Below are positions 1 to 64,000 of a stretch of 64,000 nucleotides of DNA, one piece after another. Source of the DNA: Spirochaetaceae bacterium (lineage in GTDB: Bacteria; Spirochaetota; Spirochaetia; DSM-2461); assembly GCA_051531975.1 (NCBI GenBank), contig JAOPTT010000014.1:32001-96000 (forward strand), read 5' to 3'. The translations under genes and the position numbers were made by a program. The notes below the pieces were generated by a model that was not told where the DNA came from, did no database searches, and worked only from the letters and a program-made list of their open reading frames with translations. The number at the start of each line of letters is the position of its first letter. The first letter of the stretch is position 1.

Positions 1-1112
1 GAGTTTATCTGATAATAAGAAATTTTCTCTCCATCAGGTCCAAATAGATCTTTTAAACGTCCACCTCTTTTTTTGATAATTGAGATAAGATCTGATATTC
101 TAGTTTCGTCTAATAGTCCTTTAACATCTAAAAGAGGTATTCCATCGTGACAGCCGAGCATATTAAATGTTTTATAGCCTTTTACCTGTATCTCTTTTAT
201 CCATCTAAGTAGGTTTCTATTTTCCTTAAATTCAATAGCATCTAAAACAAGTCCAGGGAAGAAAAAGTCATAAATAGCATAACCTTTATCTGCTAACTTT
301 TCATGTAGACCAACCTCATATTTACTATGTATTTCTGGTAGAAGCACTATATTGTATCTATCTGCTATACTTTTAATTCTAGCTAAGTATTCCCAGGTAC
401 CTGGTTCATTAAAGAAGTTACTGTATCCTATTTTTTTATGTAGATATGCAAATGCATCAAGTCTAACAATTGTTGAACCATAATCACTTAGTTTTCTAAA
501 AGTTTCTTCATAGAACTCCCAAACTAAATTACAATTTGCATTTAGATCCATCTGTCCAAGATATGATATTTTACTGTTTTTTTCCTTAGTTATCTTCTGA
601 TAAAATGTATTCCAATAATATCTACTACTACCATCTGGGAATGGAACCTTTAATACTGGAAGACCTGGTTTTCTCATAAACAGTTTTGAAAGGTACTCTT
701 TATTAGGAATTATTAGTCCATCCTCATTTAAAGTACCTTTACCTTCCCAGTATCTATTCCAATCGATAAACATATGCACATATTTTGATTTATCACCTCT
801 GTTTAACAGATCCTGGAATTGTGGTGACAGTACAGAGAGATGATTTAAAACAAAGTCTAATTTTAGGTTTATATTCATATTCTGAAGATCTTCTAAATTA
901 TTATAATTCACCATTTCTTCATCTAGGTCATAACTTTTAATAGAAAACCCACGATCTAAGTCAGATTTAAACATTGATGGAAGTATATAAAGAAGAGAAA
1001 AAAGGTCCTTGAACTGCTCTTTTTTTAATATATCCACTATCACATCCAGATTACCACCAATACTATCAGGATAAACATTTAACATAACACCGTTAAATAT
1101 AGTATTATCCAT
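1..1112 (-). CDS. GH13_18 sucrose-phosphorylase-family enzyme, probable sucrose 6F-phosphate phosphorylase (partial, runs off the window start)
   Basis: Missing from the ORF track. Manual translation gives MDNTIFNGVMLNVYPDSIGG...DLDRGFS...DFVLNHLS...VRLDAFAY...LLPEIH...LGCHDGIP...GEKISYYQIN. The ATG at 1112 overlaps the end of the upstream gene. Confidence 0.85.
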   Translation of the reverse strand, partial: MDNTIFNGVMLNVYPDSIGGNLDVIVDILKKEQFKDLFSLLYILPSMFKSDLDRGFSIKSYDLDEEMVNYNNLEDLQNMNINLKLDFVLNHLSVLSPQFQDLLNRGDKSKYVHMFIDWNRYWEGKGTLNEDGLIIPNKEYLSKLFMRKPGLPVLKVPFPDGSSRYYWNTFYQKITKEKNSKISYLGQMDLNANCNLVWEFYEETFRKLSDYGSTIVRLDAFAYLHKKIGYSNFFNEPGTWEYLARIKSIADRYNIVLLPEIHSKYEVGLHEKLADKGYAIYDFFFPGLVLDAIEFKENRNLLRWIKEIQVKGYKTFNMLGCHDGIPLLDVKGLLDETRISDLISIIKKRGGRLKDLFGPDGEKISYYQIN

Positions 1113-1986
1113 TAAAATCTCCCTTGGTTATGATGTTCCCTGACTTACCTACTATTAAAAAAGAATCCATAAATTGATTATTAATTTTATTTTGCTCAAT
1201 CTCTAATACACAATTTGTAAATGATGAATTCACCCCTTTATCACGGCCTCTAGATACCCTATGAGAAAGAGTCTCCCCCGGGGTACTAAATAGAAACACA
1301 GGGTAATCAACACCTTTTAAGTGAGGATTATTGCCATGGGTCCATTCAATAATAAGAACCTCAGTATCTTTAAAATCTATCTTCTCAAAACTTATATCAT
1401 TTATAGTTCGTCCCATTCTTTTTAGATTTATAAATCTTCTGTTATTTTTAAAATCCCCAATAATACTGTTTAATAGGTTAAAATCGACTTCTTTTTCTGA
1501 CGCCAGATATTCCCAAAGAGCCTTTTCACCTGCAACCTGATATATAGATAAAAATGGTTTTGTCCTAGCAATGTCTTTATTAAAATCATCTTTGTTGGCC
1601 AAAAGTTTATTAAGTTCTAATGTCCAAGTAGGATTAAATCCGTTATTGTTTTTTAATCCTAAAAGGCCAGCGTATCTAAATCTATTTAATCTTTCTAAAT
1701 CGTTGTACTTTGGGATTCTATATGGATAGTTATCCCCAGATAAAACATATGTCTTAACACCATTTTTGGTGAGTTCTGATGCTAATAGAGATCCTATTTC
1801 AGACTTCCCTACACCAGATCCTCCATATACAGATATAACAGTTTTATGTCCTGATTCTTTTATTTTATCAAATATTATTGGGTATATTACTTCTGCTCTC
1901 TTAATATGTGATTCATCAATACTTATTTTATCCCCTGGCATATCACCAAAAATGAGATTAATATCTTTATTCAATATGTTCTCCAT
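1105..1986 (-). CDS. P-loop (NMP/uridine-kinase-like) kinase, candidate sucrose kinase
   Basis: Walker A GGSGVGKS, plus LSGDNYP and LIIEWTHG motifs; translationally coupled to the GH13_18 gene. Confidence 0.6.
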   Translation of the reverse strand: MENILNKDINLIFGDMPGDKISIDESHIKRAEVIYPIIFDKIKESGHKTVISVYGGSGVGKSEIGSLLASELTKNGVKTYVLSGDNYPYRIPKYNDLERLNRFRYAGLLGLKNNNGFNPTWTLELNKLLANKDDFNKDIARTKPFLSIYQVAGEKALWEYLASEKEVDFNLLNSIIGDFKNNRRFINLKRMGRTINDISFEKIDFKDTEVLIIEWTHGNNPHLKGVDYPVFLFSTPGETLSHRVSRGRDKGVNSSFTNCVLEIEQNKINNQFMDSFLIVGKSGNIITKGDFNG

Positions 1987-1992
1987 TATAAT

Positions 1993-2643
1993 TTACTGAG
2001 GATCTAATTCCTGGGTATTTAGAAAGTGATATGTTCCAAAGCCAACTCTATCTTCAGGCCCAACTCCAATGGCTCTAAATCCAGCCTTAAGTGCCCCTTC
2101 AACTCCAGCCCTTGCATCTTCGACAACAATACATTCATCTACTGCTAAACCTATCTGACCGGCAGCATGTAGAAATACATCTGGAGCTGGTTTTGCTCTA
2201 TTAACATGGCCACCATGGGCAATTCCATCAAAATAACTTCTAATATTTAGATGATCAACTATAAAATCTGTATTTCTACTAGCAGATCCTATAGCAAGCT
2301 TTTTACCCATGTTTTTAAGAGCTAGTAAAAGTGGTAATATCCCAGGAAGAATATCATCAGATGTTAAACCTTCTAACATCTGCCTATAATAACCATTTTT
2401 CCTCTTCATCATATCTAAAATTTTATCTTCAGTTACAATTAGTCCATCTAATATAATTTCAAGAGAAGCCCTTCTAGAGACTCCTCTTAATTTTTCATTT
2501 ATATTTTCATTAAAAGTAAGACCCTCTTCATCTGCCATTTTTTTCCACGCTTTATAGTGAAATATGGCGGTATCGGTTAAAACACCATCTAGGTCAAAAA
2601 TCCAACCTTTAATACCATCAATTTTAAGTAATTTTTTTATCAT
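1993..2643 (-). CDS. pgmB: beta-phosphoglucomutase (HAD)
   Basis: FDLDGVLTDTA, KPAPDVF and VVEDARAG motifs; lies near a GH65 phosphorylase. Confidence 0.9.
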   Translation of the reverse strand: MIKKLLKIDGIKGWIFDLDGVLTDTAIFHYKAWKKMADEEGLTFNENINEKLRGVSRRASLEIILDGLIVTEDKILDMMKRKNGYYRQMLEGLTSDDILPGILPLLLALKNMGKKLAIGSASRNTDFIVDHLNIRSYFDGIAHGGHVNRAKPAPDVFLHAAGQIGLAVDECIVVEDARAGVEGALKAGFRAIGVGPEDRVGFGTYHFLNTQELDPQ

Positions 2644-3515
2644 CCTTTAACAGAACCTGCCATCATTCCTCTTACAAAAAACCGTTGTAATGAGAAGAAA
2701 ACAATAAGTGGAACTATCATGGTTAAAAATGCACCTGAAGTTAAAATATGCCAATCTTGACCACGGGAACCTACCATTTCTGCCAATCTTGTAGTAACAA
2801 GAGCATTCTCTTTTTTTGTTCCCAAAAATACCATAGCAACAAGTAGATCATTCCACACCCATAAGAACTGGAATATTGAAAAGGCCGCAATTGCTGGGAT
2901 AGATACTGGTAAAACTAACATTGTAAATGTCTTCATGGGACTTGCACCATCAATATGTGCAGCTTCTATCATTTCTGACGGAATTGTAGATATAAAACCA
3001 TATAAGAGATAAATAGCTAAGGGTAGTCCAAAACCAGTATGGGCTAACCAAACACCTAAATAAGTTCCATTTAATCCAAGTTTTGTATATAACTTTAACA
3101 TTGGGATAAGTGCCATCTGTAAAGGAACAACCATTAATCCTACAACAATTACAAAAAATACCTCTTTCCCTGGAAAGTTCATCCATGCAAAAGCATATGC
3201 CGCAAATGCTGCTATAGTTATTGGTATTACAGTAGACGGGATTGTAACTAATAAACTGTTAACAAATGCATTCCCCATTCCATCTGCAAGTATTACATCG
3301 GTATAGTTACTTAAAGTCCATTTAGTAAAATTAAATGGGTGTGCTAATTGGGTCCACCATCCCGATGATGTAATATCTTCAGGGGGTCTAAAGGAGGAGA
3401 TTAAAAGTCCAATAGATGGAAGTGTCCATAAAAAACATATTAATATAATTGTTAGCTGTAGAGGTGTAGAACTTATCAACTCCCGAAAAAAGCTTTTCTT
3501 ATTTATCTGTTTCAT
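2640..3515 (-). CDS. carbohydrate ABC transporter permease (AglG-like)
   Basis: EAAHIDGA loop, FQFLWVWNDLLVA, multiple TM segments. Confidence 0.9.
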   Translation of the reverse strand: MKQINKKSFFRELISSTPLQLTIILICFLWTLPSIGLLISSFRPPEDITSSGWWTQLAHPFNFTKWTLSNYTDVILADGMGNAFVNSLLVTIPSTVIPITIAAFAAYAFAWMNFPGKEVFFVIVVGLMVVPLQMALIPMLKLYTKLGLNGTYLGVWLAHTGFGLPLAIYLLYGFISTIPSEMIEAAHIDGASPMKTFTMLVLPVSIPAIAAFSIFQFLWVWNDLLVAMVFLGTKKENALVTTRLAEMVGSRGQDWHILTSGAFLTMIVPLIVFFSLQRFFVRGMMAGSVKG

Positions 3516-4618
3516 CGAACACTCCTATTCTCTCTAAGATTTTTAATGTTATATATCAGTACAGGAACAACCGCTACTAATAGGATTACGGCCAAAGCAC
3601 TACCCCTACCATAGTTCCTGAATACAAATGACTCTTTATAATATCTAAGTGCAACAACACTTGTATCATACTGACCACTTGTCATAACAAAGACGATATC
3701 AAATATTTTTAAAACCGCTATTAAAACTGTTGTCGTAACAGTTAATATTGTACTTTTAATAAACGGAACTATTACATGAAAAAATATAGTAAATTCATTG
3801 GCTCCATCAATTTTTGCAGCTTCAACTAATGATCCAGGTACACCTTTAACAGCTGCAGATAAAATAACCATTGCGTAACCTGTTTGTAGCCATATCATAA
3901 TTACCATTAAAAAGAAATTATTCCATGGTCTTTGAATAAGCCATCCGGCAGGCTCCCCACCTAATGCAACAACAATTGCATTTAATAGACCAATTTGTTC
4001 TTGACCTGGAGGTTGGTAATAATAGATAAATCTCCATATAACTGCAGCACCAACAAATGATATTGCCATTGGCATAAAAATAAGAGATTTTGCAATCTTC
4101 TCCCATTTAACCTTGTCTACTAAAACAGCTATAACAAGGCCTAATGATACTGTAAAAAATGTTACAAATATTAACCATAAAAGGTTATTTCTTAAAATAA
4201 TTAACATACTTTCGTCTGTTAATGCAAAAATATAGTTCTTTAACCCTACAAATTTATCACCTTTTCTATCTAAAAAACTCATTACGAATGTATGAACTGC
4301 TGGATAAACAAGGTATGTTCCCAAAATAGCTAAAGCGGGTCCAACAAATACAAATGGTCTTAACATCTCCCTTATTTTTCCAGGTAAATGTGAAACTAAA
4401 TTATCCGCTGATACAAATATTACCCAAACACCTAGGACACCAATTATTAAAGCGATGATCCCAATTGTAAATTTAGAAGCATCTGAATCCCTCATAAAGA
4501 TGAAACTCCATCTTAATATGGCAAATGCTAAAATAGGAATCGTTACAGAGATTGCAACCCTGCCAGGTCCCATAGCCAAGACATCAAAGATTCCAGTATT
4601 TTTCTTCTTTTTGTTCAT
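3512..4618 (-). CDS. carbohydrate ABC transporter permease (AglF-like)
   Basis: EAAKIDGA loop, FMPMAISFVGA, multiple TM segments. Confidence 0.9.
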   Translation of the reverse strand: MNKKKKNTGIFDVLAMGPGRVAISVTIPILAFAILRWSFIFMRDSDASKFTIGIIALIIGVLGVWVIFVSADNLVSHLPGKIREMLRPFVFVGPALAILGTYLVYPAVHTFVMSFLDRKGDKFVGLKNYIFALTDESMLIILRNNLLWLIFVTFFTVSLGLVIAVLVDKVKWEKIAKSLIFMPMAISFVGAAVIWRFIYYYQPPGQEQIGLLNAIVVALGGEPAGWLIQRPWNNFFLMVIMIWLQTGYAMVILSAAVKGVPGSLVEAAKIDGANEFTIFFHVIVPFIKSTILTVTTTVLIAVLKIFDIVFVMTSGQYDTSVVALRYYKESFVFRNYGRGSALAVILLVAVVPVLIYNIKNLRENRSVR

Positions 4619-4634
4619 AAATCCTCCGAGGAAT

Positions 4635-4665
4635 GAACTAGAGGGTTTGACCCCTCTAGATGTTC
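4635..4665 (-). terminator. stem-loop after the solute-binding protein gene (partial terminator or mRNA stabiliser)
   Basis: Inverted repeat CTAGAGGG...CCCTCTAG between the SBP and permease genes. Confidence 0.6.
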
Positions 4666-4667
4666 TC

Positions 4668-5975
4668 TTATTCAGGCCAACTGTTATCTATTTTTGTCAT
4701 AACTTTATCAAGATCCTGACCACTTACATAATCAACCATTCCAGTCCAGAATGAACCAGCACCAACAGCTCCTGGCATTAAATCTGAAGCGTCAAATCTA
4801 AATGTACTTGCATTAAGTAAAATCTCACCAATTTTTCTATCTGCTTCAGTAGGATACCAACCTAAATCAGCATCTTTATGTGGAGAGATAAATCCACCAG
4901 ATTTAACCCATTCTTTAGTAGAAGCACCTATTGTAAGGAATTTCATAACTTCTCTAACTTCTGGTCTGTCATTAAATGCACCATAAATATCACCGGCACC
5001 TAATACTGGTTTTCCATATTTTGGATCAATTGGTGGAAGATAGAAAAAGTCCATATCACCATCAACTAATTCCTGACCTTTTTTAGGGAAGAATGCAGGT
5101 ATAAAACTAGCTTGTCTATGTAGCCAAGCTTTTGGAGGAGTTGTTGTTAATGCAGTTGGTGCATCACCAAAAGGAACTGTTAATATAGAAGTTGTTCCAC
5201 CATATACATAATCTTTATTAAAAAAGATTTCTCCCATTTTTTTGGCAGCATATTTAACTTCTGGAGAGTTAAATGGTAATTCACCTTTTACCCACATGTC
5301 ATAATTTTTAGTGGAAGTAGTTCTTAACATAATATCTTCCATCCAGTCTGTTGCAACCCAACCAGTAGCACCAGAACTCTCTATTCCAATAGACCATGGG
5401 ATTTCACCATCTGCAACCATCTGGTCAGATAAAGCTAACATTTCGTCCCAAGTTTCAGGAACTTTATATCCTTTAGCATCAAAGGCTTTTTTAGGGTACC
5501 AAACTAAAGATTTAACATTTGCTCTGTACCAAACTCCTGCCATAATTCCATTTATAGTTGCCATTTGAAGCCAACTGTCAATATATTGTTCTTTTAGATA
5601 TGACATATCAAACCAATCATTCATATCTTGAACATGACCGTTTTCAACAAAGTCGCCTAAAATACCAGGTTGAGGGAATGCTGCAATATCAGGTGCATCT
5701 CCACCTTCAACACGTACTGTTACTAATGACTCAAAATCACCTGAACCTTCATAAACAATATCTATTCCAGTCTTCTCTTCAAATGCTACCATTGAAGCAA
5801 TAAATCTTTCTGCATCTACATCTACAAATGCACCAAAGATATTTACTGTTGTTCCAGCTAATGGCTTATTTGAATCAACCGGAGCTTTAACCTCTTGTTG
5901 TTCTTCTTTCTTACATCCGACTAATACCAATGCTAAAAAAGAAATCATCATTAACATTGAAATAATTTTCTTCAT
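4668..5975 (-). CDS. alpha-glucoside ABC transporter substrate-binding lipoprotein (AglE-like)
   Basis: Lipobox LVGC; PDIAAFPQPG, VKSLVWY, GATGWVATDWMED and FRFDASDLMPGAVG motifs. Confidence 0.88.
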   Translation of the reverse strand: MKKIISMLMMISFLALVLVGCKKEEQQEVKAPVDSNKPLAGTTVNIFGAFVDVDAERFIASMVAFEEKTGIDIVYEGSGDFESLVTVRVEGGDAPDIAAFPQPGILGDFVENGHVQDMNDWFDMSYLKEQYIDSWLQMATINGIMAGVWYRANVKSLVWYPKKAFDAKGYKVPETWDEMLALSDQMVADGEIPWSIGIESSGATGWVATDWMEDIMLRTTSTKNYDMWVKGELPFNSPEVKYAAKKMGEIFFNKDYVYGGTTSILTVPFGDAPTALTTTPPKAWLHRQASFIPAFFPKKGQELVDGDMDFFYLPPIDPKYGKPVLGAGDIYGAFNDRPEVREVMKFLTIGASTKEWVKSGGFISPHKDADLGWYPTEADRKIGEILLNASTFRFDASDLMPGAVGAGSFWTGMVDYVSGQDLDKVMTKIDNSWPE

Positions 5976-6022
5976 TTTGTTTCTCCTTAATTTTTATATA
6001 AAAAACTGCTTAAGCAGTAATT

Positions 6023-7045
6023 TTAACAACTATCTCTTTCTACCAACTTTGGTAGAATAACTTCCTGTACTATATCTCCCTGATTTTTATTCTCTATAAG
6101 CTCAGCAATCCTCTTAGATGCTTTTGTTGCAAGCTCAATTCTTGGTTGTTGAATTGTAGTTAATCGTGGATTTGTAGATTCACAGATTGGAGCATCATCG
6201 TAACCAATAACTTTTAACTCTTTTGGGATTTGTATCCCTTTAAACATTGCTGCACTTAAAAAACCAAAAGCCTGAATATCAGCTTGAAAAAAAATGCCAT
6301 CAATACTATCAATTAATTCTCGCTTTTCAGTTACTAGGGCATATCCACTTATATATGAACATTCTATTGTGATCACAAAATTTGCATTAAATTTAATTCC
6401 ATGTTTATCAAGAGCATCAATATAACCATTAGTCCTCTCTTTATACTCATCTGAGAATTTATCATCTGGTCTAACAGTTAGGATTTTTTTACAACCTCTA
6501 CTAATTAAGTATGATGTGGCCATAAAACCTCCAGACTGATGATCTGTAAAGAAATAATTCAGTGATTTTTCTTTAAAAAATCTCGGTTTCATATGTAGTT
6601 GAACAATAGGTAATCCGGCAAAAATTATACTCTCATAATCTTTGTGTGTAATTTGGTTATGCACTATTAAAAAGCCATCAACTTTTTGTTGTCTTAATAG
6701 TCTGTTTACATTGCTCTCTCCAGTCTCAGGGTGATAAGCTTCTAATAAAATAGCATCGAGACCCATTAACTCTAAAGCTTGCCTGAGTTCAACAAAAAGC
6801 CTATCCACATATAATGAAGCACCAAATTGATCCATGTGAGCTTCGTATACAACACCTATATTTCCTGTCTTTCTGCCACTTAGACTTCTGGCACCAGAAT
6901 TAAATTCAAAATTCATTGATCTAGCTATATTTTTGATCTTATCTTTTGTCTTTGGACTGATTTGTGGACTATCATTTAGAGCTCTTGAAACTGTTGAATG
7001 GCTAACACCAGCGATTACAGCTATATCCTTTATTGTAATTTTCAA
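6023..7045 (-). CDS. LacI family transcriptional regulator
   Basis: HTH TIKDIAVIAGVSHSTVSRALN. Start reassigned to TTG at 7045 after GGAGTGGAG, giving 340 aa, the same length as its paralog. Confidence 0.9.
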   Translation of the reverse strand: MKITIKDIAVIAGVSHSTVSRALNDSPQISPKTKDKIKNIARSMNFEFNSGARSLSGRKTGNIGVVYEAHMDQFGASLYVDRLFVELRQALELMGLDAILLEAYHPETGESNVNRLLRQQKVDGFLIVHNQITHKDYESIIFAGLPIVQLHMKPRFFKEKSLNYFFTDHQSGGFMATSYLISRGCKKILTVRPDDKFSDEYKERTNGYIDALDKHGIKFNANFVITIECSYISGYALVTEKRELIDSIDGIFFQADIQAFGFLSAAMFKGIQIPKELKVIGYDDAPICESTNPRLTTIQQPRIELATKASKRIAELIENKNQGDIVQEVILPKLVERDSC

Positions 7046-7117
7046 ACTCCACTCCACTTTATGCACACGATAACAATTAAATAATTAACTTGCATCTATA
7101 CAACAAGTTAACACTCC

Positions 7118-7129
7118 GCACACGTGTGC
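7118..7129. promoter_or_regulatory. LacI-type operator palindrome GCACACGTGTGC (related imperfect site at 7062-7075)
   Basis: Perfect 12-bp palindrome with central CG upstream of the lacI-ABC operon. Confidence 0.65.
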
Positions 7130-7233
7130 ATGAAATATATTAAAGCAGGTTATATTAGAAGTCAAGAATATTAATTACAAAAATTGTAAAATTTAAAAAA
7201 AGTGAGATTTTAATATGTGATATACGGTTTTTA

Positions 7234-8256
7234 CTAAGTTGATTCACGTAAAACAATTGAAGTATCAATCATTTTCTGAACCTTTATTTCATCGTCTTTT
7301 TTATTAATTAGATCAATAATACGCTCTGAAGCATATTTTGCCAGCTCTTTTCTTGGCTGATATATTGTTGTTAGTTTTGGAGATGTTGATTCACATACTG
7401 GAGCATCGTCATATCCTATTACTTTAATATCCTGGGGAATTTTTATTCCACTTATTGCTGCAGCATTCATAAAACCAAATGCCTGAATATCCGTTTGGAA
7501 AAATATTCCATCAACTTCCTTTATTATTTCTGGTGCGGTCTTTAATAGGTTATATCCAGCATTATAAGTACATGGAAGAGAGATTAAATATTCATCCTTA
7601 ACTTCTAGACTGTTTTCCACCAATACATCTTTATACCCTCTAGTTCTACTTGGATACTCCTCTGAGTGAATATCGTCTGGAAATACAGTTAATATTTTTT
7701 TACAACCCTTTTTCACGAGATGTTTTGTTGCCAATCTACCACCTTGGATATGGTCAGTAATAAAATAGTCTAATTTGTTTTTATCAAAAAATCTTGGCAT
7801 CATATGAAGTTGTACTATAGGAATTCCTACCATCTGAATACTTGTATAATCTTTTTTAGATATGTGGTCATGAACCATTAAAAATCCATCTACTTTTTGC
7901 TGCCTTAAAAGCCTATCAATATTACTTGCCCCGGATTCAGGGTGATATGCTTCAAGAAGTATGACGTCCATATCCATTCTCTCAAGGTAGTGTCGTAACT
8001 CTAAAAAAAGCTGACTAATATAAAGTGATGAACCAAATTGATCATCGTTAGCATCGTATACTACTGCGATATTACCTGTTTTACTACTTTTAAGACTCCT
8101 AGCTCCTGAATTAAATTCAAAATTTAGAGACTTAGCGATATTTTTTATCTTCTCTTTTGTAGCAGTACTGATCTGATTACTGTCATTTAATGCCCTAGAA
8201 ACAGTAGAATGACTGACACCAGCAACAGCGGCAATATCTTTAATAGTAACTTTCAT
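7234..8256 (-). CDS. LacI family transcriptional regulator (tandem paralog of 6023-7045)
   Basis: Near-identical HTH and shared segments LLEAYHPE.G.SN..RLLRQQKVDGFL. Confidence 0.9.
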   Translation of the reverse strand: MKVTIKDIAAVAGVSHSTVSRALNDSNQISTATKEKIKNIAKSLNFEFNSGARSLKSSKTGNIAVVYDANDDQFGSSLYISQLFLELRHYLERMDMDVILLEAYHPESGASNIDRLLRQQKVDGFLMVHDHISKKDYTSIQMVGIPIVQLHMMPRFFDKNKLDYFITDHIQGGRLATKHLVKKGCKKILTVFPDDIHSEEYPSRTRGYKDVLVENSLEVKDEYLISLPCTYNAGYNLLKTAPEIIKEVDGIFFQTDIQAFGFMNAAAISGIKIPQDIKVIGYDDAPVCESTSPKLTTIYQPRKELAKYASERIIDLINKKDDEIKVQKMIDTSIVLREST

Positions 8257-8313
8257 ATATTCATAGTGTGTAAGATTCCACTATCTGTCAAATGGTTTGA
8301 CAAACTATTTACA

Positions 8314-10788
8314 TTAACTTTTTGGTCTCTTACCTAAAAAAGGGGAGGTTTTTGTTATTTGTTTAATAAATTCACCTCTACTGTTTTTACTACTAGCAAG
8401 GTCAGAATAATAACCCATTTTTATATAATAGTCTCTTTCATTCTCATCTTTAGCAAGAAATAGAACCTCTTCGGGTAACAAATTTTTATCATTAATTATT
8501 TTCCAGATTTTTTCCTCTCTTTCAAGTAATGAACCTTTAATTTCACTATTTTGTATCACCTTCATTTCAGGTAAAGTTTTTAATACTTTTATCTCACCTT
8601 TTGTAAGTTCAACTTTTTCACCAAAGTGATAAATATCAATATTTTTATCCACCGATAGATAGCTAATAACATCATCTTTGATTTCTATTGTTAAGCTACA
8701 ATTTTTAACTATTATATTAAGTTTTATACTAGTAAGTTTTTTGGGAAGCTTAGGTCTAAAACGAATAGTATCCTTAAAGGTCTCTACACCTAAAAATCCT
8801 CGTATTATCATTAAATAGGACCCACCCATAGAAGCTGTGTGAAGACCGTGGGAGACATTATGATGTAGGTTTTTTCTATCTGTATGTATTGTTTCTAAAA
8901 AATATTCCCAGCTAAGATCTTCATAACCTAGCCAAAATGCATTTATCCCCTGGGCACATGCACTTAAAGAAGAATCCCTAGTTGTTAACTCCTCATAATA
9001 ATCAAAGTTCCTTTTTAATAACCCAGGGGAAAATTGATCCCTAAAAATTGATTGGGCCATAACGACATCAGCCTGCTTAAGAACTTGTTTCCTATATATA
9101 TTAAGTGGATGGAAGTTTAATAACAGAGGATATTTATCCGCTGGTGTATTTTTAAAATCCCACTTCTCTTTATCTAAAAAGCTGTCATCTTGGGGAGATA
9201 CTGGTCTTGCTTTTGGTATATATATATTGTTTGCAACTTCTAACCATTTTGATACTTTTTCTTTTGAAACAATATCTTTTAACCATTTAGCTGAAGAGAG
9301 TAAATTCTTTTTAGCCATTAGATTTGTAAATAGGTTATTATCTACCATTGCAGTATATTCATCAGGCCCTGTAACAGAGTTAAAACAATAACCTTTCTCA
9401 TCTATAAAATCGGCTAGACTACACCAAAAGTCAGCTGTTCCAGTTAATAACCCATCCCCACCTTCAGATATAATAGAATAGTCCCCAGTAACTTCTAGAT
9501 ACAGATTTAGGCCAAGAGCAATATCAGCGTTAATATGATACTGAGCAGTTCCAGCAGGGAAATATGCCGAGGACTCTTCACCATTAATTGTTCTCCATGG
9601 AAAAAGAATACCTTGGTGACCTAATAAATTTGCTCTGTCTTTTGCCTTTCCTAATATTGAAACTCTGTATAGAAGCATACTTTTTGCAATTTTTGGATTT
9701 GTATATACAAAAAATGGCAAGACATAAGCTTCTGCATCCCAGAAATAGTGTCCCTCATATCCTAATCCGCTTAATCCTTTTGCTGCTATGGATCTTTTGC
9801 CATCTTGCCCTGCAGACTGGAGTAACTGAAAGATATTATATCTTAAGCTAGTTTCCGCATCGGTATCACCACTTAAAACAATATTACTTCGACTCCAAAA
9901 TAGATCCATATAATTTTCTTGTTTTTTAAGAACTTTGGTAAAACCATCAGACAGAGTTTTATCTAACTCAGCCTCTAGATCTTCTAGAATTCTTTTTTTA
10001 TCACAAAGCTCCCCGTATGAATAAGAGGCAACCTTAGTTATTTGTATAGAATCACCTGCAGTACCACTCCAAGACTTTTCTAGCCCATTTTTAACTACTG
10101 AACTCTGGGTCTCATTTATTTCTAAACCTTTAATATCGTGTCCCATTTTACAACCAGCCAATAGATCACTGCCTGTTGCATGAACAAGTAAATAGTTTTC
10201 GTCTCTAGTTATATCTAAAGATGTACCATTAAAATGAGCAGATACTCTAGGGTCTTCTTCATCAAGATCTGTCTGCATTTCTAAAACTATTGAGCTAACA
10301 ATTGAGACTTTTGAATTCGGCCTGGGAATATTAATATCTAATTTATGGATAACAGTACCAATTGTTGAAAATGGAACAATAGTAATTAGTTCTCCTGAAT
10401 ATATCTGTTTGCTAAAATTATCTTGCCACTCAAATTCCCATTTAAGAGATGAGTTTTTCATGTTTAAATATCTCTTGTTATTTATAAATACTCCATTTAT
10501 ATTAAAAAGTTGTATTCCATCAACTTCAATTTTTATCTCTTTACTATCTGGAACAGGAATCATTGTTTGCCAGTTTTCAGCAAAACCATAGGCTTTTTCC
10601 CCATATTTAATTTTACCCTTCTCATAAAAACCATTTATATATGTACCACGGTCAACTGCTCTATTTTGAATTGTAAGATCTCCACGCAGTCCAAGAAATC
10701 CATTTCCCAGAGTAAATAGAGATTCAAACTTCTTTATCTCCGATATTGTTTCAAAGTTATTTTGCTCAATAATCCACTGTCTATCCAT
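8314..10788 (-). CDS. GH65 disaccharide phosphorylase, trehalose-phosphorylase-like
   Basis: GYEGHYFWD, SAYFPAGTAQYHINADIA, GPDEY, KQADVV and DSSLS motifs. The real start is MDRQWIIEQ at 10788, not 11235. Confidence 0.85.
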   Translation of the reverse strand: MDRQWIIEQNNFETISEIKKFESLFTLGNGFLGLRGDLTIQNRAVDRGTYINGFYEKGKIKYGEKAYGFAENWQTMIPVPDSKEIKIEVDGIQLFNINGVFINNKRYLNMKNSSLKWEFEWQDNFSKQIYSGELITIVPFSTIGTVIHKLDINIPRPNSKVSIVSSIVLEMQTDLDEEDPRVSAHFNGTSLDITRDENYLLVHATGSDLLAGCKMGHDIKGLEINETQSSVVKNGLEKSWSGTAGDSIQITKVASYSYGELCDKKRILEDLEAELDKTLSDGFTKVLKKQENYMDLFWSRSNIVLSGDTDAETSLRYNIFQLLQSAGQDGKRSIAAKGLSGLGYEGHYFWDAEAYVLPFFVYTNPKIAKSMLLYRVSILGKAKDRANLLGHQGILFPWRTINGEESSAYFPAGTAQYHINADIALGLNLYLEVTGDYSIISEGGDGLLTGTADFWCSLADFIDEKGYCFNSVTGPDEYTAMVDNNLFTNLMAKKNLLSSAKWLKDIVSKEKVSKWLEVANNIYIPKARPVSPQDDSFLDKEKWDFKNTPADKYPLLLNFHPLNIYRKQVLKQADVVMAQSIFRDQFSPGLLKRNFDYYEELTTRDSSLSACAQGINAFWLGYEDLSWEYFLETIHTDRKNLHHNVSHGLHTASMGGSYLMIIRGFLGVETFKDTIRFRPKLPKKLTSIKLNIIVKNCSLTIEIKDDVISYLSVDKNIDIYHFGEKVELTKGEIKVLKTLPEMKVIQNSEIKGSLLEREEKIWKIINDKNLLPEEVLFLAKDENERDYYIKMGYYSDLASSKNSRGEFIKQITKTSPFLGKRPKS

Positions 10789-10841
10789 TTTTGTACCCTT
10801 TCCAAAATTCAAAAAATTATATATAACTATAATTACAACAA

Positions 10842-10857
10842 ATGTAAGTGCTTTCAT
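10842..10857. promoter_or_regulatory. candidate LacI operator ATGTAAGTGCTTTCAT
   Basis: Imperfect palindrome (6 of 8 pairs) between the divergent GH65 and lacI genes. Confidence 0.5.
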
Positions 10858-10924
10858 GTAATTTATTACAAACATAATTCTCTCTTGAAAGTTTGTCAAT
10901 AGATATATATGATCTGGAGTATAA

Positions 10925-11926
10925 ATGTCTAAAAAAAATTCTACTATATACGATGTAGCAAACAGCGCAGGAATCTCTATTGCAACAGTTTCTAGGGTTT
11001 TAAATAGCCCTGATGTTGTTTCAATTAAAACTAAGGAAAAAGTATATAAGGCTATGGAATCATTAGGTTTTACCCCAAAAGCTGAGGCCAGGGACAGAGC
11101 TAAACGGCACATCGGTAGAATAGGCGTAATTAGCCCACATCTGACATTCCCATCGTTTATACACCGATTAAAAGGTATTACAACTGTTATTGATGGCGCC
11201 TCGTTTGAACTATCTATGATAACAATCAATGACAAAAATGATATTGATCAATATTTAAAATCAAAAGAACTTACACACAGGCTAGACGGTATAATAGTTT
11301 TGAGTATGAAGTTAAACAGATCAACTATAGAGCTTCTTAAAAAATTGAAGATAAAAACAGTATTTATTGAGTTTGGTGAAGAGGACTTTACAAGTATATG
11401 TGTAAATAATTTTAAAGGTGGTGAATCTGTTGCAGAATATCTGTTTAAAAAGAATTACACTACTTTTGCTGTTTTAACCCATTTTGATGTTACTCAGGAT
11501 GAAGTTCCAAACAAATTAAGAGTTGACGGGTTCAAATCTAAATTAAAAGAGCTTGAGATAATTTTAGATGATAATAGTATCTTTTATACAACTAACGATC
11601 TTAACTTAGCTATAGAAGAAGCAACAAATATCTTAACACAAACAAAGAGGCCAGAAGTAATTTTTGCAACCACCGACCTTTTAGCTGTTGCAGTAATAAA
11701 AAGTGCAAAAAAATTAAATATAAACATTCCTGTAGATCTTGGTGTAATCGGTTTTGATGGTACAACAACATCAGAATATCTTGATTTAACAACTGTTGAT
11801 CAATCCCTGGAAGATTCAGGTAAAATGGCTGCAGAACTTCTTATTAAAAGCTTAAATGAACCAGAACAACCGATTCAAAATATTTTTCTTCCATTAAAAA
11901 TAATTGAAAGATCTACGGTAAGATAG
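10925..11926 (+). CDS. LacI family transcriptional regulator
   Basis: TIYDVANSAGISIATVSRVLN HTH; GVIGFD and LTTVDQ motifs. Confidence 0.92.
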   Translation: MSKKNSTIYDVANSAGISIATVSRVLNSPDVVSIKTKEKVYKAMESLGFTPKAEARDRAKRHIGRIGVISPHLTFPSFIHRLKGITTVIDGASFELSMITINDKNDIDQYLKSKELTHRLDGIIVLSMKLNRSTIELLKKLKIKTVFIEFGEEDFTSICVNNFKGGESVAEYLFKKNYTTFAVLTHFDVTQDEVPNKLRVDGFKSKLKELEIILDDNSIFYTTNDLNLAIEEATNILTQTKRPEVIFATTDLLAVAVIKSAKKLNINIPVDLGVIGFDGTTTSEYLDLTTVDQSLEDSGKMAAELLIKSLNEPEQPIQNIFLPLKIIERSTVR

Positions 11927-11998
11927 AATATAAAAGATAGATCATTAAAATAGGTATATTTTGTTGTATTTCAATATATCTGAACATATAATTATTAT

Positions 11999-13903
11999 AT
12001 GAATAAAATCTTTATCATCCTTCTTATTCTAATGAATTCTCAGATATCTTATTCTGAAACTGAAACAAAGCACTATAATATATTATATATCAACTCTTAT
12101 CATAGTGGCTTTTCCTGGAGTGACAATATAGAAAATGGTTTTATATCTGAAATGTTAAACCTAGAAATAAATTATGAATTATACATAGAAAGACTAGAAT
12201 CCAAGAGGATTAAACTAAATAACAGTAAATCTGAGTATAAAAACCTAATCAAAAAAAAATACCACAATATTCAATTTGATGTTGTTGTTACATCAGATGA
12301 TAACGCATTTAATTTTGCAGCAGAAAATAGGGAAGAACTATTTCCAAATGTTCCTATAGTTTTTAGTGGTGTAAATGACAAAAACAATACATATCTATTA
12401 AATGATACAAATATAGCTGGGGTAATTGAAGATGTAGATATATCTGGATTAATAAAATTAATTCTAGAGGTTCAACCCAAGACAACACACATAGCTATAA
12501 TTGGAGATCAGACAGAATCGGCGGTGATTCATATAAACAATACTGTAAGTGTACTAAAAAACCAGTATCCAGAACTGGAATATAGTATATATAACAGTTG
12601 GACATTAAATTCTCTAGCAGATGAATTAAATAAACTGCAAAAATCGACGGTAGTTATTGAACTGGCATTTCATCTAGACAAAAATGCAGAACCAATTAGT
12701 TTTAATCAGGAACGAGATTTTTTTAAAAACAGAGTAAACATCCCCTCTTACTCTTTATGGGATAGTAGATTAAATTACGGAATTACAGGTGGAGTAATAG
12801 CATCAGGAACTGTACATGGCCAAGTTGCAGCACAGTTAGCAACATCGATATTAAAAGGAAACTTTCCTGAAAACCCCATTCTAAGTAATATCCCCTTTCC
12901 TACTTATTTTGATTATAGGGAAGTTGAAAGGTTTGGTATATCATTTAAAAATATACCTAAGGCAGCAATTTTCATTAATAGACCTGATACATTATGGCTA
13001 AAGTATAAAAACTATATAATTATGATTATTATTTTTACGATAGCCCAAATTGTACTCATAATATTTCTAATATTAAATATTCATTATAGAAGAATTGCCA
13101 AGAAAAAACTTTTGATTCTAAATAAAGAACTAGAAGATAAAGTTAAAATTAGAACTAATGATTTAGAAGAATCTCTAAAAAACCTACAGTTAACACAAAA
13201 AAGTTTAATTGAAAGTGAAAAAATGGCATCTTTAGGAAGTCTAGTAACTGGGATATCTCATCAGATAAATACACCACTTGGAATATGTAAAACAATATCA
13301 TCATTTATGAAAGATAAAATTACAGAGAATCCATCAGATGACTTACAAGAATCTATTATCCTTTTAGAAAAAAATATTGATAAGGTAGCAACTATTATAA
13401 ATAACTTTAGACAAGTATCTGTAGATTTTACCAGCGAATCCCTCACATCAATAAATATGTCAGTATTTATTAATCAGGTAATAAGTAGCCAGGAGTCAAA
13501 GTTTCAAGAAAACAGTATAAGAACAAGTTTTGATTGTCCCAAAAACCTAGTAATTACAACTTATACAGGAGTACTACTAAAGGTTTTTATTATTCTTTTT
13601 AAGAACAGTATTATGCATGGCTTTGATGGAGATTTTGACGCACCAAAAATAGCTATAGTAGTTACAGATCATAACAATTATATCAGTATTAAATATTCAG
13701 ATAACGGTAAAGGTATAGAGTACAAAAATCATGAAAAAATATTTGACCCATTCTACACAACTAAATTAGGAAAAGGTAATAGTGGTTTAGGTTTAAATAT
13801 TGCATATAACGAAATAGTTCATAGGTTAAAAGGTACTATAACTACTGATTTTTCAAATGAGAGAGGATTAAGTTTTATAATAGACTTTCCCAAAGACAGC
13901 TAG
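11999..13903 (+). CDS. sensor histidine kinase with periplasmic ABC-SBP-like sensor domain
   Basis: Signal peptide, YINSYH..F.W, TM segment, H-box SHQINTPLG, DNGKG and IFDPFYTTK. Confidence 0.88.
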   Translation: MNKIFIILLILMNSQISYSETETKHYNILYINSYHSGFSWSDNIENGFISEMLNLEINYELYIERLESKRIKLNNSKSEYKNLIKKKYHNIQFDVVVTSDDNAFNFAAENREELFPNVPIVFSGVNDKNNTYLLNDTNIAGVIEDVDISGLIKLILEVQPKTTHIAIIGDQTESAVIHINNTVSVLKNQYPELEYSIYNSWTLNSLADELNKLQKSTVVIELAFHLDKNAEPISFNQERDFFKNRVNIPSYSLWDSRLNYGITGGVIASGTVHGQVAAQLATSILKGNFPENPILSNIPFPTYFDYREVERFGISFKNIPKAAIFINRPDTLWLKYKNYIIMIIIFTIAQIVLIIFLILNIHYRRIAKKKLLILNKELEDKVKIRTNDLEESLKNLQLTQKSLIESEKMASLGSLVTGISHQINTPLGICKTISSFMKDKITENPSDDLQESIILLEKNIDKVATIINNFRQVSVDFTSESLTSINMSVFINQVISSQESKFQENSIRTSFDCPKNLVITTYTGVLLKVFIILFKNSIMHGFDGDFDAPKIAIVVTDHNNYISIKYSDNGKGIEYKNHEKIFDPFYTTKLGKGNSGLGLNIAYNEIVHRLKGTITTDFSNERGLSFIIDFPKDS

Positions 13904-14145
13904 TTATATCTCCCTTATTTAGAAGAAATTGAGTATCCCCAATCAGCTATCTTAGTAATTAAAAGAACTAAAGTAATAATATAAATTCCCTATATAAAAG
14001 TGATGACAAAAAACATTTAAGTTCACTTCCAAGAGAAAAAATACTATACACTGAGTAACTCATTGGATTTATTAAAAGGTTGATTATCTGGACATCTGAC
14101 TCCAGAATGTCTATTAGAAGGCATGCTCAAATTTACAGAAACATA

Positions 14146-14177
14146 AGATATTAGATATTAGATATTAGATATTAGAT
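14146..14177. repeat. 7-bp tandem repeat (AGATATT) x4.5
   Basis: Read directly in the intergenic sequence. Confidence 0.9.
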
Positions 14178-14315
14178 TAACATTATTAAAAAAAGACATA
14201 GAATAACCTCGTTTTACATTATTGTAGAAAGAAAATTATTTTTTTTATTTGGTTCTCACTTCAAAAAACGACTACACTTATATTTAAGGTAATTAAAAAC
14301 TATGAGGTGTAATCT

Positions 14316-16580
14316 TTGAGTTATTTATCAAAAAAGTCAAATCAATATCTACTTTTATCAATTTTGATTTGGAGTATAATTATAACTATATCAACAATTA
14401 CTCAGAATATTTCAACAAAACAGACAATTATAGATATAGCTGAGAACCAGACAAGAGTAGCATATGAGAAAGATGTTCTTTACAGAAAATGGGCAAGTTC
14501 TCATGGTGGTGTATATGTTCCAGTTACAGAGCTAACACAACCAAACCCAGGATTATCACATATTCCTGAAAGAGACATACAAACACCATCAGGTATTAAA
14601 TTAACACTGGTTAATCCAGCATATATGACCCGCCAGGTTCATGAAATGGGAGCAGATATATACCAATTTAAAGGGCGTATTACAAGCTTGAACCCAATAA
14701 ATATAATTAATACCCCAGATGAGTGGGAATCAAAAGCATTAAGATTATTCGAGACAGGAGTTACTGAAGTAACAGAAGTTGTAGAAGAAGATGGAGTTAA
14801 AATACTAAAGTATATGAATGCTCTTGTCACAGAAGAGAGTTGCCTGAAGTGTCATGCAATCCAAGGGTATAAAGTTGGAGAAATTCGAGGTGGACTTGGG
14901 GTAAGTTTATCTTTAAAAGAACTTGAAGATTCTTTTAAAGATACAATAAGATTTGAATACATTACCCATTTTACAATTTGGTTTATAGGCCTGATAACTA
15001 TACTATTTATATCTAGAATACTAAAAAAAAGAATACGAGAACAAAAAGAATATATTAAAAAACTTGCTTTATCAAAGAGCCATGAAGAGAAAGAGAAACA
15101 GTCTTTATCTATAACCCTAGGGAGCATTGGGGAAGGTGTTATCACAACCGATATGAATGGTGTTGTAACTAGAATGAACAATATTGCTCAAGAATTAACA
15201 GGTTGGAATCTATTAGATGCAAGAAATAGAGAGATCTCTACTGTTTTTAAAATAACTGATGTTCATGATTCTAATCAAAATATTCCTATTAGAGATATGG
15301 TTTTAAAAAGCAATACACCGATAAAACAGAACTACTATTTAACATGTCGAAGTAATAATAATAAATTTTTAATACACAATACAGGCTCAAAAATAATAGG
15401 AGAGGATAAAAAAGAACTGGGAATAGTTTTAGTTTTTCGGGATAAAACAGCTGACCAGCAGATTCAAGAAAAGCTTATTCAGAGCCAAAACCTAGATGCA
15501 ATTGGTCAACTATCAAATGGAATATCCCATAATTTTAATAATATGATTAGTGGAATAATCGGAGGAACAGAACTTTTACAGCTTCATTTAGTTGAGGATG
15601 AAAAGAGTCAAAAATATCTTTCTCTAATTAAGGAAGCATGTTTAAGAGCATCGGATTTAACAACAAAGCTTATCTCTTTTTCAAAATCACAAAAAATAGA
15701 TCTTAAACCATTAGATGTTCATAACACTATAGATGCAGCTATTTCATTATTAGATAATACAATTGATAAATCCATTAAAATTGATGCCCAATTAAATGCT
15801 AAAAAAAGTACTATAATTGGAGACTTAACTCAACTACAAAATGTATTTATAAACCTGGGGATTAATTCTTATCATGCTATGCCTAATGGTGGTAAATTAT
15901 CTTTTATAACAAAAAATGTCATTTTAAATGAAGCTGGGAAATTAGAACAGGAGTTTATAGAAATAGAGGTTACAGATGATGGTTCAGGTATTCCTGTAAA
16001 TATTTTATCTAATATTTTTAACCCATTTTTTACAACAAAAGAGCAAGGGAAAGGATCAGGTTTAGGTTTATCGGTTATATACGGAACTGTGGAAAAACTT
16101 AAAGGTTCTATTCGTGTTAATAGTGTAGAAAATGATGGAACAACATTTACACTTCTGTTTCCAGTGAGCCAAGAACCTATTAAATATAAAAAAAATAAGA
16201 CACTCTTTAATTATCATGGGAAAGGACATATTCTTTTAGTAGATGATGAAGAAATTTTAAGAACTCTAGGGAAAGATATATTAGAAAACTTAGGATTTCA
16301 GGTAGTTTTAGCAATTAATGGGAAAGATGCTCTAGAGAAATTCAAAACCGCTAAAAGTCCATTTAATCTAATAATTTTAGACATGATGATGCCAATTATG
16401 AATGGTAGAGAGTGTTTAAAAAACATAAGAAAATTGGATACAAAGATTCCAGTTATAATATCTTCTGGTTTTAGTAATGAAGAAGATATAGAAGAGATAA
16501 AAAAAATGGGTTGTGAAGGTATATTATCAAAACCTTTTAGTATTTCTAAGATGAGTAAAATAATATCAGAATTAATATAA
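14316..16580 (+). CDS. hybrid sensor kinase: Tll0287/DUF3365-like heme-c sensor, PAS, HisKA, HATPase, receiver
   Basis: WASSHGGVYVP, CLKCH, SIGEGVITTD, SHNFNN and LIILDMMMPIMNG motifs. Confidence 0.9.
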   Translation: MSYLSKKSNQYLLLSILIWSIIITISTITQNISTKQTIIDIAENQTRVAYEKDVLYRKWASSHGGVYVPVTELTQPNPGLSHIPERDIQTPSGIKLTLVNPAYMTRQVHEMGADIYQFKGRITSLNPINIINTPDEWESKALRLFETGVTEVTEVVEEDGVKILKYMNALVTEESCLKCHAIQGYKVGEIRGGLGVSLSLKELEDSFKDTIRFEYITHFTIWFIGLITILFISRILKKRIREQKEYIKKLALSKSHEEKEKQSLSITLGSIGEGVITTDMNGVVTRMNNIAQELTGWNLLDARNREISTVFKITDVHDSNQNIPIRDMVLKSNTPIKQNYYLTCRSNNNKFLIHNTGSKIIGEDKKELGIVLVFRDKTADQQIQEKLIQSQNLDAIGQLSNGISHNFNNMISGIIGGTELLQLHLVEDEKSQKYLSLIKEACLRASDLTTKLISFSKSQKIDLKPLDVHNTIDAAISLLDNTIDKSIKIDAQLNAKKSTIIGDLTQLQNVFINLGINSYHAMPNGGKLSFITKNVILNEAGKLEQEFIEIEVTDDGSGIPVNILSNIFNPFFTTKEQGKGSGLGLSVIYGTVEKLKGSIRVNSVENDGTTFTLLFPVSQEPIKYKKNKTLFNYHGKGHILLVDDEEILRTLGKDILENLGFQVVLAINGKDALEKFKTAKSPFNLIILDMMMPIMNGRECLKNIRKLDTKIPVIISSGFSNEEDIEEIKKMGCEGILSKPFSISKMSKIISELI

Positions 16581-16645
16581 TTAAAAACTATATTTATCAG
16601 CCCCCTGTTGGTATCAACCTCCAGGAGACTTTAATATAATTAGTA

Positions 16646-17806
16646 TCATTTACCCTTTAACAGTGCTGCAAATGGGTTATATGTATCAGTATCATCATCT
16701 GTATCAAAGTACTTCTTATTATTTTCATACTCTTCGTCGGAAGCTACCTCTTTTAATGAGATTCTTCTCTCTTTAGTATCAATACTTCTAACTAAAACTG
16801 ATATTTTCTGACCAATCTTTAAGTTATCACCAGACTCTTTATCCCTAGAATCACCTTTAAAATCAGATATATGGATAAGACCATCTAATCCTGATTCAAG
16901 TGTAACAAATACTCCAAAGGCTGCAATTCTGGAAACGACTCCATTATGTTTACTATCTTCTTTGTATTTTTTCCCAGCACCATTCCACGGATCTTTAATT
17001 AGGTTTTTCATACTTACAGAAATTTTGTTATTATCCCAATCTAGATTTAATAATGAAGCCTCTACTTCCTGACCAACAGTAAGATATTTTGATATATCAT
17101 CAACTCTACTTCTGCTAATTTCAGATATAGGTAAAAGTGCTCTTAATCCTCTAACATCTACAAAAGCACCAAACTTCTCTAAAGAGGTAATTTTAGCAGT
17201 AACAACCATACCTACTTCTAATTCTTTTTTAAGATCTTCAATTTTATCCTGTCTCTCTTCTTCTAAAAGAACTCTGCTAGAAACTAAGATATTCCGGCCA
17301 CCCTCTGAGTATTCAATAATTTTAAATTTATGTTTAGTACCGACATACTGGGCAGAATCTTCTACTTTTTTAAGGCCAATCTGAGAGAATGGGCAAAATG
17401 CTCTAGTTTCACCAATTTTAATGTCATATCCACCTTTAATTACGGCACTTACAGTTCCTTCAACAGGTATTCCACCCTCATAAGCACCTTTAAGGGCTTC
17501 TTTTCCAGCTTTATTACCAGCAATTTTAGTCGTAAATAACATATCACCGTGTGAAGCTGAGGTAAAATATGCTCTTATTGTCTCACCCTCTTTTACAGTA
17601 ATTTCACCATCTTTATCTAGTAGTTCTTCACCATCTATTTGACCTTCACTTTTACCATCTAACTGAATAAATACACATCCACCAGAGATGGATACAATTT
17701 CAGCCTCTACAACTTGACCAGGTACAAATGATTTAATATCTTTAAAACTATCTTCAAACAGGGATGCAAAATCCTCTTCTTTATCATCGAATGTATTTAA
17801 TGCCAT
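16646..17806 (-). CDS. short ribosomal protein S1-like RNA-binding protein (4 S1 domains)
   Basis: DFASLFE N-terminus, S1 repeats (FGAFVD, GLDGLIHISD), NPFAALLK C-terminus. Confidence 0.85.
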   Translation of the reverse strand: MALNTFDDKEEDFASLFEDSFKDIKSFVPGQVVEAEIVSISGGCVFIQLDGKSEGQIDGEELLDKDGEITVKEGETIRAYFTSASHGDMLFTTKIAGNKAGKEALKGAYEGGIPVEGTVSAVIKGGYDIKIGETRAFCPFSQIGLKKVEDSAQYVGTKHKFKIIEYSEGGRNILVSSRVLLEEERQDKIEDLKKELEVGMVVTAKITSLEKFGAFVDVRGLRALLPISEISRSRVDDISKYLTVGQEVEASLLNLDWDNNKISVSMKNLIKDPWNGAGKKYKEDSKHNGVVSRIAAFGVFVTLESGLDGLIHISDFKGDSRDKESGDNLKIGQKISVLVRSIDTKERRISLKEVASDEEYENNKKYFDTDDDTDTYNPFAALLKGK

Positions 17807-17999
17807 ATATTTTAATATCTCCTATACAATTTAATATTTCTTTATATAGTATAATTTTAGTCCATATTAAGCAAATATTCAGAACTAAAATTTTATCATA
17901 TAAATGTATAATACTAGATATAACACACTATTGATAACCCCTACTATTAACTTATGACCTAAATTGCATTATACTTAAGTAATATATAAGGAGCTAAAT

Positions 18000-18419
18000 A
18001 TGAAAAATAAGCTTATTTTATTAATCGGAATATTATTTTTAGCGAATATAATGATAGTTTCAGAAACTGTAGATGTAGAGTGGTTATCTGGTTATACAGA
18101 AGCTAAAAAGGCTGCAGTAGAGCAGAATAAAAATATATTTGTTTTAATCACAGCACCATCATGGTGTCATTGGTGTAAACTACTTGAAAATAATGTACTT
18201 TCTAAAGATCAGTTAAAAGATACCTTAAACAGTGATTTTATACCTCTTAAACTATTAGATGTTGTAGATGGTGTTAGAAATCCACAACTTAACTTTTTTG
18301 AATTTAGAGGTTTTCCAACAGTTAGGATTTACGATCCAAATGGTAAATTTCTTGAGAATGTATACTCCCAAGATCTCCAAGAGACATTAAAAAACTTAAA
18401 AAAGTATGCGAATATATAA
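18000..18419 (+). CDS. exported thioredoxin-fold protein
   Basis: N-terminal hydrophobic segment, WCHWC, RGFPT cis-Pro loop. Confidence 0.8.
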   Translation: MKNKLILLIGILFLANIMIVSETVDVEWLSGYTEAKKAAVEQNKNIFVLITAPSWCHWCKLLENNVLSKDQLKDTLNSDFIPLKLLDVVDGVRNPQLNFFEFRGFPTVRIYDPNGKFLENVYSQDLQETLKNLKKYANI

Positions 18420-20543
18420 AAAATATTCAACAAGTAACATCTTATAATACCTGAAACGTGAGACTCTATCTTTAATAATTGTTCTTGTCTGATCTAGGTA
18501 TAATATAAAAGAGTTTAGCTCTTTATCACCAATAAGTTTATTAAAGTAAAGAACCTTTTCTAGATTGGGAATAAGATCTAGTAGCTCTATCTCAGAACTA
18601 TTAAATTTAAATGAATCTATTCTTTTAGCATACTCTCTATATGTCTCTCCAATTCTAATTTTACTATCCTTGTAATTATAGTAGTATTTAATTGTATCAA
18701 AGACCCTCAGCATCTTCCCAGTTTCCGTTAAACTTAATACATATTTTCTTTTTCTAATAAACAGATATAAAATATAAAACAGAACTAACAGTGGTAAATA
18801 TATAAGATACTTACCAATATATATTTTTTTCTCAGAATTAACTTTATTCTTGGAATTTTCTGATAAATATTCATTTTCTAAAAGTTCTATCTGTTCTAGA
18901 GCCAAATAATTTCTTCCAGGTGTTGGTTCAAACATTATCCAACCTATTTCTGGGAAGTAAACTTCAGGCCATGTATGGGCATCTGAATCATATACTGAGG
19001 CATAACCATCGGATCGATATGTATAATTTGAGGTGTCTACAACTGGTGGTTCAAATGGATTTACATAAAATCCAGAAACATATCTAGATGGAATATCTAA
19101 GGATCTAGTTAATAGAATAAATGCTGAAGCAAAATGCTGACAAAATCCCTCTTTGTTATTAAACAAGAAATTTAGTATTGGATCGACACCCTGTTTTAAC
19201 TCTTCAGTTTTTGTATTGTAGGTATAATTAGCCCTAAGAAACCTCTCAATTGCTAAAGCCTGATCATATTTGTTATCTATACCTTCAGTAATATTTTTTG
19301 CCAGATCTTTAATAAGATCAAAATTCTCTGGTATTTTTGTATATAGCTCTAATACAACAAAAACATCTTCTTTACTTAACTCTCTAGTAAGGTTACTAAA
19401 ATCTACCCCCCCATAATTTGGAAGTATACTTGTAAACTGATATTCAATTCCCTTTAGGATCACATTATCAGAAAAGTAAACACCTCTATTTGGATCATAA
19501 AGAGGAGTTTGATCGGTCTTAAATGTTGATTGTACAATACCATATGTATTAGTAAAAAAGATATTTGTATTAATATTTTTATATATGATACTAGTATCTT
19601 CTAAGGTGTAATATCTATTATATTCAAGGTTATTTATTGAACTTACATTCTGTATATAGTGATTATTTATTTCATTTGTATCCAATTTTAAAATTTTCAT
19701 CCAGTTACCATCTGTATAAACCTCAAAAACATCAGCTTTTAAATAACGAGTATTATTGGTTTTAACTTTTAAAACTTCAATGTTTAAGAATTCTGCTTGG
19801 AAATCGATTGAAGATATATCGCTATTATAATATGAGAGTTTATCTGGTTTGAAGACCTGACTATTATTAGAATTAAACCCTAATACATTAATACTAAAAA
19901 CTTTAGATAATGGATTTGGGTTAATCAAATTAAACATATTAGATAAAGTAAAAACTATAAATATTGTTCCAACACAAATCAAGATATATGGATTAAAAGT
20001 TCTATTTCTATAATTACTTTTCTGATGGAAGATATAAAAATAGTAGATAATTATGGTACATATTAGAACAATAAATGCTTTGTGGTCAGAATTATTCCCC
20101 ATAGATTCAGAAACTATTCCAGCAATTAAAAGTAGTATACTTATGGCAATAATATAAAAATTACTAATTTTTTTATTAGATATTAGAAATTTTAATAACC
20201 ACATAACAGAAATACCAATAAAAAGAATAACAACAAGCTGGTGTCTTAAATCTATACCTAAGGTCTCAACAGTTAATATTAGATAATAGCCCTTTATAAA
20301 TTCACTAATTTTAAGTAGGAGAATATTCAATTTATTATGATATTGCAGATAAGATGCAAATGAAGCTAGGCTAATTGTAATAACCGATAAAAATAACAAA
20401 AACCGTTTTAATGATTTTAAAACCAAAGAATTAAATACAAAACAAAGTATAGATAAAATACCTACCTGTAAAGCTGAAAAGTCGTAACCCATAAATTCAG
20501 TAATAATAAAGATGAGACTAAACCCATATAAAAGTAGGATCAT
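18396..20543 (-). CDS. membrane transglutaminase-like protein (TgpA-like)
   Basis: TM-rich N-terminus; GFCQHFASA, AHTWPEVYF and FEPTP motifs. Start may be 20543 or 20567. Confidence 0.85.
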   Translation of the reverse strand: MILLLYGFSLIFIITEFMGYDFSALQVGILSILCFVFNSLVLKSLKRFLLFLSVITISLASFASYLQYHNKLNILLLKISEFIKGYYLILTVETLGIDLRHQLVVILFIGISVMWLLKFLISNKKISNFYIIAISILLLIAGIVSESMGNNSDHKAFIVLICTIIIYYFYIFHQKSNYRNRTFNPYILICVGTIFIVFTLSNMFNLINPNPLSKVFSINVLGFNSNNSQVFKPDKLSYYNSDISSIDFQAEFLNIEVLKVKTNNTRYLKADVFEVYTDGNWMKILKLDTNEINNHYIQNVSSINNLEYNRYYTLEDTSIIYKNINTNIFFTNTYGIVQSTFKTDQTPLYDPNRGVYFSDNVILKGIEYQFTSILPNYGGVDFSNLTRELSKEDVFVVLELYTKIPENFDLIKDLAKNITEGIDNKYDQALAIERFLRANYTYNTKTEELKQGVDPILNFLFNNKEGFCQHFASAFILLTRSLDIPSRYVSGFYVNPFEPPVVDTSNYTYRSDGYASVYDSDAHTWPEVYFPEIGWIMFEPTPGRNYLALEQIELLENEYLSENSKNKVNSEKKIYIGKYLIYLPLLVLFYILYLFIRKRKYVLSLTETGKMLRVFDTIKYYYNYKDSKIRIGETYREYAKRIDSFKFNSSEIELLDLIPNLEKVLYFNKLIGDKELNSFILYLDQTRTIIKDRVSRFRYYKMLLVEYFLYIRILF

Positions 20544-21706
20544 TAGGCTCTCTCCATAATACAACACTCACTAATGAAAGAACAATTGTAGACCTTTATA
20601 CCTTGGTCTATTAGATCATACAAATTAAAATCTCTATTGTTTTCAGTTTTGGGTGTAATAATATTAATTTCAAATCCCTGCTTTTGCTTTAAAATTAGTA
20701 AGCTATGTAATTCAGAAGTTATATTGGTGGTAAATAAAATCAATACAGATTTATCAGACAGAACTCGGCTAGAATTCTCAATAAGTTTTCTAAATTCATC
20801 ATCTTCATGTTCAAACCTAATATGGGCAAGGGATTTATAAAGTTTGTAAAAATCCAATACAATCTCACCATAGATCCGCTCTTTAGTATAATTATTCCAC
20901 AAAAGTTCAACTTTATTACTGTTATCTAATAGATGTTTACAAATTGTTGTCGCACTTTCTATAATATTATCTTCTATAAATAGACGATTCTCATCTTTAA
21001 TTTGGCAATTATCTATAAAGATTTTTATCTCATGATTTTTATCCCCCTGATATACCTTCGTTATAAAATCACCCTTTGATGCGCTTAATTTCCAATGTAT
21101 TCTACTAAATGAATCTCCAGATTGATACTCTCTAATATCAGAAAAAAGGCTCTGCTGGTTTTTATCAAAGCTCAAAACAGATTCAGATGTTTCTTTTGTT
21201 TTATGGTTAAAATGAAATGACTTTAGGTTATAGATCTTTGGAAAGACTAATACTTTATGAAACTCAACTTCTTGATAGTTAAAATTAAAGAGTCCTAAAA
21301 AACCAATGATTTCTATTTTACTGATACCTATGTTATAACTTCCACGGTGTTTTAACTCTACACATCGTTCTATCTTTTCTGATGAATTTGGATATAAAAT
21401 AAGACTATTTGTAGTGCCATCTTCATAATGTAAAGTCATTGGACATAAAACTAAAAGACCTGGATTAGTTAAAGATACTCTGTAAATTACACTATCGCCT
21501 TTAGTAATGGTATTTTTATTAATAGAGTGTGAAAGACGAAACGAACTATTTGTAATACTAATAAATATAATTTCAGCAATTGGAATTGTTAAAATTATAT
21601 AAAATAACATAGAAGTTACATAACTAGGTCTAATTCTTAAAAGAATAATGGAAAGGAACAGTGAGATAAAATATACTAATAAATTTTTCTTACTAAATTT
21701 ACCCAG
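20543..21706 (-). CDS. DUF58 domain protein
   Basis: IREYQSGDSFSRIHWKLSA. The frame is open upstream of ATG 21610 to a CTG at 21706, so the start is uncertain. Confidence 0.8.
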   Translation of the reverse strand: MGKFSKKNLLVYFISLFLSIILLRIRPSYVTSMLFYIILTIPIAEIIFISITNSSFRLSHSINKNTITKGDSVIYRVSLTNPGLLVLCPMTLHYEDGTTNSLILYPNSSEKIERCVELKHRGSYNIGISKIEIIGFLGLFNFNYQEVEFHKVLVFPKIYNLKSFHFNHKTKETSESVLSFDKNQQSLFSDIREYQSGDSFSRIHWKLSASKGDFITKVYQGDKNHEIKIFIDNCQIKDENRLFIEDNIIESATTICKHLLDNSNKVELLWNNYTKERIYGEIVLDFYKLYKSLAHIRFEHEDDEFRKLIENSSRVLSDKSVLILFTTNITSELHSLLILKQKQGFEINIITPKTENNRDFNLYDLIDQGIKVYNCSFISECCIMERA

Positions 21707-22640
21707 GAATACCTACCCTTTTCAGAATATCAGTAAGTATACTATTGCTAGTTATATTTTCGTACTTAGCTTCAGATTTAACCGATACTCTATGTGAGCA
21801 CACATGAATAAAGATATATTTAACATCGTCTGGAATTACGAAGTCTCTGCCCTGATAAAAAGCCCATGCTTTGGAAACTTTAGCTAACCATAATGTTGCT
21901 CTTGGACTTAATCCAAGAAGTAGATCTTTATTAGTTCTTGTAGCAGCAACCAGGTTTACAATATAATCCATTACATTTTCTGCTATTAATATATTGTTTA
22001 CTAGATTTTTTACTTCCTCTATCTCTTTCGGTGTTGCCATAGACTTAAGAGTATCTAGAGGGTTTGTAGATCCAAAACGTCTAATAATCTCTTTTTCATT
22101 ATCCTTTGTTGGGTAACCAATCTTAATTTTTAATAAAAACCTGTCTAACTGAGCTTCTGGTAGTGGGTAAGTTCCAAGATACTCTATTGGATTTTGTGTA
22201 GCAATTACAAGAAAAGGAGATGGTAGAGTATGTCGAATACCATCAACTGTTACAAATCTCTCTTCCATAGCTTCTAATAACCCAGATTGAGTTTTTGGAG
22301 GAGTTCTATTAATCTCATCTGCTAAAAAAAGGTTTGCCATTATAGCACCCTCTTTATACTCAAACTCTTGGGTTTTTGGATTGTACATTGTGAAGCCAGT
22401 TATATCTGTCGGCATAACATCTGGAGTACAGGATATTCTTTTAAAATTACCACCAATTGTTTTTGATAACGCAAGAGCAAGAGTTGTTTTGCCTGTTCCA
22501 GGAACATCTTCTATCAAAATATGCCCCTCGCATATTAGTGCCATACACATAAGCTCGATAGGCTCTTTGTCCCCTACCATTACCTTCTGTATATTTTCTA
22601 TTATCTGGTTAATTATTACATTTCCAGCTGTTAAATCCAT
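21699..22640 (-). CDS. MoxR family AAA+ ATPase
   Basis: EDVPGTGKT, LADEINRTPPKTQS and GTYPLPEAQLDRF motifs; start MDLTAG at 22640. Confidence 0.93.
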   Translation of the reverse strand: MDLTAGNVIINQIIENIQKVMVGDKEPIELMCMALICEGHILIEDVPGTGKTTLALALSKTIGGNFKRISCTPDVMPTDITGFTMYNPKTQEFEYKEGAIMANLFLADEINRTPPKTQSGLLEAMEERFVTVDGIRHTLPSPFLVIATQNPIEYLGTYPLPEAQLDRFLLKIKIGYPTKDNEKEIIRRFGSTNPLDTLKSMATPKEIEEVKNLVNNILIAENVMDYIVNLVAATRTNKDLLLGLSPRATLWLAKVSKAWAFYQGRDFVIPDDVKYIFIHVCSHRVSVKSEAKYENITSNSILTDILKRVGIPG

Positions 22641-22699
22641 ATTACCTACTCCTAGTAAAAAAAGTATATAATGATTTTTACTAGAAGTAGAGACAAAAA

Positions 22700-23296
22700 T
22701 TATTTTAAAAGTATAATTGCCGATAGACAGCACATAAATCCCATAAAATAGTTAAATATTTTTAAGTATCTACGGTTTTTAAGTATCCTCTTTAATATTG
22801 TTCCAAATCCAGCCCATATAGATATAGAACTGACCCCAAAAAGTAAAAATATTACTAATATATAAACTACGGACTTATAAAATAGTCTACCTTCTAAAGA
22901 ATAAACTGTTATTGCAGTTATACACATTATAATAGCCTTTGGATTTAGTGCCTGAAATAACATTGCTTGGAAAAAATTTAGAGGTTTCGAGACCTTATCA
23001 CTATTTTTTACACCTGCTGAAAAAGCTATTTTATAAGCTAAAAACATCATATAAACTATTCCTATATATTTAAGTACATTTTGAATATTAGGAAACATAT
23101 TAAATAGTTTACTAAGACCAACAGCACTTAAAATATTCATAAATGCTATACCTGTTACAATGCCTAAAATATGTGGAATTGTCTTAATAAAACCAAAATT
23201 AGCTCCAGAAGCTGTTAACATTATGTTGTTAGGTCCTGGAGTTATACTCATACTTACTGCAAAAATAATAACTGGTAAAATAAAATCTAAACTCAT
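22700..23296 (-). CDS. LysE family exporter
   Basis: SITPGPNNIML and FQALNPKA motifs. Confidence 0.9.
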   Translation of the reverse strand: MSLDFILPVIIFAVSMSITPGPNNIMLTASGANFGFIKTIPHILGIVTGIAFMNILSAVGLSKLFNMFPNIQNVLKYIGIVYMMFLAYKIAFSAGVKNSDKVSKPLNFFQAMLFQALNPKAIIMCITAITVYSLEGRLFYKSVVYILVIFLLFGVSSISIWAGFGTILKRILKNRRYLKIFNYFMGFMCCLSAIILLK

Positions 23297-23342
23297 ATTA
23301 AACTCCTTGTATCTTAAGAGTAATTCAGTGATAAAATAGATG

Positions 23343-23379
23343 ACAGATACAGATTATTGATATTTTTTACATAACAGAT
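23343..23379. promoter_or_regulatory. candidate MocR-type operator: three ACAGAT direct repeats
   Basis: ACAGAT at 23343, 23349 and 23374 in the lysE/mocR divergent spacer. Confidence 0.55.
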
Positions 23380-23390
23380 TATCATAAAAT

Positions 23391-24809
23391 ATGAGTTTTA
23401 AGTACGAAACAGTATATAATGATCTACATACAGCCATATTAAGTGGAGTTTTTTTACCAACAGAGAAACTACCATCTTTAAGAAAATCTTCTTTGAACTA
23501 CAATTGTGGTCTATCAGTAATTATTCAGGCATATAATAAATTAGAGTCAGTAGGGTTGATACAATCTGTGGAAAAATCTGGTTATTTAGTCTGTTCTATT
23601 AAAAATACAACTTTACCAACCCCGGAACTAGATAATCACACCCTACTTCCTAACATTTCAAAAGCAAATATTATGACTTCAGAAATTATAGATATGGCAA
23701 TGGATAAAACTATTTTACCATTTGGTGCTGCTATACCAGACGAGTCTATTTTGGAAACAAAAAAACTTACAAAATATATAAGTAGAAGAGCACAAAACAG
23801 TCCAGAAATACTTAGTGGTTATACACCTGCTGGAGGTTCAATTAACTTACGAAAAGAGATTGTAAAATATATGTTTAATAGAGGTGTTGTAATAAATATT
23901 AAGGATATTATAATTACAAATGGCTGCGCAGAGGCTTTATATATATCATTAAAATTAACTACAAAACCAGGGGATACTGTAGCAATAGAGACCCCTACCT
24001 ACTTTAGCCTAATTAGTATGTTAGAGGATTTAGGTCTAAAAGCAGTTGAAGTTCCAACAAAGGCAGATACAGGTTTAGATCTTAACTATTTAAAGAAATC
24101 TCTAAAAGCACACAAAATAAAATCTCTTATATTTTCTTCAACATTCCAGAACCCGTTATGCTCTGTTATGTCCCAGGAAGTATTAGAAGAGTTATATAAT
24201 CTGTCTATTACAAATAACTTCACTCTGATTGAAGATGATATTTACGGTGACTGTGGGTTTAATAAAACAAATTACCATCCAATTAAAGCTATAGATAAAA
24301 ACGGTAGTGTTATTTACTGTTCATCATTTTCCAAGACCCTAAGTCCAGGGCTTAGAATTGGTTGGGTTATACCAGGGTTATTATCAGATAAGTTTCGAGA
24401 GTATAAACAGTTATCATGTCTTGGGGGTCCTGCTCTGCTTCAGGAAGCTCTTGCAGACTATTTTAGAGACGGTTGTTACGACTTGCATTTAAAGTCCTTT
24501 AGAAAAAAGATATATGCTCAGACATATGGTATTAAAAAATTAACCCAGCAGTACTTCCCTGCTGGTTTTAAAATAACAAACCCTAAAGGTGGTTATTTTT
24601 TATGGATAGAGTTTCCTAAAAACCTGGACTCATATAAGTTATATTCATTAGCATACAAAAATAAAATAGGAATAGTTCCAGGTCCAGTATTTAGCATGTC
24701 TGGAAAATATAGAAACTGTATTAGGTTAAGCTGTGCTACGCCAATAACCCCAAGAATCAGTTCTGGTATTAAAAAACTTGGAGAATTGGTACAGATTTGC
24801 CTAGATTAG
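23391..24809 (+). CDS. MocR-subfamily (GntR wHTH plus PLP aminotransferase-like) regulator
   Basis: LPSLR, IEDDIYGD and SSFSKTLSPGLRIGW motifs. Confidence 0.92.
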   Translation: MSFKYETVYNDLHTAILSGVFLPTEKLPSLRKSSLNYNCGLSVIIQAYNKLESVGLIQSVEKSGYLVCSIKNTTLPTPELDNHTLLPNISKANIMTSEIIDMAMDKTILPFGAAIPDESILETKKLTKYISRRAQNSPEILSGYTPAGGSINLRKEIVKYMFNRGVVINIKDIIITNGCAEALYISLKLTTKPGDTVAIETPTYFSLISMLEDLGLKAVEVPTKADTGLDLNYLKKSLKAHKIKSLIFSSTFQNPLCSVMSQEVLEELYNLSITNNFTLIEDDIYGDCGFNKTNYHPIKAIDKNGSVIYCSSFSKTLSPGLRIGWVIPGLLSDKFREYKQLSCLGGPALLQEALADYFRDGCYDLHLKSFRKKIYAQTYGIKKLTQQYFPAGFKITNPKGGYFLWIEFPKNLDSYKLYSLAYKNKIGIVPGPVFSMSGKYRNCIRLSCATPITPRISSGIKKLGELVQICLD

Positions 24810-25309
24810 TGTTCGTCACCACATCCACAACCACATTCGTGATCATGTTCTTCTTGAGCTTCTTTTAACTCTTCAGCTGTAGCATCTCTAACTTCGATTA
24901 CTTTACATGTAAATTTAATGTCCATATCTACATATGGCCCATTGGCATCGATTGTTACTGTATCTTTACCAATAGCCATAATTTCCATCTCTTGAGGTTC
25001 ATCATAGTTATTCATAATAGATAGAGACATACCAACTTCAAAATCTGCTACATCTTCAAATTCTTCTTTTGGTACTGGTATAAATTGTTCCTTGTCTCTT
25101 TTACCATAAGCCTTTTCACATGGGATCTCACCATCGAATGTAAAACCTACTTCCTGCCCATCTAATATATCTTCCATTCCAGGAAGTGTCTGATCCATTC
25201 CATGTAAATAAGAAAAAGGCCCACTTTCTTTCGAGTTATCAATATTGATCTTATTACTATCTTTTAGAGAGTACTCAATTGTTACTAATTTATTATCTGT
25301 TATTTTCAT
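24806..25309 (-). CDS. slyD: FKBP-type peptidyl-prolyl isomerase SlyD
   Basis: SYLHG, EKAYG, VRDATAEEL and a His/Cys-rich tail HDHECGCGCGDEH. Confidence 0.85.
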   Translation of the reverse strand: MKITDNKLVTIEYSLKDSNKINIDNSKESGPFSYLHGMDQTLPGMEDILDGQEVGFTFDGEIPCEKAYGKRDKEQFIPVPKEEFEDVADFEVGMSLSIMNNYDEPQEMEIMAIGKDTVTIDANGPYVDMDIKFTCKVIEVRDATAEELKEAQEEHDHECGCGCGDEH

Positions 25310-25351
25310 GGGCTTATCTTATAGTTTTATTATGTAACATTCAATGTTCCC

Positions 25352-25376
25352 AAAGTTAAGAACCAGTAGATTTATA
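25352..25376. repeat. 25-bp direct repeat copy 1 (AAAGTTAAGAACCAGTAGATTTATA)
   Basis: Exact match to 27680-27704. Confidence 0.9.
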
Positions 25377-25543
25377 TATTTTCAATGATATCTTAGAAAC
25401 GACCCTTCAATTTTAATAATAAATATTGAAAAACATCAGAATATAAAAACTTTTGAATTAAATAGACTCAAAAATATATGTCCAATAATCCCATATGATG
25501 TTATTATTAACATATTTAAATACATACATGAAAAGGATTTATA

Positions 25544-25804
25544 ATGACAATAGATGATATATTTATAAACTTTAACAAGAGGTTAATTATAAAATATGAT
25601 TCAAAAACATACAGTTCATTTTTGAATAAAAACCCTTTTGAAGAGATCGAAGATGATGGAAAATATTCATGTATACATGAATTAATTGAAGAAGGTTATT
25701 TAGAATTCATTTCACTGGATGTAAGAAATGCGATCTCTACAAAATATATTGTAAAATTATCCGATAAAGCTATAAATAAAATAAAAAGTTTATTAACTAA
25801 ATAA
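25544..25804 (+). CDS. hypothetical protein
   Basis: 86-aa ORF with AAAGGA RBS; no family recognised. Confidence 0.55.
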   Translation: MTIDDIFINFNKRLIIKYDSKTYSSFLNKNPFEEIEDDGKYSCIHELIEEGYLEFISLDVRNAISTKYIVKLSDKAINKIKSLLTK

Positions 25805-25857
25805 CAATTTTTAGTAATTTCTCTATTAGTTCTTTCTCTGTCATAAATACATTATAA

Positions 25858-26730
25858 CTATTCGTTTAATAAATTAATAAATTCTAAAGTAATAGACTGC
25901 TTTAATTTAATACTTTCCATATATAGATTTAAATTTTCAGCATTTATCTCTTTTGGTTTTTTAAGAAATTTTCTAGTTTCAAGAGTAAGAACAGATACAC
26001 CATCATGGGAGCCTAATATAATATTTTTAATATCGTTTTTATTATAATATTTATTAACCAATGTAGTAAAAGGAACAAATATATTCTCTTTTCCAGAATA
26101 ATAATTATCGTAATAGATTTTAATACCACCATCTAATTCTAAAACTTTAAAATCCACCCCTTTAACTTTTGCCTTACCTTTTGTTCTAATCTGAAATGTT
26201 CCAGGAAAACCTTTATATACAGCTATTGCATTCCCTAAGAAGTATATAACCGATGAGTTATTAGATTGGGTAAAATATTTTAAACCAAAATAGATTGAGT
26301 ATTTGATATTATCACCTGCTAAACCACTTAACCCCATAGTAAAAGACTGTGTTGAGAAACGTGGGTAAAACGAAACTAGTTTATTAATATTCTCTGGTTT
26401 TTTCTTTGATATTATAGATAAAGGATTATCCCCTACATCCACCATCTCATAAAGAATATTTGGCACAATTTTGTTATAAAACCCAGAGTCTTTTATAACA
26501 TAAAAACCAATTAACAATACTAGAACAGATATTATAACCACGGTCAATAATACAATAAACATAACTACAAACAATTTTAAATATCCAACAAAAATAAGCA
26601 CAGTTAATGCGATAAGAATTGCTGATACTCTTAAAAGAATATACCTAAGTTTACCGTTTTTATCTTTGATATACCCGTTATATTCATTTCTTATTTTTTC
26701 AATTTTATATAAATCTATATCACTGTCCAT
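25858..26730 (-). CDS. hypothetical membrane protein (2 N-terminal TM segments, DUF3137-like layout)
   Basis: 290-aa ORF with two hydrophobic helices. Confidence 0.6.
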   Translation of the reverse strand: MDSDIDLYKIEKIRNEYNGYIKDKNGKLRYILLRVSAILIALTVLIFVGYLKLFVVMFIVLLTVVIISVLVLLIGFYVIKDSGFYNKIVPNILYEMVDVGDNPLSIISKKKPENINKLVSFYPRFSTQSFTMGLSGLAGDNIKYSIYFGLKYFTQSNNSSVIYFLGNAIAVYKGFPGTFQIRTKGKAKVKGVDFKVLELDGGIKIYYDNYYSGKENIFVPFTTLVNKYYNKNDIKNIILGSHDGVSVLTLETRKFLKKPKEINAENLNLYMESIKLKQSITLEFINLLNE

Positions 26731-26799
26731 AAACTAAATTTTGTATAAATTAATATAAATGTAAAGATTTATTTTTATTTATATTATAATTAAACTAAT

Positions 26800-27210
26800 A
26801 TGTTTATAGATTATCTGTTAGAACATAAGGATTTATTAATTCTCTTAACTTCTATCACCATTATTACATTTGTTGGTAGTCTTATCCTTATCCCCCTAAT
26901 TATTATCAACCTCTCTCCCGATTATTTCTCAGAGAAGGGACACTCTCTTTACGAATATAAACATCCGATTATCAGGTATACTGTTTTAATTGTAAAAAAC
27001 ATTTTTGGTTATATTCTATTAGTTCTTGGATTTATTATGTTATTTATCCCAGGCCAGGGACTATTATCCATTACTCTTGGAATATTTTTTATTAACTTCC
27101 CTGGTAAGAAAAAGTTAGAATATAAGGTATTATCCAATAAAAAAGTAAGCAGTGTTATTAATTCAATAAGAAGGAAAGCTGGTAAGGATGAGATAAATTT
27201 TATTAAATGA
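26800..27210 (+). CDS. PGPGW-domain-like membrane protein
   Basis: FIPGQGLL motif and FPGKKKLE. Confidence 0.75.
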   Translation: MFIDYLLEHKDLLILLTSITIITFVGSLILIPLIIINLSPDYFSEKGHSLYEYKHPIIRYTVLIVKNIFGYILLVLGFIMLFIPGQGLLSITLGIFFINFPGKKKLEYKVLSNKKVSSVINSIRRKAGKDEINFIK

Positions 27211-27223
27211 AACGAAATTCATT

Positions 27224-27652
27224 TTATGGAAGTGGAGGTATCATTCTATATTTTTGTTTACTGCTATTTGGCTTTTCTGGGATTGTCATTTCAATAACAC
27301 CTAATTTTATTGCAGGTAAAAGATAATTGTAACGGAAAGTTGGGCGATGTTTTAAACTTAATTCATTCATCATATCTTTGGTAGACATTACCTTGTTTCC
27401 AAGAATACCGAGTAATTTTTCAACTTGTACGCTAACTTGTTCGGTATTTGATAATTCTATAATAGTTTCATAGATCGCTTTAAGTATAAACTCAACAAAA
27501 GGACCGGAATCAGATAACCTATCACAATCACCTAAAACTTTATAATACTCTTCCTGATTCTCTTTAATAACAGTCTCTATTGGCAACCATCCAAAAACCT
27601 TCTTCCACCTATATAACAACAGTGTTTGCCACATACGTCCCAGTCTACCCAA
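27224..27652 (-). pseudogene. 5'-truncated Fic family gene
   Basis: Begins mid-motif (GRLGRMWQ, the tail of HPFxDGNGRxGR). The C-terminal HTH with MTIPEKPNSSKQKYR is intact; the N-terminal half is missing. Confidence 0.8.
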
Positions 27653-27679
27653 GTAATTATGAGTAGACCAGTATAGTTT

Positions 27680-27704
27680 AAAGTTAAGAACCAGTAGATT
27701 TATA
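27680..27704. repeat. 25-bp direct repeat copy 2, overlapping the stop of the ABC-2 permease gene
   Basis: Exact match to 25352-25376. Confidence 0.9.
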
Positions 27705-28487
27705 CTTTGTTACTCCATATCTGAAAAATAGTACTGATAAACCTAAGAAACATAGGCATATTGGTAGACCTAAAGTTGTTAGAAGTTTAGCGGAGCTATA
27801 ATAGTCATCTGATACTTTGTTTAATATTAGAAGCACTGGGAAATATACTGTTATAGCTATTGGAACAATATAGGTGAAGAAGTTAGCAAACCACTTCTCG
27901 TAAATACTTAAGGGGTACTGCCCCATCTGTAAACCACCATATGTAAACGCGTTCATGAACTCAAGACCATCTATTGTCCAAAATGAAAATGTTGCCTGAA
28001 AAAGCAGAAGTGAAAAATAAAGGATAAATACATTTATACTACCTAGAAACATAAGAGAAAATTGCCAAACTGATGTTATATTAAGAATATTAATTGCATA
28101 AATAAATGGAATAAATCCTTGTAAAAACCTTCCTAAATTAGCAGCTTTAAACTCAGAACCAAGGACTAAAACAAAAATTGATCTTGGCCTTACTAATATC
28201 CTATCAAAGTTACCACTACGGATTAGTCCTCCAAACATATCAAAGCCCCTGGCAAAAGCTTCAATAACTGAAAAACCCATATGTAATAAGCCATATAATA
28301 GACAGATCTCTGGGAGAATCCAGCCTTCTATCATCTTAAACCGATCAAAAATAATGTATAACCCTACAACATCGATAAAAGAGGCAAAAAAACTTGCTAT
28401 AACAGACATTATAAAACTAACAGGATACTGCATTTGACTAGTTATCTTTGCTGTTGCTAACTTTATATAAAGTGTAGATTCCTTCAT
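27684..28487 (-). CDS. ABC-2 family permease (DUF990-like)
   Basis: GNFDRILVRPR, QYPLSIY and YKSTGS C-terminus. Confidence 0.88.
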   Translation of the reverse strand: MKESTLYIKLATAKITSQMQYPVSFIMSVIASFFASFIDVVGLYIIFDRFKMIEGWILPEICLLYGLLHMGFSVIEAFARGFDMFGGLIRSGNFDRILVRPRSIFVLVLGSEFKAANLGRFLQGFIPFIYAINILNITSVWQFSLMFLGSINVFILYFSLLLFQATFSFWTIDGLEFMNAFTYGGLQMGQYPLSIYEKWFANFFTYIVPIAITVYFPVLLILNKVSDDYYSSAKLLTTLGLPICLCFLGLSVLFFRYGVTKYKSTGS

Positions 28488-28488
28488 A

Positions 28489-29289
28489 TCAACCTCCCTG
28501 GACAGAAACATTTTGCAGTTTCTTCTCTAAAATAGAGTCATTTATTAGTGTGATTATACCGATCCAAACAATTTGAACTAACATAGCAGAAATAGATTCC
28601 TGAAAAGAATAGTTCCCTGTAATAACCCTAGAAGGAGTATCCATTAAACCTACAAATGGGGTATAAAAAAATATCCTCTGTAGAAATTCAGGAAACAGTG
28701 GAATTGGAAGTATTAAACCACTAAAAAACATCATTATAATTGGGAATAAAGAACCTATACCTGTAGGAGACATTAGGTAGATAGTTAAAATATTTAGGAA
28801 GTTATTTAAGGCACCACCTAAAAGCCATGCTAACAATAGTGTAAAAAATCCTAGAATAATTGTCTGTAAGTTAAGTATTACCACAAACTTATAAGGTACT
28901 GGTAATAAAGAGGCAACGATTACGATGGGGATACCTCTCATAAGTGGCATTAGACCTCTTCTAGCCAAAGAACGCATAAGCCAGGCATAACTCAACCTTA
29001 TTGGTCTAACCATCTCGTAAGCGATAGATCCCTCTCTTATCATAGCTGAGGTTTCAGGATCTGGTCTCCAAGCCATTAAAGTTAAAAGAATTTGAGTCAT
29101 CCAAACATAGGTTACAACCTGCTCTAAAGATATTGGTTGTTGACTAGTTGATCCCTTGTAAAATGCGATCATTACAAAGATTCTCATGAATCCAAAAGCA
29201 AACTGAGTAAAAACACCTGCCCATGCTCCAGCTCTATACTGTAGAGTCATTAACCCCTGGGTTTTAAGTATTAAAAGATACGCCCTCAT
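28489..29289 (-). CDS. ABC-2 family permease (DUF990-like)
   Basis: IREGSIAYEMVRP, FSGLILPIPLFP and VQGG C-terminus. Confidence 0.88.
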   Translation of the reverse strand: MRAYLLILKTQGLMTLQYRAGAWAGVFTQFAFGFMRIFVMIAFYKGSTSQQPISLEQVVTYVWMTQILLTLMAWRPDPETSAMIREGSIAYEMVRPIRLSYAWLMRSLARRGLMPLMRGIPIVIVASLLPVPYKFVVILNLQTIILGFFTLLLAWLLGGALNNFLNILTIYLMSPTGIGSLFPIIMMFFSGLILPIPLFPEFLQRIFFYTPFVGLMDTPSRVITGNYSFQESISAMLVQIVWIGIITLINDSILEKKLQNVSVQGG

Positions 29290-30263
29290 GACCATTCACC
29301 ATATAGTCTTGCGATTATCTCCTCTATTGGTGGATTCTCTACTAGTAGATCTTTTATAGTTACATTGTCTGCTAGCCACTTAATTACATTTTGTGCAGGT
29401 ATTGTTTCAGGGTTAAACTCTAAAGTAATAACTCCCTTAGATTGGGATAAGATATCAACATGATCTAATGATGTTGTTATATACTCACCTTCATAATCTG
29501 CTATAATTCTTTTTTTATTATGTACCCTCTTTCTTAAATTTGATAAAGACCCATCAAATGCTAAAGTTCCATGGTCAATTACCATAACTCTAGAACATAA
29601 GGCCTCTATATCATCCATATCGTGGGTGGTTAAAATAACAGTTGTGCCGTGCTTCTGATTAAGTTCTTTAATAAATTCCCTTACTGTCTGTTTAGAAGTT
29701 GCATCTAAACCTATTGTTGGTTCGTCTAAAAATAGAATTTCTGGTAAGTGAAGAAGAGAAGCTACTAACTCGGCTCTCATTCTCTGCCCTAGGCTTAACT
29801 GCCTTACAGGTCTATTAATAAACTCATCAATTTTAAGACCTTTTACTAGCCACTCATACTGTTTATCATAAAGATCTTTTGGGATTTTATAGATAGCTTT
29901 TAGTAGTTCAAAGGAGTCATTCAGTGGAAGATCCCACCATAATTGTGATTTCTGACCAAATACAACACCTATTTTAGCTACGTATTGTCTCCTAGACTTA
30001 TGGGGAGTTAAACCACCTACAGTTATTTGACCCGAATCAGGAACTAAGATACCTGTTAACATTTTAATAGTTGTGGATTTACCTGCTCCATTTGGACCAA
30101 GATACCCTACTAATTCACCCTTTTTTATCTCGAAACTGAGATCTTTAATAGCTTGAACCTGGTTATAGGTTCTGTTAAAAAACTGTTTTACTGCTGCTTT
30201 AGCTCCAGGTTCACGTACCGGGACACTAAACTCTTTAACAAGATTAGATACTGAGATTTGCAT
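29286..30263 (-). CDS. ABC transporter ATP-binding protein
   Basis: GPNGAGKST, LSLGQRMR and LFLDEPTIGLD motifs. Confidence 0.95.
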   Translation of the reverse strand: MQISVSNLVKEFSVPVREPGAKAAVKQFFNRTYNQVQAIKDLSFEIKKGELVGYLGPNGAGKSTTIKMLTGILVPDSGQITVGGLTPHKSRRQYVAKIGVVFGQKSQLWWDLPLNDSFELLKAIYKIPKDLYDKQYEWLVKGLKIDEFINRPVRQLSLGQRMRAELVASLLHLPEILFLDEPTIGLDATSKQTVREFIKELNQKHGTTVILTTHDMDDIEALCSRVMVIDHGTLAFDGSLSNLRKRVHNKKRIIADYEGEYITTSLDHVDILSQSKGVITLEFNPETIPAQNVIKWLADNVTIKDLLVENPPIEEIIARLYGEWS

Positions 30264-30419
30264 ATTTTACCTATTGTAGTAACACTACGAAACGCTTCTT
30301 TATACAAAGTATAAAAGAATTAATTCTTGGCACTGTCCATTATAGAATTACCAAGGTCTTAATAAAAAATAGCATATTGTAATAATTTAAAATAGTAGAA
30401 TTTATAATTCTATACTAGT

Positions 30420-31037
30420 CTACTGCAGAGTTGCTCTGGCTAAACTCAGACCTAAAAGGACTAATACTCCACCAATGCTTCTTTCTATAATATGTTTAAC
30501 ATTAGTTATTCTATTTTTTAGCGAAACTGATGAGAAGACATAGGCTACTAGGGCAAACCAAATAAGGTGAGTTAATGACATAAACATTCCATAAAGAATT
30601 TTATAGATGAGTAGTGTCTCTGTATCAATTACTTGGGCAAATACTGAAACTATAAACAGAGTAGTTTTTGGGTTGAGAACATTGGTAAAAAAACCTAATT
30701 TGAATGCTTTTTTTGAACTAATACTATCTGAGATATTATCTTCAGTTTTTATGTCGACTTTTTTTGTAAGTATCATTTTGATACCCAGATATATTAAGTA
30801 AAGAGCTCCAATTACTTTTATTACATTAAATAGAATTATAGAGCTTGAAATAATAAGTCCAATGCCTAAAATCGAATAAGTAACATGTACAAGGACTCCT
30901 AAAGATATTCCTAATGATGTAAAAAAACCTATTTTTCTTGATATAGAGATGCTATTCCTTGTAACCATAGCAAAATCAGCACCTGGGCTAATAACCGCTA
31001 TAATTGTAATAGTGATAACTGCTAACATTTCATTCAT
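30420..31037 (-). CDS. LysE/RhtB family exporter
   Basis: ISPGADFAMV and TNVLNPKT motifs. Confidence 0.9.
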   Translation of the reverse strand: MNEMLAVITITIIAVISPGADFAMVTRNSISISRKIGFFTSLGISLGVLVHVTYSILGIGLIISSSIILFNVIKVIGALYLIYLGIKMILTKKVDIKTEDNISDSISSKKAFKLGFFTNVLNPKTTLFIVSVFAQVIDTETLLIYKILYGMFMSLTHLIWFALVAYVFSSVSLKNRITNVKHIIERSIGGVLVLLGLSLARATLQ

Positions 31038-31112
31038 TGTTAAATATCCTAAATAATTTTATCTGATATTAACTTGTTGGGGAATGTTTAACAATAAAAC
31101 CTTCCAATATTA

Positions 31113-31910
31113 TTAATCTTTTTTTACCATTAATTGTTTTTTATTAAAAATGATTAAAATGACAGCTAAAATCAGATAAAAAACTGATATGTATATAAGT
31201 AGAGGAAGAAGATCAATTATCACAATTTTCAGTAAAAAATTAAACCAGAAATGCATCCACATTGCTATCAGAATATTGTTACTTTTATTGTAATATAAAG
31301 TTATTACAACTGAAAATGAAACTACTGCCACCATGAATGCAATAATATAATACAACAATTCTAAACCAAAATACCCGGATAAAATCATTAACGGAAGATG
31401 CCACAAACCCCATATCACACCAACTATTAAGCCCGCTTTAAGTGGAATATATTTCTTCTGCAGAATATTTAACGCATATCCCCGCCATCCTAGTTCTTCA
31501 CCTAACGCTCCGCTTGTTAAATTCATGATAATTGCTGGAATAATAGCTGAAGAAGCAATAAAGGTTATTGAATCCAATGGTTTTTTGTTAATTACAAAAA
31601 AAGTTATTACGGCTAATACAATTACTAAAACTTGCAATAAAAATGATGATATAAACTGCCCTGGGTCTACTTTCTTCGTAAATTGAACCTTCAAATACTC
31701 TTTAAATGTGGTATTTGGGTATAGTTTTTTGAACATTATAAGGATAATAAATGTAGGAGTCCACGCACAGATATTTTTCATTATATTCTGGAATAACAGT
31801 GGTACATCCAAGGAGATAAGATACCCAGTCAAACCAAGTAATAACCAAAACATTACATAAGAAAGAATGAAGAATTTTTTCAAATACCTAACATCTTTTT
31901 TTTCTATCAT
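31113..31910 (-). CDS. CPBP (CAAX/Abi) intramembrane metalloprotease
   Basis: GEELGWRGY, WGLWHLP and MHFWFN motifs. Confidence 0.92.
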   Translation of the reverse strand: MIEKKDVRYLKKFFILSYVMFWLLLGLTGYLISLDVPLLFQNIMKNICAWTPTFIILIMFKKLYPNTTFKEYLKVQFTKKVDPGQFISSFLLQVLVIVLAVITFFVINKKPLDSITFIASSAIIPAIIMNLTSGALGEELGWRGYALNILQKKYIPLKAGLIVGVIWGLWHLPLMILSGYFGLELLYYIIAFMVAVVSFSVVITLYYNKSNNILIAMWMHFWFNFLLKIVIIDLLPLLIYISVFYLILAVILIIFNKKQLMVKKD

Positions 31911-32037
31911 AAAACACTCCTTTTCAGCTATTTTATTCCAACTAAGGCTTTTATTTTTTTATAGTTCAACTACAGCTAAAAGTCAATTTATTAAAAATGT
32001 GTTGATTTTTTTAGAGATTTCTATAAATCTAAAATCT

Positions 32038-32925
32038 ATGAAAAAAAATATAAAATTAGTTGAACCAATTCCTGCAGCATCACTTAATAGATTATACATT
32101 CCAAAATTAGAAAAAAATGGATTAGAGCTGTTATCTTCTAAAGCTGTAAAGATCATAAAAGAACAAGAACCCCAAGGCTGGACAAACATATTCTCAGAGC
32201 GCCTAGCTATCCTTTTAGAAACTCTATGGCATGGTACCGGGTGGCAAGATAAAAAATACAGTTCTGAGATCTTAGATATAAGAGAATTCTGGTCTAACAC
32301 AGTCGAAATAATGGTTGGTGGTGGTATATTAACTGGAGATGATGGAATTACAATTGTTAATAAAACAAATGTATTATTGAAAAACATAACTAATAAAAAA
32401 CTTACCATAGCACCCTCTTCCCATAATATGGTTATAGATGGTCTGTTATCTAAAAACAGTGCAAATACCCTAGCTATAGACTTTGGTCATACATCTGTTA
32501 AATCAGCTTTTATTGATGGAAGTTTAAAAAGAACTATTTTAAAACCGGTAGTTATGAACCTAGATGGTCAAAATGAAAAATGTGATGAAGCTTATTTAGA
32601 ATCACTACTATTAAAAGTAAAAACAGCTCTAAAAGAGATATTAAACGGGCTTAATGGTAATAAAGTTACATTGTTAAATATTAGTATTGCTGCTTATTTA
32701 GAAAACAATCAATTTGCCCAGAATAAAAAAGGTGGTTATTGCCAACTGCGACTTCTAAATACTAATGCTTTAAGTCTTTTTACTAATCTATGGAATGAGA
32801 TTTATGATGATAAAACCCAAATACAAATATACCATGATGGTAATGCCGCTGCTAAAATATTAGAAACTAGTCCAGGGGCAATTATAGTATTTGGAACCTC
32901 TATAGGTTATGGATTTAAGAATTAA
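32038..32925 (+). CDS. ROK/ASKHA-fold protein with permuted motif order
   Basis: IMVGGGIL precedes LAIDFGHTSVK, YHDGNAAA and FGTSIGYG; start ATG at 32038. Confidence 0.6.
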   Translation: MKKNIKLVEPIPAASLNRLYIPKLEKNGLELLSSKAVKIIKEQEPQGWTNIFSERLAILLETLWHGTGWQDKKYSSEILDIREFWSNTVEIMVGGGILTGDDGITIVNKTNVLLKNITNKKLTIAPSSHNMVIDGLLSKNSANTLAIDFGHTSVKSAFIDGSLKRTILKPVVMNLDGQNEKCDEAYLESLLLKVKTALKEILNGLNGNKVTLLNISIAAYLENNQFAQNKKGGYCQLRLLNTNALSLFTNLWNEIYDDKTQIQIYHDGNAAAKILETSPGAIIVFGTSIGYGFKN

Positions 32926-32969
32926 TATCCATTAATTTACAATATTTATCATTTCGGCATATTCTCAAC

Positions 32970-32999
32970 TTGACAATACTGTGCATCACACACTATTAT
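32970..32999 (+). promoter_or_regulatory. sigma70-like promoter of padR (TTGACA-N18-TATTAT)
   Basis: Consensus -35 and near-consensus -10. The spacer contains GTG...CAC symmetry that may be a PadR operator. Confidence 0.55.
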
Positions 33000-33016
33000 T
33001 AAATCAAGAGGTAGAT

Positions 33017-33358
33017 ATGGACGAAGACAATAAAATCTTTAACAACCTACAACAGGAGTTAAAAAGAGGAACACTGGTTCTCTCTGTCCTGCTAAACTCA
33101 TCTGAACCATGTTATGGATATACATTAGTAACCAGTTTAAATGATTCAGGTATTGCGATAGAGCAAAATACACTCTATCCACTACTTAGAAGATTGGAAA
33201 AACAGGAACTATTAGAGAGTTTATGGGACACTACAGAATCAAGACCTAGAAAGTATTATCAGATAAGTAAACTTGGAATTGAAGTAAGAGATAAACTTTA
33301 TGAAGAGTGGGTTAAAACAAATAAAGTTATAGAAAAAATGGCAATTAAGGAGAATTAA
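33017..33358 (+). CDS. PadR family regulator
   Basis: QELKRGTL, TLYPLLRRLE and RPRKYY motifs; GAGG RBS before ATG 33017. Confidence 0.92.
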   Translation: MDEDNKIFNNLQQELKRGTLVLSVLLNSSEPCYGYTLVTSLNDSGIAIEQNTLYPLLRRLEKQELLESLWDTTESRPRKYYQISKLGIEVRDKLYEEWVKTNKVIEKMAIKEN

Positions 33359-33359
33359 A

Positions 33360-34343
33360 ATGGAGATGATAGACAAATATATCTATGCAATTGGACAAAA
33401 GTTACCACTTAAAAGTAGGGCCGAGATAAAAAAAGAGCTAACATCTCTTATTTTAGATGAAATTGAGGGTAAGTATGGAGAAAATCCTACTGTAGCTCAA
33501 CAAGAAGAAGCTATTATATCCTTTGGTACACCAAATAAAGTAGCAAAAAGATATTCTGGGGCAACACTTGTAATTGGAGAGGGTTTTACAGACCTATATT
33601 TCATGATTTGCAAAATAATGGTTGGAGCAATGTCTATAGCCTTTGTTACAGTATTCATTGTTAGTCTTTTTACAGAAAACATAGCTGGGCTGGACATATT
33701 AAAAGGTTTTCTAAAAGTTCCTTTTAGAGTGTTACAGGCTTCTTTTAGTGGAATAGGAGTAGTAACATTAATTTTTATAGTTATATCAAAGTTAATGAAA
33801 AACGGAGAAGTTGATCTAGAAGATGACTGGGGTGTAAAAGAGCTAGAATCTATAGAGTTAACTGAAAAAGTGGAATCTAAAATAGAAGCAATAGTATCTA
33901 TTATATTCTTATCAGTATTTATTGCCCTTATTAACATTTACCCTGAGTTTATTACATTTTTGGAAGATAGCTATGAAAAGAGTGGATTAGTTCTTGGTAA
34001 TAGAGTCGATATGAATGTATTCTCTAGTTATATAATAGTCTTTTCAATTTTAGGAATACTTCAGATTATCAACCAGGTTTTAATACTAAAAAAAGAGATG
34101 AAAACAAGAGCCATATATATTTTTGAAACTTTTATATCCTTATTTGATCTTCTGTTTACTATTGCAATACTAAAAATTGGTACACTATTTATATACAATG
34201 GAATCGACCAAGGAATATTTACAACATCAACTATTGGTTTTAAAATCTTTTTGATTATAGGATTAATAACTGGATCTTTTGAACTTATAGGGAAGGTTGT
34301 AAACTATATAAAAATGGAATTTAATAACCGAAACAAAATATAA
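33360..34343 (+). CDS. PadR-associated membrane protein
   Basis: IDKYIYAIGQKLP...FGTP..VA..Y N-terminal domain followed by TM helices. Confidence 0.75.
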   Translation: MEMIDKYIYAIGQKLPLKSRAEIKKELTSLILDEIEGKYGENPTVAQQEEAIISFGTPNKVAKRYSGATLVIGEGFTDLYFMICKIMVGAMSIAFVTVFIVSLFTENIAGLDILKGFLKVPFRVLQASFSGIGVVTLIFIVISKLMKNGEVDLEDDWGVKELESIELTEKVESKIEAIVSIIFLSVFIALINIYPEFITFLEDSYEKSGLVLGNRVDMNVFSSYIIVFSILGILQIINQVLILKKEMKTRAIYIFETFISLFDLLFTIAILKIGTLFIYNGIDQGIFTTSTIGFKIFLIIGLITGSFELIGKVVNYIKMEFNNRNKI

Positions 34344-34359
34344 TAATAGGCATATTTTA

Positions 34360-34391
34360 AAAGAGGCTTTTAATATAATAAAAGCCTCTTT
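34360..34391. terminator. bidirectional intrinsic terminator
   Basis: AAAGAGGCTTTTA-loop-TAAAAGCCTCTTT between convergent genes. Confidence 0.8.
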
Positions 34392-34395
34392 CTTT

Positions 34396-35124
34396 CTAAA
34401 AAAACAATAATTTAACAGACATTAAACCTATTGTAATTGCTAAACCAATCTTAACTATTATTTCACCTTTTTTTAACGCAAGTTTTACAGTCAACCAAGA
34501 GCCTAAAGCGTTACCTGCAGACAAAACCAAAGCGTATAACCAGTTAATTTTCCCTGAGAAAATAAATACAACGATAACTGGGATGGTATATATAAATACT
34601 ATAAAAACCCTATGCATACTCATTTTTAATAGGTCCATACTACTTAAGTGTCTTAGACTTGCAGCAATTATTAATCCAACACCTACTTGTACAAAACCAC
34701 CATATAGACCTACAAAAACCATAGCTGGGTATATTAGTTTCCCATTAAGTATGTTTGTAGTTTTATCTATCTTTTTTTTAGGTATAAACATAGAGATAAC
34801 AATGAAAATCATGACCATGGTTAAAATAAGTTCAAACATATCATTTTTTATTCTAACAGAGATTAAACTACCTAAAATTGCACCTGGAAGTGCACATAAA
34901 CCAAGCTTTAAACTTTGCTTAATATCCGTAAAGTTTTCACTTCTAAAAGCTGCAGCCCCGGAACCACAGGAGATAAGTACTCCTACCCTATTTGTTGCAT
35001 TAGCAACAGCAGGTTCAATCCCCATTAACATCATGTATCCTAGGATTATTGTGGATCCGCCACCTGCTAACATATTCACAAAACTTGCTACAATTCCTAA
35101 TAAAAATAGAACTACAAAAAACAT
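34396..35124 (-). CDS. TauE/SafE (TSUP) family transporter
   Basis: NMLAGGGS, ANATNR and YGGFVQVGVG motifs. Confidence 0.9.
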   Translation of the reverse strand: MFFVVLFLLGIVASFVNMLAGGGSTIILGYMMLMGIEPAVANATNRVGVLISCGSGAAAFRSENFTDIKQSLKLGLCALPGAILGSLISVRIKNDMFELILTMVMIFIVISMFIPKKKIDKTTNILNGKLIYPAMVFVGLYGGFVQVGVGLIIAASLRHLSSMDLLKMSMHRVFIVFIYTIPVIVVFIFSGKINWLYALVLSAGNALGSWLTVKLALKKGEIIVKIGLAITIGLMSVKLLFF

Positions 35125-35137
35125 AAATACTCCTTAC

Positions 35138-35158
35138 AGTATATAGTTGCTATACACT
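35138..35158. promoter_or_regulatory. candidate MarR operator (AGTATATAG-N3-CTATACACT)
   Basis: Palindrome upstream of tauE; a related copy lies at 35628-35648. Confidence 0.6.
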
Positions 35159-35168
35159 TATATAAAAA

Positions 35169-35621
35169 CTAACTTCTATTATCCAATAAAAATTCATATC
35201 TACTTAGGAAATCTTTAATTACAAAAAGTGCTGATGGTTCCAATTTAGATAGATAATCACTAAAGCCACCATCCATCTCCTGGTGCCACTTTTCATGGGT
35301 TTTTAAGATCTTTTTACCCAACGTTGTTAGATACAAAAGTGACCTAGATGCATTAACTGGATCTGGATACTTCTTAACAAGGCCTCTCTTTTCCAGCTTT
35401 TTAAATGTCTGACTAACAGCTCCTTTTGTAATTCCCATAATTTCAGCAATACGAGTCATACTTTGTCCCTCTGATACTCCTAATACTTCAACAAGATACA
35501 TCTCGGAGTTATACATTTTAATGCCAGTACCAAATTCGTGGGGTCTTTTATCCAGTTCAGATTTTTTATTTGCAATATTTTTTAGCTGGTTTAGTAGTTT
35601 ATTCACATCAATTTCAGTCAT
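35169..35621 (-). CDS. MarR family regulator
   Basis: IAEIMGITKGAVSQTFKKLEKRGLV and LTTLG motifs. Confidence 0.9.
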   Translation of the reverse strand: MTEIDVNKLLNQLKNIANKKSELDKRPHEFGTGIKMYNSEMYLVEVLGVSEGQSMTRIAEIMGITKGAVSQTFKKLEKRGLVKKYPDPVNASRSLLYLTTLGKKILKTHEKWHQEMDGGFSDYLSKLEPSALFVIKDFLSRYEFLLDNRS

Positions 35622-35627
35622 AAACAA

Positions 35628-35648
35628 AGCGTATAGTACATATACACT
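35628..35648. promoter_or_regulatory. candidate MarR operator (AGCGTATAG-N3-ATATACACT)
   Basis: Second copy of the palindrome, just upstream of marR. Confidence 0.6.
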
Positions 35649-35699
35649 ACTGTCAATAACCTTTTTTTATGCTATTATATTATAAATAGAGGTTATTTA

Positions 35700-36377
35700 A
35701 TGGATAAAAGAGATTTACTAGCAGTTGCACAATCCCCAATTTTTAAAGGTATTGAGATTACAGATTTACATAAAATATTAGAACTACATCACCCCTCTAT
35801 TAAACGCTTTACTAAAGGTCAAACTGTTTTAATTCAGGATCAGTTTTTAGATAAACTTATAATAGTTATAGATGGCAGACTAAAGGCACAAATGGCATCT
35901 GATGATGGAAAGATAATAAATATGGAAGAATTTGGTAAGTATATGCCTATAGCTATTCCAGTTCTTTTTTCTGAGGAGAAACTATTACCAGTATCACTAT
36001 ATGCAATAGAACCTTCTGAGGTGTTTTTTCTTTCTAAGGAAATGTTAATAAAATGCTGTATGGAAAACCAGAGAATACTTGAAAATACAATGGGAGTTAT
36101 GTCTGGAAAAGTTTCATTTTTATCTAAGAAGATTAAATTTTTACAACTGAATACTATAAAACAAAAAATTGCGGAAACTCTATTAAAGTTATCAAAAAGT
36201 ACTAACTCTCTTACTTTTAAACTTAATCTAACTAAAGAAGATTTGGCTAAAGAGATGGGAGTCACAAGACCAAGCCTCTCCAGAGAGTTTGCTAGTCTTG
36301 TGCAGGGGGGTATTATAACCCAGGATAAAGATAATATTACAATCCTAGATCCTGAGAATTTAAAAAACTACAAATAA
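35700..36377 (+). CDS. Crp/Fnr family regulator (HcpR-like)
   Basis: cNMP-binding-like domain and HTH LAKEMGVTRPSLSRE; lies near hcp. Confidence 0.85.
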   Translation: MDKRDLLAVAQSPIFKGIEITDLHKILELHHPSIKRFTKGQTVLIQDQFLDKLIIVIDGRLKAQMASDDGKIINMEEFGKYMPIAIPVLFSEEKLLPVSLYAIEPSEVFFLSKEMLIKCCMENQRILENTMGVMSGKVSFLSKKIKFLQLNTIKQKIAETLLKLSKSTNSLTFKLNLTKEDLAKEMGVTRPSLSREFASLVQGGIITQDKDNITILDPENLKNYK

Positions 36378-36740
36378 TTATAGACCTAATACTTCTTTCA
36401 TAGTTTGTACTAGTTGTGGTTTTGGTGGAGCACCTGCAGATAGTTGGGGTTTACCTTCCATTGGAACAAACAGTAGTGTAGGTATACTTTGGATACCAAA
36501 CATTGCAGCAAGATCTTGCTGAGCTTCTGTATCTACTTTATATATATAACATTTTCCATCGTACTCTTTTGCTAACTCTTCTAAAACAGGAGCTATTCTT
36601 TTACAAGGACCACACCAATCTGCATAAAAATCTATTAGACAAGGTAGATCACCTTTATATTTCCATTCTGCATTTGGCTCTCCGTCTATACCACATGCAC
36701 AAACTTTCTCTTTAAAACTTTCAAGTGTTAAATGCTCCAT
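36378..36740 (-). CDS. trxA: thioredoxin
   Basis: DFYADWCGPCK and IQSIPT motifs. Confidence 0.9.
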   Translation of the reverse strand: MEHLTLESFKEKVCACGIDGEPNAEWKYKGDLPCLIDFYADWCGPCKRIAPVLEELAKEYDGKCYIYKVDTEAQQDLAAMFGIQSIPTLLFVPMEGKPQLSAGAPPKPQLVQTMKEVLGL

Positions 36741-36898
36741 TTATATCTCCTTCTTATATTATTAATTAAATATTGATAACTGTATATATAAATATAACAA
36801 TATAGTTTTAATATGGCAACTATATTGTTAATTATTAGGCAAAATAGTCACGAAATCAAACATAAAATATTTATTGGATGTAGATATAAACAAAGCTA

Positions 36899-37798
36899 TT
36901 AAATCTCTTTGCAGAATGTCCAAGCTATAAGTCTACTAATCTTACTACCTTGGCTCATCTCTTTAATTTTAACTCTAGTTGCGCCTTGTTTTCTAATATA
37001 GTGTCGTAATGGTCGTACATTTTCATTTTTTGATACTAATGACGTAAACCATGTAACCTGATCTTTAAACTTAGCACTCTCTTTTATTAATTTTTTAAGA
37101 AAGAACATCTCACCACCTGGGCACCACAACTCCGCTTTTTGACCACCAAAGTTAAGGTTATCTGGAGATTGCACAGTTCTATGCCTGTTTAAATTGGCAA
37201 TCTTTTTTCTATTACTTTCAATAGCTTCTCTCTCAGATGCATGAAATGGAGGGTTACAAACTGTAAGATCAAAATAGTCCCCCTCTTTTATTATTCCAGT
37301 AAAAATGACACTTCTATTCTCTTGTAGAACTATCTCTACTTTATCTTTTAAGTTTTGGTTAGATTCAACAATCTTTTTAGCATTGGCTATAGAATTTTTA
37401 TCAATATCAGTAGCAACAAAGTCCCAATTGTAACTTTGACTTCCAATAATTGGATAAATACAGTTAGCACCTGTTCCTATATCTAAAACCTTTAAGTCTC
37501 TTTTCCCATCCCTAAAAAGGTCAGCGGCATAATGTATGTAGTCTGCTCTTCCTGGTATAGGTGGGCATAAAAATCCCTGTGGGATCTCCCAATAATCTAT
37601 ATTATAGAAGTGTTTTAATAGTGCTTTATTAAGTAATAAAACAGCTTTACTATCACTAAAATCTATAGTGTCATCCCCTGCAGGGTTAGGTTTAATGTAC
37701 TCTTTAAGATCTGGAGAGGCTATTAAAAGTTCTGTGAAGTTATACCGACCTTCATGTGGATTATTATGATGTAGTACTGATTTGCTTTTATTATTCAT
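36899..37798 (-). CDS. rlmF: 23S rRNA m6A1618 methyltransferase RlmF
   Basis: LCPPIPGRADYIH, LDIGTGANCIYP, CNPPFH and ELWCPGGE motifs. Confidence 0.93.
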   Translation of the reverse strand: MNNKSKSVLHHNNPHEGRYNFTELLIASPDLKEYIKPNPAGDDTIDFSDSKAVLLLNKALLKHFYNIDYWEIPQGFLCPPIPGRADYIHYAADLFRDGKRDLKVLDIGTGANCIYPIIGSQSYNWDFVATDIDKNSIANAKKIVESNQNLKDKVEIVLQENRSVIFTGIIKEGDYFDLTVCNPPFHASEREAIESNRKKIANLNRHRTVQSPDNLNFGGQKAELWCPGGEMFFLKKLIKESAKFKDQVTWFTSLVSKNENVRPLRHYIRKQGATRVKIKEMSQGSKISRLIAWTFCKEI

Positions 37799-37837
37799 TT
37801 TAAACTCTCCTAGGTAAGAAGATACATTATAACATAA

Positions 37838-37868
37838 AATAAGCCCATAGTTTCCTATGAGCTTATTA
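37838..37868 (-). terminator. intrinsic terminator after hcp
   Basis: AATAAGCCCATAG...CTATGAGCTTATT hairpin followed by a T-run on the minus strand. Confidence 0.65.
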
Positions 37869-37896
37869 TATTAAAAACTGATATTAAAACCGTTTA

Positions 37897-39522
37897 TTAA
37901 ACAGCGTCTCCCATGAATATCTTCATGTCTTCTGCAACTTCACCAATTGGTGCAATTCCAAAGTTTTCAACCAGAACGTTTGCAACGTTAGGTGATAAGA
38001 ATGCTGGAAGTGTTGGACCTAAGTGAATGTTTTTAACACCTAAGTGTAGAAGTGCTAATAATACAATTACAGCCTTCTGCTCATACCATGCAATGTTGTA
38101 TGCAATTGGTAAATCGTTAACACTATCAAGTTCAAAGATCTCTTGTAATTTAAGTGCAATAAGTACTAAAGAATATGAGTCGTTACACTGACCTGCATCT
38201 AATACTCTTGGGATTCCACCAATATCACCTAAGTTTAACTTGTTATATCTAAACTTTGCACAACCTGCAGTTAAAATAACTGTATCTTTTGGTAAAGCTT
38301 CTGCAAATTCTGTGTAGTAATTTCTACCTTTTTGTCTACCATCACAACCGGCCATTACAAAGAACTTCTTTATAGCACCAGATTTAACAGCATCTACTAC
38401 TTTATCAGCTAATGCAAATACCTGGTTATGTGCAAATCCACCAACAATTTTACCTGTTTCAATCTCTGTTGGAGAAGCTGTTGTTTTAGCTTGCTCAATA
38501 ATTGCACTATAATCGTAATCAGATACATGTGTTACACCTGCAAAACCAGTTTCACCTGTTGTATATAATCTATCTCTATAAGCATCTGTAGGAGGAACTA
38601 AACAGTTAGAAGTCATTAATATTGGTCCGTTAAACTTTTCGAACTCTTCTTTTTGTGCCCACCAAGCATTACCATAGTTACCAGCAAAATGCTCGTACTT
38701 TTTAAATGCAGGGTAATATTGTGCAGCTAACATTTCAGAGTGAGTATAAACATCAACTCCTGTACCTTCTGTTTGCTTTAATAACTCGTCTATATCTTTT
38801 AAATCGTGTCCACTAATTAAGATACCTGGGTTATTTCTAACACCTAAGTCTACTTCTGTAATTTCTGGGTTACCATAAGTAGAAGTATTTGCAGTATCTA
38901 ATAGTGCCATACAATCAACACCAAACTTACCAGTTTCTAATGTTAGTCCAACTAACTCGTCAACTGTTTTAGTATCGTTAGCAGTAGCTGCTAAAGCTCT
39001 ATACATAAAGTCATAAATATCTGTATTAATTTTACCTAATGCACCAGCATGTGAAACATAAGCTGCAACACCTTTTAGTCCACCAACTATTAACTCTCTT
39101 AAAGATCTAATATCTTCGTCTTCTGTTGCTAAAATTGAAGAAACAGTTCCAATAAGTGGGTATTCTGAAGTTGTTTTTGGTTCCCACAGTGCTGATGATG
39201 GAGCATCTGATAGGTCTAAACCTTTTGCAACTGCTTTAGCTTTTAAGTCAGCCTTAACAGCTAATGCTTTTGTAATTTCTTCTTCAAATATTGCATCGTT
39301 AAAGTTTGCATTTGTAATTGTTTTAAATAGACCCGCTGTAACAACTTGTCCAACATGATTTTCTGTTTCTACTTTTTCTGCAAAGTATGATAAACCTTTT
39401 AAAGTATATATAAGTACGTCTTGTAATAACGCTGTCTCATCTTTTTTTCCACATACACCGGCTGATCCTGTGCACCCCTTATTTCCTGCTGCTTCCTGAC
39501 ATTGATAACAAAACATTGACAT
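37897..39522 (-). CDS. hcp: hybrid cluster protein (hydroxylamine/NO reductase)
   Basis: MFCYQCQE...GC...[25 protein letters not shown] and WYEQKAV motifs. Confidence 0.97.
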
Positions 39523-39619
39523 ATAATAGTCTCCTTAGTTGATTCGGCGGCCACATTGTGTCGGCCAACCTTAAATTCTGATTGATAAGAAGAATATAAC
39601 AAAGCTTTATATTTAGTTC

Positions 39620-39635
39620 TGTAACTTATGTTACA
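39620..39635. promoter_or_regulatory. HcpR-type operator TGTAAC-N4-GTTACA
   Basis: Perfect-arm palindrome about 100 bp upstream of hcp. Confidence 0.75.
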
Positions 39636-39796
39636 CATTAATCATTTATTTCAAATAAAATCCTACTATGCAGATGGGAAACCTTTTATTTTTACTACTT
39701 GTTAAATGTCTTAAGGTATTAAATAGTTAATAATAAGTAAAAAATCAATTTTATTTTACTTATGACTTTTCAGATAATATTATATAGTATATTATT

Positions 39797-39806
39797 TTGT
39801 ATACAA
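39797..39806. promoter_or_regulatory. GntR/FadR-type operator TTGTATACAA
   Basis: Perfect palindrome upstream of the glycerate kinase gene; recurs at 42282, 42348, 43174 and, with one mismatch, 52184. Confidence 0.75.
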
Positions 39807-39830
39807 TATATCGCATCCTCAGGAGACATT

Positions 39831-40967
39831 ATGAAGTTCTTAATAGCACCAGACTCTTTTAAAGGTTCATGTTCAAGTTTAGAAGCAGCAAATAGCATAG
39901 AGAAAGGGATTTTAAAAGTATTCCCTAATAGTCAAACAGTTAAATTATCAGTTGCTGATGGTGGAGAAGGAACAGTAGAGGCTATTTTACAAAGTTGTAA
40001 TGGAAAACTTATATATAAAACAGTTACAGGCCCAGACAATAACCCTGTAGAAGCATCTTATGGGATCCTACCTAATGGTACAGCAATTATAGAGATGGCA
40101 TCGGCGTCAGGTCTGCCTATAGTTCCAATTGAGAAACGGAATGCTCTTACAGCAACAACCAAAGGAACAGGTGAATTGATAATTTCAGCTATAGATAATG
40201 GTTGTACAAAAATTATTATCGGCTTAGGAGGTAGTGCAACAACAGATGGTGGTGTTGGTATGGCACAAGCCCTAGGTTACTCTTTTTTAGATGCCAATGG
40301 AAAAGAACTAGAAAATGGTGGAGGTGTTTTATCTGACCTTGTTAAAATATCAGATAAAAATATTGATTCAAGAATTACAGGTGTAGAATTTATAGCAGCA
40401 TGCGATGTAAATAATCCTCTATTTGGAAAGACAGGTGCTGCTTATATTTATGCCCCACAAAAGGCTGCAACAACTGATATGGTTAAACTATTAGACAGTG
40501 GTCTTATACATTTAGATTCAGTAGTAAAAGATACCTTAGGTGTTAATAATAGTAATACACTTGGAGCTGGAGCCGCTGGTGGATTAGGATTTGGTGTATT
40601 AACCTTCTGCAAAGGTATATTAAAATCTGGAATAACAACTGTTTTAGATGCCATAGAATTCGATAAACATCTAGAAGGTACAGATTTAGTGATAACTGGG
40701 GAAGGCCGAATTGATGGTCAGTCATTAAATGGAAAGGTGCCAGTGGGAATTGCAGAGAAAACAAAGTCTAAAAATATTCCTCTTTTAGTAATAGCTGGGG
40801 GAATAGGAGATAAAATAGATGAAGCCTATAAGCTAGGAATTGATAGTGTAATGTCCATTGTTAACTGCCCTATGCCACTAGAAGAAGCGATGAATAATAG
40901 TAAAGAGCTATTAACTGATTCAGCAGAACGGGCTATGAGAATGATAAAAATAGGAATGAATCTATAA
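39831..40967 (+). CDS. glxK: glycerate kinase (GlxK/GarK family)
   Basis: IAPDSFKGS, ADGGEGT, GGSATTDGG and TGEGRIDGQS motifs; AGGAG RBS before ATG 39831. Confidence 0.93.
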   Translation: MKFLIAPDSFKGSCSSLEAANSIEKGILKVFPNSQTVKLSVADGGEGTVEAILQSCNGKLIYKTVTGPDNNPVEASYGILPNGTAIIEMASASGLPIVPIEKRNALTATTKGTGELIISAIDNGCTKIIIGLGGSATTDGGVGMAQALGYSFLDANGKELENGGGVLSDLVKISDKNIDSRITGVEFIAACDVNNPLFGKTGAAYIYAPQKAATTDMVKLLDSGLIHLDSVVKDTLGVNNSNTLGAGAAGGLGFGVLTFCKGILKSGITTVLDAIEFDKHLEGTDLVITGEGRIDGQSLNGKVPVGIAEKTKSKNIPLLVIAGGIGDKIDEAYKLGIDSVMSIVNCPMPLEEAMNNSKELLTDSAERAMRMIKIGMNL

Positions 40968-41600
40968 GTCCTTTTGTGCTAAACGCTCTCTAGTTCGCCA
41001 ATGGTGTTCCATGAGCTTCTTTTGAGCTAAATGTACATCTTTATCCTTTATTGATTTAATAATATCCATATGTTCAGCAAGTGACTCTTCTGGAGGTCTA
41101 ATTAAACCTTGTTGATAACACCTAATTATAAACTCACACCTAGAAATGAAATCCAAAATCAACTGATTTCCAGACATTTTTAAAATTGATGAGTGAAATT
41201 CTTGGTCTTTTTTCTGGTATCTTTTATATTTAGATTCAGGAACTGGTAGCGAAAACTCATCAAAAAGAGTTAAAATCCTACCCCACTCTTTATCATTTAA
41301 CTTTTCCATGCATATGTGCAGAGCTGTGCCTTCTAAACCTGCCCTAACCTCAAAAAGTTCTATCATATCCTTATTTGTAAACACTTTAACATAGAGCTCT
41401 CTTCTCTCTCTCTGTTCAATTATTCCTTCGTTTATAAGTCTATTTAATGCTTCTGTAACAGGGGTTAAGCTGACATCTAACATAGCTGCTAACTCTTTCT
41501 TTTGAACCTTTTCTCCTGGTTTTAAATCTTTATTTAACAACATTTTTACAATCTGCTCATATACTAAGTCACTTAATATTTCTTTAGATATCATTTCCAT
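40962..41600 (-). CDS. GntR (FCD) family regulator
   Basis: LAAMLDVSLTPVTEAL HTH; DQEFH and EHMDII FCD motifs. Confidence 0.9.
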   Translation of the reverse strand: MEMISKEILSDLVYEQIVKMLLNKDLKPGEKVQKKELAAMLDVSLTPVTEALNRLINEGIIEQRERRELYVKVFTNKDMIELFEVRAGLEGTALHICMEKLNDKEWGRILTLFDEFSLPVPESKYKRYQKKDQEFHSSILKMSGNQLILDFISRCEFIIRCYQQGLIRPPEESLAEHMDIIKSIKDKDVHLAQKKLMEHHWRTRERLAQKDL

Positions 41601-41603
41601 AAT

Positions 41604-42239
41604 CTACCCCTTAACCCGGGCAAAACCATATTTAAGGTGTCTTAACATAACTTCCTCTGCTGCATCTGGGTCTCCACTAAAAATAGCCTCTGCAACTTTT
41701 TTATGACTATCTATACTAGACTTGAAATTTATATCCGATGCATTTTGATTACTTAAACTGATAATGTTATAAGAAGATAACATAGTACTTAACATATTAT
41801 TTTGACTCATTTCCATTATTTGTTTATGAAACTCATAATCATGATTATTAAACTCTGCAAAGTCACTACTTGATACTATATGAACTGCATCTAAAGCCAT
41901 ATCCAGTAGTTCTTTTTTTTGTTCTGAGGTTCCAAACTCAGCTGCCTTCCTTGCACCTAAAGGTTCTAAACGTAATCTAATATCAAATAGATTCAGTCTC
42001 TCCTCTTGGCTCATTTCATATATAAAAAATCCACGCCTAGGTATACTTTTAACTAACCACTCTTTTTCTAACTTAGAGAATGCAGATAATATTGGAGTTC
42101 TAGATACACCTAATTTTGATGCGATATCTTCTTGAACTAGTTTCTGCCCTGGAACTAACTCTCTATTTAAGATCATATCTTTTATACTTGTATATACTTT
42201 TTCTGTTAACCCTAGTGTTTCAACTTTATATTCTTTCAT
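41604..42239 (-). CDS. GntR (FCD) family regulator
   Basis: IASKLGVSRTPI HTH; DYEFH and SHKKV FCD motifs. Confidence 0.9.
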   Translation of the reverse strand: MKEYKVETLGLTEKVYTSIKDMILNRELVPGQKLVQEDIASKLGVSRTPILSAFSKLEKEWLVKSIPRRGFFIYEMSQEERLNLFDIRLRLEPLGARKAAEFGTSEQKKELLDMALDAVHIVSSSDFAEFNNHDYEFHKQIMEMSQNNMLSTMLSSYNIISLSNQNASDINFKSSIDSHKKVAEAIFSGDPDAAEEVMLRHLKYGFARVKG

Positions 42240-42279
42240 AAACTAAGTATGTAATTAAATTTGCTTGGCGTCAACGATG

Positions 42280-42357
42280 TTTTGTATACAAAATGATAAA
42301 AACAAAAAAATACTTATTGACAGCACATCTATTCCGTGTGTAATATATTGTATACAA
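42280..42357. promoter_or_regulatory. divergent promoter with two TTGTATACAA operators (42282-42291, 42348-42357) and a TTGACA -35 at 42317
   Basis: Read directly; the operators flank the promoter of the isomerase operon. Confidence 0.75.
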
Positions 42358-42379
42358 AATAATAAATAAGGATTAAACG

Positions 42380-43219
42380 TTGATTGGAGTTTCACCAGCA
42401 TTTTACATTTCTAAGAATACATCACATTTTACTGTCCAGGATCAAATAGATAGTATGAAATGGTTAAGTGACAATAATTTTAACTCTCTTCAACTAGAAG
42501 TCTTCCATTACGATCAGTTAGATCAGTGGACATTTAATAATTGTGTTAAACTCAAAGATTCATTAAGCGACAATGGACTTCAAGTTAGCCAGTTTGTAGC
42601 TCATTTTCTAATGAACTGTTTTGACAGTGTGGAGTCAATAAAGTCAGACAGTGGATTAGCCGAGTTAGAGTTTATCTCTGTTATTTTAAATAATTTTGAA
42701 CTCACTAAAACCATAACAGTTCCAGTTCCTGCTTTTGCTGGTGCAACTAATAACAGAGATATTCTCGATTTATTTGATAAAAAACTTAGCTTAATAGAAG
42801 CTATAGCAGTAAAACATAACCTAACTTTAGCTTTAGAGCCTCAACCAGGTAGTTTAGCAGCGGATCTAACATATCTTAAAAGGTTCGAGAATATTGGATT
42901 AAACCTAGATCCTGGCCATATTTCATGTAGTGGAATAGACCCATTTACATTAGGTTCTGATATTTTATCTAAGGTTAAAGCTACCCATCTATGCGAAAAT
43001 GATGGTATTAAGAATTTATCATTAAGACCTGGAAGTTTAGAATATAACTGGGCAGAATTAATAAATAATTTATTTGCTGCAGGGTATAAAGGATCTTTAG
43101 ATATAGAGATTATTTGTCCTGTAGAACAGGTTGAAGCTGAATACAGAAGTGGAAACTTTTTTTTAAGCACAATTTGTATACAAAATAACATATACAGTAA
43201 AGGAGTAATAAGAGTATGA
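42380..43219 (+). CDS. sugar-phosphate isomerase/epimerase family (AP-endonuclease-2 TIM barrel)
   Basis: ALEPQPG, GLNLDPGH, HLCEND and LDIEI metal-ligand motifs. Confidence 0.8.
   Translation: MIGVSPAFYISKNTSHFTVQDQIDSMKWLSDNNFNSLQLEVFHYDQLDQWTFNNCVKLKDSLSDNGLQVSQFVAHFLMNCFDSVESIKSDSGLAELEFISVILNNFELTKTITVPVPAFAGATNNRDILDLFDKKLSLIEAIAVKHNLTLALEPQPGSLAADLTYLKRFENIGLNLDPGHISCSGIDPFTLGSDILSKVKATHLCENDGIKNLSLRPGSLEYNWAELINNLFAAGYKGSLDIEIICPVEQVEAEYRSGNFFLSTICIQNNIYSKGVIRV
43174..43183. promoter_or_regulatory. internal TTGTATACAA operator
   Basis: Perfect copy in the 3' end of the first isomerase gene, 33 bp upstream of the next start. Confidence 0.6.
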
Positions 43220-44190
43220 GTAATCAGCCAAAATTTGGTTTAATAACCAGTTTCCTTGGGCAAACCCACGATAGGTTCCGTTCATATAATCAGCCTGCGA
43301 CAATTGAGGAAAAATTTACAATAATGCAGTCTTTATCAGATACTAATGGAGTAGAGCTTGTTTATCCATACGAGGTAAATGATGCCCCAAAAATTAAGTC
43401 TTTATTACCAAAGTATGGCTTAGAGATGGCTGCGGTTAATGTAAACATTAAAAAAGAAGATCTTTTTATTCACGGTAGTATTTCTAGTCCAGACAAGACA
43501 ATTAGAAAAGAAGCTGTACAGATGATTAAAGATGCAAAGGATTTCGCTGCAAATGTTGGTGCAGACAAAGTTCAATGTTGCCCATTAGGTGATGGATATG
43601 AGTATAGCTTTCAATCTGACTACTCAACTTCTTGGAAACATATTGTTGAATCTATAGAAGAAGCTGGAGCATATAAACCAGAGATTCCTCTATTTATAGA
43701 GTATAAACCTAATGAAATTAGAGGTAACTGTTTTATTAACAACGCTGCAAAAACACTTTGTCTTTTAAAAGATGTTGGAAACACAGCTGTTGGTACTACT
43801 TTAGATTTTGGTCACTCAATTTATGGTGGAGAAACTCCAGCAGAAGCACTTTGTCTATTAGCAGATAGTGATTACCCATACTATGTTCATATTAATGATA
43901 ATGACGGTAGATGGGATTGGGACTACATGTGTGGAACAAACCATTTTCAGCAATATGTAGAGTTTGTTTATTACTTAAAAAGATTTGGTTATAGCGACTA
44001 TTTAACATCTGATACATCCCCTACTCGGGTTGATATGAAAGAGTGTTTTGAAGCAAATGCCAGATGGACAAGAAAAATATGGGATCTATTAGACACTATG
44101 GATCTTAAACATCTAACTAGTCTTTTAAATCAGACTGATTTTATCAAGAACTGGAAATTTTTAGAAAAAGAACTCTATTTTAGAGGGTAA
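43216..44190 (+). CDS. xylose-isomerase-like TIM-barrel aldose-ketose isomerase
   Basis: FIEYKPNE, LDFGHS and HINDNDGRWDWD motifs. Confidence 0.8.
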   Translation: MSNQPKFGLITSFLGQTHDRFRSYNQPATIEEKFTIMQSLSDTNGVELVYPYEVNDAPKIKSLLPKYGLEMAAVNVNIKKEDLFIHGSISSPDKTIRKEAVQMIKDAKDFAANVGADKVQCCPLGDGYEYSFQSDYSTSWKHIVESIEEAGAYKPEIPLFIEYKPNEIRGNCFINNAAKTLCLLKDVGNTAVGTTLDFGHSIYGGETPAEALCLLADSDYPYYVHINDNDGRWDWDYMCGTNHFQQYVEFVYYLKRFGYSDYLTSDTSPTRVDMKECFEANARWTRKIWDLLDTMDLKHLTSLLNQTDFIKNWKFLEKELYFRG

Positions 44191-44242
44191 AAAAGCAATA
44201 CACAGACAGTATAGTCTGTTAATATATTTGAAGGAGATTATT

Positions 44243-45244
44243 ATGAAGAAATTGTTATTACTGGTAACATGTGTTTTAGTATCAGGAATTCTTTTTGCAG
44301 AGGGTCAGCAGGAATATCCTGCTAGAGACATCACTAACGTATTAGTTTGGGGTGCTGGTGGTGGAACCGACTCATGTAACCGTGTTGTAATGGCAGAAAT
44401 GTCTAAAGAACTAGGTGTTAACATCAATGTTGTTAATAAGCCTGGTGGTGTTGCCGGATCAGTTGGTATGGCTGATGCTTTCTCAAAAGAATCAGATGGT
44501 TATACTATCTGTGGTCTTTCTGAATCTTGTGTAACTTCTGCAGTTATGGGTGGATTTCACGAAAGAATGAATGTTTGGGACTTTTTTGTAATAGGTGGAT
44601 CTCCTGATGTACTTTCAGTAACTGCTGATGCTCCTTATAATACTATTGAAGAGTTAGTTGAATATGCTAAAGCAAACCCAGGAGAAATCCAGGCTGGCGC
44701 AGCTGGTGCAGGTTCAATTCACCACTTAAACTTATTAGCTTTAGAAAAAGGTACTGGTGCTGACTTTAACTTTATACCTTACGATGGTTCAGCTCCTGCT
44801 CAAAACGCTGCAATGACAGGTGAAATTACAGTAATTATTACTTCTGTTGCAGAGCAAGCTCAACTAATTAGAGGTGGAAAATTAAAGCCACTAGCTGTTT
44901 TAGTTCCAGATGCATTTGACCTTGACGGAATGATGTTACCATCAGCATTAAAAGCATACCCATCATTAAATGAAGTTTTACCAATAGGTCAAGCAATTGG
45001 TTTTGGTATTAAAAAAGATGCTGACCAGGCTATTAAAGATAAATTAACAGATGCATTTAAAGTTGCAATGAAATCAAAAGCTGTTCAAGACTTTGGTAAA
45101 AACAACTTTTATATTCTATCTGGTGCTTATGGTTCAGAAGCTGGAAAGATATTTGACGATTTAGAGTCAAACTTTGCATGGACTTTAGATGAACTAGGTT
45201 CAGCTAAAATTAGCCCTGCTTCTTTAGGGATTCCTAAACTTTAA
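44243..45244 (+). CDS. tctC: tripartite tricarboxylate transporter substrate-binding protein (TctC/Bug)
   Basis: Signal peptide; YP.RDIT, WGAGGGTD, NKPGG and DGYT motifs. Confidence 0.9.
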   Translation: MKKLLLLVTCVLVSGILFAEGQQEYPARDITNVLVWGAGGGTDSCNRVVMAEMSKELGVNINVVNKPGGVAGSVGMADAFSKESDGYTICGLSESCVTSAVMGGFHERMNVWDFFVIGGSPDVLSVTADAPYNTIEELVEYAKANPGEIQAGAAGAGSIHHLNLLALEKGTGADFNFIPYDGSAPAQNAAMTGEITVIITSVAEQAQLIRGGKLKPLAVLVPDAFDLDGMMLPSALKAYPSLNEVLPIGQAIGFGIKKDADQAIKDKLTDAFKVAMKSKAVQDFGKNNFYILSGAYGSEAGKIFDDLESNFAWTLDELGSAKISPASLGIPKL

Positions 45245-45273
45245 GAATCCCAAAACATAATAAATTCAATTTT

Positions 45274-45295
45274 GGATACCTCCTGGGAGGTATCC
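45274..45295 (+). terminator. GC-rich stem-loop after tctC
   Basis: GGATACCTCC-TG-GGAGGTATCC perfect inverted repeat. Confidence 0.7.
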
Positions 45296-45327
45296 TTATA
45301 TTAGAAATCTAGAGAGGAAACCTGGAA

Positions 45328-46074
45328 ATGGAAGAAAAAAAACTTCGACAATACGATTTTGTAACAGCCATTGGACTAATATTATTTAGTTTTTGGGAAC
45401 TTGCAGAAGCACTTAAAATGCCTATGAAGGAATCATATGGAGGAGTACAAAACGATTGGTATGTATCTCCTGCTCTTCTGCCTCTTTTTATCGGTCTAGG
45501 AATTCTGCTTTTAGGAACACTTTTATTAGTTAATGCAATAAAAAGTGGCGGTGCTAAATCATTTATTGATGCAGCTAAAGCTAGTTCAAACATGAAGTTA
45601 ACTGTGGAGACTAAAAGAGTTTTTACTACAGTATTAGCCCTATTTACATTTATATTTTTACTTATTCCAAATGTAGACTTTTTCCTGAGCATAATACTAT
45701 TTCTTTTTGTTATATGTTCAGCATTTCTACCAGATGAGGAAGAGTACAGAAAAATAATAAACGGACAATTAATTATTGCAGCTATCGTATTATCAGTAAT
45801 AGCTTTTACTGGTGTTGGCGACCTATTAAGGGGAGTATTTAAATATACACTTGATATTTTAGCTTTACTGTTTATTATCTACATTAATATTTATAGTCGT
45901 ATTAAAGCTAAGGGTTTTAACTTTTCCGCTAAAATTTTGAGAAAAATAACTATTATATCAATAATAGTTCCTTTAATACTTTGTCCATTATTTCGGTATT
46001 TTTTACTTGTACCGCTACCGGTTGAAGGTGGAATCATTAAACTAATGAACCTTCTTTATTACACAATAAGATAG
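45328..46074 (+). CDS. TctB-like membrane subunit (long form)
   Basis: WYVSPALLP and LLVPLP motifs, TM-rich; lies between tctC and tctA. Confidence 0.75.
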   Translation: MEEKKLRQYDFVTAIGLILFSFWELAEALKMPMKESYGGVQNDWYVSPALLPLFIGLGILLLGTLLLVNAIKSGGAKSFIDAAKASSNMKLTVETKRVFTTVLALFTFIFLLIPNVDFFLSIILFLFVICSAFLPDEEEYRKIINGQLIIAAIVLSVIAFTGVGDLLRGVFKYTLDILALLFIIYINIYSRIKAKGFNFSAKILRKITIISIIVPLILCPLFRYFLLVPLPVEGGIIKLMNLLYYTIR

Positions 46075-46087
46075 GCAGGGAGGTCAT

Positions 46088-47638
46088 ATGGAATTTTTAG
46101 AACCGTTACAGGTATTTTTAGTTAATATAGGTGGATTAATAACTAATCCAGTTTCCATGCTGATTCTTTTTGGATCTGTTATTATGGGTATCGTATTTGG
46201 AGCAACACCAGGATTAACAGCAACTTTAGGTGTAGCATTATTAACAACATTAACATATGGAATGGATGTTTCAACAGCAATGGTTGCCCTAATGGGTATT
46301 TACGTTGGTGGAGTTTATGGTGGTAGTTATACTGCGATATTAGTAAACATTCCAGGAACAGCAGCATCGGCTGCAACAGCATTAGATGGATATCCACTAG
46401 CCTTAAAAGGCCAAGCTGGACGAGCACTTGGTTTAACTACTACTTCATCAGCTATTGGAACAGTTATTGGAATGGTATTTGTTGTACTTCTATCTCCGAT
46501 AATCTCCGCTTTAGCACTTGAGTTTACATCCTTTGAGTTCTTTTTACTTGCACTTTTTGGTATTGTAATTAGTGGAACTTTAACCAGTCAAGATTTAGTT
46601 TACAAAGGTTGGATCGCAGGACTTATAGGTCTATGGTTTTCAACAATTGGTCGAGATAGTCTACAGTTCTTCCCAAGATATACTTTTGGAATGAATGAAT
46701 TAGAAGGTGGTTTAGACCTTGTACCTGTTCTTATTGGTGCATTTGGTATACCACAAATAATGCAGACAATTAGAGACAATTTTAAAATAAAAGAGACAAA
46801 AAAGTTTAAAAGAATATTACCTGAGATTGGTACAATAGTAAAAAATACTCCATCTATAATTAGATCATCTTTAATAGGTGTTGGTATTGGAGCTGTTCCA
46901 GGAATCGGGGAAGATATAGCAGGTTGGGTATCATACGGTGCGGCCAAAAAAGCTAGTAAACACCCAGAAGAATTTGGTAAAGGTTCAGTAGAAGCTGTAA
47001 TATCAACTGAGACAGCTAATAATGCATGTATTGGTGGAGCAATGATTCCTCTATTAAACTTAGGAATTCCAGGAAGTCCTCCAGCAGCAATGTTATTAGG
47101 TGCTTTTATGTTACATGGTATACAACCTGGTCCCATGTTAAGTATTGATAGACCTACATTTGTTTTAGAGATAACTGCAATTTTACTACTAGCATCCATT
47201 ACGATGTGGGTATGTGGAATGTTATTAACTAAACAAGTTATTAAGGTTTTAAAAATACCAACATCCCTATTTATGCCAATAATTGCAGTACTTTGTGTAA
47301 TTGGTTCATATGCACTTGGAATGAGAATTTTTAACCTATACTTAATGTTACCTATAGGAATAATAGCTTACTTATTATCCGAAATGAAATATCCAATTGC
47401 CCCACTAATAATTGGAGTAATACTTGGAGATATGTGTGACCAAAACCTTAGAAGAGCATTAATGGTTTCTAAAGGAAGTTTCATGCCAGTACTTACTAGG
47501 CCAGTGTCGTTAGTATTAGTAATAATAATTTTAGTACTAATTGCAGGACAGATTCCATTCTTTCAGAGATTACAGAAAACAATGAAAGATAAGTTTATGT
47601 CTATGTTTAGCAGAAAGGTTAAAACAGAAGAAGCTTAA
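46088..47638 (+). CDS. tctA: tripartite tricarboxylate transporter permease TctA
   Basis: GATPGL, NIPGT, DGYPLA, ETANNA and LGIPGS motifs. Confidence 0.93.
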   Translation: MEFLEPLQVFLVNIGGLITNPVSMLILFGSVIMGIVFGATPGLTATLGVALLTTLTYGMDVSTAMVALMGIYVGGVYGGSYTAILVNIPGTAASAATALDGYPLALKGQAGRALGLTTTSSAIGTVIGMVFVVLLSPIISALALEFTSFEFFLLALFGIVISGTLTSQDLVYKGWIAGLIGLWFSTIGRDSLQFFPRYTFGMNELEGGLDLVPVLIGAFGIPQIMQTIRDNFKIKETKKFKRILPEIGTIVKNTPSIIRSSLIGVGIGAVPGIGEDIAGWVSYGAAKKASKHPEEFGKGSVEAVISTETANNACIGGAMIPLLNLGIPGSPPAAMLLGAFMLHGIQPGPMLSIDRPTFVLEITAILLLASITMWVCGMLLTKQVIKVLKIPTSLFMPIIAVLCVIGSYALGMRIFNLYLMLPIGIIAYLLSEMKYPIAPLIIGVILGDMCDQNLRRALMVSKGSFMPVLTRPVSLVLVIIILVLIAGQIPFFQRLQKTMKDKFMSMFSRKVKTEEA

Positions 47639-47685
47639 TACAACACAATAAAACTAAATTAAACAGAATATCTCAGGAGTAAATT

Positions 47686-48522
47686 ATGAATAATAATGAA
47701 AAGACAATCGAGCTACGTCTAAAAGCTAAAGAGCTTCGAACAACAACATTAAAAATGATACATAAAGCTGGTTCAGGACATCCTGGAGGTTCTTTATCAG
47801 CTGCAGATTTTATGACTGCGTTATATTTTAATGAATTAAATATTAGACCAGAAGAGCCTAATTGGGCAGATAGAGATCGGTTTGTTCTATCAAAAGGTCA
47901 TGTTTGCCCTATTTTATACTCTTCTTTGGCTCTAAAAGGATATTTCCCATATAAAACAATTTATACATTAAGGGTTCAAGGTTCCATTTTACAAGGTCAC
48001 CCTGATATGAAAGTTTGTCCAGGTATTGATATTAGCACTGGGTCTTTAGGGCAAGGTTTATCAACTGCTGTAGGAATGGCATTAGCTGCTAAAAGAGATG
48101 GTAAAGATTATAGGGCATTCTGTGTAGTTGGGGATGGTGAGTGTAACGAAGGTCAGATTTGGGAAGCTGTTATGACTGCTGTTAAATACGAGTTAGATAA
48201 CTTAGTTATTATTGTAGATAACAACAACTTACAAAATGATAATTCATGTGATGTTGTAATGCCTACAGGTGACCTTAAAGGTAAGTTTGAAGCCTTTGGA
48301 TGTGAGTCTTTTGATATAGATGGTCATGATATGGCGGAAATATTGGATACATTAGATAAAATTAGAGCAAGCAAAGTAAAAGCTCCTAAATGTATTGTTG
48401 GTAAAACTGTAAAAGGTAAAGGTGTATCTTTTATGGAGAATGTTGTTGGATGGCATGGAATGGCTCCTAACGATGAGCAACTAGCAATAGCACTAAAAGA
48501 GATAAACGAGGTAGAAGTATGA
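47686..48522 (+). CDS. split transketolase, N-terminal (TPP-binding) subunit
   Basis: SGHPGGSLS, DRFVLSKGH, TGSLGQG and GDGECNEG motifs. Confidence 0.93.
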   Translation: MNNNEKTIELRLKAKELRTTTLKMIHKAGSGHPGGSLSAADFMTALYFNELNIRPEEPNWADRDRFVLSKGHVCPILYSSLALKGYFPYKTIYTLRVQGSILQGHPDMKVCPGIDISTGSLGQGLSTAVGMALAAKRDGKDYRAFCVVGDGECNEGQIWEAVMTAVKYELDNLVIIVDNNNLQNDNSCDVVMPTGDLKGKFEAFGCESFDIDGHDMAEILDTLDKIRASKVKAPKCIVGKTVKGKGVSFMENVVGWHGMAPNDEQLAIALKEINEVEV

Positions 48523-49463
48523 GTGGAAAAGCAACTAGAGAAGCGTACGGTGAAGCGATATTAGAATTAGGAAAGGCAAATCCAGATATATATATAGTAG
48601 ATGCAGATATTGGTAAATCATGTAAAACTACTGCATTTTTTGAGCAGTTACCTAGACAACATATAAACGTTGGAATTGCAGAGCAAAACTGTTGTGGTGT
48701 AGCCGCTGGTTTAGCAACAACAGGTAAAATTCCATTTGTAACTACATATGCAGTATTTGGTAGTATGAGAATGGTTGAACAAATAAGACAAGAAGTTTGT
48801 TATCCTAAATTAAATGTTAAAATAGCATGTTCACATGGCGGATTTACTCCTGCAAGTGATGGTGCAAGCCACCAAGCTATTGAAGATATGGGTATTTTAA
48901 GAACTATTCCAGGTATGACAGTTATTATGCCTGCAGACTACTACTCTGCTAAAAAATTAGTTCATGCTGCTGCGAAAATGCATGGTGCTGTTTATTTAAG
49001 ATTTACTAGAGACCCAATACCATTTATCTACCCAGAAGATGCTGAGTTTGAAATTGGTAAAGCGGTTGAATTAAAGAAAGGTTCTGATCTTGCAATTATA
49101 GCTAATGGAGATATTATGTCTATTGCTGTTAAAGCTGCTGGAGAGCTAGAGAAACAAGGGGTATCAGTTAGAGTATTAGATATGCATACAATAAAACCAC
49201 TAGATGAAGATGCTGTGAACAGAGCAATTGATGAGTGTGGTAAAATAATTACTGTTGAAGACCACAATATTTTAAATGGTTTAGGTAGTGCAGTATGCGA
49301 AATTGTAGCTGAACGTGGTAAAGGTAAAGTAAAACGTGTAGGAATCCAAGATAAATTTGGAGAGTCTGCACCATATGAGTATCTACTTGGTATTAATGGT
49401 ATTACTATCGGGAATATAGTAAAATCTGCCCAAGAGATGCTTAAACAGAGAGGTAAACAGTGA
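48519..49463 (+). CDS. split transketolase, C-terminal subunit
   Basis: GIAEQN, DGASHQAIED and TIKPLD motifs. Confidence 0.93.
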   Translation: MSGKATREAYGEAILELGKANPDIYIVDADIGKSCKTTAFFEQLPRQHINVGIAEQNCCGVAAGLATTGKIPFVTTYAVFGSMRMVEQIRQEVCYPKLNVKIACSHGGFTPASDGASHQAIEDMGILRTIPGMTVIMPADYYSAKKLVHAAAKMHGAVYLRFTRDPIPFIYPEDAEFEIGKAVELKKGSDLAIIANGDIMSIAVKAAGELEKQGVSVRVLDMHTIKPLDEDAVNRAIDECGKIITVEDHNILNGLGSAVCEIVAERGKGKVKRVGIQDKFGESAPYEYLLGINGITIGNIVKSAQEMLKQRGKQ

Positions 49464-50416
49464 AAATAGTAGTACTAGATGGTTATTCATTAAATCCTGG
49501 TGATCTATCCTGGGATGGATTTAAAAGCCTAGGAGATTTTGTCTGTTACGACAGAACAGAGATAAAAGATATATTAGCAAGAATTGGCAATGCTGAAATT
49601 GTAATTACAAATAAAACACCCTTAGGTGCAGAAATAATTTCAGCATGTCCAAAGCTAAAATACATTGGTGTTTTAGCAACAGGATATAATGTTGTTGATG
49701 TAAAAGCTGCAACAGATAATAGTGTAACGGTTTGTAACATCCCAACTTATGGTACAGCTGCAGTAGGGCAATTTGTTTTTGCTCTACTTCTAAATATTTG
49801 TCACCATGTACAAGATCATAGTGATGCTGTTAAAAAAGGACAGTGGACTAGTTCCCCTGATTTTTGCTTTTGGAATTATCCATTAACAGAGTTAGCAGGT
49901 AAAACTTTGGGTATAATTGGTTATGGTAGAATTGGGCAATCTACAGGTAAAATTGCTCAGGCTTTTGGTATGAATGTTATCGCATTCGATGCATATCATA
50001 ATAAAGATTTAGTTTGCGATACAATGAAGTATGGAACATTAGATGATCTATTAAAACAATCTGATGTTATATCACTTCATTGTCCACTATTTGAATCTAC
50101 GGTCGGTATAATAAACAAAGATAGCATAGCTAAAATGAAGGATGGAGTTATTATTATAAATACATCTAGAGGGCCTTTAATTGTAGAGGATGATTTAGCT
50201 GTAGCTCTTAAAAGTGGTAAAGTTAGAGCTGCTGGTTTAGATGTTGTATCAACTGAACCAATAACTTCTGAAAACGTACTACTTAATATAGAGAACTGTT
50301 TTATTACACCACATATTGCTTGGGCTCCTATTGAAGCTCGAGATAGACTAATGAACATAGCTGTAGATAATCTTAAATGTTTTATCGATGGTAATAATCA
50401 AAATAGTGTAAACTAA
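49460..50416 (+). CDS. D-2-hydroxyacid dehydrogenase (glycerate dehydrogenase / hydroxypyruvate-glyoxylate reductase family)
   Basis: LDGYSLNPGDLSW, GYGRIG, INTSRG and TPHIAWA motifs. Confidence 0.9.
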   Translation: MKIVVLDGYSLNPGDLSWDGFKSLGDFVCYDRTEIKDILARIGNAEIVITNKTPLGAEIISACPKLKYIGVLATGYNVVDVKAATDNSVTVCNIPTYGTAAVGQFVFALLLNICHHVQDHSDAVKKGQWTSSPDFCFWNYPLTELAGKTLGIIGYGRIGQSTGKIAQAFGMNVIAFDAYHNKDLVCDTMKYGTLDDLLKQSDVISLHCPLFESTVGIINKDSIAKMKDGVIIINTSRGPLIVEDDLAVALKSGKVRAAGLDVVSTEPITSENVLLNIENCFITPHIAWAPIEARDRLMNIAVDNLKCFIDGNNQNSVN

Positions 50417-50438
50417 TATAGATCAAAAATATCCTATG

Positions 50439-50463
50439 GAGGACTTGTTATAAACAAGTCCTC
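50439..50463 (+). terminator. intrinsic terminator of the isomerase-TTT-transketolase operon
   Basis: GAGGACTTGTT-ATA-AACAAGTCCTC followed by TTCTATTT. Confidence 0.8.
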
Positions 50464-50565
50464 TTCTATTTATAACATAGTTATTTACATATAAAATAAA
50501 AAATTGTTTCAATTTTTCTATATTCAGTGTGATAATAGAAAACAGAAATTAAAGGATGTATTACT

Positions 50566-51072
50566 ATGTATGATACTCGTAATGAAATATGGAATTCTAC
50601 TTGGAACTCATATTATGATACTTTTTATCAAGAGTTATTAGCTGAAGAATTAGAAGTTAGATGGAAGCGATTTGATGACATATCTAGAATTCTTATAGCA
50701 ATTACCGCATCAACCTCTGCTATATCTGGTTGGGCACTATGGAGTAATAAAGACTTCAAAATTATTTGGGTTTTTCTTGCAGCAATCGGCGCATTACTTT
50801 CTTTAGTTACGAAATCATTAGATATTCCCAGGAGAATATCCGATTGGAATGATTCAAAAAAATATTTCACAACACTTAGAATTGATTACCAAATTTTTTT
50901 AGATGAACTAGGGTTTAATCCCGAATTTTCTACTATCGATGCAACCGTAACAGTTCGTAATCTCAGACTAAGATATGCTGAAGGTTATAAGGAGATGCTT
51001 AATGATTCCTTCATAACTCAGAAACTTAAAATCATGATACAAGATAGTGTTAACAATAACATGAAACAATAG
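50566..51072 (+). CDS. two-TM helical membrane protein, SLATT-like architecture
   Basis: N-terminal helix, two TM segments (ILIAITASTSAISGWALW; IIWVFLAAIGALLSLV) and a helical C-terminus; AAAGGA RBS. Confidence 0.6.
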   Translation: MYDTRNEIWNSTWNSYYDTFYQELLAEELEVRWKRFDDISRILIAITASTSAISGWALWSNKDFKIIWVFLAAIGALLSLVTKSLDIPRRISDWNDSKKYFTTLRIDYQIFLDELGFNPEFSTIDATVTVRNLRLRYAEGYKEMLNDSFITQKLKIMIQDSVNNNMKQ

Positions 51073-51097
51073 TATACTTATAGTAAGGAGTAATAAA

Positions 51098-51172
51098 ATG
51101 GGAATCAAATCAGGACCACCAAAACCAAAGCCATCACCACCACCTAGACCAATGCCATCATCATCTAAATAA
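51098..51172 (+). CDS. 24-aa proline-rich micropeptide MGIKSGPPKPKPSPPPRPMPSSSK
   Basis: Strong RBS TAAGGAG 7 nt before the ATG; below the ORF-track size cutoff. Confidence 0.6.
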   Translation: MGIKSGPPKPKPSPPPRPMPSSSK

Positions 51173-51199
51173 AAATCACAAAAACATCCTGCTCTAATT

Positions 51200-52156
51200 T
51201 TATATTAATGATAATAGAATATATAAAATAGGAACTGTATAAATTAAAGTACCCATTGTAAATAGCCAGGAAGTATTAGATAAGTCTATATCTAGATCGT
51301 AAACAGTTGGCGGAACTAAGGATGCAAACCCTGAAGGCATAGCTGATAAAATAAGTATAACTTTAATAACTAAGCCATTCTCCAAAGTATTTAATCCAAG
51401 TAACATTGCTATGGAAAATATTATAGTAGGAACCATTAAAGATTTAATTACAGCAATGGCAATACTATTTCTATAATGTCTTTTTATACTGGTAAAGTGA
51501 AACGCCATTCCTATTGATAACAGAAGCAAAACAGTTGCTCCAGTAATCAAGAAACTATTTAAAGATGCATACCATCCAGGCCTAACAGCTCCAGAAAAAT
51601 TAAGAATAAGACCAATTGTAATCGCAGTTAACATAGACATGATAAAAGGATCTTTAAAAATAGCTTTTAGCCTACTCTCCTTCTCTCCAACATGATCAGA
51701 ATATGATTTAGCAACTGGAAAGCCAATACCATAATTTACGAGCTCTTCAAATAGTTTATATAGTGGAACAATACTAAAACCAGGTTCTCCTAAAAAGAAA
51801 AATACAATAATCCCACCTACAGAACCTATATTAGTAAAAGCTCCAGAAGTTATTAACGAACCAGTCTGCTTTCGACCTATCCCCTTAGCTTTACAATATA
51901 TAAAAGCTAAAAAACCACCAGTAATAATAGCTGTGGCTCCAACAAATGGGATACTTATTATTTTCAGATCTTTTAATGGAGTTATCCATACAGCACCTAA
52001 AAATGCTATAGGGTTTAATAACTGTAATGCTACTCTTTGTAATACGATTCTAATCTTTTTTAAGCTTCCGATTTTTTTATTGAAGATTCTACCAAATAAG
52101 TAACCAGCAACAAGACTTAAAAATATCAATAATAGTGGTGATAAAAATGATTTCAT
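51200..52156 (-). CDS. AEC (auxin efflux carrier / malate permease) family transporter
   Basis: About 10 TM segments; FTNIGSVG and LSAMPSG motifs. Confidence 0.8.
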   Translation of the reverse strand: MKSFLSPLLLIFLSLVAGYLFGRIFNKKIGSLKKIRIVLQRVALQLLNPIAFLGAVWITPLKDLKIISIPFVGATAIITGGFLAFIYCKAKGIGRKQTGSLITSGAFTNIGSVGGIIVFFFLGEPGFSIVPLYKLFEELVNYGIGFPVAKSYSDHVGEKESRLKAIFKDPFIMSMLTAITIGLILNFSGAVRPGWYASLNSFLITGATVLLLLSIGMAFHFTSIKRHYRNSIAIAVIKSLMVPTIIFSIAMLLGLNTLENGLVIKVILILSAMPSGFASLVPPTVYDLDIDLSNTSWLFTMGTLIYTVPILYILLSLI

Positions 52157-52183
52157 AATCAATTATATCCAGTACTAAATATT

Positions 52184-52193
52184 TTGTATACAG
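52184..52193. promoter_or_regulatory. TTGTATACAG operator (one mismatch) upstream of the AEC transporter gene
   Basis: Near match to the four perfect boxes. Confidence 0.55.
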
Positions 52194-52241
52194 AATAATT
52201 TTACTATGTTCATAATTGAGTTTGAGATATAGAATATAAGG

Positions 52242-52694
52242 ATGAATAGTAAATTACCAAGAATAGGAACAGGTGTTGTTGTTTTTAATAAACAGGGACA
52301 GATTTTAATGGGTAAAAGAACATATAAACCAATTGGTTATAGTCTACCTGGTGGACACCTTGAATTTGGAGAAACTCTAAAAGATTGTGCAAAGCGGGAA
52401 GTATTTGAAGAAGCTGGTGTAGAAATCGAAAATATTGAGATAATAACTATAGGCGAGAACCTGTTTCTAGATAAAAACTTTCATAGTATCTCTATATTTA
52501 TATTTTCAACTATTAAAGATGACCAGATATTACAAAATCCAGAACCAGATAAATGTGATGGTTGGAACTGGATAAGTATAGATAATATTCCAAAAAATCT
52601 CTCTTTTAACTACGACCCAATATTTACTAATGATTTTAAGTTAATAAAAAATTACTTGCAGAGTCATTTTAAAAATTACTTGGAAAGTTATTAG
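52242..52694 (+). CDS. NUDIX hydrolase (NUDT15-like)
   Basis: GGHLEFGETLKDCAKREVFEEAG Nudix box and EPDKC.GW.W. Confidence 0.9.
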   Translation: MNSKLPRIGTGVVVFNKQGQILMGKRTYKPIGYSLPGGHLEFGETLKDCAKREVFEEAGVEIENIEIITIGENLFLDKNFHSISIFIFSTIKDDQILQNPEPDKCDGWNWISIDNIPKNLSFNYDPIFTNDFKLIKNYLQSHFKNYLESY

Positions 52695-52727
52695 AAAATC
52701 ACTTGGAAAGTTATTTTAAAAATTACT
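52647..52727. repeat. degenerate 24-bp tandem repeat, about 3.4 copies
   Basis: AAAAATTACTTGCAGAGTCATTTT / AAAAATTACTTGGAAAGTTATTAG / AAAATCACTTGGAAAGTTATTTT / AAAAATTACT. Confidence 0.8.
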
Positions 52728-53235
52728 CAAAAATAACTGTTTCTTCTAGTGATAATCTTTCAGAGTCATGCCTATTAGGGGATGTTGGGTTTTTAGCAGA
52801 GTAACCAAATTCCAGTAGGTTAACAATTTTATAGTTCTTAGGTATATCAAACTCTTCATAAAGAACTTCTGGATCAAACCAGTTCAACCATAATGAGTCT
52901 ATTCCAAGGTTTTTAGCCATTAAAATCATATGTGTAGAGACAATTGAACAGTCTATATCGTTCATATCTCTATTATCGAATGGATTTATCCAACTATCTG
53001 GAGTATAACTACAAACAATCATTATTAAAGGTGCGTTATTAGTTCTTGCAGACAATGCTATTGATTCTATACCTGCCTTAGACTGTATAACAAAAATCCT
53101 TTGGGTCTGTCTATTTGCAGCGGTAGGGGCTACTCTTCCGGCTTCTAATATATAATCTAAGTCCTCTTTTTTTATTTCTGTATCTTTGTATTTCCTAGCT
53201 GAATATCTGGACTTCATTAGTTTTAATAGTTCCAT
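52723..53235 (-). CDS. nitroreductase family protein
   Basis: RYSARKY, APTAANRQ and LGIDSLW motifs. Confidence 0.9.
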   Translation of the reverse strand: MELLKLMKSRYSARKYKDTEIKKEDLDYILEAGRVAPTAANRQTQRIFVIQSKAGIESIALSARTNNAPLIMIVCSYTPDSWINPFDNRDMNDIDCSIVSTHMILMAKNLGIDSLWLNWFDPEVLYEEFDIPKNYKIVNLLEFGYSAKNPTSPNRHDSERLSLEETVIFE

Positions 53236-53447
53236 TTCTTATTCCTTTTAAATATATTATAGAGTTAATTATAGTATACTTATATATAATTATGAATAAA
53301 GAATTAACATAAATTTTATTTGACCGACAGGTGGTTATGACCTAATATTCATGTTTAATTAATTCAAAATTACCTTCCTTAGATAGTTCATAGTTTTATT
53401 GTTTAATTTACAGGAACATTATGTTATTATAAATAAGAGAGGTTTTT

Positions 53448-53669
53448 ATGATTAAAAAGATAAAGGTTAATGGTATGACCTGTGATGACTGCGTTAAAGC
53501 AGTAAGAAAAGCTATTGAAGGTATTAATGGAGTTGACACATGTAGTGTTAAAATTGGAAGTGCTACGATCGAAACATGTCTTTCTGGCCCTGAACAATTC
53601 CTTGAACTAGAAACATCCATAGTTTCTGCAATAAATGAAGCTGGTTATTCTGTAAAAAGTATTAAGTAA
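53448..53669 (+). CDS. heavy-metal-associated (HMA) chaperone, CopZ-like
   Basis: GMTCDDC and AGY motifs; GAGG RBS. Confidence 0.88.
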   Translation: MIKKIKVNGMTCDDCVKAVRKAIEGINGVDTCSVKIGSATIETCLSGPEQFLELETSIVSAINEAGYSVKSIK

Positions 53670-53878
53670 TTGTTGGTATCTTATTTATAAGAATACAATT
53701 TTATCACATATCTTCTTTTCAATATCCTACTATTTAAATAGCATAAATTGAATAGGGATATTAATATCTACACTCAAAAAGGATTACAAACTCACTAGAG
53801 TTTATTGATCATCAAATTTTAGAATATTAAATATTTTTCTTCGAAAGAAGTATCATTTTAATAAGTCATGATAAAGAA

Positions 53879-53907
53879 AAACACACCCAATTATATCAGG
53901 TGTGTTT
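53879..53907 (-). terminator. candidate terminator after metY
   Basis: AAACACACC...GGTGTGTTT inverted repeat, with a T-rich tail on the minus strand. Confidence 0.55.
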
Positions 53908-53937
53908 AAGTTTTTTAGGATATTTTTGTAAGGATTA

Positions 53938-55215
53938 TTATGCCTTTAAAGCACTATCAAGGTCTGAAATTATATCATCTATATTCTCGATACCTATTGA
54001 AAGTCTAATTAAACCAGGTGTAATACCACCCTTCTTCTGAGCTTCTTCATTAAGCTGAGAATGTGTAGTACTTGATGGATGTACTGCTAAAGATTTTGCA
54101 TCTCCAACATTTGCTACGTGGCTAAACAGTTTTAAAGAGTCAATTAATTTCTCTCCAGCTTCCTTTCCACCTTTAACTTCAAATACAACCATTCCACCTG
54201 CACCTTTAGTTAACTTCTCTTTTGCAAGATCGTAGGATTCATCACCCTCGAGACCAGGATAATTAACCCAATCCACGTTTTTATGACCTTGTAAGAACTT
54301 TGCAACTTTTAATGCATTTTCTGAATGTCTTTCCATTCTTAGGGCTAATGTCTCAATTCCCTGTAAAAACTGCCATGCGTTATCTGGAGATATTGCTGAC
54401 CCTAAGTTTCTTAATGGAACTAATCGTAATCTAAGTGCGTAAGCTACTGGATTTAACGGTCCTAAATCGTGGGCAAATCGTATATTGTTGTAGCTAGCTT
54501 CTGGGTCATTTAAAAGTGGAAACTTCTCAGTTCCAAAGTTAAACTTACCAGAGTCTACAACAACACCACCAATTCCAATACCGTGTCCACCAATCCATTT
54601 TGTTAAAGAGTGAACAACAATATCTGCACCATCGTCAATTGGTCTATATAAATATGGAGTAGTAAAAGTACTATCAACAATTAAAGGAAGTCCATTTTCG
54701 TGGGCAATGTCTGCATATTTTCTAATATCAACAAAGTTAAGAGAAGGATTACCAATGGTTTCTGTATAAACAGCTTTTGTCTTTTCGTTAATTGCTGCTT
54801 TTAAACCTTCATAATCCCCGTTTTCAATAACATGAACTTTAATACCTAAGTCAGGTAAAATATTGTTAAACATTGTATAAGTTCCACCATATAGGTTACT
54901 AGTTGCTACAATTTCATCACCAGCTTTGGCAATATTAACAATTGAATAAAAAATAGCTGATGTTCCAGAAGCTAATGCAACTGCTGCTGCTCCACCTTCT
55001 AATGCTGCTAATCTCTGTTCAAGTACATCCTGAGTAGGGTTCATTAATCTTGTATAGATATTACCTAACTCTTTTAAGTGAAAAAGATCACTTGCATGTT
55101 TTGCATCTCTAAAATGGTATGCACTTGTTCTATTTAAAGGAACAGCACATGTTCCATCACCTTTTGTCTTATCATACCCTGCATGCAGTGCTAACGTTTC
55201 AAATTTCTGACTCAT
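53938..55215 (-). CDS. metY: O-acetylhomoserine aminocarboxypropyltransferase
   Basis: GNIYTRLMNPT, HSLTKWIGGHG and ANVGDAKSL motifs. Confidence 0.93.
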   Translation of the reverse strand: MSQKFETLALHAGYDKTKGDGTCAVPLNRTSAYHFRDAKHASDLFHLKELGNIYTRLMNPTQDVLEQRLAALEGGAAAVALASGTSAIFYSIVNIAKAGDEIVATSNLYGGTYTMFNNILPDLGIKVHVIENGDYEGLKAAINEKTKAVYTETIGNPSLNFVDIRKYADIAHENGLPLIVDSTFTTPYLYRPIDDGADIVVHSLTKWIGGHGIGIGGVVVDSGKFNFGTEKFPLLNDPEASYNNIRFAHDLGPLNPVAYALRLRLVPLRNLGSAISPDNAWQFLQGIETLALRMERHSENALKVAKFLQGHKNVDWVNYPGLEGDESYDLAKEKLTKGAGGMVVFEVKGGKEAGEKLIDSLKLFSHVANVGDAKSLAVHPSSTTHSQLNEEAQKKGGITPGLIRLSIGIENIDDIISDLDSALKA

Positions 55216-55225
55216 ATTTTACCTC

Positions 55226-55259
55226 TTCACTCTATTGTATTATTTCACTCTATTGTATT
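55226..55259. repeat. tandem duplication of TTCACTCTATTGTATT (period 18)
   Basis: Copies at 55226-55241 and 55244-55259 in the cysK-metY spacer. Confidence 0.85.
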
Positions 55260-55261
55260 TT

Positions 55262-56182
55262 TTAGTCTTCGTATAACCATGTACTTAAATATCTCTCACC
55301 TGATGATGGGGATATAGCCAATATTTTTTTACCTGCATACTCGTCTCGAGCTGCTAATTCTAAAGCTGCTTTTACCGCTGCACCAGATGAGATACCTAAT
55401 AGTAGTCCCTCTTCTTTTGCAACTCTTCTAGAAGTTATACCAGAATCCTCTGATGATATCTGAATTACTTCATCATAAATGTCTGTATTTAATACTGCAG
55501 GAACAAACCCTGCACCGATACCTTGTATTTTATGTGGTCCAGCACTCTCTCCTGATAATACAGCAGACCCAACTGGTTCAACCGCAGCAATATGAATATT
55601 AGGCCACTTCTTTTTAAGAACTTCACTTGTTCCTGTTATAGTACCACCTGTACCAATTCCTGAAACAAAAGCATCTAATCCATCAGGGAAATCTTTAATA
55701 ATTTCTAATGATGTAGTTAGTCTATGTGCTTCAGGATTTGAAGGATTTTCAAACTGTCTTAAAACATAAGATTTTTTATTCTCTCTTGAAATTTCTTCTG
55801 CTTTTTCAATTGCACCTTTCATTCCCTGAGCACCTGGAGTTAAAATTAGTTCAGCACCTAATGCTTTCAATAATTTTCTTCTCTCTAAACTCATAGTATC
55901 AGGCATAACTATAGCAACTTTATACCCTCTAGCTGCACCAACAAATGCAAGTCCAATACCTGTATTTCCACTAGTTGCTTCAATTAAAAGAGTATCTTTA
56001 TCAATATCCCCTCTAGCTTCCGCATCTAAAATCATCTGTTTTGCTATTCTATCTTTTACACTAGAAAGTGGATTAGAACCTTCTAACTTTACATATACTT
56101 CGCCTTTTAAACCTTCTGTTACTTTATTAAGTTTAACTACTGGTGTATTTCCAACTAAATCTATTACTGAATTATATATCAT
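55262..56182 (-). CDS. cysK: cysteine synthase A
   Basis: SVKDRIA, EATSGNTGIG, GTGGT and HKIQGIG motifs; start MIYNSV at 56182. Confidence 0.95.
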   Translation of the reverse strand: MIYNSVIDLVGNTPVVKLNKVTEGLKGEVYVKLEGSNPLSSVKDRIAKQMILDAEARGDIDKDTLLIEATSGNTGIGLAFVGAARGYKVAIVMPDTMSLERRKLLKALGAELILTPGAQGMKGAIEKAEEISRENKKSYVLRQFENPSNPEAHRLTTSLEIIKDFPDGLDAFVSGIGTGGTITGTSEVLKKKWPNIHIAAVEPVGSAVLSGESAGPHKIQGIGAGFVPAVLNTDIYDEVIQISSEDSGITSRRVAKEEGLLLGISSGAAVKAALELAARDEYAGKKILAISPSSGERYLSTWLYED

Positions 56183-56440
56183 CTTTATTCCCCTTAATTC
56201 CCATCTGATTAGTAGGTTAATCATTATTTTAATTAATGTCAACTATCGATATTCCTATTAGACCAGAATTTTATTTTGTGATTTAATTATTTACAGTATA
56301 ACATATTTTTATTGATGATTTTGAGATACAAATTAGTGTTTATTATTGCTGGGATAAACTAAGAACTCGATTAATACAATAAACCACAAATATTGATCTA
56401 TATCAAAATAATTAAATTAATCGAGTATTAGTAATAAAAA

Positions 56441-57298
56441 CTAAATGTTTACATCATTAAATATAATTTCTGCTTTCCCCAAAATTTCATTGGCTTCAAT
56501 TGCAGTCATAAATTGATCAAAATCGATATCTATAGAACTCTTTTTTGGAAGAGGTGATGGGAACTTTGCAAGGGCAAAAATAGTTATAACATACTCATGA
56601 GACCCTGCACTTGGGCTGCAAGGAGAAGTATATGATATTACTCTACCATCTTTATTTTGTCCCATAAACCTATTGCCACTACTTGCTTCACCATAAGAAA
56701 TCTTTTTTGTAGTAGGATCTATACCCCACAATAATAGATAGGAATTAACACCTGTTTTATCTTCTTTATTTGGATAGTGATACATAACGATTGCAAGTGA
56801 CTTTGTACCTTTAGGAATGTTATCCCAGTTAAGAGGAATAGACTTCTCTATTCCATCAACTTTCTCCTCGCACTTATATTTTTCTAGTAGTTCTCTATTT
56901 TTTATGGCTATACTATGAATTTTAAAGTCTGATGTACCATAATCTGTGGTTAGTGAAGAGTAAATTTTCCCACTACTCTTATTCTTATTTGGTGGGTTGT
57001 TTTTGGGATCTCCAGGTTTTCCAGGCTCTGCACCTTTTCCAGAACCTCCGGAACGAGTAGGTCGAGATAATAATTTTAATTCTTCAGGATCAAAACCTTC
57101 AGCTCGAATTAAATCATCAAGTGCAGGTCCATTTTTAAATCCAGCATCTTCAATAGCTTCCATTATTTCAACAGCACTATCTTTATTTAATGTAGAAGAA
57201 TTATAATTTTTCAATATATCTTTTATACTATCCCTCGCATATAAGCTAATAATACACGACAGCAAAATTATTATTAGTAATGGCTTTTTTATATTCAT
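56441..57298 (-). CDS. exported YbhB/YbcL (PEBP)-like protein with a Gly/Pro-rich linker
   Basis: Signal peptide; SIPLNWDNIPKGTKSLAIVM and YTSPCSPSAGSHEY motifs. Confidence 0.75.
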   Translation of the reverse strand: MNIKKPLLIIILLSCIISLYARDSIKDILKNYNSSTLNKDSAVEIMEAIEDAGFKNGPALDDLIRAEGFDPEELKLLSRPTRSGGSGKGAEPGKPGDPKNNPPNKNKSSGKIYSSLTTDYGTSDFKIHSIAIKNRELLEKYKCEEKVDGIEKSIPLNWDNIPKGTKSLAIVMYHYPNKEDKTGVNSYLLLWGIDPTTKKISYGEASSGNRFMGQNKDGRVISYTSPCSPSAGSHEYVITIFALAKFPSPLPKKSSIDIDFDQFMTAIEANEILGKAEIIFNDVNI

Positions 57299-57439
57299 AA
57301 TATCTCCCAATAAACTTTATGGGATAATAATAATTCATTTTAATGAAATGTACTAAACTAATTTATTATATTTAGGTTATAATACAAAACTTAGGCCTCG
57401 TTGGTAAAATATCTCGGTTTCTATTCTAAAAGGACTTCT

Positions 57440-57802
57440 TTAAAACTGATCTGTTTTTAACATAACTAAAGTACAACCGATAACAACATCGATACCTTCA
57501 TCTTTTAGACTTTTTATAGCATGAGCGGACTCTGTTCCAGGATTAAATATAACCCTTTTAGGTTTTAACCTAAAAATCCCATCAAGATTTGCATCTACAT
57601 ATTTTGGATTCAGATACAAACTTAAAGTATCAACTTTGTCTTTTATAGAATCCAGGTCAGAATAAACCTTAATCCCATCTATCTCTGAAATTGTTGGGTG
57701 CACAGGTAAAACATCATGTTTATAGGATGTCAAAAGCTTCACAGCCATATTTGAATACCTATCCTCTTTATTGCTTGCACCTAAAACTGCAACTGTTTCC
57801 AT
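57440..57802 (-). CDS. CoA-binding protein (YccU-like)
   Basis: VLGASNKEDRYS, RVIFNPGTE and CTLVML motifs. Confidence 0.9.
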   Translation of the reverse strand: METVAVLGASNKEDRYSNMAVKLLTSYKHDVLPVHPTISEIDGIKVYSDLDSIKDKVDTLSLYLNPKYVDANLDGIFRLKPKRVIFNPGTESAHAIKSLKDEGIDVVIGCTLVMLKTDQF

Positions 57803-58572
57803 TAATTACTCCTTATTAGATCTACTAGCTCCTCATAATCTAGGTCTGGATGTATTCCAAGCCTAGAAAGAGCAAAATCCCACTTAACAGGATCATCTGG
57901 GTTTAAATTAGCAAACTCTTTAGTAATTTTAAGTACATTTGACATTGAATTGCTAGCAGATTTTGTAAAACCTAAAATTTTACTAATATTTGTCATGTGA
58001 ATATCTAGGGGAATTATGAGTTTAGATGCAGGGAGACCCTTCCATAAACCTAAATCTACTCTGTCTTCCCTTACCATCCACCTAAAATATAGAGCCAATC
58101 TTTTAAATGCACTATTTCCTGAACTTTTAGGAATTAGTGGAGAGCTTAAATTAAACTCTGCGGACAATCTTTTAAAAAGTGGAAAAAATGTTTCATCATC
58201 TTTATTATAATTATCCATAACCCAATTTTCTAAAGATTCATATTTAACTACTACTTTTTTTATGTTTACAAAGAACTCTATTATATGAACATCTTTATAA
58301 TACCTATAATAAAAACCCTTAAACTTTGTTTCTATATCCGGTTCAGAGCAATTTTTGAAAAAATCGTAGGGCCTGTTGCCCATCTGATCAAAAACTGACT
58401 TTAAAAACTTTAAAATCTGAAATACATTTCCTACTGCAAAAGAGGAAGCTATAAGTCCAACAATCTCCTGATCGTTTTTATTATTAAAGTTGCAAACCAT
58501 CTCAAACGGGTCGGGATGTATATACTCTTTTTTATTGTATTTATCATATAACTTATCTAAGTCATTTATCAC
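57802..58572 (-). CDS. TIGR02757 / DUF2400 family protein
   Basis: SAFKRLALYFRWMVR, IPLDIH and DPVKWDFAL motifs. Confidence 0.9.
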   Translation of the reverse strand: MINDLDKLYDKYNKKEYIHPDPFEMVCNFNNKNDQEIVGLIASSFAVGNVFQILKFLKSVFDQMGNRPYDFFKNCSEPDIETKFKGFYYRYYKDVHIIEFFVNIKKVVVKYESLENWVMDNYNKDDETFFPLFKRLSAEFNLSSPLIPKSSGNSAFKRLALYFRWMVREDRVDLGLWKGLPASKLIIPLDIHMTNISKILGFTKSASNSMSNVLKITKEFANLNPDDPVKWDFALSRLGIHPDLDYEELVDLIRSN

Positions 58573-59269
58573 TTTCTATATCCTTATATATTATTGGTAG
58601 AATCGGTTCTAATTCTGGAATAGTAACAAATCCCTCTGAATTTACGCCTACTTTGAATGGTACTATTTTAACTACCTGAGCTACTCTCTTTAATGTAGTT
58701 GCAAATGTAGGGTCTGTTATATTATTAGGAGAAAAGCTTGTTGAATTAGGATTGAAAACAACTAAAATAACCATCGCCTTATATCCTTCAGCTATTGCTA
58801 GCTCTAACTCGTTCAGATGTTTTACTCCCCTGGTCGTAGGAGCGTCTGGGAAAATTGCTTCTAGGCCATTAAACAAAGTACATGATTTAACTTCTATAAA
58901 TGTCTTTTCCCCACCGTCCTCAACTAAAAAATCAAACCGTGATTTTCCATAGGTAACTTCACTTCTAATTTCTGGTTTGTTAAAGAGTCTAGGAATTATT
59001 AACTTACCTGCAACATCGTTAGCCCTAGCCGATGTAATTGGAACTATTAAATTTTCTTTATATACTGCCACCACGCTATAGGCGGTTTTTCTATTTGGGT
59101 TTGTACTCTTTTCTAATATTAGTTTAACACCAGGAAATAGTAGTTCTTTCATCCGCCCTGTATTTGGACAGTGACAAATAACGACTTCCCCATCTATTAA
59201 AGCGTGGATTATAAACCTATTAGGTCTAACTCTGAATTCTGCAATCACATCGTTCTGGAATAACTTCAT
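58562..59269 (-). CDS. sfsA: SfsA nuclease-family protein
   Basis: RPNRF, HCPNTGRM, IEVKSCTL and FPDAPTTRGVKHL motifs. Confidence 0.93.
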   Translation of the reverse strand: MKLFQNDVIAEFRVRPNRFIIHALIDGEVVICHCPNTGRMKELLFPGVKLILEKSTNPNRKTAYSVVAVYKENLIVPITSARANDVAGKLIIPRLFNKPEIRSEVTYGKSRFDFLVEDGGEKTFIEVKSCTLFNGLEAIFPDAPTTRGVKHLNELELAIAEGYKAMVILVVFNPNSTSFSPNNITDPTFATTLKRVAQVVKIVPFKVGVNSEGFVTIPELEPILPIIYKDIESDK

Positions 59270-59389
59270 ATATTAAATATAGGTATAATTATTATAATGT
59301 TCAAGTTTAACCCCTTCAAGATTTGACAATATAACGTTTTCTATATATATTACTTTGTATAAGAAATTGAAATTAGAGGTGAAAGAGAT

Positions 59390-59662
59390 ATGGACAATAT
59401 ATTAGATGGGAATGCCCCAATAGTAATCGATGTAAGATCAAGAGATGAGTATGCTGGAGGATCTTATCCAGGTGCTATTAACATTCCTGTAGACGAGATT
59501 GAGTCAAGAACTGGTGACTTAGGAAATAGAGACAGAGAGATCGTTTTATATTGTGCATCTGGTGGAAGAAGTTCATTTGCCCTTAGCATATTACAACGAT
59601 ATAGCTTCACAAACCTTAAAAATGGTGGTGGATTTATGCAAATGATGTCTACACTAAAATAA
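59390..59662 (+). CDS. single-domain rhodanese
   Basis: IDVRS, GAINIP and YCASGGRS motifs. Confidence 0.9.
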   Translation: MDNILDGNAPIVIDVRSRDEYAGGSYPGAINIPVDEIESRTGDLGNRDREIVLYCASGGRSSFALSILQRYSFTNLKNGGGFMQMMSTLK

Positions 59663-59724
59663 AACATTGACTTTTTTATGAGTAACGGCTACTTTAGTTA
59701 GTATAGGCTAACATAGGAGTTATT

Positions 59725-60756
59725 ATGAATGTAATTTTTTACGATTCAAAACAGTATGATATAGACTCATTCACAAACGAAAACAGGGACTTTGGGTATA
59801 AATTAAAGTTCCTTGATTTTAAACTCACAATAGAATCAGCAGAACTTGCTAAAGGTTACGATGTTGTATGTGTATTTGTAAACGACATAGTTACTGAAGA
59901 AATTATTAGTAGGTTACATGAGCTAGGTGTAAAAATGATTGCTCTAAGATGTGCTGGTTATAATAATGTAGACTTTGAGAGTGCATTTGAAAAAGTTCAT
60001 ATCGCCAGAGTTCCAGCCTACTCCCCATATGCTGTAGCAGAACATGGTATGGCACTAATAATGACTCTAAATAGAAAAACTCATAAAGCATATAACAGAA
60101 CCAAAGAGAGTAACTTTAACATTGGTGGTCTTGTTGGTTTTGATCTATATGGAAAAAACATTGGTGTTATTGGTACAGGTAAAATTGGACAAAAGTTCAT
60201 AAACATTGCCAACGGTTTTGGTATGAATGTACTAGCCTACGACAAGTTTCCAAATAAAGATCTAGATGTAACATATACAGATTTAGATACACTGTATAAA
60301 GAGTCCGATATTATCTCTCTGCACTGTCCACTTTTAAAAGATACAGAACATTTAATAAACAAAGATAGTATAGATAAGATGAAAGATGGTGTAATGATAA
60401 TAAATACTTCCCGGGGTGGTTTAATTAAAGCTAAAGATCTTATTCGAGGTTTAAAAACCAGGAAAATAGGTAGTGCTGGATTAGATGTATACGAAGAGGA
60501 AGCAAAATACTTTTTCGAAGACTTTTCAGATGACATGGTTAAGGACGATATTTTAGCTAGACTTTTATCATTTCCAAATGTATTAGTTACAAGTCATCAA
60601 GCTTTTTTAACAAAAGAAGCTCTAAAAAATATAGCTAATACAACATTAAATAATATTAAAAGTTTTAGTTTAGGCCAGGATGAGTACAATGAAATATGTT
60701 ACAATTGCAAACACAAAGCAACCTGTCCTAAAAAAAATGGTAAAGGTTGTTTCTAG
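59725..60756 (+). CDS. ldhA: D-lactate dehydrogenase
   Basis: RCAGYNNVD, VPAYSPYAVAEH, GTGKIG and TSHQAFLT motifs. Confidence 0.9.
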   Translation: MNVIFYDSKQYDIDSFTNENRDFGYKLKFLDFKLTIESAELAKGYDVVCVFVNDIVTEEIISRLHELGVKMIALRCAGYNNVDFESAFEKVHIARVPAYSPYAVAEHGMALIMTLNRKTHKAYNRTKESNFNIGGLVGFDLYGKNIGVIGTGKIGQKFINIANGFGMNVLAYDKFPNKDLDVTYTDLDTLYKESDIISLHCPLLKDTEHLINKDSIDKMKDGVMIINTSRGGLIKAKDLIRGLKTRKIGSAGLDVYEEEAKYFFEDFSDDMVKDDILARLLSFPNVLVTSHQAFLTKEALKNIANTTLNNIKSFSLGQDEYNEICYNCKHKATCPKKNGKGCF

Positions 60757-60915
60757 CAGTCTGTCGGACTTAATGTTTACAAGGATATTTGCAGAGATTT
60801 TTGTCCTATTTGAGACGAGAATGAGGAAAATATTTCCAATATTTGACAATTGAACAACGAAAAATAGGGCTAAAAGATCAAAAATAGACTGTAATTGATT
60901 GAGTCCAACTGACTG
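60757..60915. mobile_element. 159-bp MITE-like element with imperfect terminal inverted repeats and CTAG flanks
   Basis: Left end CAGTCTGTCGGACTTAAT; right end (reverse complement) CAGTCAGTTGGACTCAAT; CTAG at 60753-60756 and 60916-60919. Confidence 0.75.
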
Positions 60916-61641
60916 CTAGGGTAGATACCTCTCAACCACGTTACTCATGGAGTTAAATAGATTATCCCGTATAACATCTCCATGGGTATCTGCCATAGTT
61001 TGTATAACCTCTCTCATGTCCCGTCTTTTAGAATTATCTGCAAAACCACACTGACAAGTACACTTAGTAATATTCAGATGATCAGCCATTTTAATGATTT
61101 CGTGCTCTTTTACATAGGCTAAAGGTCTAACTATTGCTTGATCATATCTATCGTAGTCCAGTTTTGGTAACATAGTTGATATTTTACCCTTTAAGGTCAT
61201 ATTCATTAATAATGATTCAATAATATCATCCATATGATGTCCTAAAGCAATTTTATCGTATCCATTTTCAACAGCATACTTTAAAAGTTCAGTCCTTCTT
61301 TGTGTGGAACACCAATAACAGTTCATTTTTCTACCAGGTTTTAATCTCTTAATAACACCAATTTGTAATATCTCATAATCTACACCCCAACTAGTTAACA
61401 ACGCTTCCATATTTTTCCGCTCTGCTTCATTACCAAACTCTGACTGTATATGTATAGCTTTAAATGAAAACTTAATAGGGAATCCTTTTATCTTTTGAGC
61501 TAGATAATAGGCTAATAACATAGAATCCTTACCACCTGAAACAGCAAGAAGTACCTTATCTCCTTCCTCTATCATTTCATATTTAAGTATTCCCTTAGTT
61601 ATTTTTTTACCAATAAGTGTCTCTAATTTCTTCAAAAGCAA
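60916..61641 (-). CDS. ttcA: tRNA 2-thiocytidine biosynthesis protein, TtcA family
   Basis: PP-loop SGGKDS, CYWC, LGHHMDD and VRPLAY motifs. Confidence 0.88.
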   Translation of the reverse strand: MLLKKLETLIGKKITKGILKYEMIEEGDKVLLAVSGGKDSMLLAYYLAQKIKGFPIKFSFKAIHIQSEFGNEAERKNMEALLTSWGVDYEILQIGVIKRLKPGRKMNCYWCSTQRRTELLKYAVENGYDKIALGHHMDDIIESLLMNMTLKGKISTMLPKLDYDRYDQAIVRPLAYVKEHEIIKMADHLNITKCTCQCGFADNSKRRDMREVIQTMADTHGDVIRDNLFNSMSNVVERYLP

Positions 61642-61724
61642 TCCCCTTAAAAGGAATATATCAGAGTACCACGAATTATTGAAGTAACGCTTGTTCTTAA
61701 AACAACAACATACTAAAATAAATT

Positions 61725-63065
61725 ATGGACATAACTATTAAATTACTACTTTTATTAACAATCTACATTTTAGGTTTTCTCGCAAATAGGTTAGAAGGTC
61801 ATCTAAAACCTATAAATGTAACAAATCCAATTCTATTTAATCTAGGTAAAATAATCTCTTATTTCAGTGGAGGAATAATATTAGGACTCTTAGGTTTTTT
61901 AATTAAAATAAATGGATTTAATGGTGGGATTCTTCTTTATGTTTTTACAGTAGGGATAATAATTGTAGCAATATCCCACATCCCTGTATTCCCCAAAATA
62001 GTCATTATTGGGCTACATAGCCATCACCATCATTCTAGATCTTTTATAGCTGGAATGCTAAATATATTCTCTTCTTCAGCATCTTTACATATTATTATGG
62101 TTGCGGCATTAGCCCACGGTTATTTTATTGAAAGTGGGATAATCCTATTAGTTTTTTGCTTAGGAACTTTGTATATTCCAGGAGTTAATAAATTTAATCC
62201 AATTAAACTTTTTAAAATCCTACGAGGGGTTATATTTATTTTTTGCTCACTATTTATAGTAAATAAAGCTCTAATGTACTGTGAAACTTATCTGATTAGC
62301 CCTTTTGAAGACAGAAAAACTGCCATAGTTCCAGAAGTATTAAATAACGTGCAGTATCTAAAAACAAATATAAACCAACTGGAAAACAGAATACTTATAG
62401 GTAAAGAGTTAGAACTAAATTGGATGTTAGATGGTAATAAAAAAGGTGATCTATTATACATTCCAAGATACAGATATAGATCTGACCTAGGTGAGGATTC
62501 TCAATTTTTATCAATAAAAGCCAACAAAGCAGGAATAATATATTTAACAGGAAAGTTAGGCCGTGGAGACTATATAATTAAAGTTGTCGACAGTGTTAAC
62601 AATGTATTTGAGTTACCATATAAGACTATTATGGACTCAGGTTACGGAGATGATATTCATGGTGAGGACTATGTAGCCCAGGAGAAGATTCCTGATATAA
62701 CTGTTACTGATCCAGGAATAGCTAAGATAGTAGATAGCATACAATATGTTACCATTAATATAACTAAAAAAGGTTATACCCCATCGGTTGTAGTTCTTAA
62801 AACAGGAATGCCCGCTGTTATTAATTTTGTAGTTAAGGAATTAACAGAAGAGAACAAAAGAATCGTTATGCCTTCATATAACGAATACCTAAAGTTTTCC
62901 GAGGGAGAAAATCCTATAAATATACCAGACCCACTTATAGATTTTATTTTTTATAGCTGGAAGGGTGAGTTTGGTGGATACGTTCTGATTGTAGATGATC
63001 TACTTGGAATGACTAAAGAGAAAGCTGAAAGACAGATTAGAATGTTAAATATAAATGGCATTTAA
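61725..63065 (+). CDS. DsbD_2/TauE-like membrane domain plus cupredoxin-like domains (degenerate)
   Basis: FNLGKIISY...GG..G and VFCLGTL TM pattern; GYTPSVVVLKTGMP cupredoxin-like start; HSHHHH tract. Confidence 0.6.
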   Translation: MDITIKLLLLLTIYILGFLANRLEGHLKPINVTNPILFNLGKIISYFSGGIILGLLGFLIKINGFNGGILLYVFTVGIIIVAISHIPVFPKIVIIGLHSHHHHSRSFIAGMLNIFSSSASLHIIMVAALAHGYFIESGIILLVFCLGTLYIPGVNKFNPIKLFKILRGVIFIFCSLFIVNKALMYCETYLISPFEDRKTAIVPEVLNNVQYLKTNINQLENRILIGKELELNWMLDGNKKGDLLYIPRYRYRSDLGEDSQFLSIKANKAGIIYLTGKLGRGDYIIKVVDSVNNVFELPYKTIMDSGYGDDIHGEDYVAQEKIPDITVTDPGIAKIVDSIQYVTINITKKGYTPSVVVLKTGMPAVINFVVKELTEENKRIVMPSYNEYLKFSEGENPINIPDPLIDFIFYSWKGEFGGYVLIVDDLLGMTKEKAERQIRMLNINGI

Positions 63066-64000
63066 ATGAAAACATTATTAATAACTCCACCATTTTCTCA
63101 ACTAAATACCCCCTACCCTGCGACCTGTTATCTAGCAGGATATCTAAGATCCAAAGATTATAATATTGATCAGAAGGATCTAGGTATTATTGTAATTAAC
63201 CGTATATTTTCTAAAAAAGGTTTAATACGTATATTTAATGAAAAAAGTGTTGGCAGAATTGGAGCAATAAAAGATAGTTATATAAATACAATTGATCCTG
63301 TAATAAAATTTTTACAAGGAAATGACCCAACACTAGCCCACAGAATAGTAAAAACAGATTACCTACCTCAATCTGATCGTTTCGATAACCTAGATACAGA
63401 AAACTTTGGGGATATGGGAATTAATAACTTAGCTAGACATATGGCAACTCTATATATGAATGATATAGGGGATTATATAACTGTAAATATCGATAACAAT
63501 TTTGGATTTAGTAGATATAGTGAACGTTTAGGTCTATCTCCTGGTAGTTTCGAAAGTGTGGAAAATGAGCTTCTAAATTGTAAAAACTTAATTACAGATT
63601 TTATATTAGAAGAGTGGGATAAAATACTAAAAAATAACTACGATGTTATAGGTATTACTATTCCATTTCCAGGGAATCTGATTTCGGCACTTCTAATTGC
63701 AGATAGAGCTAAAAAACTAAACCCAAAGGTTAAAATAATTATTGGTGGTGGTTGGGTTAATACTGAACTTAGAGACCTTACAGAAACAAAGTTATTTAAC
63801 TACGTAGATTATGTAGTATTAGATGATGGAGAAGATCCTTTAGATCTTATTTTAAAATCTATTTTACATAAAGATTCATATATAAAACTTAATAGAACAT
63901 ATATTTTAGAAGATAATAAGGTTACCTATAAAACTGATAATCAGGCAGTTGATATACATCTTAATAATCTTCCAGCCCCAGATTATACAGGGCTAGATTT
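63066..64000 (+). CDS. B12-binding radical SAM protein (partial, runs off the window end)
   Basis: Missing from the ORF track. Manual translation gives MKTLLITPPFSQLNTPYPATCYLAGYL...ITIPFPGNL...IIGGGWVNTELR...LDDGE...PAPDYTGL. Confidence 0.85.
   Translation, partial: MKTLLITPPFSQLNTPYPATCYLAGYLRSKDYNIDQKDLGIIVINRIFSKKGLIRIFNEKSVGRIGAIKDSYINTIDPVIKFLQGNDPTLAHRIVKTDYLPQSDRFDNLDTENFGDMGINNLARHMATLYMNDIGDYITVNIDNNFGFSRYSERLGLSPGSFESVENELLNCKNLITDFILEEWDKILKNNYDVIGITIPFPGNLISALLIADRAKKLNPKVKIIIGGGWVNTELRDLTETKLFNYVDYVVLDDGEDPLDLILKSILHKDSYIKLNRTYILEDNKVTYKTDNQAVDIHLNNLPAPDYTGLD

Follow-up and report, generated by a model that had tools for sequence, protein, structure and literature searches.

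In the sulfo-TK pathway (SqvD, SqwGH, SqwI, SqwF), as excerpted from PMC9594981, the substrate of a split transketolase is an unphosphorylated ketose with a sulfonate, a distal anion that takes the place of phosphate; the C2 unit is transferred to glyceraldehyde-3-phosphate, the remaining anionic fragment undergoes reduction, and the pathway dispenses with a sugar kinase. A transketolase also splits an unphosphorylated keto sugar acid in tartrate formation, where 5-keto-D-gluconate is cleaved to leave an aldehydo-acid, L-threo-tetruronate; the excerpted source treats this as a weak side activity that housekeeping enzymes show and calls the substrate non-native (PMC13527115). The four-carbon acid-sugar pathways (Ltn2D/Den2D, OtnI, 3OtnK, 3OtnC; Zhang 2016 as described in excerpts of PMC12994016 and PMC13753588) combine an acid transporter with a TIM-barrel isomerase that yields a 3-oxo acid. 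At the 3-oxo-isoapionate hub, a DUF1537 kinase carries out phosphorylation, or decarboxylation leads to erythrulose and onward to a Dak-type kinase and an RpiB-type isomerase (PMC13753588, in excerpt).

The gene set described here belongs to a marine spirochete (a Spirochaetaceae genome of 5.46 Mb, 98.5% complete), was analysed within a window of 64,000 nucleotides, the whole stretch of DNA under study, and is kept in hundreds of anaerobic species. It is best read as a regulon under repression by FCD-type GntR proteins that would serve to degrade a sugar acid imported with a carbonyl already present. The gene set appears to rely on a dedicated transketolase, in place of a sugar kinase, to degrade the acid, and we found no description of this route in print. 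The D-apiose transketolase route attributed to Carter 2018 (ApsI, AplK, AptAB) reportedly requires a kinase, whereas the locus has no sugar kinase and, unlike the D-apiose and D-apionate routes, takes up an acid. What is alike is a dedicated transketolase for an unusual plant sugar, together with a hub acid served by DUF1537, Dak-type and RpiB-type enzymes (PMC13753588, in excerpt); as regards the D-apionate oxidative routes, no ApnO-like oxidoisomerase was found in the related loci.

The first-pass annotation had likened the locus to the sulfo-TK pathway, a comparison that holds for the logic and fails for the isomerase and reductase families, which are not those of SqvD, SqwI and SqwF. At the locus, a carboxylate is probably the anion, both isomerases belong to the PF01261 TIM barrels and so differ from the FucI-like SqvD and RpiB-type SqwI, and the reductase is a D-2-hydroxyacid dehydrogenase rather than an iron alcohol dehydrogenase (PMC9594981, in excerpt). 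Furthermore, uptake is by a TTT system, no glycosidase is encoded, and part of the remainder is probably retained as glycerate, with no excretion of that part. In contrast to 5-keto-D-gluconate cleavage, the locus has a dedicated paralogue within a regulated catabolic operon.

Operon structure and shared operator

The established parts of the case are the genes, the operon, the common operator, the conservation and the linkage pattern. Pfam and NCBIfam searches of the window place iso1, iso2, tctCBA, a split transketolase and a D-2-hydroxyacid dehydrogenase in a single forward-strand operon (42380-50416), and these coordinates and domain matches confirm the layout of two TIM-barrel isomerases, TTT system, split transketolase and dehydrogenase first proposed for it. 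The operon opens with iso1 (42380-43219; AP_endonuc_2, E 2e-12) and iso2 (43216-44190; AP_endonuc_2, E 8e-23) and continues with the solute-binding protein TctC (44228-45244; Pfam TctC, E 3e-30), the small membrane subunit TctB (45328-46074; Pfam TctB) and the large membrane subunit TctA (46088-47638; Pfam TctA, E 2e-137), followed by the transketolase and dehydrogenase genes. Three pairs, iso1/iso2, tktN/tktC and tktC/dehydrogenase, overlap by 4 bp, and the remaining intergenic gaps measure 13-83 bp. A hairpin lies 3′ of tctC (45274-45295), and the operon is closed, 3′ of the dehydrogenase, by a terminator-like forward-strand hairpin with a 12-bp stem and a T-rich tail (50438-50464). Across related loci, identity is 61-89% for TctA and, wherever it was matched, 56-83% for TctC.

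On the 5′ side of the operon stand two divergent genes for FCD-type GntR regulators, a (40962-41600) and b (41604-42239), both on the reverse strand and both with GntR and FCD domains. The pair is kept adjoining the cluster in spirochete loci, with regulator b 57-72% identical in L002, L003, L005-L007 and L011-L016. A candidate operator, TTGTATACAA, occurs exactly at 39797, 42282, 42348 and 43174, and a copy at 52184 differs from it by one mismatch. If one mismatch at most is tolerated, the window contains 15 sites where 6.7 are expected, and none of the shuffles attained 15. Its palindromic 14-mer form, TTTTGTATACAAAA (exact GTATAC core, at most one mismatch), has just seven copies in the whole genome, of which five are at the locus: two at the operon promoter, one in iso1, one 5′ of glxK and one 5′ of the gene for an AEC-family carrier.

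The two promoter copies (42282-42291 and 42348-42357) sit either side of a promoter-like site (TTGACA, 18 nt, TAATAT; 42317-42346), and two copies are kept in the equivalent GntR/operon intergenic region of L011-L016. The position of the third copy, within the 3′ end of iso1 directly ahead of iso2 (43174-43183), is likewise kept in L011-L016. That glycerate kinase and the AEC carrier share the operon's operator, as claimed in the first-pass annotation, is borne out by motif copies ahead of both, and the arrangement is repeated in L011. The glxK copy (39797-39806, within the 14-mer TTTTGTATACAATA from 39795) lies 25-34 nt upstream of the ATG at 39831 and has its L011 counterpart at 4855, ahead of glxK at 4895; the AEC copy (52184-52193, one mismatch) overlaps a -35-like hexamer and has its counterpart at 16489. 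In G005 and G010, which belong to another genus and carry glxK and the cluster on different contigs, an exact operator lies about 125 nt 5′ of glxK; because a second GntR-TctCAB cluster in G005, G010 and G011 likewise has a similar operator ahead of it, the site ahead of glxK in those genomes could belong to a paralogous regulator.

Two isomerases and interchangeable lower modules

The isomerases differ in kind and distribution. The first, iso1, is predicted to be a single-metal TIM-barrel enzyme of the ketose 3-epimerase/IolI kind and an accessory epimerase or isomerase: its profile matches MJ1311, IolI, D-tagatose 3-epimerases and UlaE, its residues E153, D177, H203 and E243 are invariant across 20 sequences, and its AlphaFold model (pLDDT 94.8) finds UlaE and ketose 3-epimerases as top Foldseek hits. 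Judged by sequence, iso2 is a two-metal isomerase resembling xylose isomerase and the signature enzyme of the system. Its EYKPNE, DFGH, DWD and SD motifs align to metal-binding and catalytic residues in xylose isomerases of solved structure, and its closest solved structure is 3ktc (E 2e-39; 1.9e-45 using a profile).

With 1806 homologues, iso2 was confirmed in 396 stretches of species genomes, and locus counts refer to the best-scoring 80 of these, many of them close kin. Within that set of 80, a TTT or TRAP acid transporter adjoins iso2 in 72 loci (50 of 51 where flanks are complete). The earlier view of an undescribed acid-sugar system is supported, and the cluster is conserved. The lower module downstream of iso2 is a transketolase in 47 of the best 80. 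Elsewhere it consists of a DUF1537 kinase with a class II aldolase (ketose-bisphosphate-type, PF01116) and a PanB paralog, or of Dak1/Dak2, RpiB and another TIM barrel; a beta-keto-acid cleavage enzyme occurs in eight of the best 80 loci, seven of them with transketolase. The DUF1537 sister loci parallel the four-carbon acid-sugar pathways in that the kinase is followed by an enzyme giving dihydroxyacetone phosphate (excerpts of PMC12994016 and PMC13753588). They differ in that this kinase scores only 56 bits against D-threonate kinase (cut-off 450), PF01116 aldolase stands at the place of 3OtnC, and iso2 is xylose-isomerase-like and no OtnI equivalog (24.6 bits against an NCBIfam cut-off of 325); in the window, transketolase and reductase replace kinase and decarboxylase.

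On the iso2 tree, well-supported branches force at least six changes of the transketolase label and parsimony gives 13, and this repeated swapping suggests that one iso2 product feeds all modules. Given the alternatives found (DUF1537 kinase, beta-keto-acid cleavage enzyme, Dak/RpiB), that product would be a four-carbon-backbone beta-keto acid. Since no dehydrogenase adjoins iso2 in loci without transketolase (L027 and L039 are examples among the gene orders), iso2 probably acts on the imported acid itself.

A reading along the lines of the first-pass annotation, which had envisaged a uronate, would instead have a hexuronate isomerised to a keto-uronate, from which transketolase takes C2 units twice with an isomerisation between, the final glyoxylate becoming glycolate that is exported by the AEC carrier. 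Such a scheme would employ two isomerases and one transketolase, as the locus has, and would account for an AEC gene with the same operator as the operon; cleavage of a keto-hexonate to a tetruronate is within a transketolase's reach (PMC13527115, in excerpt), and the Desulfobacterota dehydrogenase is nearest glyoxylate reductase (224 bits, cut-off 455). Both isomerases are indeed in the operon, but iso1 appears accessory, being found in 20 of the best 80 loci and absent from 33 of the 47 transketolase loci among them. The AEC carrier (51200-52162, reverse strand; weak matches to Pfam Mem_trans and TIGR00946; 64% identity in L011), present in 12 of the best 80, accompanies transketolase in eight and also occurs in four loci that have none, which speaks against dedicated glycolate export. 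Glycolate formation leaves the glycerate kinase of the regulon unexplained, DUF1537 kinases are described as acting on four-carbon-backbone acids (excerpts of PMC12994016 and PMC13753588), and the beta-keto-acid cleavage and Dak/RpiB modules better fit a beta-keto acid of that backbone. We judge the hexuronate scheme unlikely, and the evidence favours a four-carbon-backbone acid as substrate.

Transketolase without a sugar kinase

The transketolase is encoded by tktN, the N-terminal, thiamine diphosphate-binding subunit (47686-48522, forward strand; Transketolase_N, E 2e-53), and tktC, the C-terminal, pyrimidine-binding subunit (48519-49463, forward strand; Transket_pyr and Transketolase_C domains). 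The genome has three split transketolases, tktNC among them, and three full-length ones, so that tktNC is an extra paralogue alongside the latter. Catalytic and anion-binding positions are kept, R7, S34, E55, H106, D114, H118 and R164 of tktC being invariant across all 37 related loci. The reported lack of a sugar kinase at the locus stands: none of the window's 59 non-overlapping ORFs of at least 100 aa matches a carbohydrate kinase family except glycerate kinase. The kinase-free character of the transketolase branch is largely upheld as well, since, among the best 80 of 396, 29 transketolase loci are flanked by 6 kb or more on either side and 23 of these show none of the DUF1537, Dak and FGGY kinases within 8 kb. 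On the question, raised in the first-pass annotation, of how commonly orthologous clusters include a sugar kinase, DUF1537 kinases occur in 25 of the best 80 loci, but in 17 of the 25 they replace the transketolase.

The retention of every phosphate-binding position in the transketolase would also suit an ordinary phosphorylated route, with a phosphorylated donor made by a kinase encoded elsewhere or by the GlxK-family enzyme. GlxK does fall under equivalog cut-offs (358 vs 686) and could phosphorylate another hydroxy acid, and 8 of the 47 transketolase loci among the best 80 have a DUF1537 kinase too. However, glyceraldehyde-3-phosphate and xylulose-5-phosphate require those positions anyway, PF07005 (DUF1537) has no match in the 98.5%-complete genome, the three kinase families are missing around most full-flank transketolase loci as counted above, and the glycerate kinase scores 447 bits against a family cut-off of 168 (TIGR00045). 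We regard the phosphorylated route as very unlikely.

The dehydrogenase (49460-50416, forward strand; 2-Hacid_dh_C, E 5e-58) lies in the glyoxylate/hydroxypyruvate reductase neighbourhood. Its top NCBIfam match, NF005069, reaches 310 bits, under the cut-off of 448, and among solved structures 5tx7 comes nearest, followed by phosphoglycerate and glycerate dehydrogenases and glyoxylate reductases. Spirochete and 381-aa Desulfobacterota dehydrogenases share only 30-35% identity, and we infer a common role for them. Glycerate kinase, GlxK (39831-40967, forward strand; Gly_kinase, E 8e-141; the ORF opens at 39762 and Pfam Gly_kinase covers its residues 26-396), has one genomic copy by tblastn and is the sole glycerate kinase found in the genome, where a MOFRL-type glycerate kinase query gave no match. 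Among the best 80 loci, all 35 that have the dehydrogenase and all 8 that have a glycerate kinase also contain transketolase, and neither gene is present in any of the 33 loci that have no transketolase, which fits the earlier proposal that an acid remainder is reduced and then phosphorylated as glycerate. In Syntrophales-type loci, MOFRL glycerate kinases come after genes of other kinds (SSF, PIG-L, hydrolase), perhaps as part of a neighbouring operon.

Proposed route and candidate substrates

The genes, from which we infer every step, point to the following route. TctCBA would import a sugar acid, and iso2 would move its carbonyl so that the resulting acid ends in a ketol group, HOCH2-CO-; this acid is most likely a four-carbon-backbone beta-keto acid, either 3-oxo-tetronate or its hydroxymethyl-branched relative. 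The dedicated split transketolase would pass the ketol C2 unit to glyceraldehyde-3-phosphate, with no prior phosphorylation, to form xylulose-5-phosphate, a step with chemical precedent in 5-keto-D-gluconate cleavage and the sulfo-TK pathway. The D-2-hydroxyacid dehydrogenase would reduce the leftover 2-oxo acid, for which hydroxypyruvate is favoured because glycerate kinase is linked, with glyoxylate possible, and GlxK would phosphorylate D-glycerate for entry into glycolysis. The accessory iso1 may adjust stereochemistry or broaden the substrate range, and the AEC carrier may transport an acid inward or outward. Against the route, we know of no carbonyl-bearing C4 or branched C5 acid that is an abundant nutrient. 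Taken whole, from ketol acid formation by iso2 through C2 transfer and 2-oxo acid reduction to glycerate phosphorylation, it seems on balance somewhat probable.

The same dehydrogenase might instead oxidise an aldonate (threonate, erythronate, ribonate) at C2, with iso2 then relocating the C2 keto group to C3 in the manner of OtnI and OrnI, after which transketolase would cleave the 3-oxo acid, or loss of CO2 would give a neutral ketose such as erythrulose as its substrate. A dehydrogenase and an isomerase leading from aldonates to 3-oxo acids, with spontaneous decarboxylation, have been described for C4 acids and for D-ribonate, and L-threonate, like D-erythronate, has a 2R hydroxyl (excerpts of PMC13753588 and PMC12994016); the route would be redox-neutral if the same enzyme reduces glyoxylate. 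Yet the dehydrogenase's absence from all 33 transketolase-less loci of the best 80, which have the same transporter and iso2, means that it is not the general entry enzyme. Moreover, iso2 scores far below OtnI equivalogs, as noted above, and with a neutral ketose as donor the leftover would be glycolaldehyde or glyceraldehyde, neither of them a substrate of a 2-oxo-acid reductase. This entry, taken jointly with either ending, is rather unlikely.

A variant of sulfo-TK that employs a TTT importer and degrades a sulfonate or sulfosugar is highly improbable. It would share the split transketolase and lack of a kinase with sulfo-TK (PMC9594981, in excerpt), and a TauE-family gene adjoins the cluster in one relative, L014. 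Nevertheless, a Pfam search detected no sulfoquinovosidase, SqvB, SqvD, SqwI or SqwF family members at the locus, a 2-oxo-acid reductase and a glycerate kinase suit carboxylates, and a separate cluster comprises GH31, DUF4867, split transketolase, RpiB, aldehyde dehydrogenase, CoA ligase and a DASS carrier. That cluster, situated elsewhere in the genome, is a true sulfo-TK-like one.

Architecture of the locus and its shared operator

The locus lies in an AT-rich window of ~31% G+C, part of a 5.46-Mb spirochete genome of 29 contigs (98.5% complete) whose closest relatives carry the source names Spirochaetales or Oceanispirochaeta. Every gene listed by the first-pass annotation is borne out by Pfam and NCBIfam: a GlxK-family glycerate kinase (glxK, 39831-40967), two divergent FCD-type GntR regulators (40962-42239), an operon on the plus strand whose closely spaced genes run iso1-iso2-tctC-tctB-tctA-tktN-tktC-D-2-hydroxyacid dehydrogenase (42380-50416), and an AEC-family carrier convergent to the operon (51200-52162). 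By their coordinates, three of the operon's gene pairs share 4 bp, and elsewhere the genes are 13-83 bp apart; a terminator-like hairpin with a 12-bp stem (50438-50464) stands at its end. The TctC, TctB, and TctA Pfam families on neighbouring genes amount to a full tripartite tricarboxylate transporter (TTT) set. The absence of a sugar kinase, likewise claimed beforehand, holds across the 64-kb window, where glycerate kinase is the only carbohydrate kinase family among 59 non-overlapping ORFs of at least 100 aa. The DUF1537 kinase family (PF07005) has no match in the whole genome.

Between the operon terminator and the AEC gene lie a SLATT-like gene of 168 aa (a weak match; 50566-51072) and a small proline-rich ORF (51099-51170); in L011, the locus of the nearest relative, AEC is found directly 3′ of the dehydrogenase. 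Elsewhere in the same genome (L103, G000:C2:138000-157900), a paralogous TctCBA set, with TctA 44% and TctC 42% identical, adjoins a DctP-type binding protein, a sensor histidine kinase, and AraC-type regulators.

The operator said to be common to these transcription units proved real: TTGTATACAA occurs exactly at 39797, 42282, 42348, and 43174, and with one mismatch at 52184. Allowing at most one mismatch to TTTTGTATACAAAA and requiring an exact GTATAC core, seven sites occur genome-wide, five of them inside this 12.4-kb locus. The remaining two, at C2:598634 and at C3:69305 (which precedes a Gfo/Idh/MocA gene), were dropped as regulon members, their number being within composition expectation; for a genome of such AT content, a rough composition-based estimate gives ~5 one-mismatch operator-like sites. 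Upstream of iso1, two operator copies flank a promoter-like TTGACA/TAATAT pair, the copy before glxK sits just after a -10-like hexamer, and the copy before AEC overlaps a -35-like hexamer. A second D-2-hydroxyacid dehydrogenase gene, 9 kb downstream (59725-60756; 39% identity to the operon enzyme), is without an operator copy.

The operator layout is kept in the related loci L011-L016 despite a G+C content of 35-54% there, with two copies in the gntR-iso1 spacer and one at the iso1 end; L011 has additional copies before glxK and before AEC. Three Desulfobacterota loci carry one-mismatch versions before gntR, and in two genomes of another genus (G005 and G010) glxK resides on a different contig from the cluster, with the exact palindrome ~125 nt upstream of it. 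G005, G010, and G011 each have a second GntR-TctCAB cluster with a similar site before it, and a paralogous regulator may therefore act at the glxK sites of these genomes. These second FCD-GntR and TctCAB sets (L124, G010:C2:845000-855000; L125 in G005; L112 in G011) display the near-identical operator TATTGTATACAAAA and possibly represent a paralogous regulon for another acid; in L124 the cluster is adjoined by a divergent PdxA-family gene. A 4.2-kb contig from a genome of the same genus (L122, G003:C4:1-4188) bears an exact operator 26 nt before a 773-aa protein that has a weak Transketolase_N match and no close homologue in the window's genome.

Predicted enzymes and their counterparts in known pathways

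The transketolase is split, with Transketolase_N on one gene and Transket_pyr plus Transketolase_C on the next. Given that the genome holds six transketolases, three full-length and three split, the operon's enzyme is an extra, dedicated paralogue. Residues R7, E55, H106, D114, H118, and R164 of its TktC subunit are invariant in the C-terminal subunits of related loci (37/37) and agree with the genome's full-length transketolases, and the two other split paralogues deviate. Mapped to the E. coli enzyme, these positions would comprise the Glu that activates the cofactor, the His and Asp of the active site, and the Arg that binds the anion. Such conservation fits a competent transketolase with glyceraldehyde-3-P as acceptor and is silent on donor phosphorylation.

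The dehydrogenase has the domains of the 2-hydroxyacid dehydrogenase family and scores under the cut-off of NF005069 (310 vs. 448 bits) and of the named reductases, glyoxylate reductase (205 vs. 455) and GhrB (172 vs. 492) among them; its nearest sequences are uncharacterised members, followed by phosphoglycerate and glycerate dehydrogenases and glyoxylate reductases. GlxK clears TIGR00045 (447 bits vs. a cut-off of 168) and stays under the cut-offs of the 2-kinase and 3-kinase equivalogs.

The two TIM barrels, iso1 and iso2, are different kinds of enzyme, judging by their active-site residues. In iso2, E162 and K164 (within EYKPNE), D197, H200, D234, D236, and D266 align with the E-x-K-P-x-E, (E/D)-x-x-H, D-x-D, and distal D motifs of the solved xylose isomerases 1bxb and 1did and are invariant in 15 family members; these are presumably the metal ligands and catalytic lysine of two-metal xylose isomerases. 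Its nearest solved structure is 3ktc, an uncharacterised 'putative sugar isomerase', and protein atlas clusters for it read only the generic 'sugar phosphate isomerase/epimerase'. Identification as D-xylose isomerase proper (XylA; TIGR02631, 57 bits vs. a cut-off of 447), as the 2-oxo-tetronate isomerase OtnI (NF043033, 24.6 vs. 325), or as hydroxypyruvate isomerase or IolO (far under the cut-offs) was rejected. The predicted enzyme iso1 is of the ketose 3-epimerase/IolI-like fold and family: D-tagatose 3-epimerase, IolI, and UlaE match its sequence profile, and ketose 3-epimerases, IolI, and UlaE are the Foldseek neighbours of its structure model (pLDDT 94.8). It has no NCBIfam match. Its invariant E153, D177, H203, and E243 form an E-D-H-E set, which we assume to be the metal and catalytic tetrad that is the hallmark of such barrels.

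The gene set is a new combination within known kinds of pathway. The D-apiose transketolase pathway attributed to Carter reportedly needs an apulose kinase, which there accompanies the transketolase, whereas the window holds no carbohydrate kinase family but glycerate kinase. With the four-carbon acid-sugar pathway (OtnI/3OtnK/3OtnC), loci related to the present one share an isomerase-kinase-decarboxylase logic through non-orthologous enzymes; of that pathway's enzymes, OtnI has no equivalent in iso1 or iso2 by NCBIfam score, and a DUF1537 kinase has no match in the genome. The sulfo-TK pathway, to which the layout had been likened, shares the logic and, by domain make-up, a split transketolase (SqwGH in that pathway), but the enzyme families differ. 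Its isomerases are FucI-like (SqvD) and RpiB-type (SqwI) and its reductase is the iron alcohol dehydrogenase SqwF (PMC9594981). The families of SqvD, SqwI (PF02502), SqwF (PF00465), sulfoquinovosidase, and SqvB (PF16161) are all absent from 39.7-52.2 kb, and membership in the sulfo-TK pathway was rejected on that account. That transketolase can cleave a keto sugar acid lacking a phosphate has a weak in vitro precedent in 5-keto-D-gluconate (PMC13527115). In the literature searched, in which Carter 2018 and Zhang 2016 were covered via later papers, no description was found that connects this isomerase and a transketolase with a TTT or TRAP transporter.

The other two split transketolases of the genome reside in clusters of their own. 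In L101 (G000:C9:259000-278900), GH31, PF16161, and PF02502 occur together with a split transketolase; this cluster, which comprises a ROK regulator, an ABC sugar importer, a GH31 hydrolase, DUF4867 (the SqvB family), RpiB, an aldehyde dehydrogenase, a two-subunit ADP-forming CoA ligase, and a DASS carrier, is probably a sulfo-TK cluster of the sulfoacetate-forming kind, matching a variant described in a review (PMC9594981). In its TktC, two catalytic positions differ from those of the canonical enzyme. The third split transketolase (L102, G000:C2:451000-470900), whose TktC is without the first anion-binding Arg and without the catalytic Asp, lies beside a class III aminotransferase, a glyoxalase-family protein, and a flavin oxidoreductase.

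A constant upper part with interchangeable lower modules

Homologues of iso2 number 1806, with 77% identity to the one in the cultured Oceanispirochaeta crateris. With one genome per species searched, 396 stretches encode an iso2 relative, and the best 80 of these 396, from Spirochaetota, Desulfobacterota, Syntrophales, Acidobacteriota, and others, were studied with up to 10 kb on each side; being top-scoring matches, many of them kin, they yield counts that describe the sample and not independent events. Features were counted by blastp (E ≤1e-20, ≥60% query coverage) within 8 kb of iso2, and loci whose contig extends 6 kb or more to either side, 51 in all, are termed full-flank. A TTT or TRAP transporter is near iso2 in 72 of the 80 loci (50/51 full-flank) and a transketolase in 47 (29/51). 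The transketolase is joined by the dehydrogenase in 35 loci (25/51), by a DUF1537 kinase in 8 (6/51), and by any kinase—DUF1537, Dak1, or FGGY—in 10 (6/51). Loci without a transketolase carry a DUF1537 kinase in 17 cases (14/51) and Dak1 in 5 (4/51); the 11 that have neither a transketolase nor those kinases (4/51) are mostly on short contigs. The kinase-free character ascribed to the window's cluster thus extends to 23 of the 29 full-flank transketolase loci, which are without DUF1537, Dak1, and FGGY within 8 kb.

Gene order is constant in the upper part, running from GntR through the transporter to iso2, and the lower module varies. One lower module is built on a DUF1537 kinase (25/80 loci), with a PanB-family gene in 18 of these 25 and a PF01116 class II aldolase in 8; a second consists of split transketolase and D-2-hydroxyacid dehydrogenase; a third comprises a further TIM barrel, RpiB, Dak1, and Dak2. 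The PanB-family gene comes after the DUF1537 kinase in L027, L037, L038, L043, L089, and 13 further loci. Its score lies above the panB cut-offs, yet in all five genomes tested it is a second copy, the operon copy scoring lower. Cultured carriers of this kinase/PanB module are Desulfopila aestuarii DSM 18488 and Desulfamplus magnetovallimortis.

The dehydrogenase and glycerate kinase are strictly tied to the transketolase: all 35 loci with the dehydrogenase and all 8 with a glycerate kinase (1 GlxK, 7 MOFRL-type) have one, and neither gene occurs in any of the 33 loci without it. A beta-keto-acid cleavage enzyme is found in 8 loci, 7 of them with transketolase, and iso1 is missing from 33 of the 47 transketolase loci. 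Module labels are intermixed across a rapidly built maximum-likelihood iso2 tree, and well-supported branches force at least six changes of the transketolase label; the window's iso2 falls in a spirochete clade with transketolase in 12 of 13 rows.

Identity to solved structures is low both for TctC and for the TRAP binding proteins from sister loci; the nearest solved entries for the TRAP proteins are presumed to bind D-erythronate or pantoate. In a single case, an Oceanispirochaeta locus (L014:5235-7638), apiosidase-like (PF13204) and TauE-family genes lie directly upstream of the GntR pair.

Candidate substrates and the proposed fate of the acid remainder

The linkage patterns bear on both ends of the proposed pathway. 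Modules without transketolase have no dehydrogenase beside iso2 (as in the gene orders of L027 and L039), so the imported acid is probably the isomerase's own substrate, in which case an aldehyde or keto group would already be present on it. A substrate-preparing dehydrogenase would be required in every module; needed only with transketolase, this enzyme most simply acts on the transketolase's leftover. Since enzymes of its family reduce 2-oxo acids, that remainder would be glyoxylate or hydroxypyruvate, of which hydroxypyruvate, with D-glycerate as its reduction product, is the more likely because a glycerate kinase belongs to the regulon. The outline of the first-pass annotation stands: a kinase-free, transketolase-based pathway in which the acid remainder is reduced and glycerate phosphorylated; its uronate substrate and its export of glycolate by the AEC carrier are left unproven.

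The alternative lower modules point to the structure of the iso2 product. A beta-keto-acid cleavage enzyme requires a beta-keto acid. By its enzyme families, the Dak/RpiB/TIM-barrel set resembles the branch through erythrulose in the routes for D-apionate and D-ribonate. DUF1537 kinases are described as phosphorylating 3-oxo-tetronate and related four-carbon-backbone acids, and 3-oxo acids lose CO2 readily (PMC13753588, PMC12994016). Together, the three kinds of module suggest, as the most fitting description of the iso2 product, a beta-keto acid bearing a ketol group at its end.

Several candidate substrates can be weighed against this description. A C4 carbonyl acid, either a tetruronate or a 2-oxo-tetronate, would yield glyoxylate, but offers no explanation for the glycerate kinase, the PanB paralog, or RpiB. 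Were the substrate a linear C5 keto-uronate, it would give tartronate semialdehyde, which iso1 might turn into hydroxypyruvate; such a keto-uronate does not count among the beta-keto acids, and most transketolase loci lack iso1. A hexuronate cleaved in two rounds, as first suggested, is the least consistent with the modules. The further candidate is a hydroxymethyl-branched C5 acid, 3-oxo-isoapionate, which would provide hydroxypyruvate directly.

This last candidate can be extended into a scheme, tentative and in our estimate rather unlikely as a whole, in which 3-oxo-isoapionate or a close analogue is the hub intermediate of all modules. Transketolase would split it directly into a C2 unit, passed on to form xylulose-5-P, and hydroxypyruvate, to be reduced to D-glycerate and phosphorylated by GlxK. 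In sister loci, the DUF1537 kinase would phosphorylate the same intermediate, a specialised PanB paralog would transfer the hydroxymethyl branch to tetrahydrofolate, and the class II aldolase would decarboxylate the product to dihydroxyacetone phosphate; alternatively, decarboxylation to erythrulose would feed the Dak/RpiB module. A 3-oxo-isoapionate hub would explain why reductase and glycerate kinase are strictly linked to transketolase, and with it the additional PanB copy in each genome tested, the erythrulose-type module, the beta-keto-acid cleavage enzyme, and the apiosidase-like gene adjoining the cluster in L014. Its weak point is the imported precursor, an aldehydo or 2-oxo isomer without a known natural source. 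If true, the transketolase step would be the carboxylate counterpart of the apulose-4-phosphate transketolase reaction, and the pathway a fifth, kinase-free route for apiose-type branched sugars.

Should the broader reading of an imported carbonyl acid isomerised by iso2 and cleaved by transketolase be right, kinase-free transketolase cleavage would not be peculiar to sulfosugars and would offer anaerobes a general means of harvesting anionic sugars, with ATP saved. It would also assign a function to a widespread orphan isomerase family, whose named carriers include Spirochaetota, Desulfobacterota, Syntrophales, and Acidobacteriota, and suggest that anoxic sediments and soils contain a sugar acid so far unrecognised as a nutrient. 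With one upper module of transporter and isomerase and at least three interchangeable lower modules, the system offers a test bed, in one branch of which the PanB paralog may perform a new folate-dependent de-branching step; a folate-dependent role of PanB in sugar-acid breakdown would itself be new.

Another acid-sugar cluster occurs in a related spirochete (L098, G021:C2:2926000-2945900), where no sugar kinase is found among the 11 ORFs annotated around it. It combines a TRAP transporter with three PF01261 TIM barrels, one of which is 32% identical to iso2, and further encodes a PF00596 class II aldolase, a full-length transketolase, a TpiA-like gene, and a LarA-like gene.

Follow-up and report, generated by a model that had tools for sequence, protein, structure and literature searches.

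A conserved two-gene module pairing a SLATT_4-like membrane protein with a basic, proline-rich micropeptide

SLATT proteins, a group reportedly defined by Burroughs et al. in 2015, are widespread predicted pore-forming immune effectors. Two accounts describe them as predicted pore-forming effectors coupled to enzymes (10.64898/2026.04.29.721553; PMC7159879), and the first describes a SLATT protein as required for both the defence and the toxicity of DRT10 (10.64898/2026.04.29.721553).

Here we describe a two-gene cassette of ∼680 bp in a 64,000-nucleotide stretch of contig JAOPTT010000014.1 from an uncultured marine Spirochaetaceae bacterium (the window). In it, a SLATT_4-like membrane protein with two transmembrane helices (2TM) and a basic (PX)n micropeptide are encoded together as a conserved bicistronic module. 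The membrane protein resembles SLATT_4 (Pfam PF18186/NCBIfam NF033632) and the SLATT 2TM superfamily in its size (∼170 amino acids) and in its all-helical build, in which a TM hairpin lies between an N-terminal helix and C-terminal helices. In contrast to SLATT_4, however, it scores below the family cut-offs, is not accompanied by a SMODS, SLOG, TIR, or RT partner, and is followed by a conserved gene for a Pro-rich micropeptide. The best PADLOC profile similarities of the family are to the DRT10/UG17 SLATT protein and the CBASS 2TM effectors. Those effectors depend on a nucleic-acid or nucleotide-signal enzyme, whereas no such enzyme was conserved here within two ORFs of the cassette in 29 loci.

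The module also resembles toxin-antitoxin modules in having two small, co-directional genes that are very close or overlapping, a patchy distribution, and a cassette inserted between housekeeping genes, but its smaller partner is only ∼20 to 45 amino acids long, proline-rich, and without a DNA-binding domain. Short, basic, alternating Pro-X sequences with repeated P-R-P or P-K-P that are expected to be extended are familiar from the proline-rich antimicrobial peptides (PrAMPs) of insects and mammals and from the (Lys-Pro)n/(Glu-Pro)n rod of TonB. Unlike these, the peptides described here are bacterial, cytoplasmic by default, and genetically tied to a membrane protein. No published account of a SLATT-like protein paired with a Pro-rich peptide was found among the titles and abstracts listed by full-text searches, with the founding SLATT paper outside the search, and the two-gene module looks undescribed.

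Cassette layout and surroundings

The initial annotation had described a gene for a 168-amino-acid 2TM protein followed, after a 25-nt gap, by a 24-amino-acid, Pro-rich, basic ORF with a TAAGGAG ribosome-binding site, and reading of the sequence bore out each of these features. The 2TM gene, identified from its ORF and translation, occupies positions 50566 to 51072 of the forward strand and is preceded by a Shine-Dalgarno-like AAGGA (50552 to 50556, forward strand) located 9 nt 5' of the ATG. The intergenic spacer (51073 to 51097) contains the TAAGGAG (51084 to 51090, forward strand) 7 nt 5' of the ATG of the peptide gene. The peptide gene (51098 to 51172, forward strand), which is identified from its ORF and from homologous loci, encodes MGIKSGPPKPKPSPPPRPMPSSSK, with nine prolines, five lysines or arginines, and neither aspartate nor glutamate. 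As had been noted, the ORF is distinct in composition from its AT-rich surroundings (GC content of 0.427 compared to 0.317 for the window), and GC skew over positions 51000 to 51199 is −0.34.

The cassette is set among metabolic genes. The upstream operon comprises TctB/TctA-like transporter genes, a split transketolase, and, as its final gene, a D-2-hydroxyacid dehydrogenase (49460 to 50416, forward strand; PF02826, 4.6e-58). A terminator-like hairpin with a 12-bp stem, 5 GC pairs, and a T-rich tail (50438 to 50464, forward strand) lies 3' of the dehydrogenase gene and closes the operon, and the cassette starts beyond it, in agreement with the earlier placement of the cassette after the operon terminator. 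The same hairpin was recovered again as an inverted repeat in a repeat search. On the other side of the cassette is a convergent gene for an AEC/Mem_trans family transporter (51200 to 52162, reverse strand; PF03547, 7.6e-07), the stop codon of which is 27 nt from that of the peptide gene.

The cassette is accessory in this genus. The 2TM gene is present as a single copy in its own genome and was found in none of three genomes of the same genus (completeness, 96%, 81%, and 71%). A search of 60 relatives yielded one weak match (E, 1.3e-3) within a 1246-amino-acid frame, and this match is taken as spurious. In the congener that is 71% complete, the orthologues of the dehydrogenase (76% identity) and of the AEC-family gene (64% identity) lie side by side in convergent orientation, separated by 57 bp with one hairpin inside, compared to 783 bp in the window. 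Thus, as judged from this single comparator, the cassette was either added in the window genome or lost from the congener. That the gene is rare, considered with the one comparator genome, points to a gain in the window genome, which is in line with the earlier impression that the cassette looks inserted. An imperfect 22-nt direct repeat, 11 nt of which are exact, flanks the cassette (50530 to 50551 and 51209 to 51230). By a rough estimate, ∼0.3 such repeats would be expected by chance in this AT-rich stretch, and the repeat is therefore not claimed as an insertion footprint.

The membrane protein and its relationship to SLATT

By sequence similarity, the 168-amino-acid protein is a member of a rare, patchy family of ∼170-amino-acid proteins. 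When 1.84 billion representatives were searched exhaustively with HMMER, 267 clusters, counted at 50% identity, matched at an E value of ≤1e-3, of which 177 remained at ≤1e-10 and 11 at ≤1e-30. A word-based search of 5.8 billion clusters returned one relative. Nearly all of the relatives are 165 to 190 amino acids long and align end to end, and where the sources give them a name it is "hypothetical protein". Twelve residues (M1, W9, Y17, E23, W33, D37, S51, G55, W59, W68, R105, and Q159) are at least 90% conserved in a 63-row alignment of the family.

The AlphaFold2 model of the protein is all-helical (pLDDT, 94.3; pTM, 0.85), with helices at residues 4 to 60, 62 to 85, 87 to 117, 123 to 142, and 152 to 167. 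The sequence contains two hydrophobic 19-mers, at residues 42 to 60 (Kyte-Doolittle mean, 1.37) and 64 to 82 (2.18). The architecture consists of an acidic, aromatic N-terminal helix (residues 1 to 40; net charge, −5), a TM hairpin (∼42 to 60 and 64 to 85), and three C-terminal helices. Because the flanks of the hairpin are richer in lysine and arginine than its 5- to 6-residue loop, both ends of the protein should be cytoplasmic, on the side of the membrane on which a leaderless peptide would be expected. Foldseek searches of the PDB with the model found no match at an E value of ≤0.001, and the best Z score in a wide VIA-align search was 10.2, to generic helical bundles, where ∼13 is advised for helical models. 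Comparison of the 63-row family profile with PDB sequences returned only chance-level rows (E, 0.42 or worse).

The initial annotation had proposed that the protein is SLATT-like. This was partly borne out, at the level of weak profile similarity but not at that of the curated cut-offs. A Pfam scan of the window protein found no family at an E value of ≤1. At 24.8 bits (E, 1.6e-5), the match to the NCBIfam SLATT_4 model falls short of its cut-off of 55 bits, and the PADLOC models for the RT-associated SLATT protein (1.2e-5) and for two 2TM effectors (9.5e-5 and 5.8e-4) also gave weak matches. Among 63 family members, Pfam SLATT_4 matched 5 at an E value of ≤1 (best, 1.4e-6), PADLOC RTasSLATT matched 14, and the PADLOC 2TM effector models matched 7, 7, 6, 3, and 1 (best E, 4.4e-9). 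The weak SLATT_4 profile matches span residues 33 to 144. The nearest clusters in a language-model comparison (Atlas; score, 0.96) carry SLATT_4 on 14 to 33% of their members. A PF18186 search of the window's own genome returned nothing at an E value of ≤1e-10, and hhalign of the 63-row family profile against a single SLATT_4 sequence gave a probability of 0.3, a value that says little because a one-sequence profile is weak.

The predicted structure has the arrangement that characterizes SLATT, two adjacent TM helices flanked by cytoplasmic helices within ∼150 to 200 amino acids, and the score of the protein is below the threshold of every family model. Since the profile similarity lies below the cut-offs, the protein is termed here a divergent SLATT_4-like clade and not a member of the curated family. 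The only profile similarities of the family are to effector families of defence systems.

Conservation of the peptide gene

In order to follow the peptide gene across the family, 100 loci were gathered with a 10-row family alignment, 20 from species genomes and 80 from metagenomes. Removal of 12 duplicates, 4 loci in which the gene was cut by a contig end, and 1 with too little downstream DNA left 83 usable loci. A locus was counted as positive if an ORF of at least 12 amino acids on the same strand started between −60 and +130 nt from the stop codon of the 2TM gene and contained a 12-residue segment with at least five prolines, at least two lysines or arginines, and a PxPxP-type run.

A short, basic, Pro-rich ORF was located directly 3' of the 2TM gene in 75 of the 83 usable loci. 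The absence of such an ORF from homologues, which the initial annotation had named as the observation that would speak against its proposal, was thus not what was found. In comparison, only 22 of 462 other ORFs of at least 120 amino acids in the same loci were followed by an ORF that passed, as did 2 of 83 junctions when the opposite strand was considered. Three of the eight failing loci (L040, L067, and L108) have a peptide that is recognizable by eye but misses the thresholds, and two (L056 and L078) are truncated matches to the family profile. The remaining three (L026, L083, and L102) have no Pro-rich peptide or a doubtful one. A canonical SLATT_4 locus (L110; n = 1) had no downstream Pro-rich ORF.

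The loci range in GC content from 0.27 to 0.71, and their record titles represent seven phylum-level groups (Bacteroidota, Planctomycetota, Acidobacteriota, Nitrospiraceae, Poribacteria, Sulfurimonas, and Verrucomicrobia). Between the stop codon of the 2TM gene and the start of the peptide ORF, the median distance was 8 nt, and 66 of 78 starts were within 30 nt, with some overlapping. Most of the 78 peptide ORFs begin with ATG (73), have a Shine-Dalgarno match of at least 4 nt (67), and are no longer than 45 amino acids (64); lengths of ∼20 to 45 amino acids are typical. None of 152 homologues of the 2TM protein contained the Pro core, and thus the membrane protein and the peptide were never fused in that set. 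Comparison of these sequences shows that the membrane protein and the peptide have been kept together as a pair in many phyla.

The peptides share the core [KR]xG[PA]PxPxPxPxPRPK, and an alignment of 40 of them had the consensus MxxxGGPPxPxPxPxPRPK. P8 and P12 were invariant in this alignment, P10 and P18 were at least 90% conserved, and the alternating prolines P8, P10, and P12 were present in 95 to 100% of the peptides. Position 7 was proline in 26 of the 40 and alanine in 11. The corresponding core residues of the window peptide are K4, G6, P7, P8, P10, P12, P14, P16, R17, and P18. All four proline codons are used at P8 and P12 and all six arginine codons at R17, and close relatives differ in whether the serine at position 5 is encoded by TCN or AGY. 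The non-proline residues G6 and R17, the terminal lysine, and the N-terminal basic residues are likewise kept through synonymous codon changes. This variation of proline, arginine, and serine codons while the residues stay the same indicates selection on the peptide at the protein level. The micropeptide family is thus under clear selection and yet escapes gene callers.

The initial annotation had pointed to EF-P-dependent ribosome stalling at polyproline runs. Although the window peptide contains both GPP and PPP, at least one Pro-Pro was present in only 63 of the 74 peptides of 70 amino acids or less, PPP in 19, and no Pro-Pro at all in 11. Because neither Pro-Pro nor PPP is conserved, it is the alternating Pro-X pattern, PxPxPxPxP ending in RPK, that is under selection, and stalling was discarded as a core feature of the family. 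The median net charge of the same 74 peptides was +5. A profile of the 40 aligned peptides found no match at an E value of ≤10 among PDB chains, a set without chains under 20 residues. Contigs from one metatranscriptome set of the same sample (11.5 million letters) gave no match to the stretch, a result with no bearing either way.

Possible roles of the pair

We give slightly less than an even chance to a function in which the membrane protein is a membrane-permeabilising effector that the peptide holds in check by binding to its N-terminal helix, as part of a toxin-antitoxin-like or abortive-infection module. The module would be a self-contained, horizontally scattered two-gene unit, and its divergent SLATT_4-like membrane protein would have both ends in the cytoplasm. 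There, the extended, positively charged peptide would dock on the acidic, Trp- and Tyr-rich N-terminal helix and set the activity of the effector, most likely by keeping it closed. The effector would then be set free once the peptide is displaced or lost, as might happen if translation stops, following the logic of toxin-antitoxin or abortive-infection systems. A clade in which a tiny peptide is the only conserved partner offers the simplest setting for work on how SLATT proteins are gated.

The composition of the two partners is consistent with such docking. Opposite the positive charge of the peptides, the 41-residue stretch that precedes TM1 carries a net negative charge in 71 of 74 proteins, with a median of −5 (−5 in the window protein). 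This acidic stretch holds conserved tryptophan and tyrosine, with W9, Y17, E23, W33, and D37 among the residues that are at least 90% conserved. Basic proline-rich ligands usually bind to surfaces of this acidic, aromatic kind. The correlation between N-terminal and peptide charge was weak (Spearman, −0.22; P = 0.06) among loci that are not independent of one another. Complex prediction for the window protein and its peptide, which is shorter than the peptides on which the tool was calibrated, gave a score of 0.31 compared to a mark of 0.32, which speaks neither for nor against a complex.

The order of the genes, with the membrane protein first and then the peptide, is silent on which product restrains which. 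Further observations stand against restraint of an effector by the peptide: the sub-cut-off similarity to SLATT, the absence of the usual SLATT partners, the mostly housekeeping neighbours, and the lack of relatives in the plasmid and phage records searched.

The surroundings of the family loci bear on a different possibility, that the pair has an ordinary membrane role outside conflict, for example, as a stress-gated channel or membrane organiser with a small regulatory subunit that has spread by patchy gene transfer. When the 475 neighbouring ORFs within 3.5 kb were compared all against all by BLAST, no conserved third gene emerged. The only two groups common to more than three loci were the 2TM gene itself and antisense frames within it. 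Among 110 neighbours in 29 of the longer loci, a Pfam scan found a heterogeneous mix in which housekeeping genes (TIM, ScpB, NAD kinase, semialdehyde dehydrogenase, and GTP cyclohydrolase II) are the majority. SMODS or other cyclase, SLOG, TIR, and RT genes were absent from these 110 neighbours, which lie within two ORFs on either side, and the earlier remark that no cyclase or other sensor is nearby therefore extends from the window to the family loci. Furthermore, tblastn searches of plasmids (72,556 records) and phages (50,697 records) with the 2TM protein found no relative, and a scan of IMG/VR for the 2TM protein found none.

The housekeeping neighbours, the lack of plasmid or phage copies, and the position of the window cassette among metabolic genes would all suit an ordinary role, and it is common for a small protein to regulate a membrane protein. 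However, the family is rare and patchy (none of three congeners, one weak match among 60 relatives, and 267 clusters in 1.84 billion), and its profile similarities are only to defence effectors. In addition, the 29 loci include mobile or conflict-related neighbours (AAA_13, MmeI, rve integrase, IS66, and TraG), and some cassettes directly abut such genes. Strong PADLOC matches adjoin the cassette in only 3 of the 29 loci, namely L010 (PDC-S06), L027 (type IIG restriction), and L103 (PDC-S28). A UvrD-type helicase was a further PADLOC match, in L097. In view of these observations an ordinary role has a small but appreciable chance of being correct.

It is also conceivable, but unlikely, that the peptide is the active agent, a basic Pro-rich molecule that acts inside the cell or is exported, such as an inhibitor of translation or of a chaperone like the animal PrAMPs, and that the 2TM protein is its immunity, sequestering, or export partner. 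The membrane protein is in the usual position of an antitoxin and the peptide in that of a toxin, and the peptides are short, strongly basic, and rich in PRP and PKP repeats. Fusions to effector-type proteins could be read in the same way. In L084, the Pro motif forms the N-terminus of a 221-amino-acid protein with intein and pretoxin-Hint domains (2.3e-12 and 1.7e-10), and in L051 and L070/L071 it is N-terminal on proteins of 124 to 125 amino acids that resemble RelE/ParE (Atlas features, 0.92; structure TM score, 0.55 to 0.79). A further locus (L039) has the motif at the N-terminus of a 160-amino-acid protein that matches no family.

Several observations argue against this role. The peptides lack both a signal peptide and a leader, and neither the clustering of the 475 ORFs nor the Pfam scan of the 29 loci revealed conserved export or processing genes nearby. 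The peptide profile found no counterpart in the PDB search described above. The fusions to larger proteins are three rare events among the 83 loci. Moreover, the ORF 3' of the RelE/ParE-like fusions in L051 and L070/L071 appears by eye to be AbrB-like, and the presence of such an antitoxin-like ORF means that this fusion may be accidental. The fusions suggest that the Pro motif may be a portable docking tag. The occurrence of the motif on larger proteins is not something that a simple plug model predicts.

A role of the small ORF in cis, as a proline- and EF-P-sensitive arrest ORF or as a C-rich Rho-loading site in which the peptide has no role of its own, is improbable. The GPP and PPP of the window peptide and the Pro-Pro present in 63 of the 74 short peptides are features expected of an arrest ORF, and the C-rich RNA lacks structure, its fold (z-score, +0.77) being no more stable than that of shuffled sequence. 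The constant position of the motif at the extreme N-terminus, in fused and phage-borne forms as well, also fits. However, many of the peptides lack PPP and some lack Pro-Pro altogether, non-proline residues are retained through synonymous codon changes, start codons and Shine-Dalgarno sites are conserved, and nothing is conserved downstream to be regulated. Comparison with Rfam found no family that matches the region at an E value of ≤1.

That the 24-amino-acid ORF is a chance open frame is hardly credible: exact entries for the window peptide and three others, the four that were looked up, are absent from a collection of 15 billion predicted proteins, but the conservation of the ORF in 75 of 83 loci compared to 22 of 462 controls, its invariant residues amid synonymous variation, and its conserved starts and Shine-Dalgarno sites contradict this explanation.

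Restraint of the membrane protein by the peptide can be taken further, although we doubt that all parts of the following proposal are correct together. The pair might be a minimal immune or addiction module in which an alternating-Pro peptide of 20 to 45 amino acids is the sole regulator and shuts the pore via the acidic N-terminal helix. Continuous synthesis of so proline-dense a peptide would report the capacity of the cell for translation, and phage proteins with the same N-terminal motif, found at L112 (1048 to 1251) and L113 (1186 to 1566), might serve as decoys. If true, this would be the earliest example of SLATT gating by a peptide as opposed to a nucleotide or DNA signal. More broadly, proteins of bacteria and phages that are otherwise unrelated carry the alternating Pro-X motif at their N-terminus.

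Pro motif at the start of longer ORFs

In four of the fetched loci (L084, L051, L070, and L039), the gene for the two-TM, SLATT_4-like protein (2TM gene) is followed by a long ORF in which the basic, alternating Pro-X core of the micropeptides (Pro motif, [KR]xG[PA]PxPxPxPxPRPK) is confined to the beginning. The motif is joined to an intein/pretoxin-Hint domain in L084 (positions 3504 to 4169), to a RelE/ParE-like fold in L051 (869 to 1246) and L070 (840 to 1214), and to an unknown 140-aa domain in L039 (1774 to 2256). An ORF judged by eye to be AbrB-like lies after the RelE-like gene in L051 and L070.

In L067, a single 2TM gene precedes two Pro-rich ORFs arranged in tandem, the first (MQPKGPVVEVRKGGAPKAKPQPKP...) about 8 nt and the second (1099 to 1185; MAVKSLPPRPKPQPKPLRAPGP...) about 180 nt beyond the 2TM stop codon. 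In L027, L029, L091, and L095, the match between the 2TM gene and the family profile is split into two segments, suggesting frameshift or decay; the downstream Pro-rich ORF is retained in all four loci.

Pro motif on viral contigs

The same motif makes up the first 17 to 19 residues of ORFs on two viral contigs, a 126-aa ORF on L113 (1186 to 1566, forward strand; N terminus, MGLPSGPPRPIPKPPPRPK...) and a 67-aa ORF on L112 (1048 to 1251, reverse strand; N terminus, MTKGPPGPRPKPKPRPK...). Neither ORF had a match in Pfam or PHROGs, and no SLATT-like gene was present in either record (68% and 16% complete, respectively). These ORFs could be phage decoys. Alternatively, the Pro motif could represent an N-terminal module of general use.

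When a relaxed version of the motif pattern was searched, the motif was located no more than 12 residues from the first start in 16 of the 82 hits analyzed. The relaxed pattern detected a recurrent family of ORFs of about 54 to 87 aa that begin with MC[ILVF]xGGPPxPxPLPxPRPT. Members of this family were found around position 1501 in each of L117, L129, L145, L156, L161, L168, and L187, which are small viral contigs (4.7 to 18 kb).

Surroundings of the cassette in the window

The cassette, consisting of the 2TM gene and the micropeptide gene, is bracketed by two copies of an imperfect 22-nt direct repeat (50530 to 50551 and 51209 to 51230; 82% identity, 11 nt exact), the second of which lies within the 3′ end of the convergent AEC transporter gene. 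The repeat could be an insertion footprint or, by rough estimate, could have arisen by chance in AT-rich DNA.

A D-2-hydroxyacid dehydrogenase gene adjoins the cassette in the window (49460 to 50416) and in two mutually syntenic Poribacteria loci (L017, 3832 to 4776; L029, 3856 to 4800), an association that is probably coincidental. In the window, the dehydrogenase is encoded in the operon upstream of the cassette (45328 to 50416), together with TctB- and TctA-like transporter subunits and a transketolase divided into separate N- and C-terminal genes, both named by eye.
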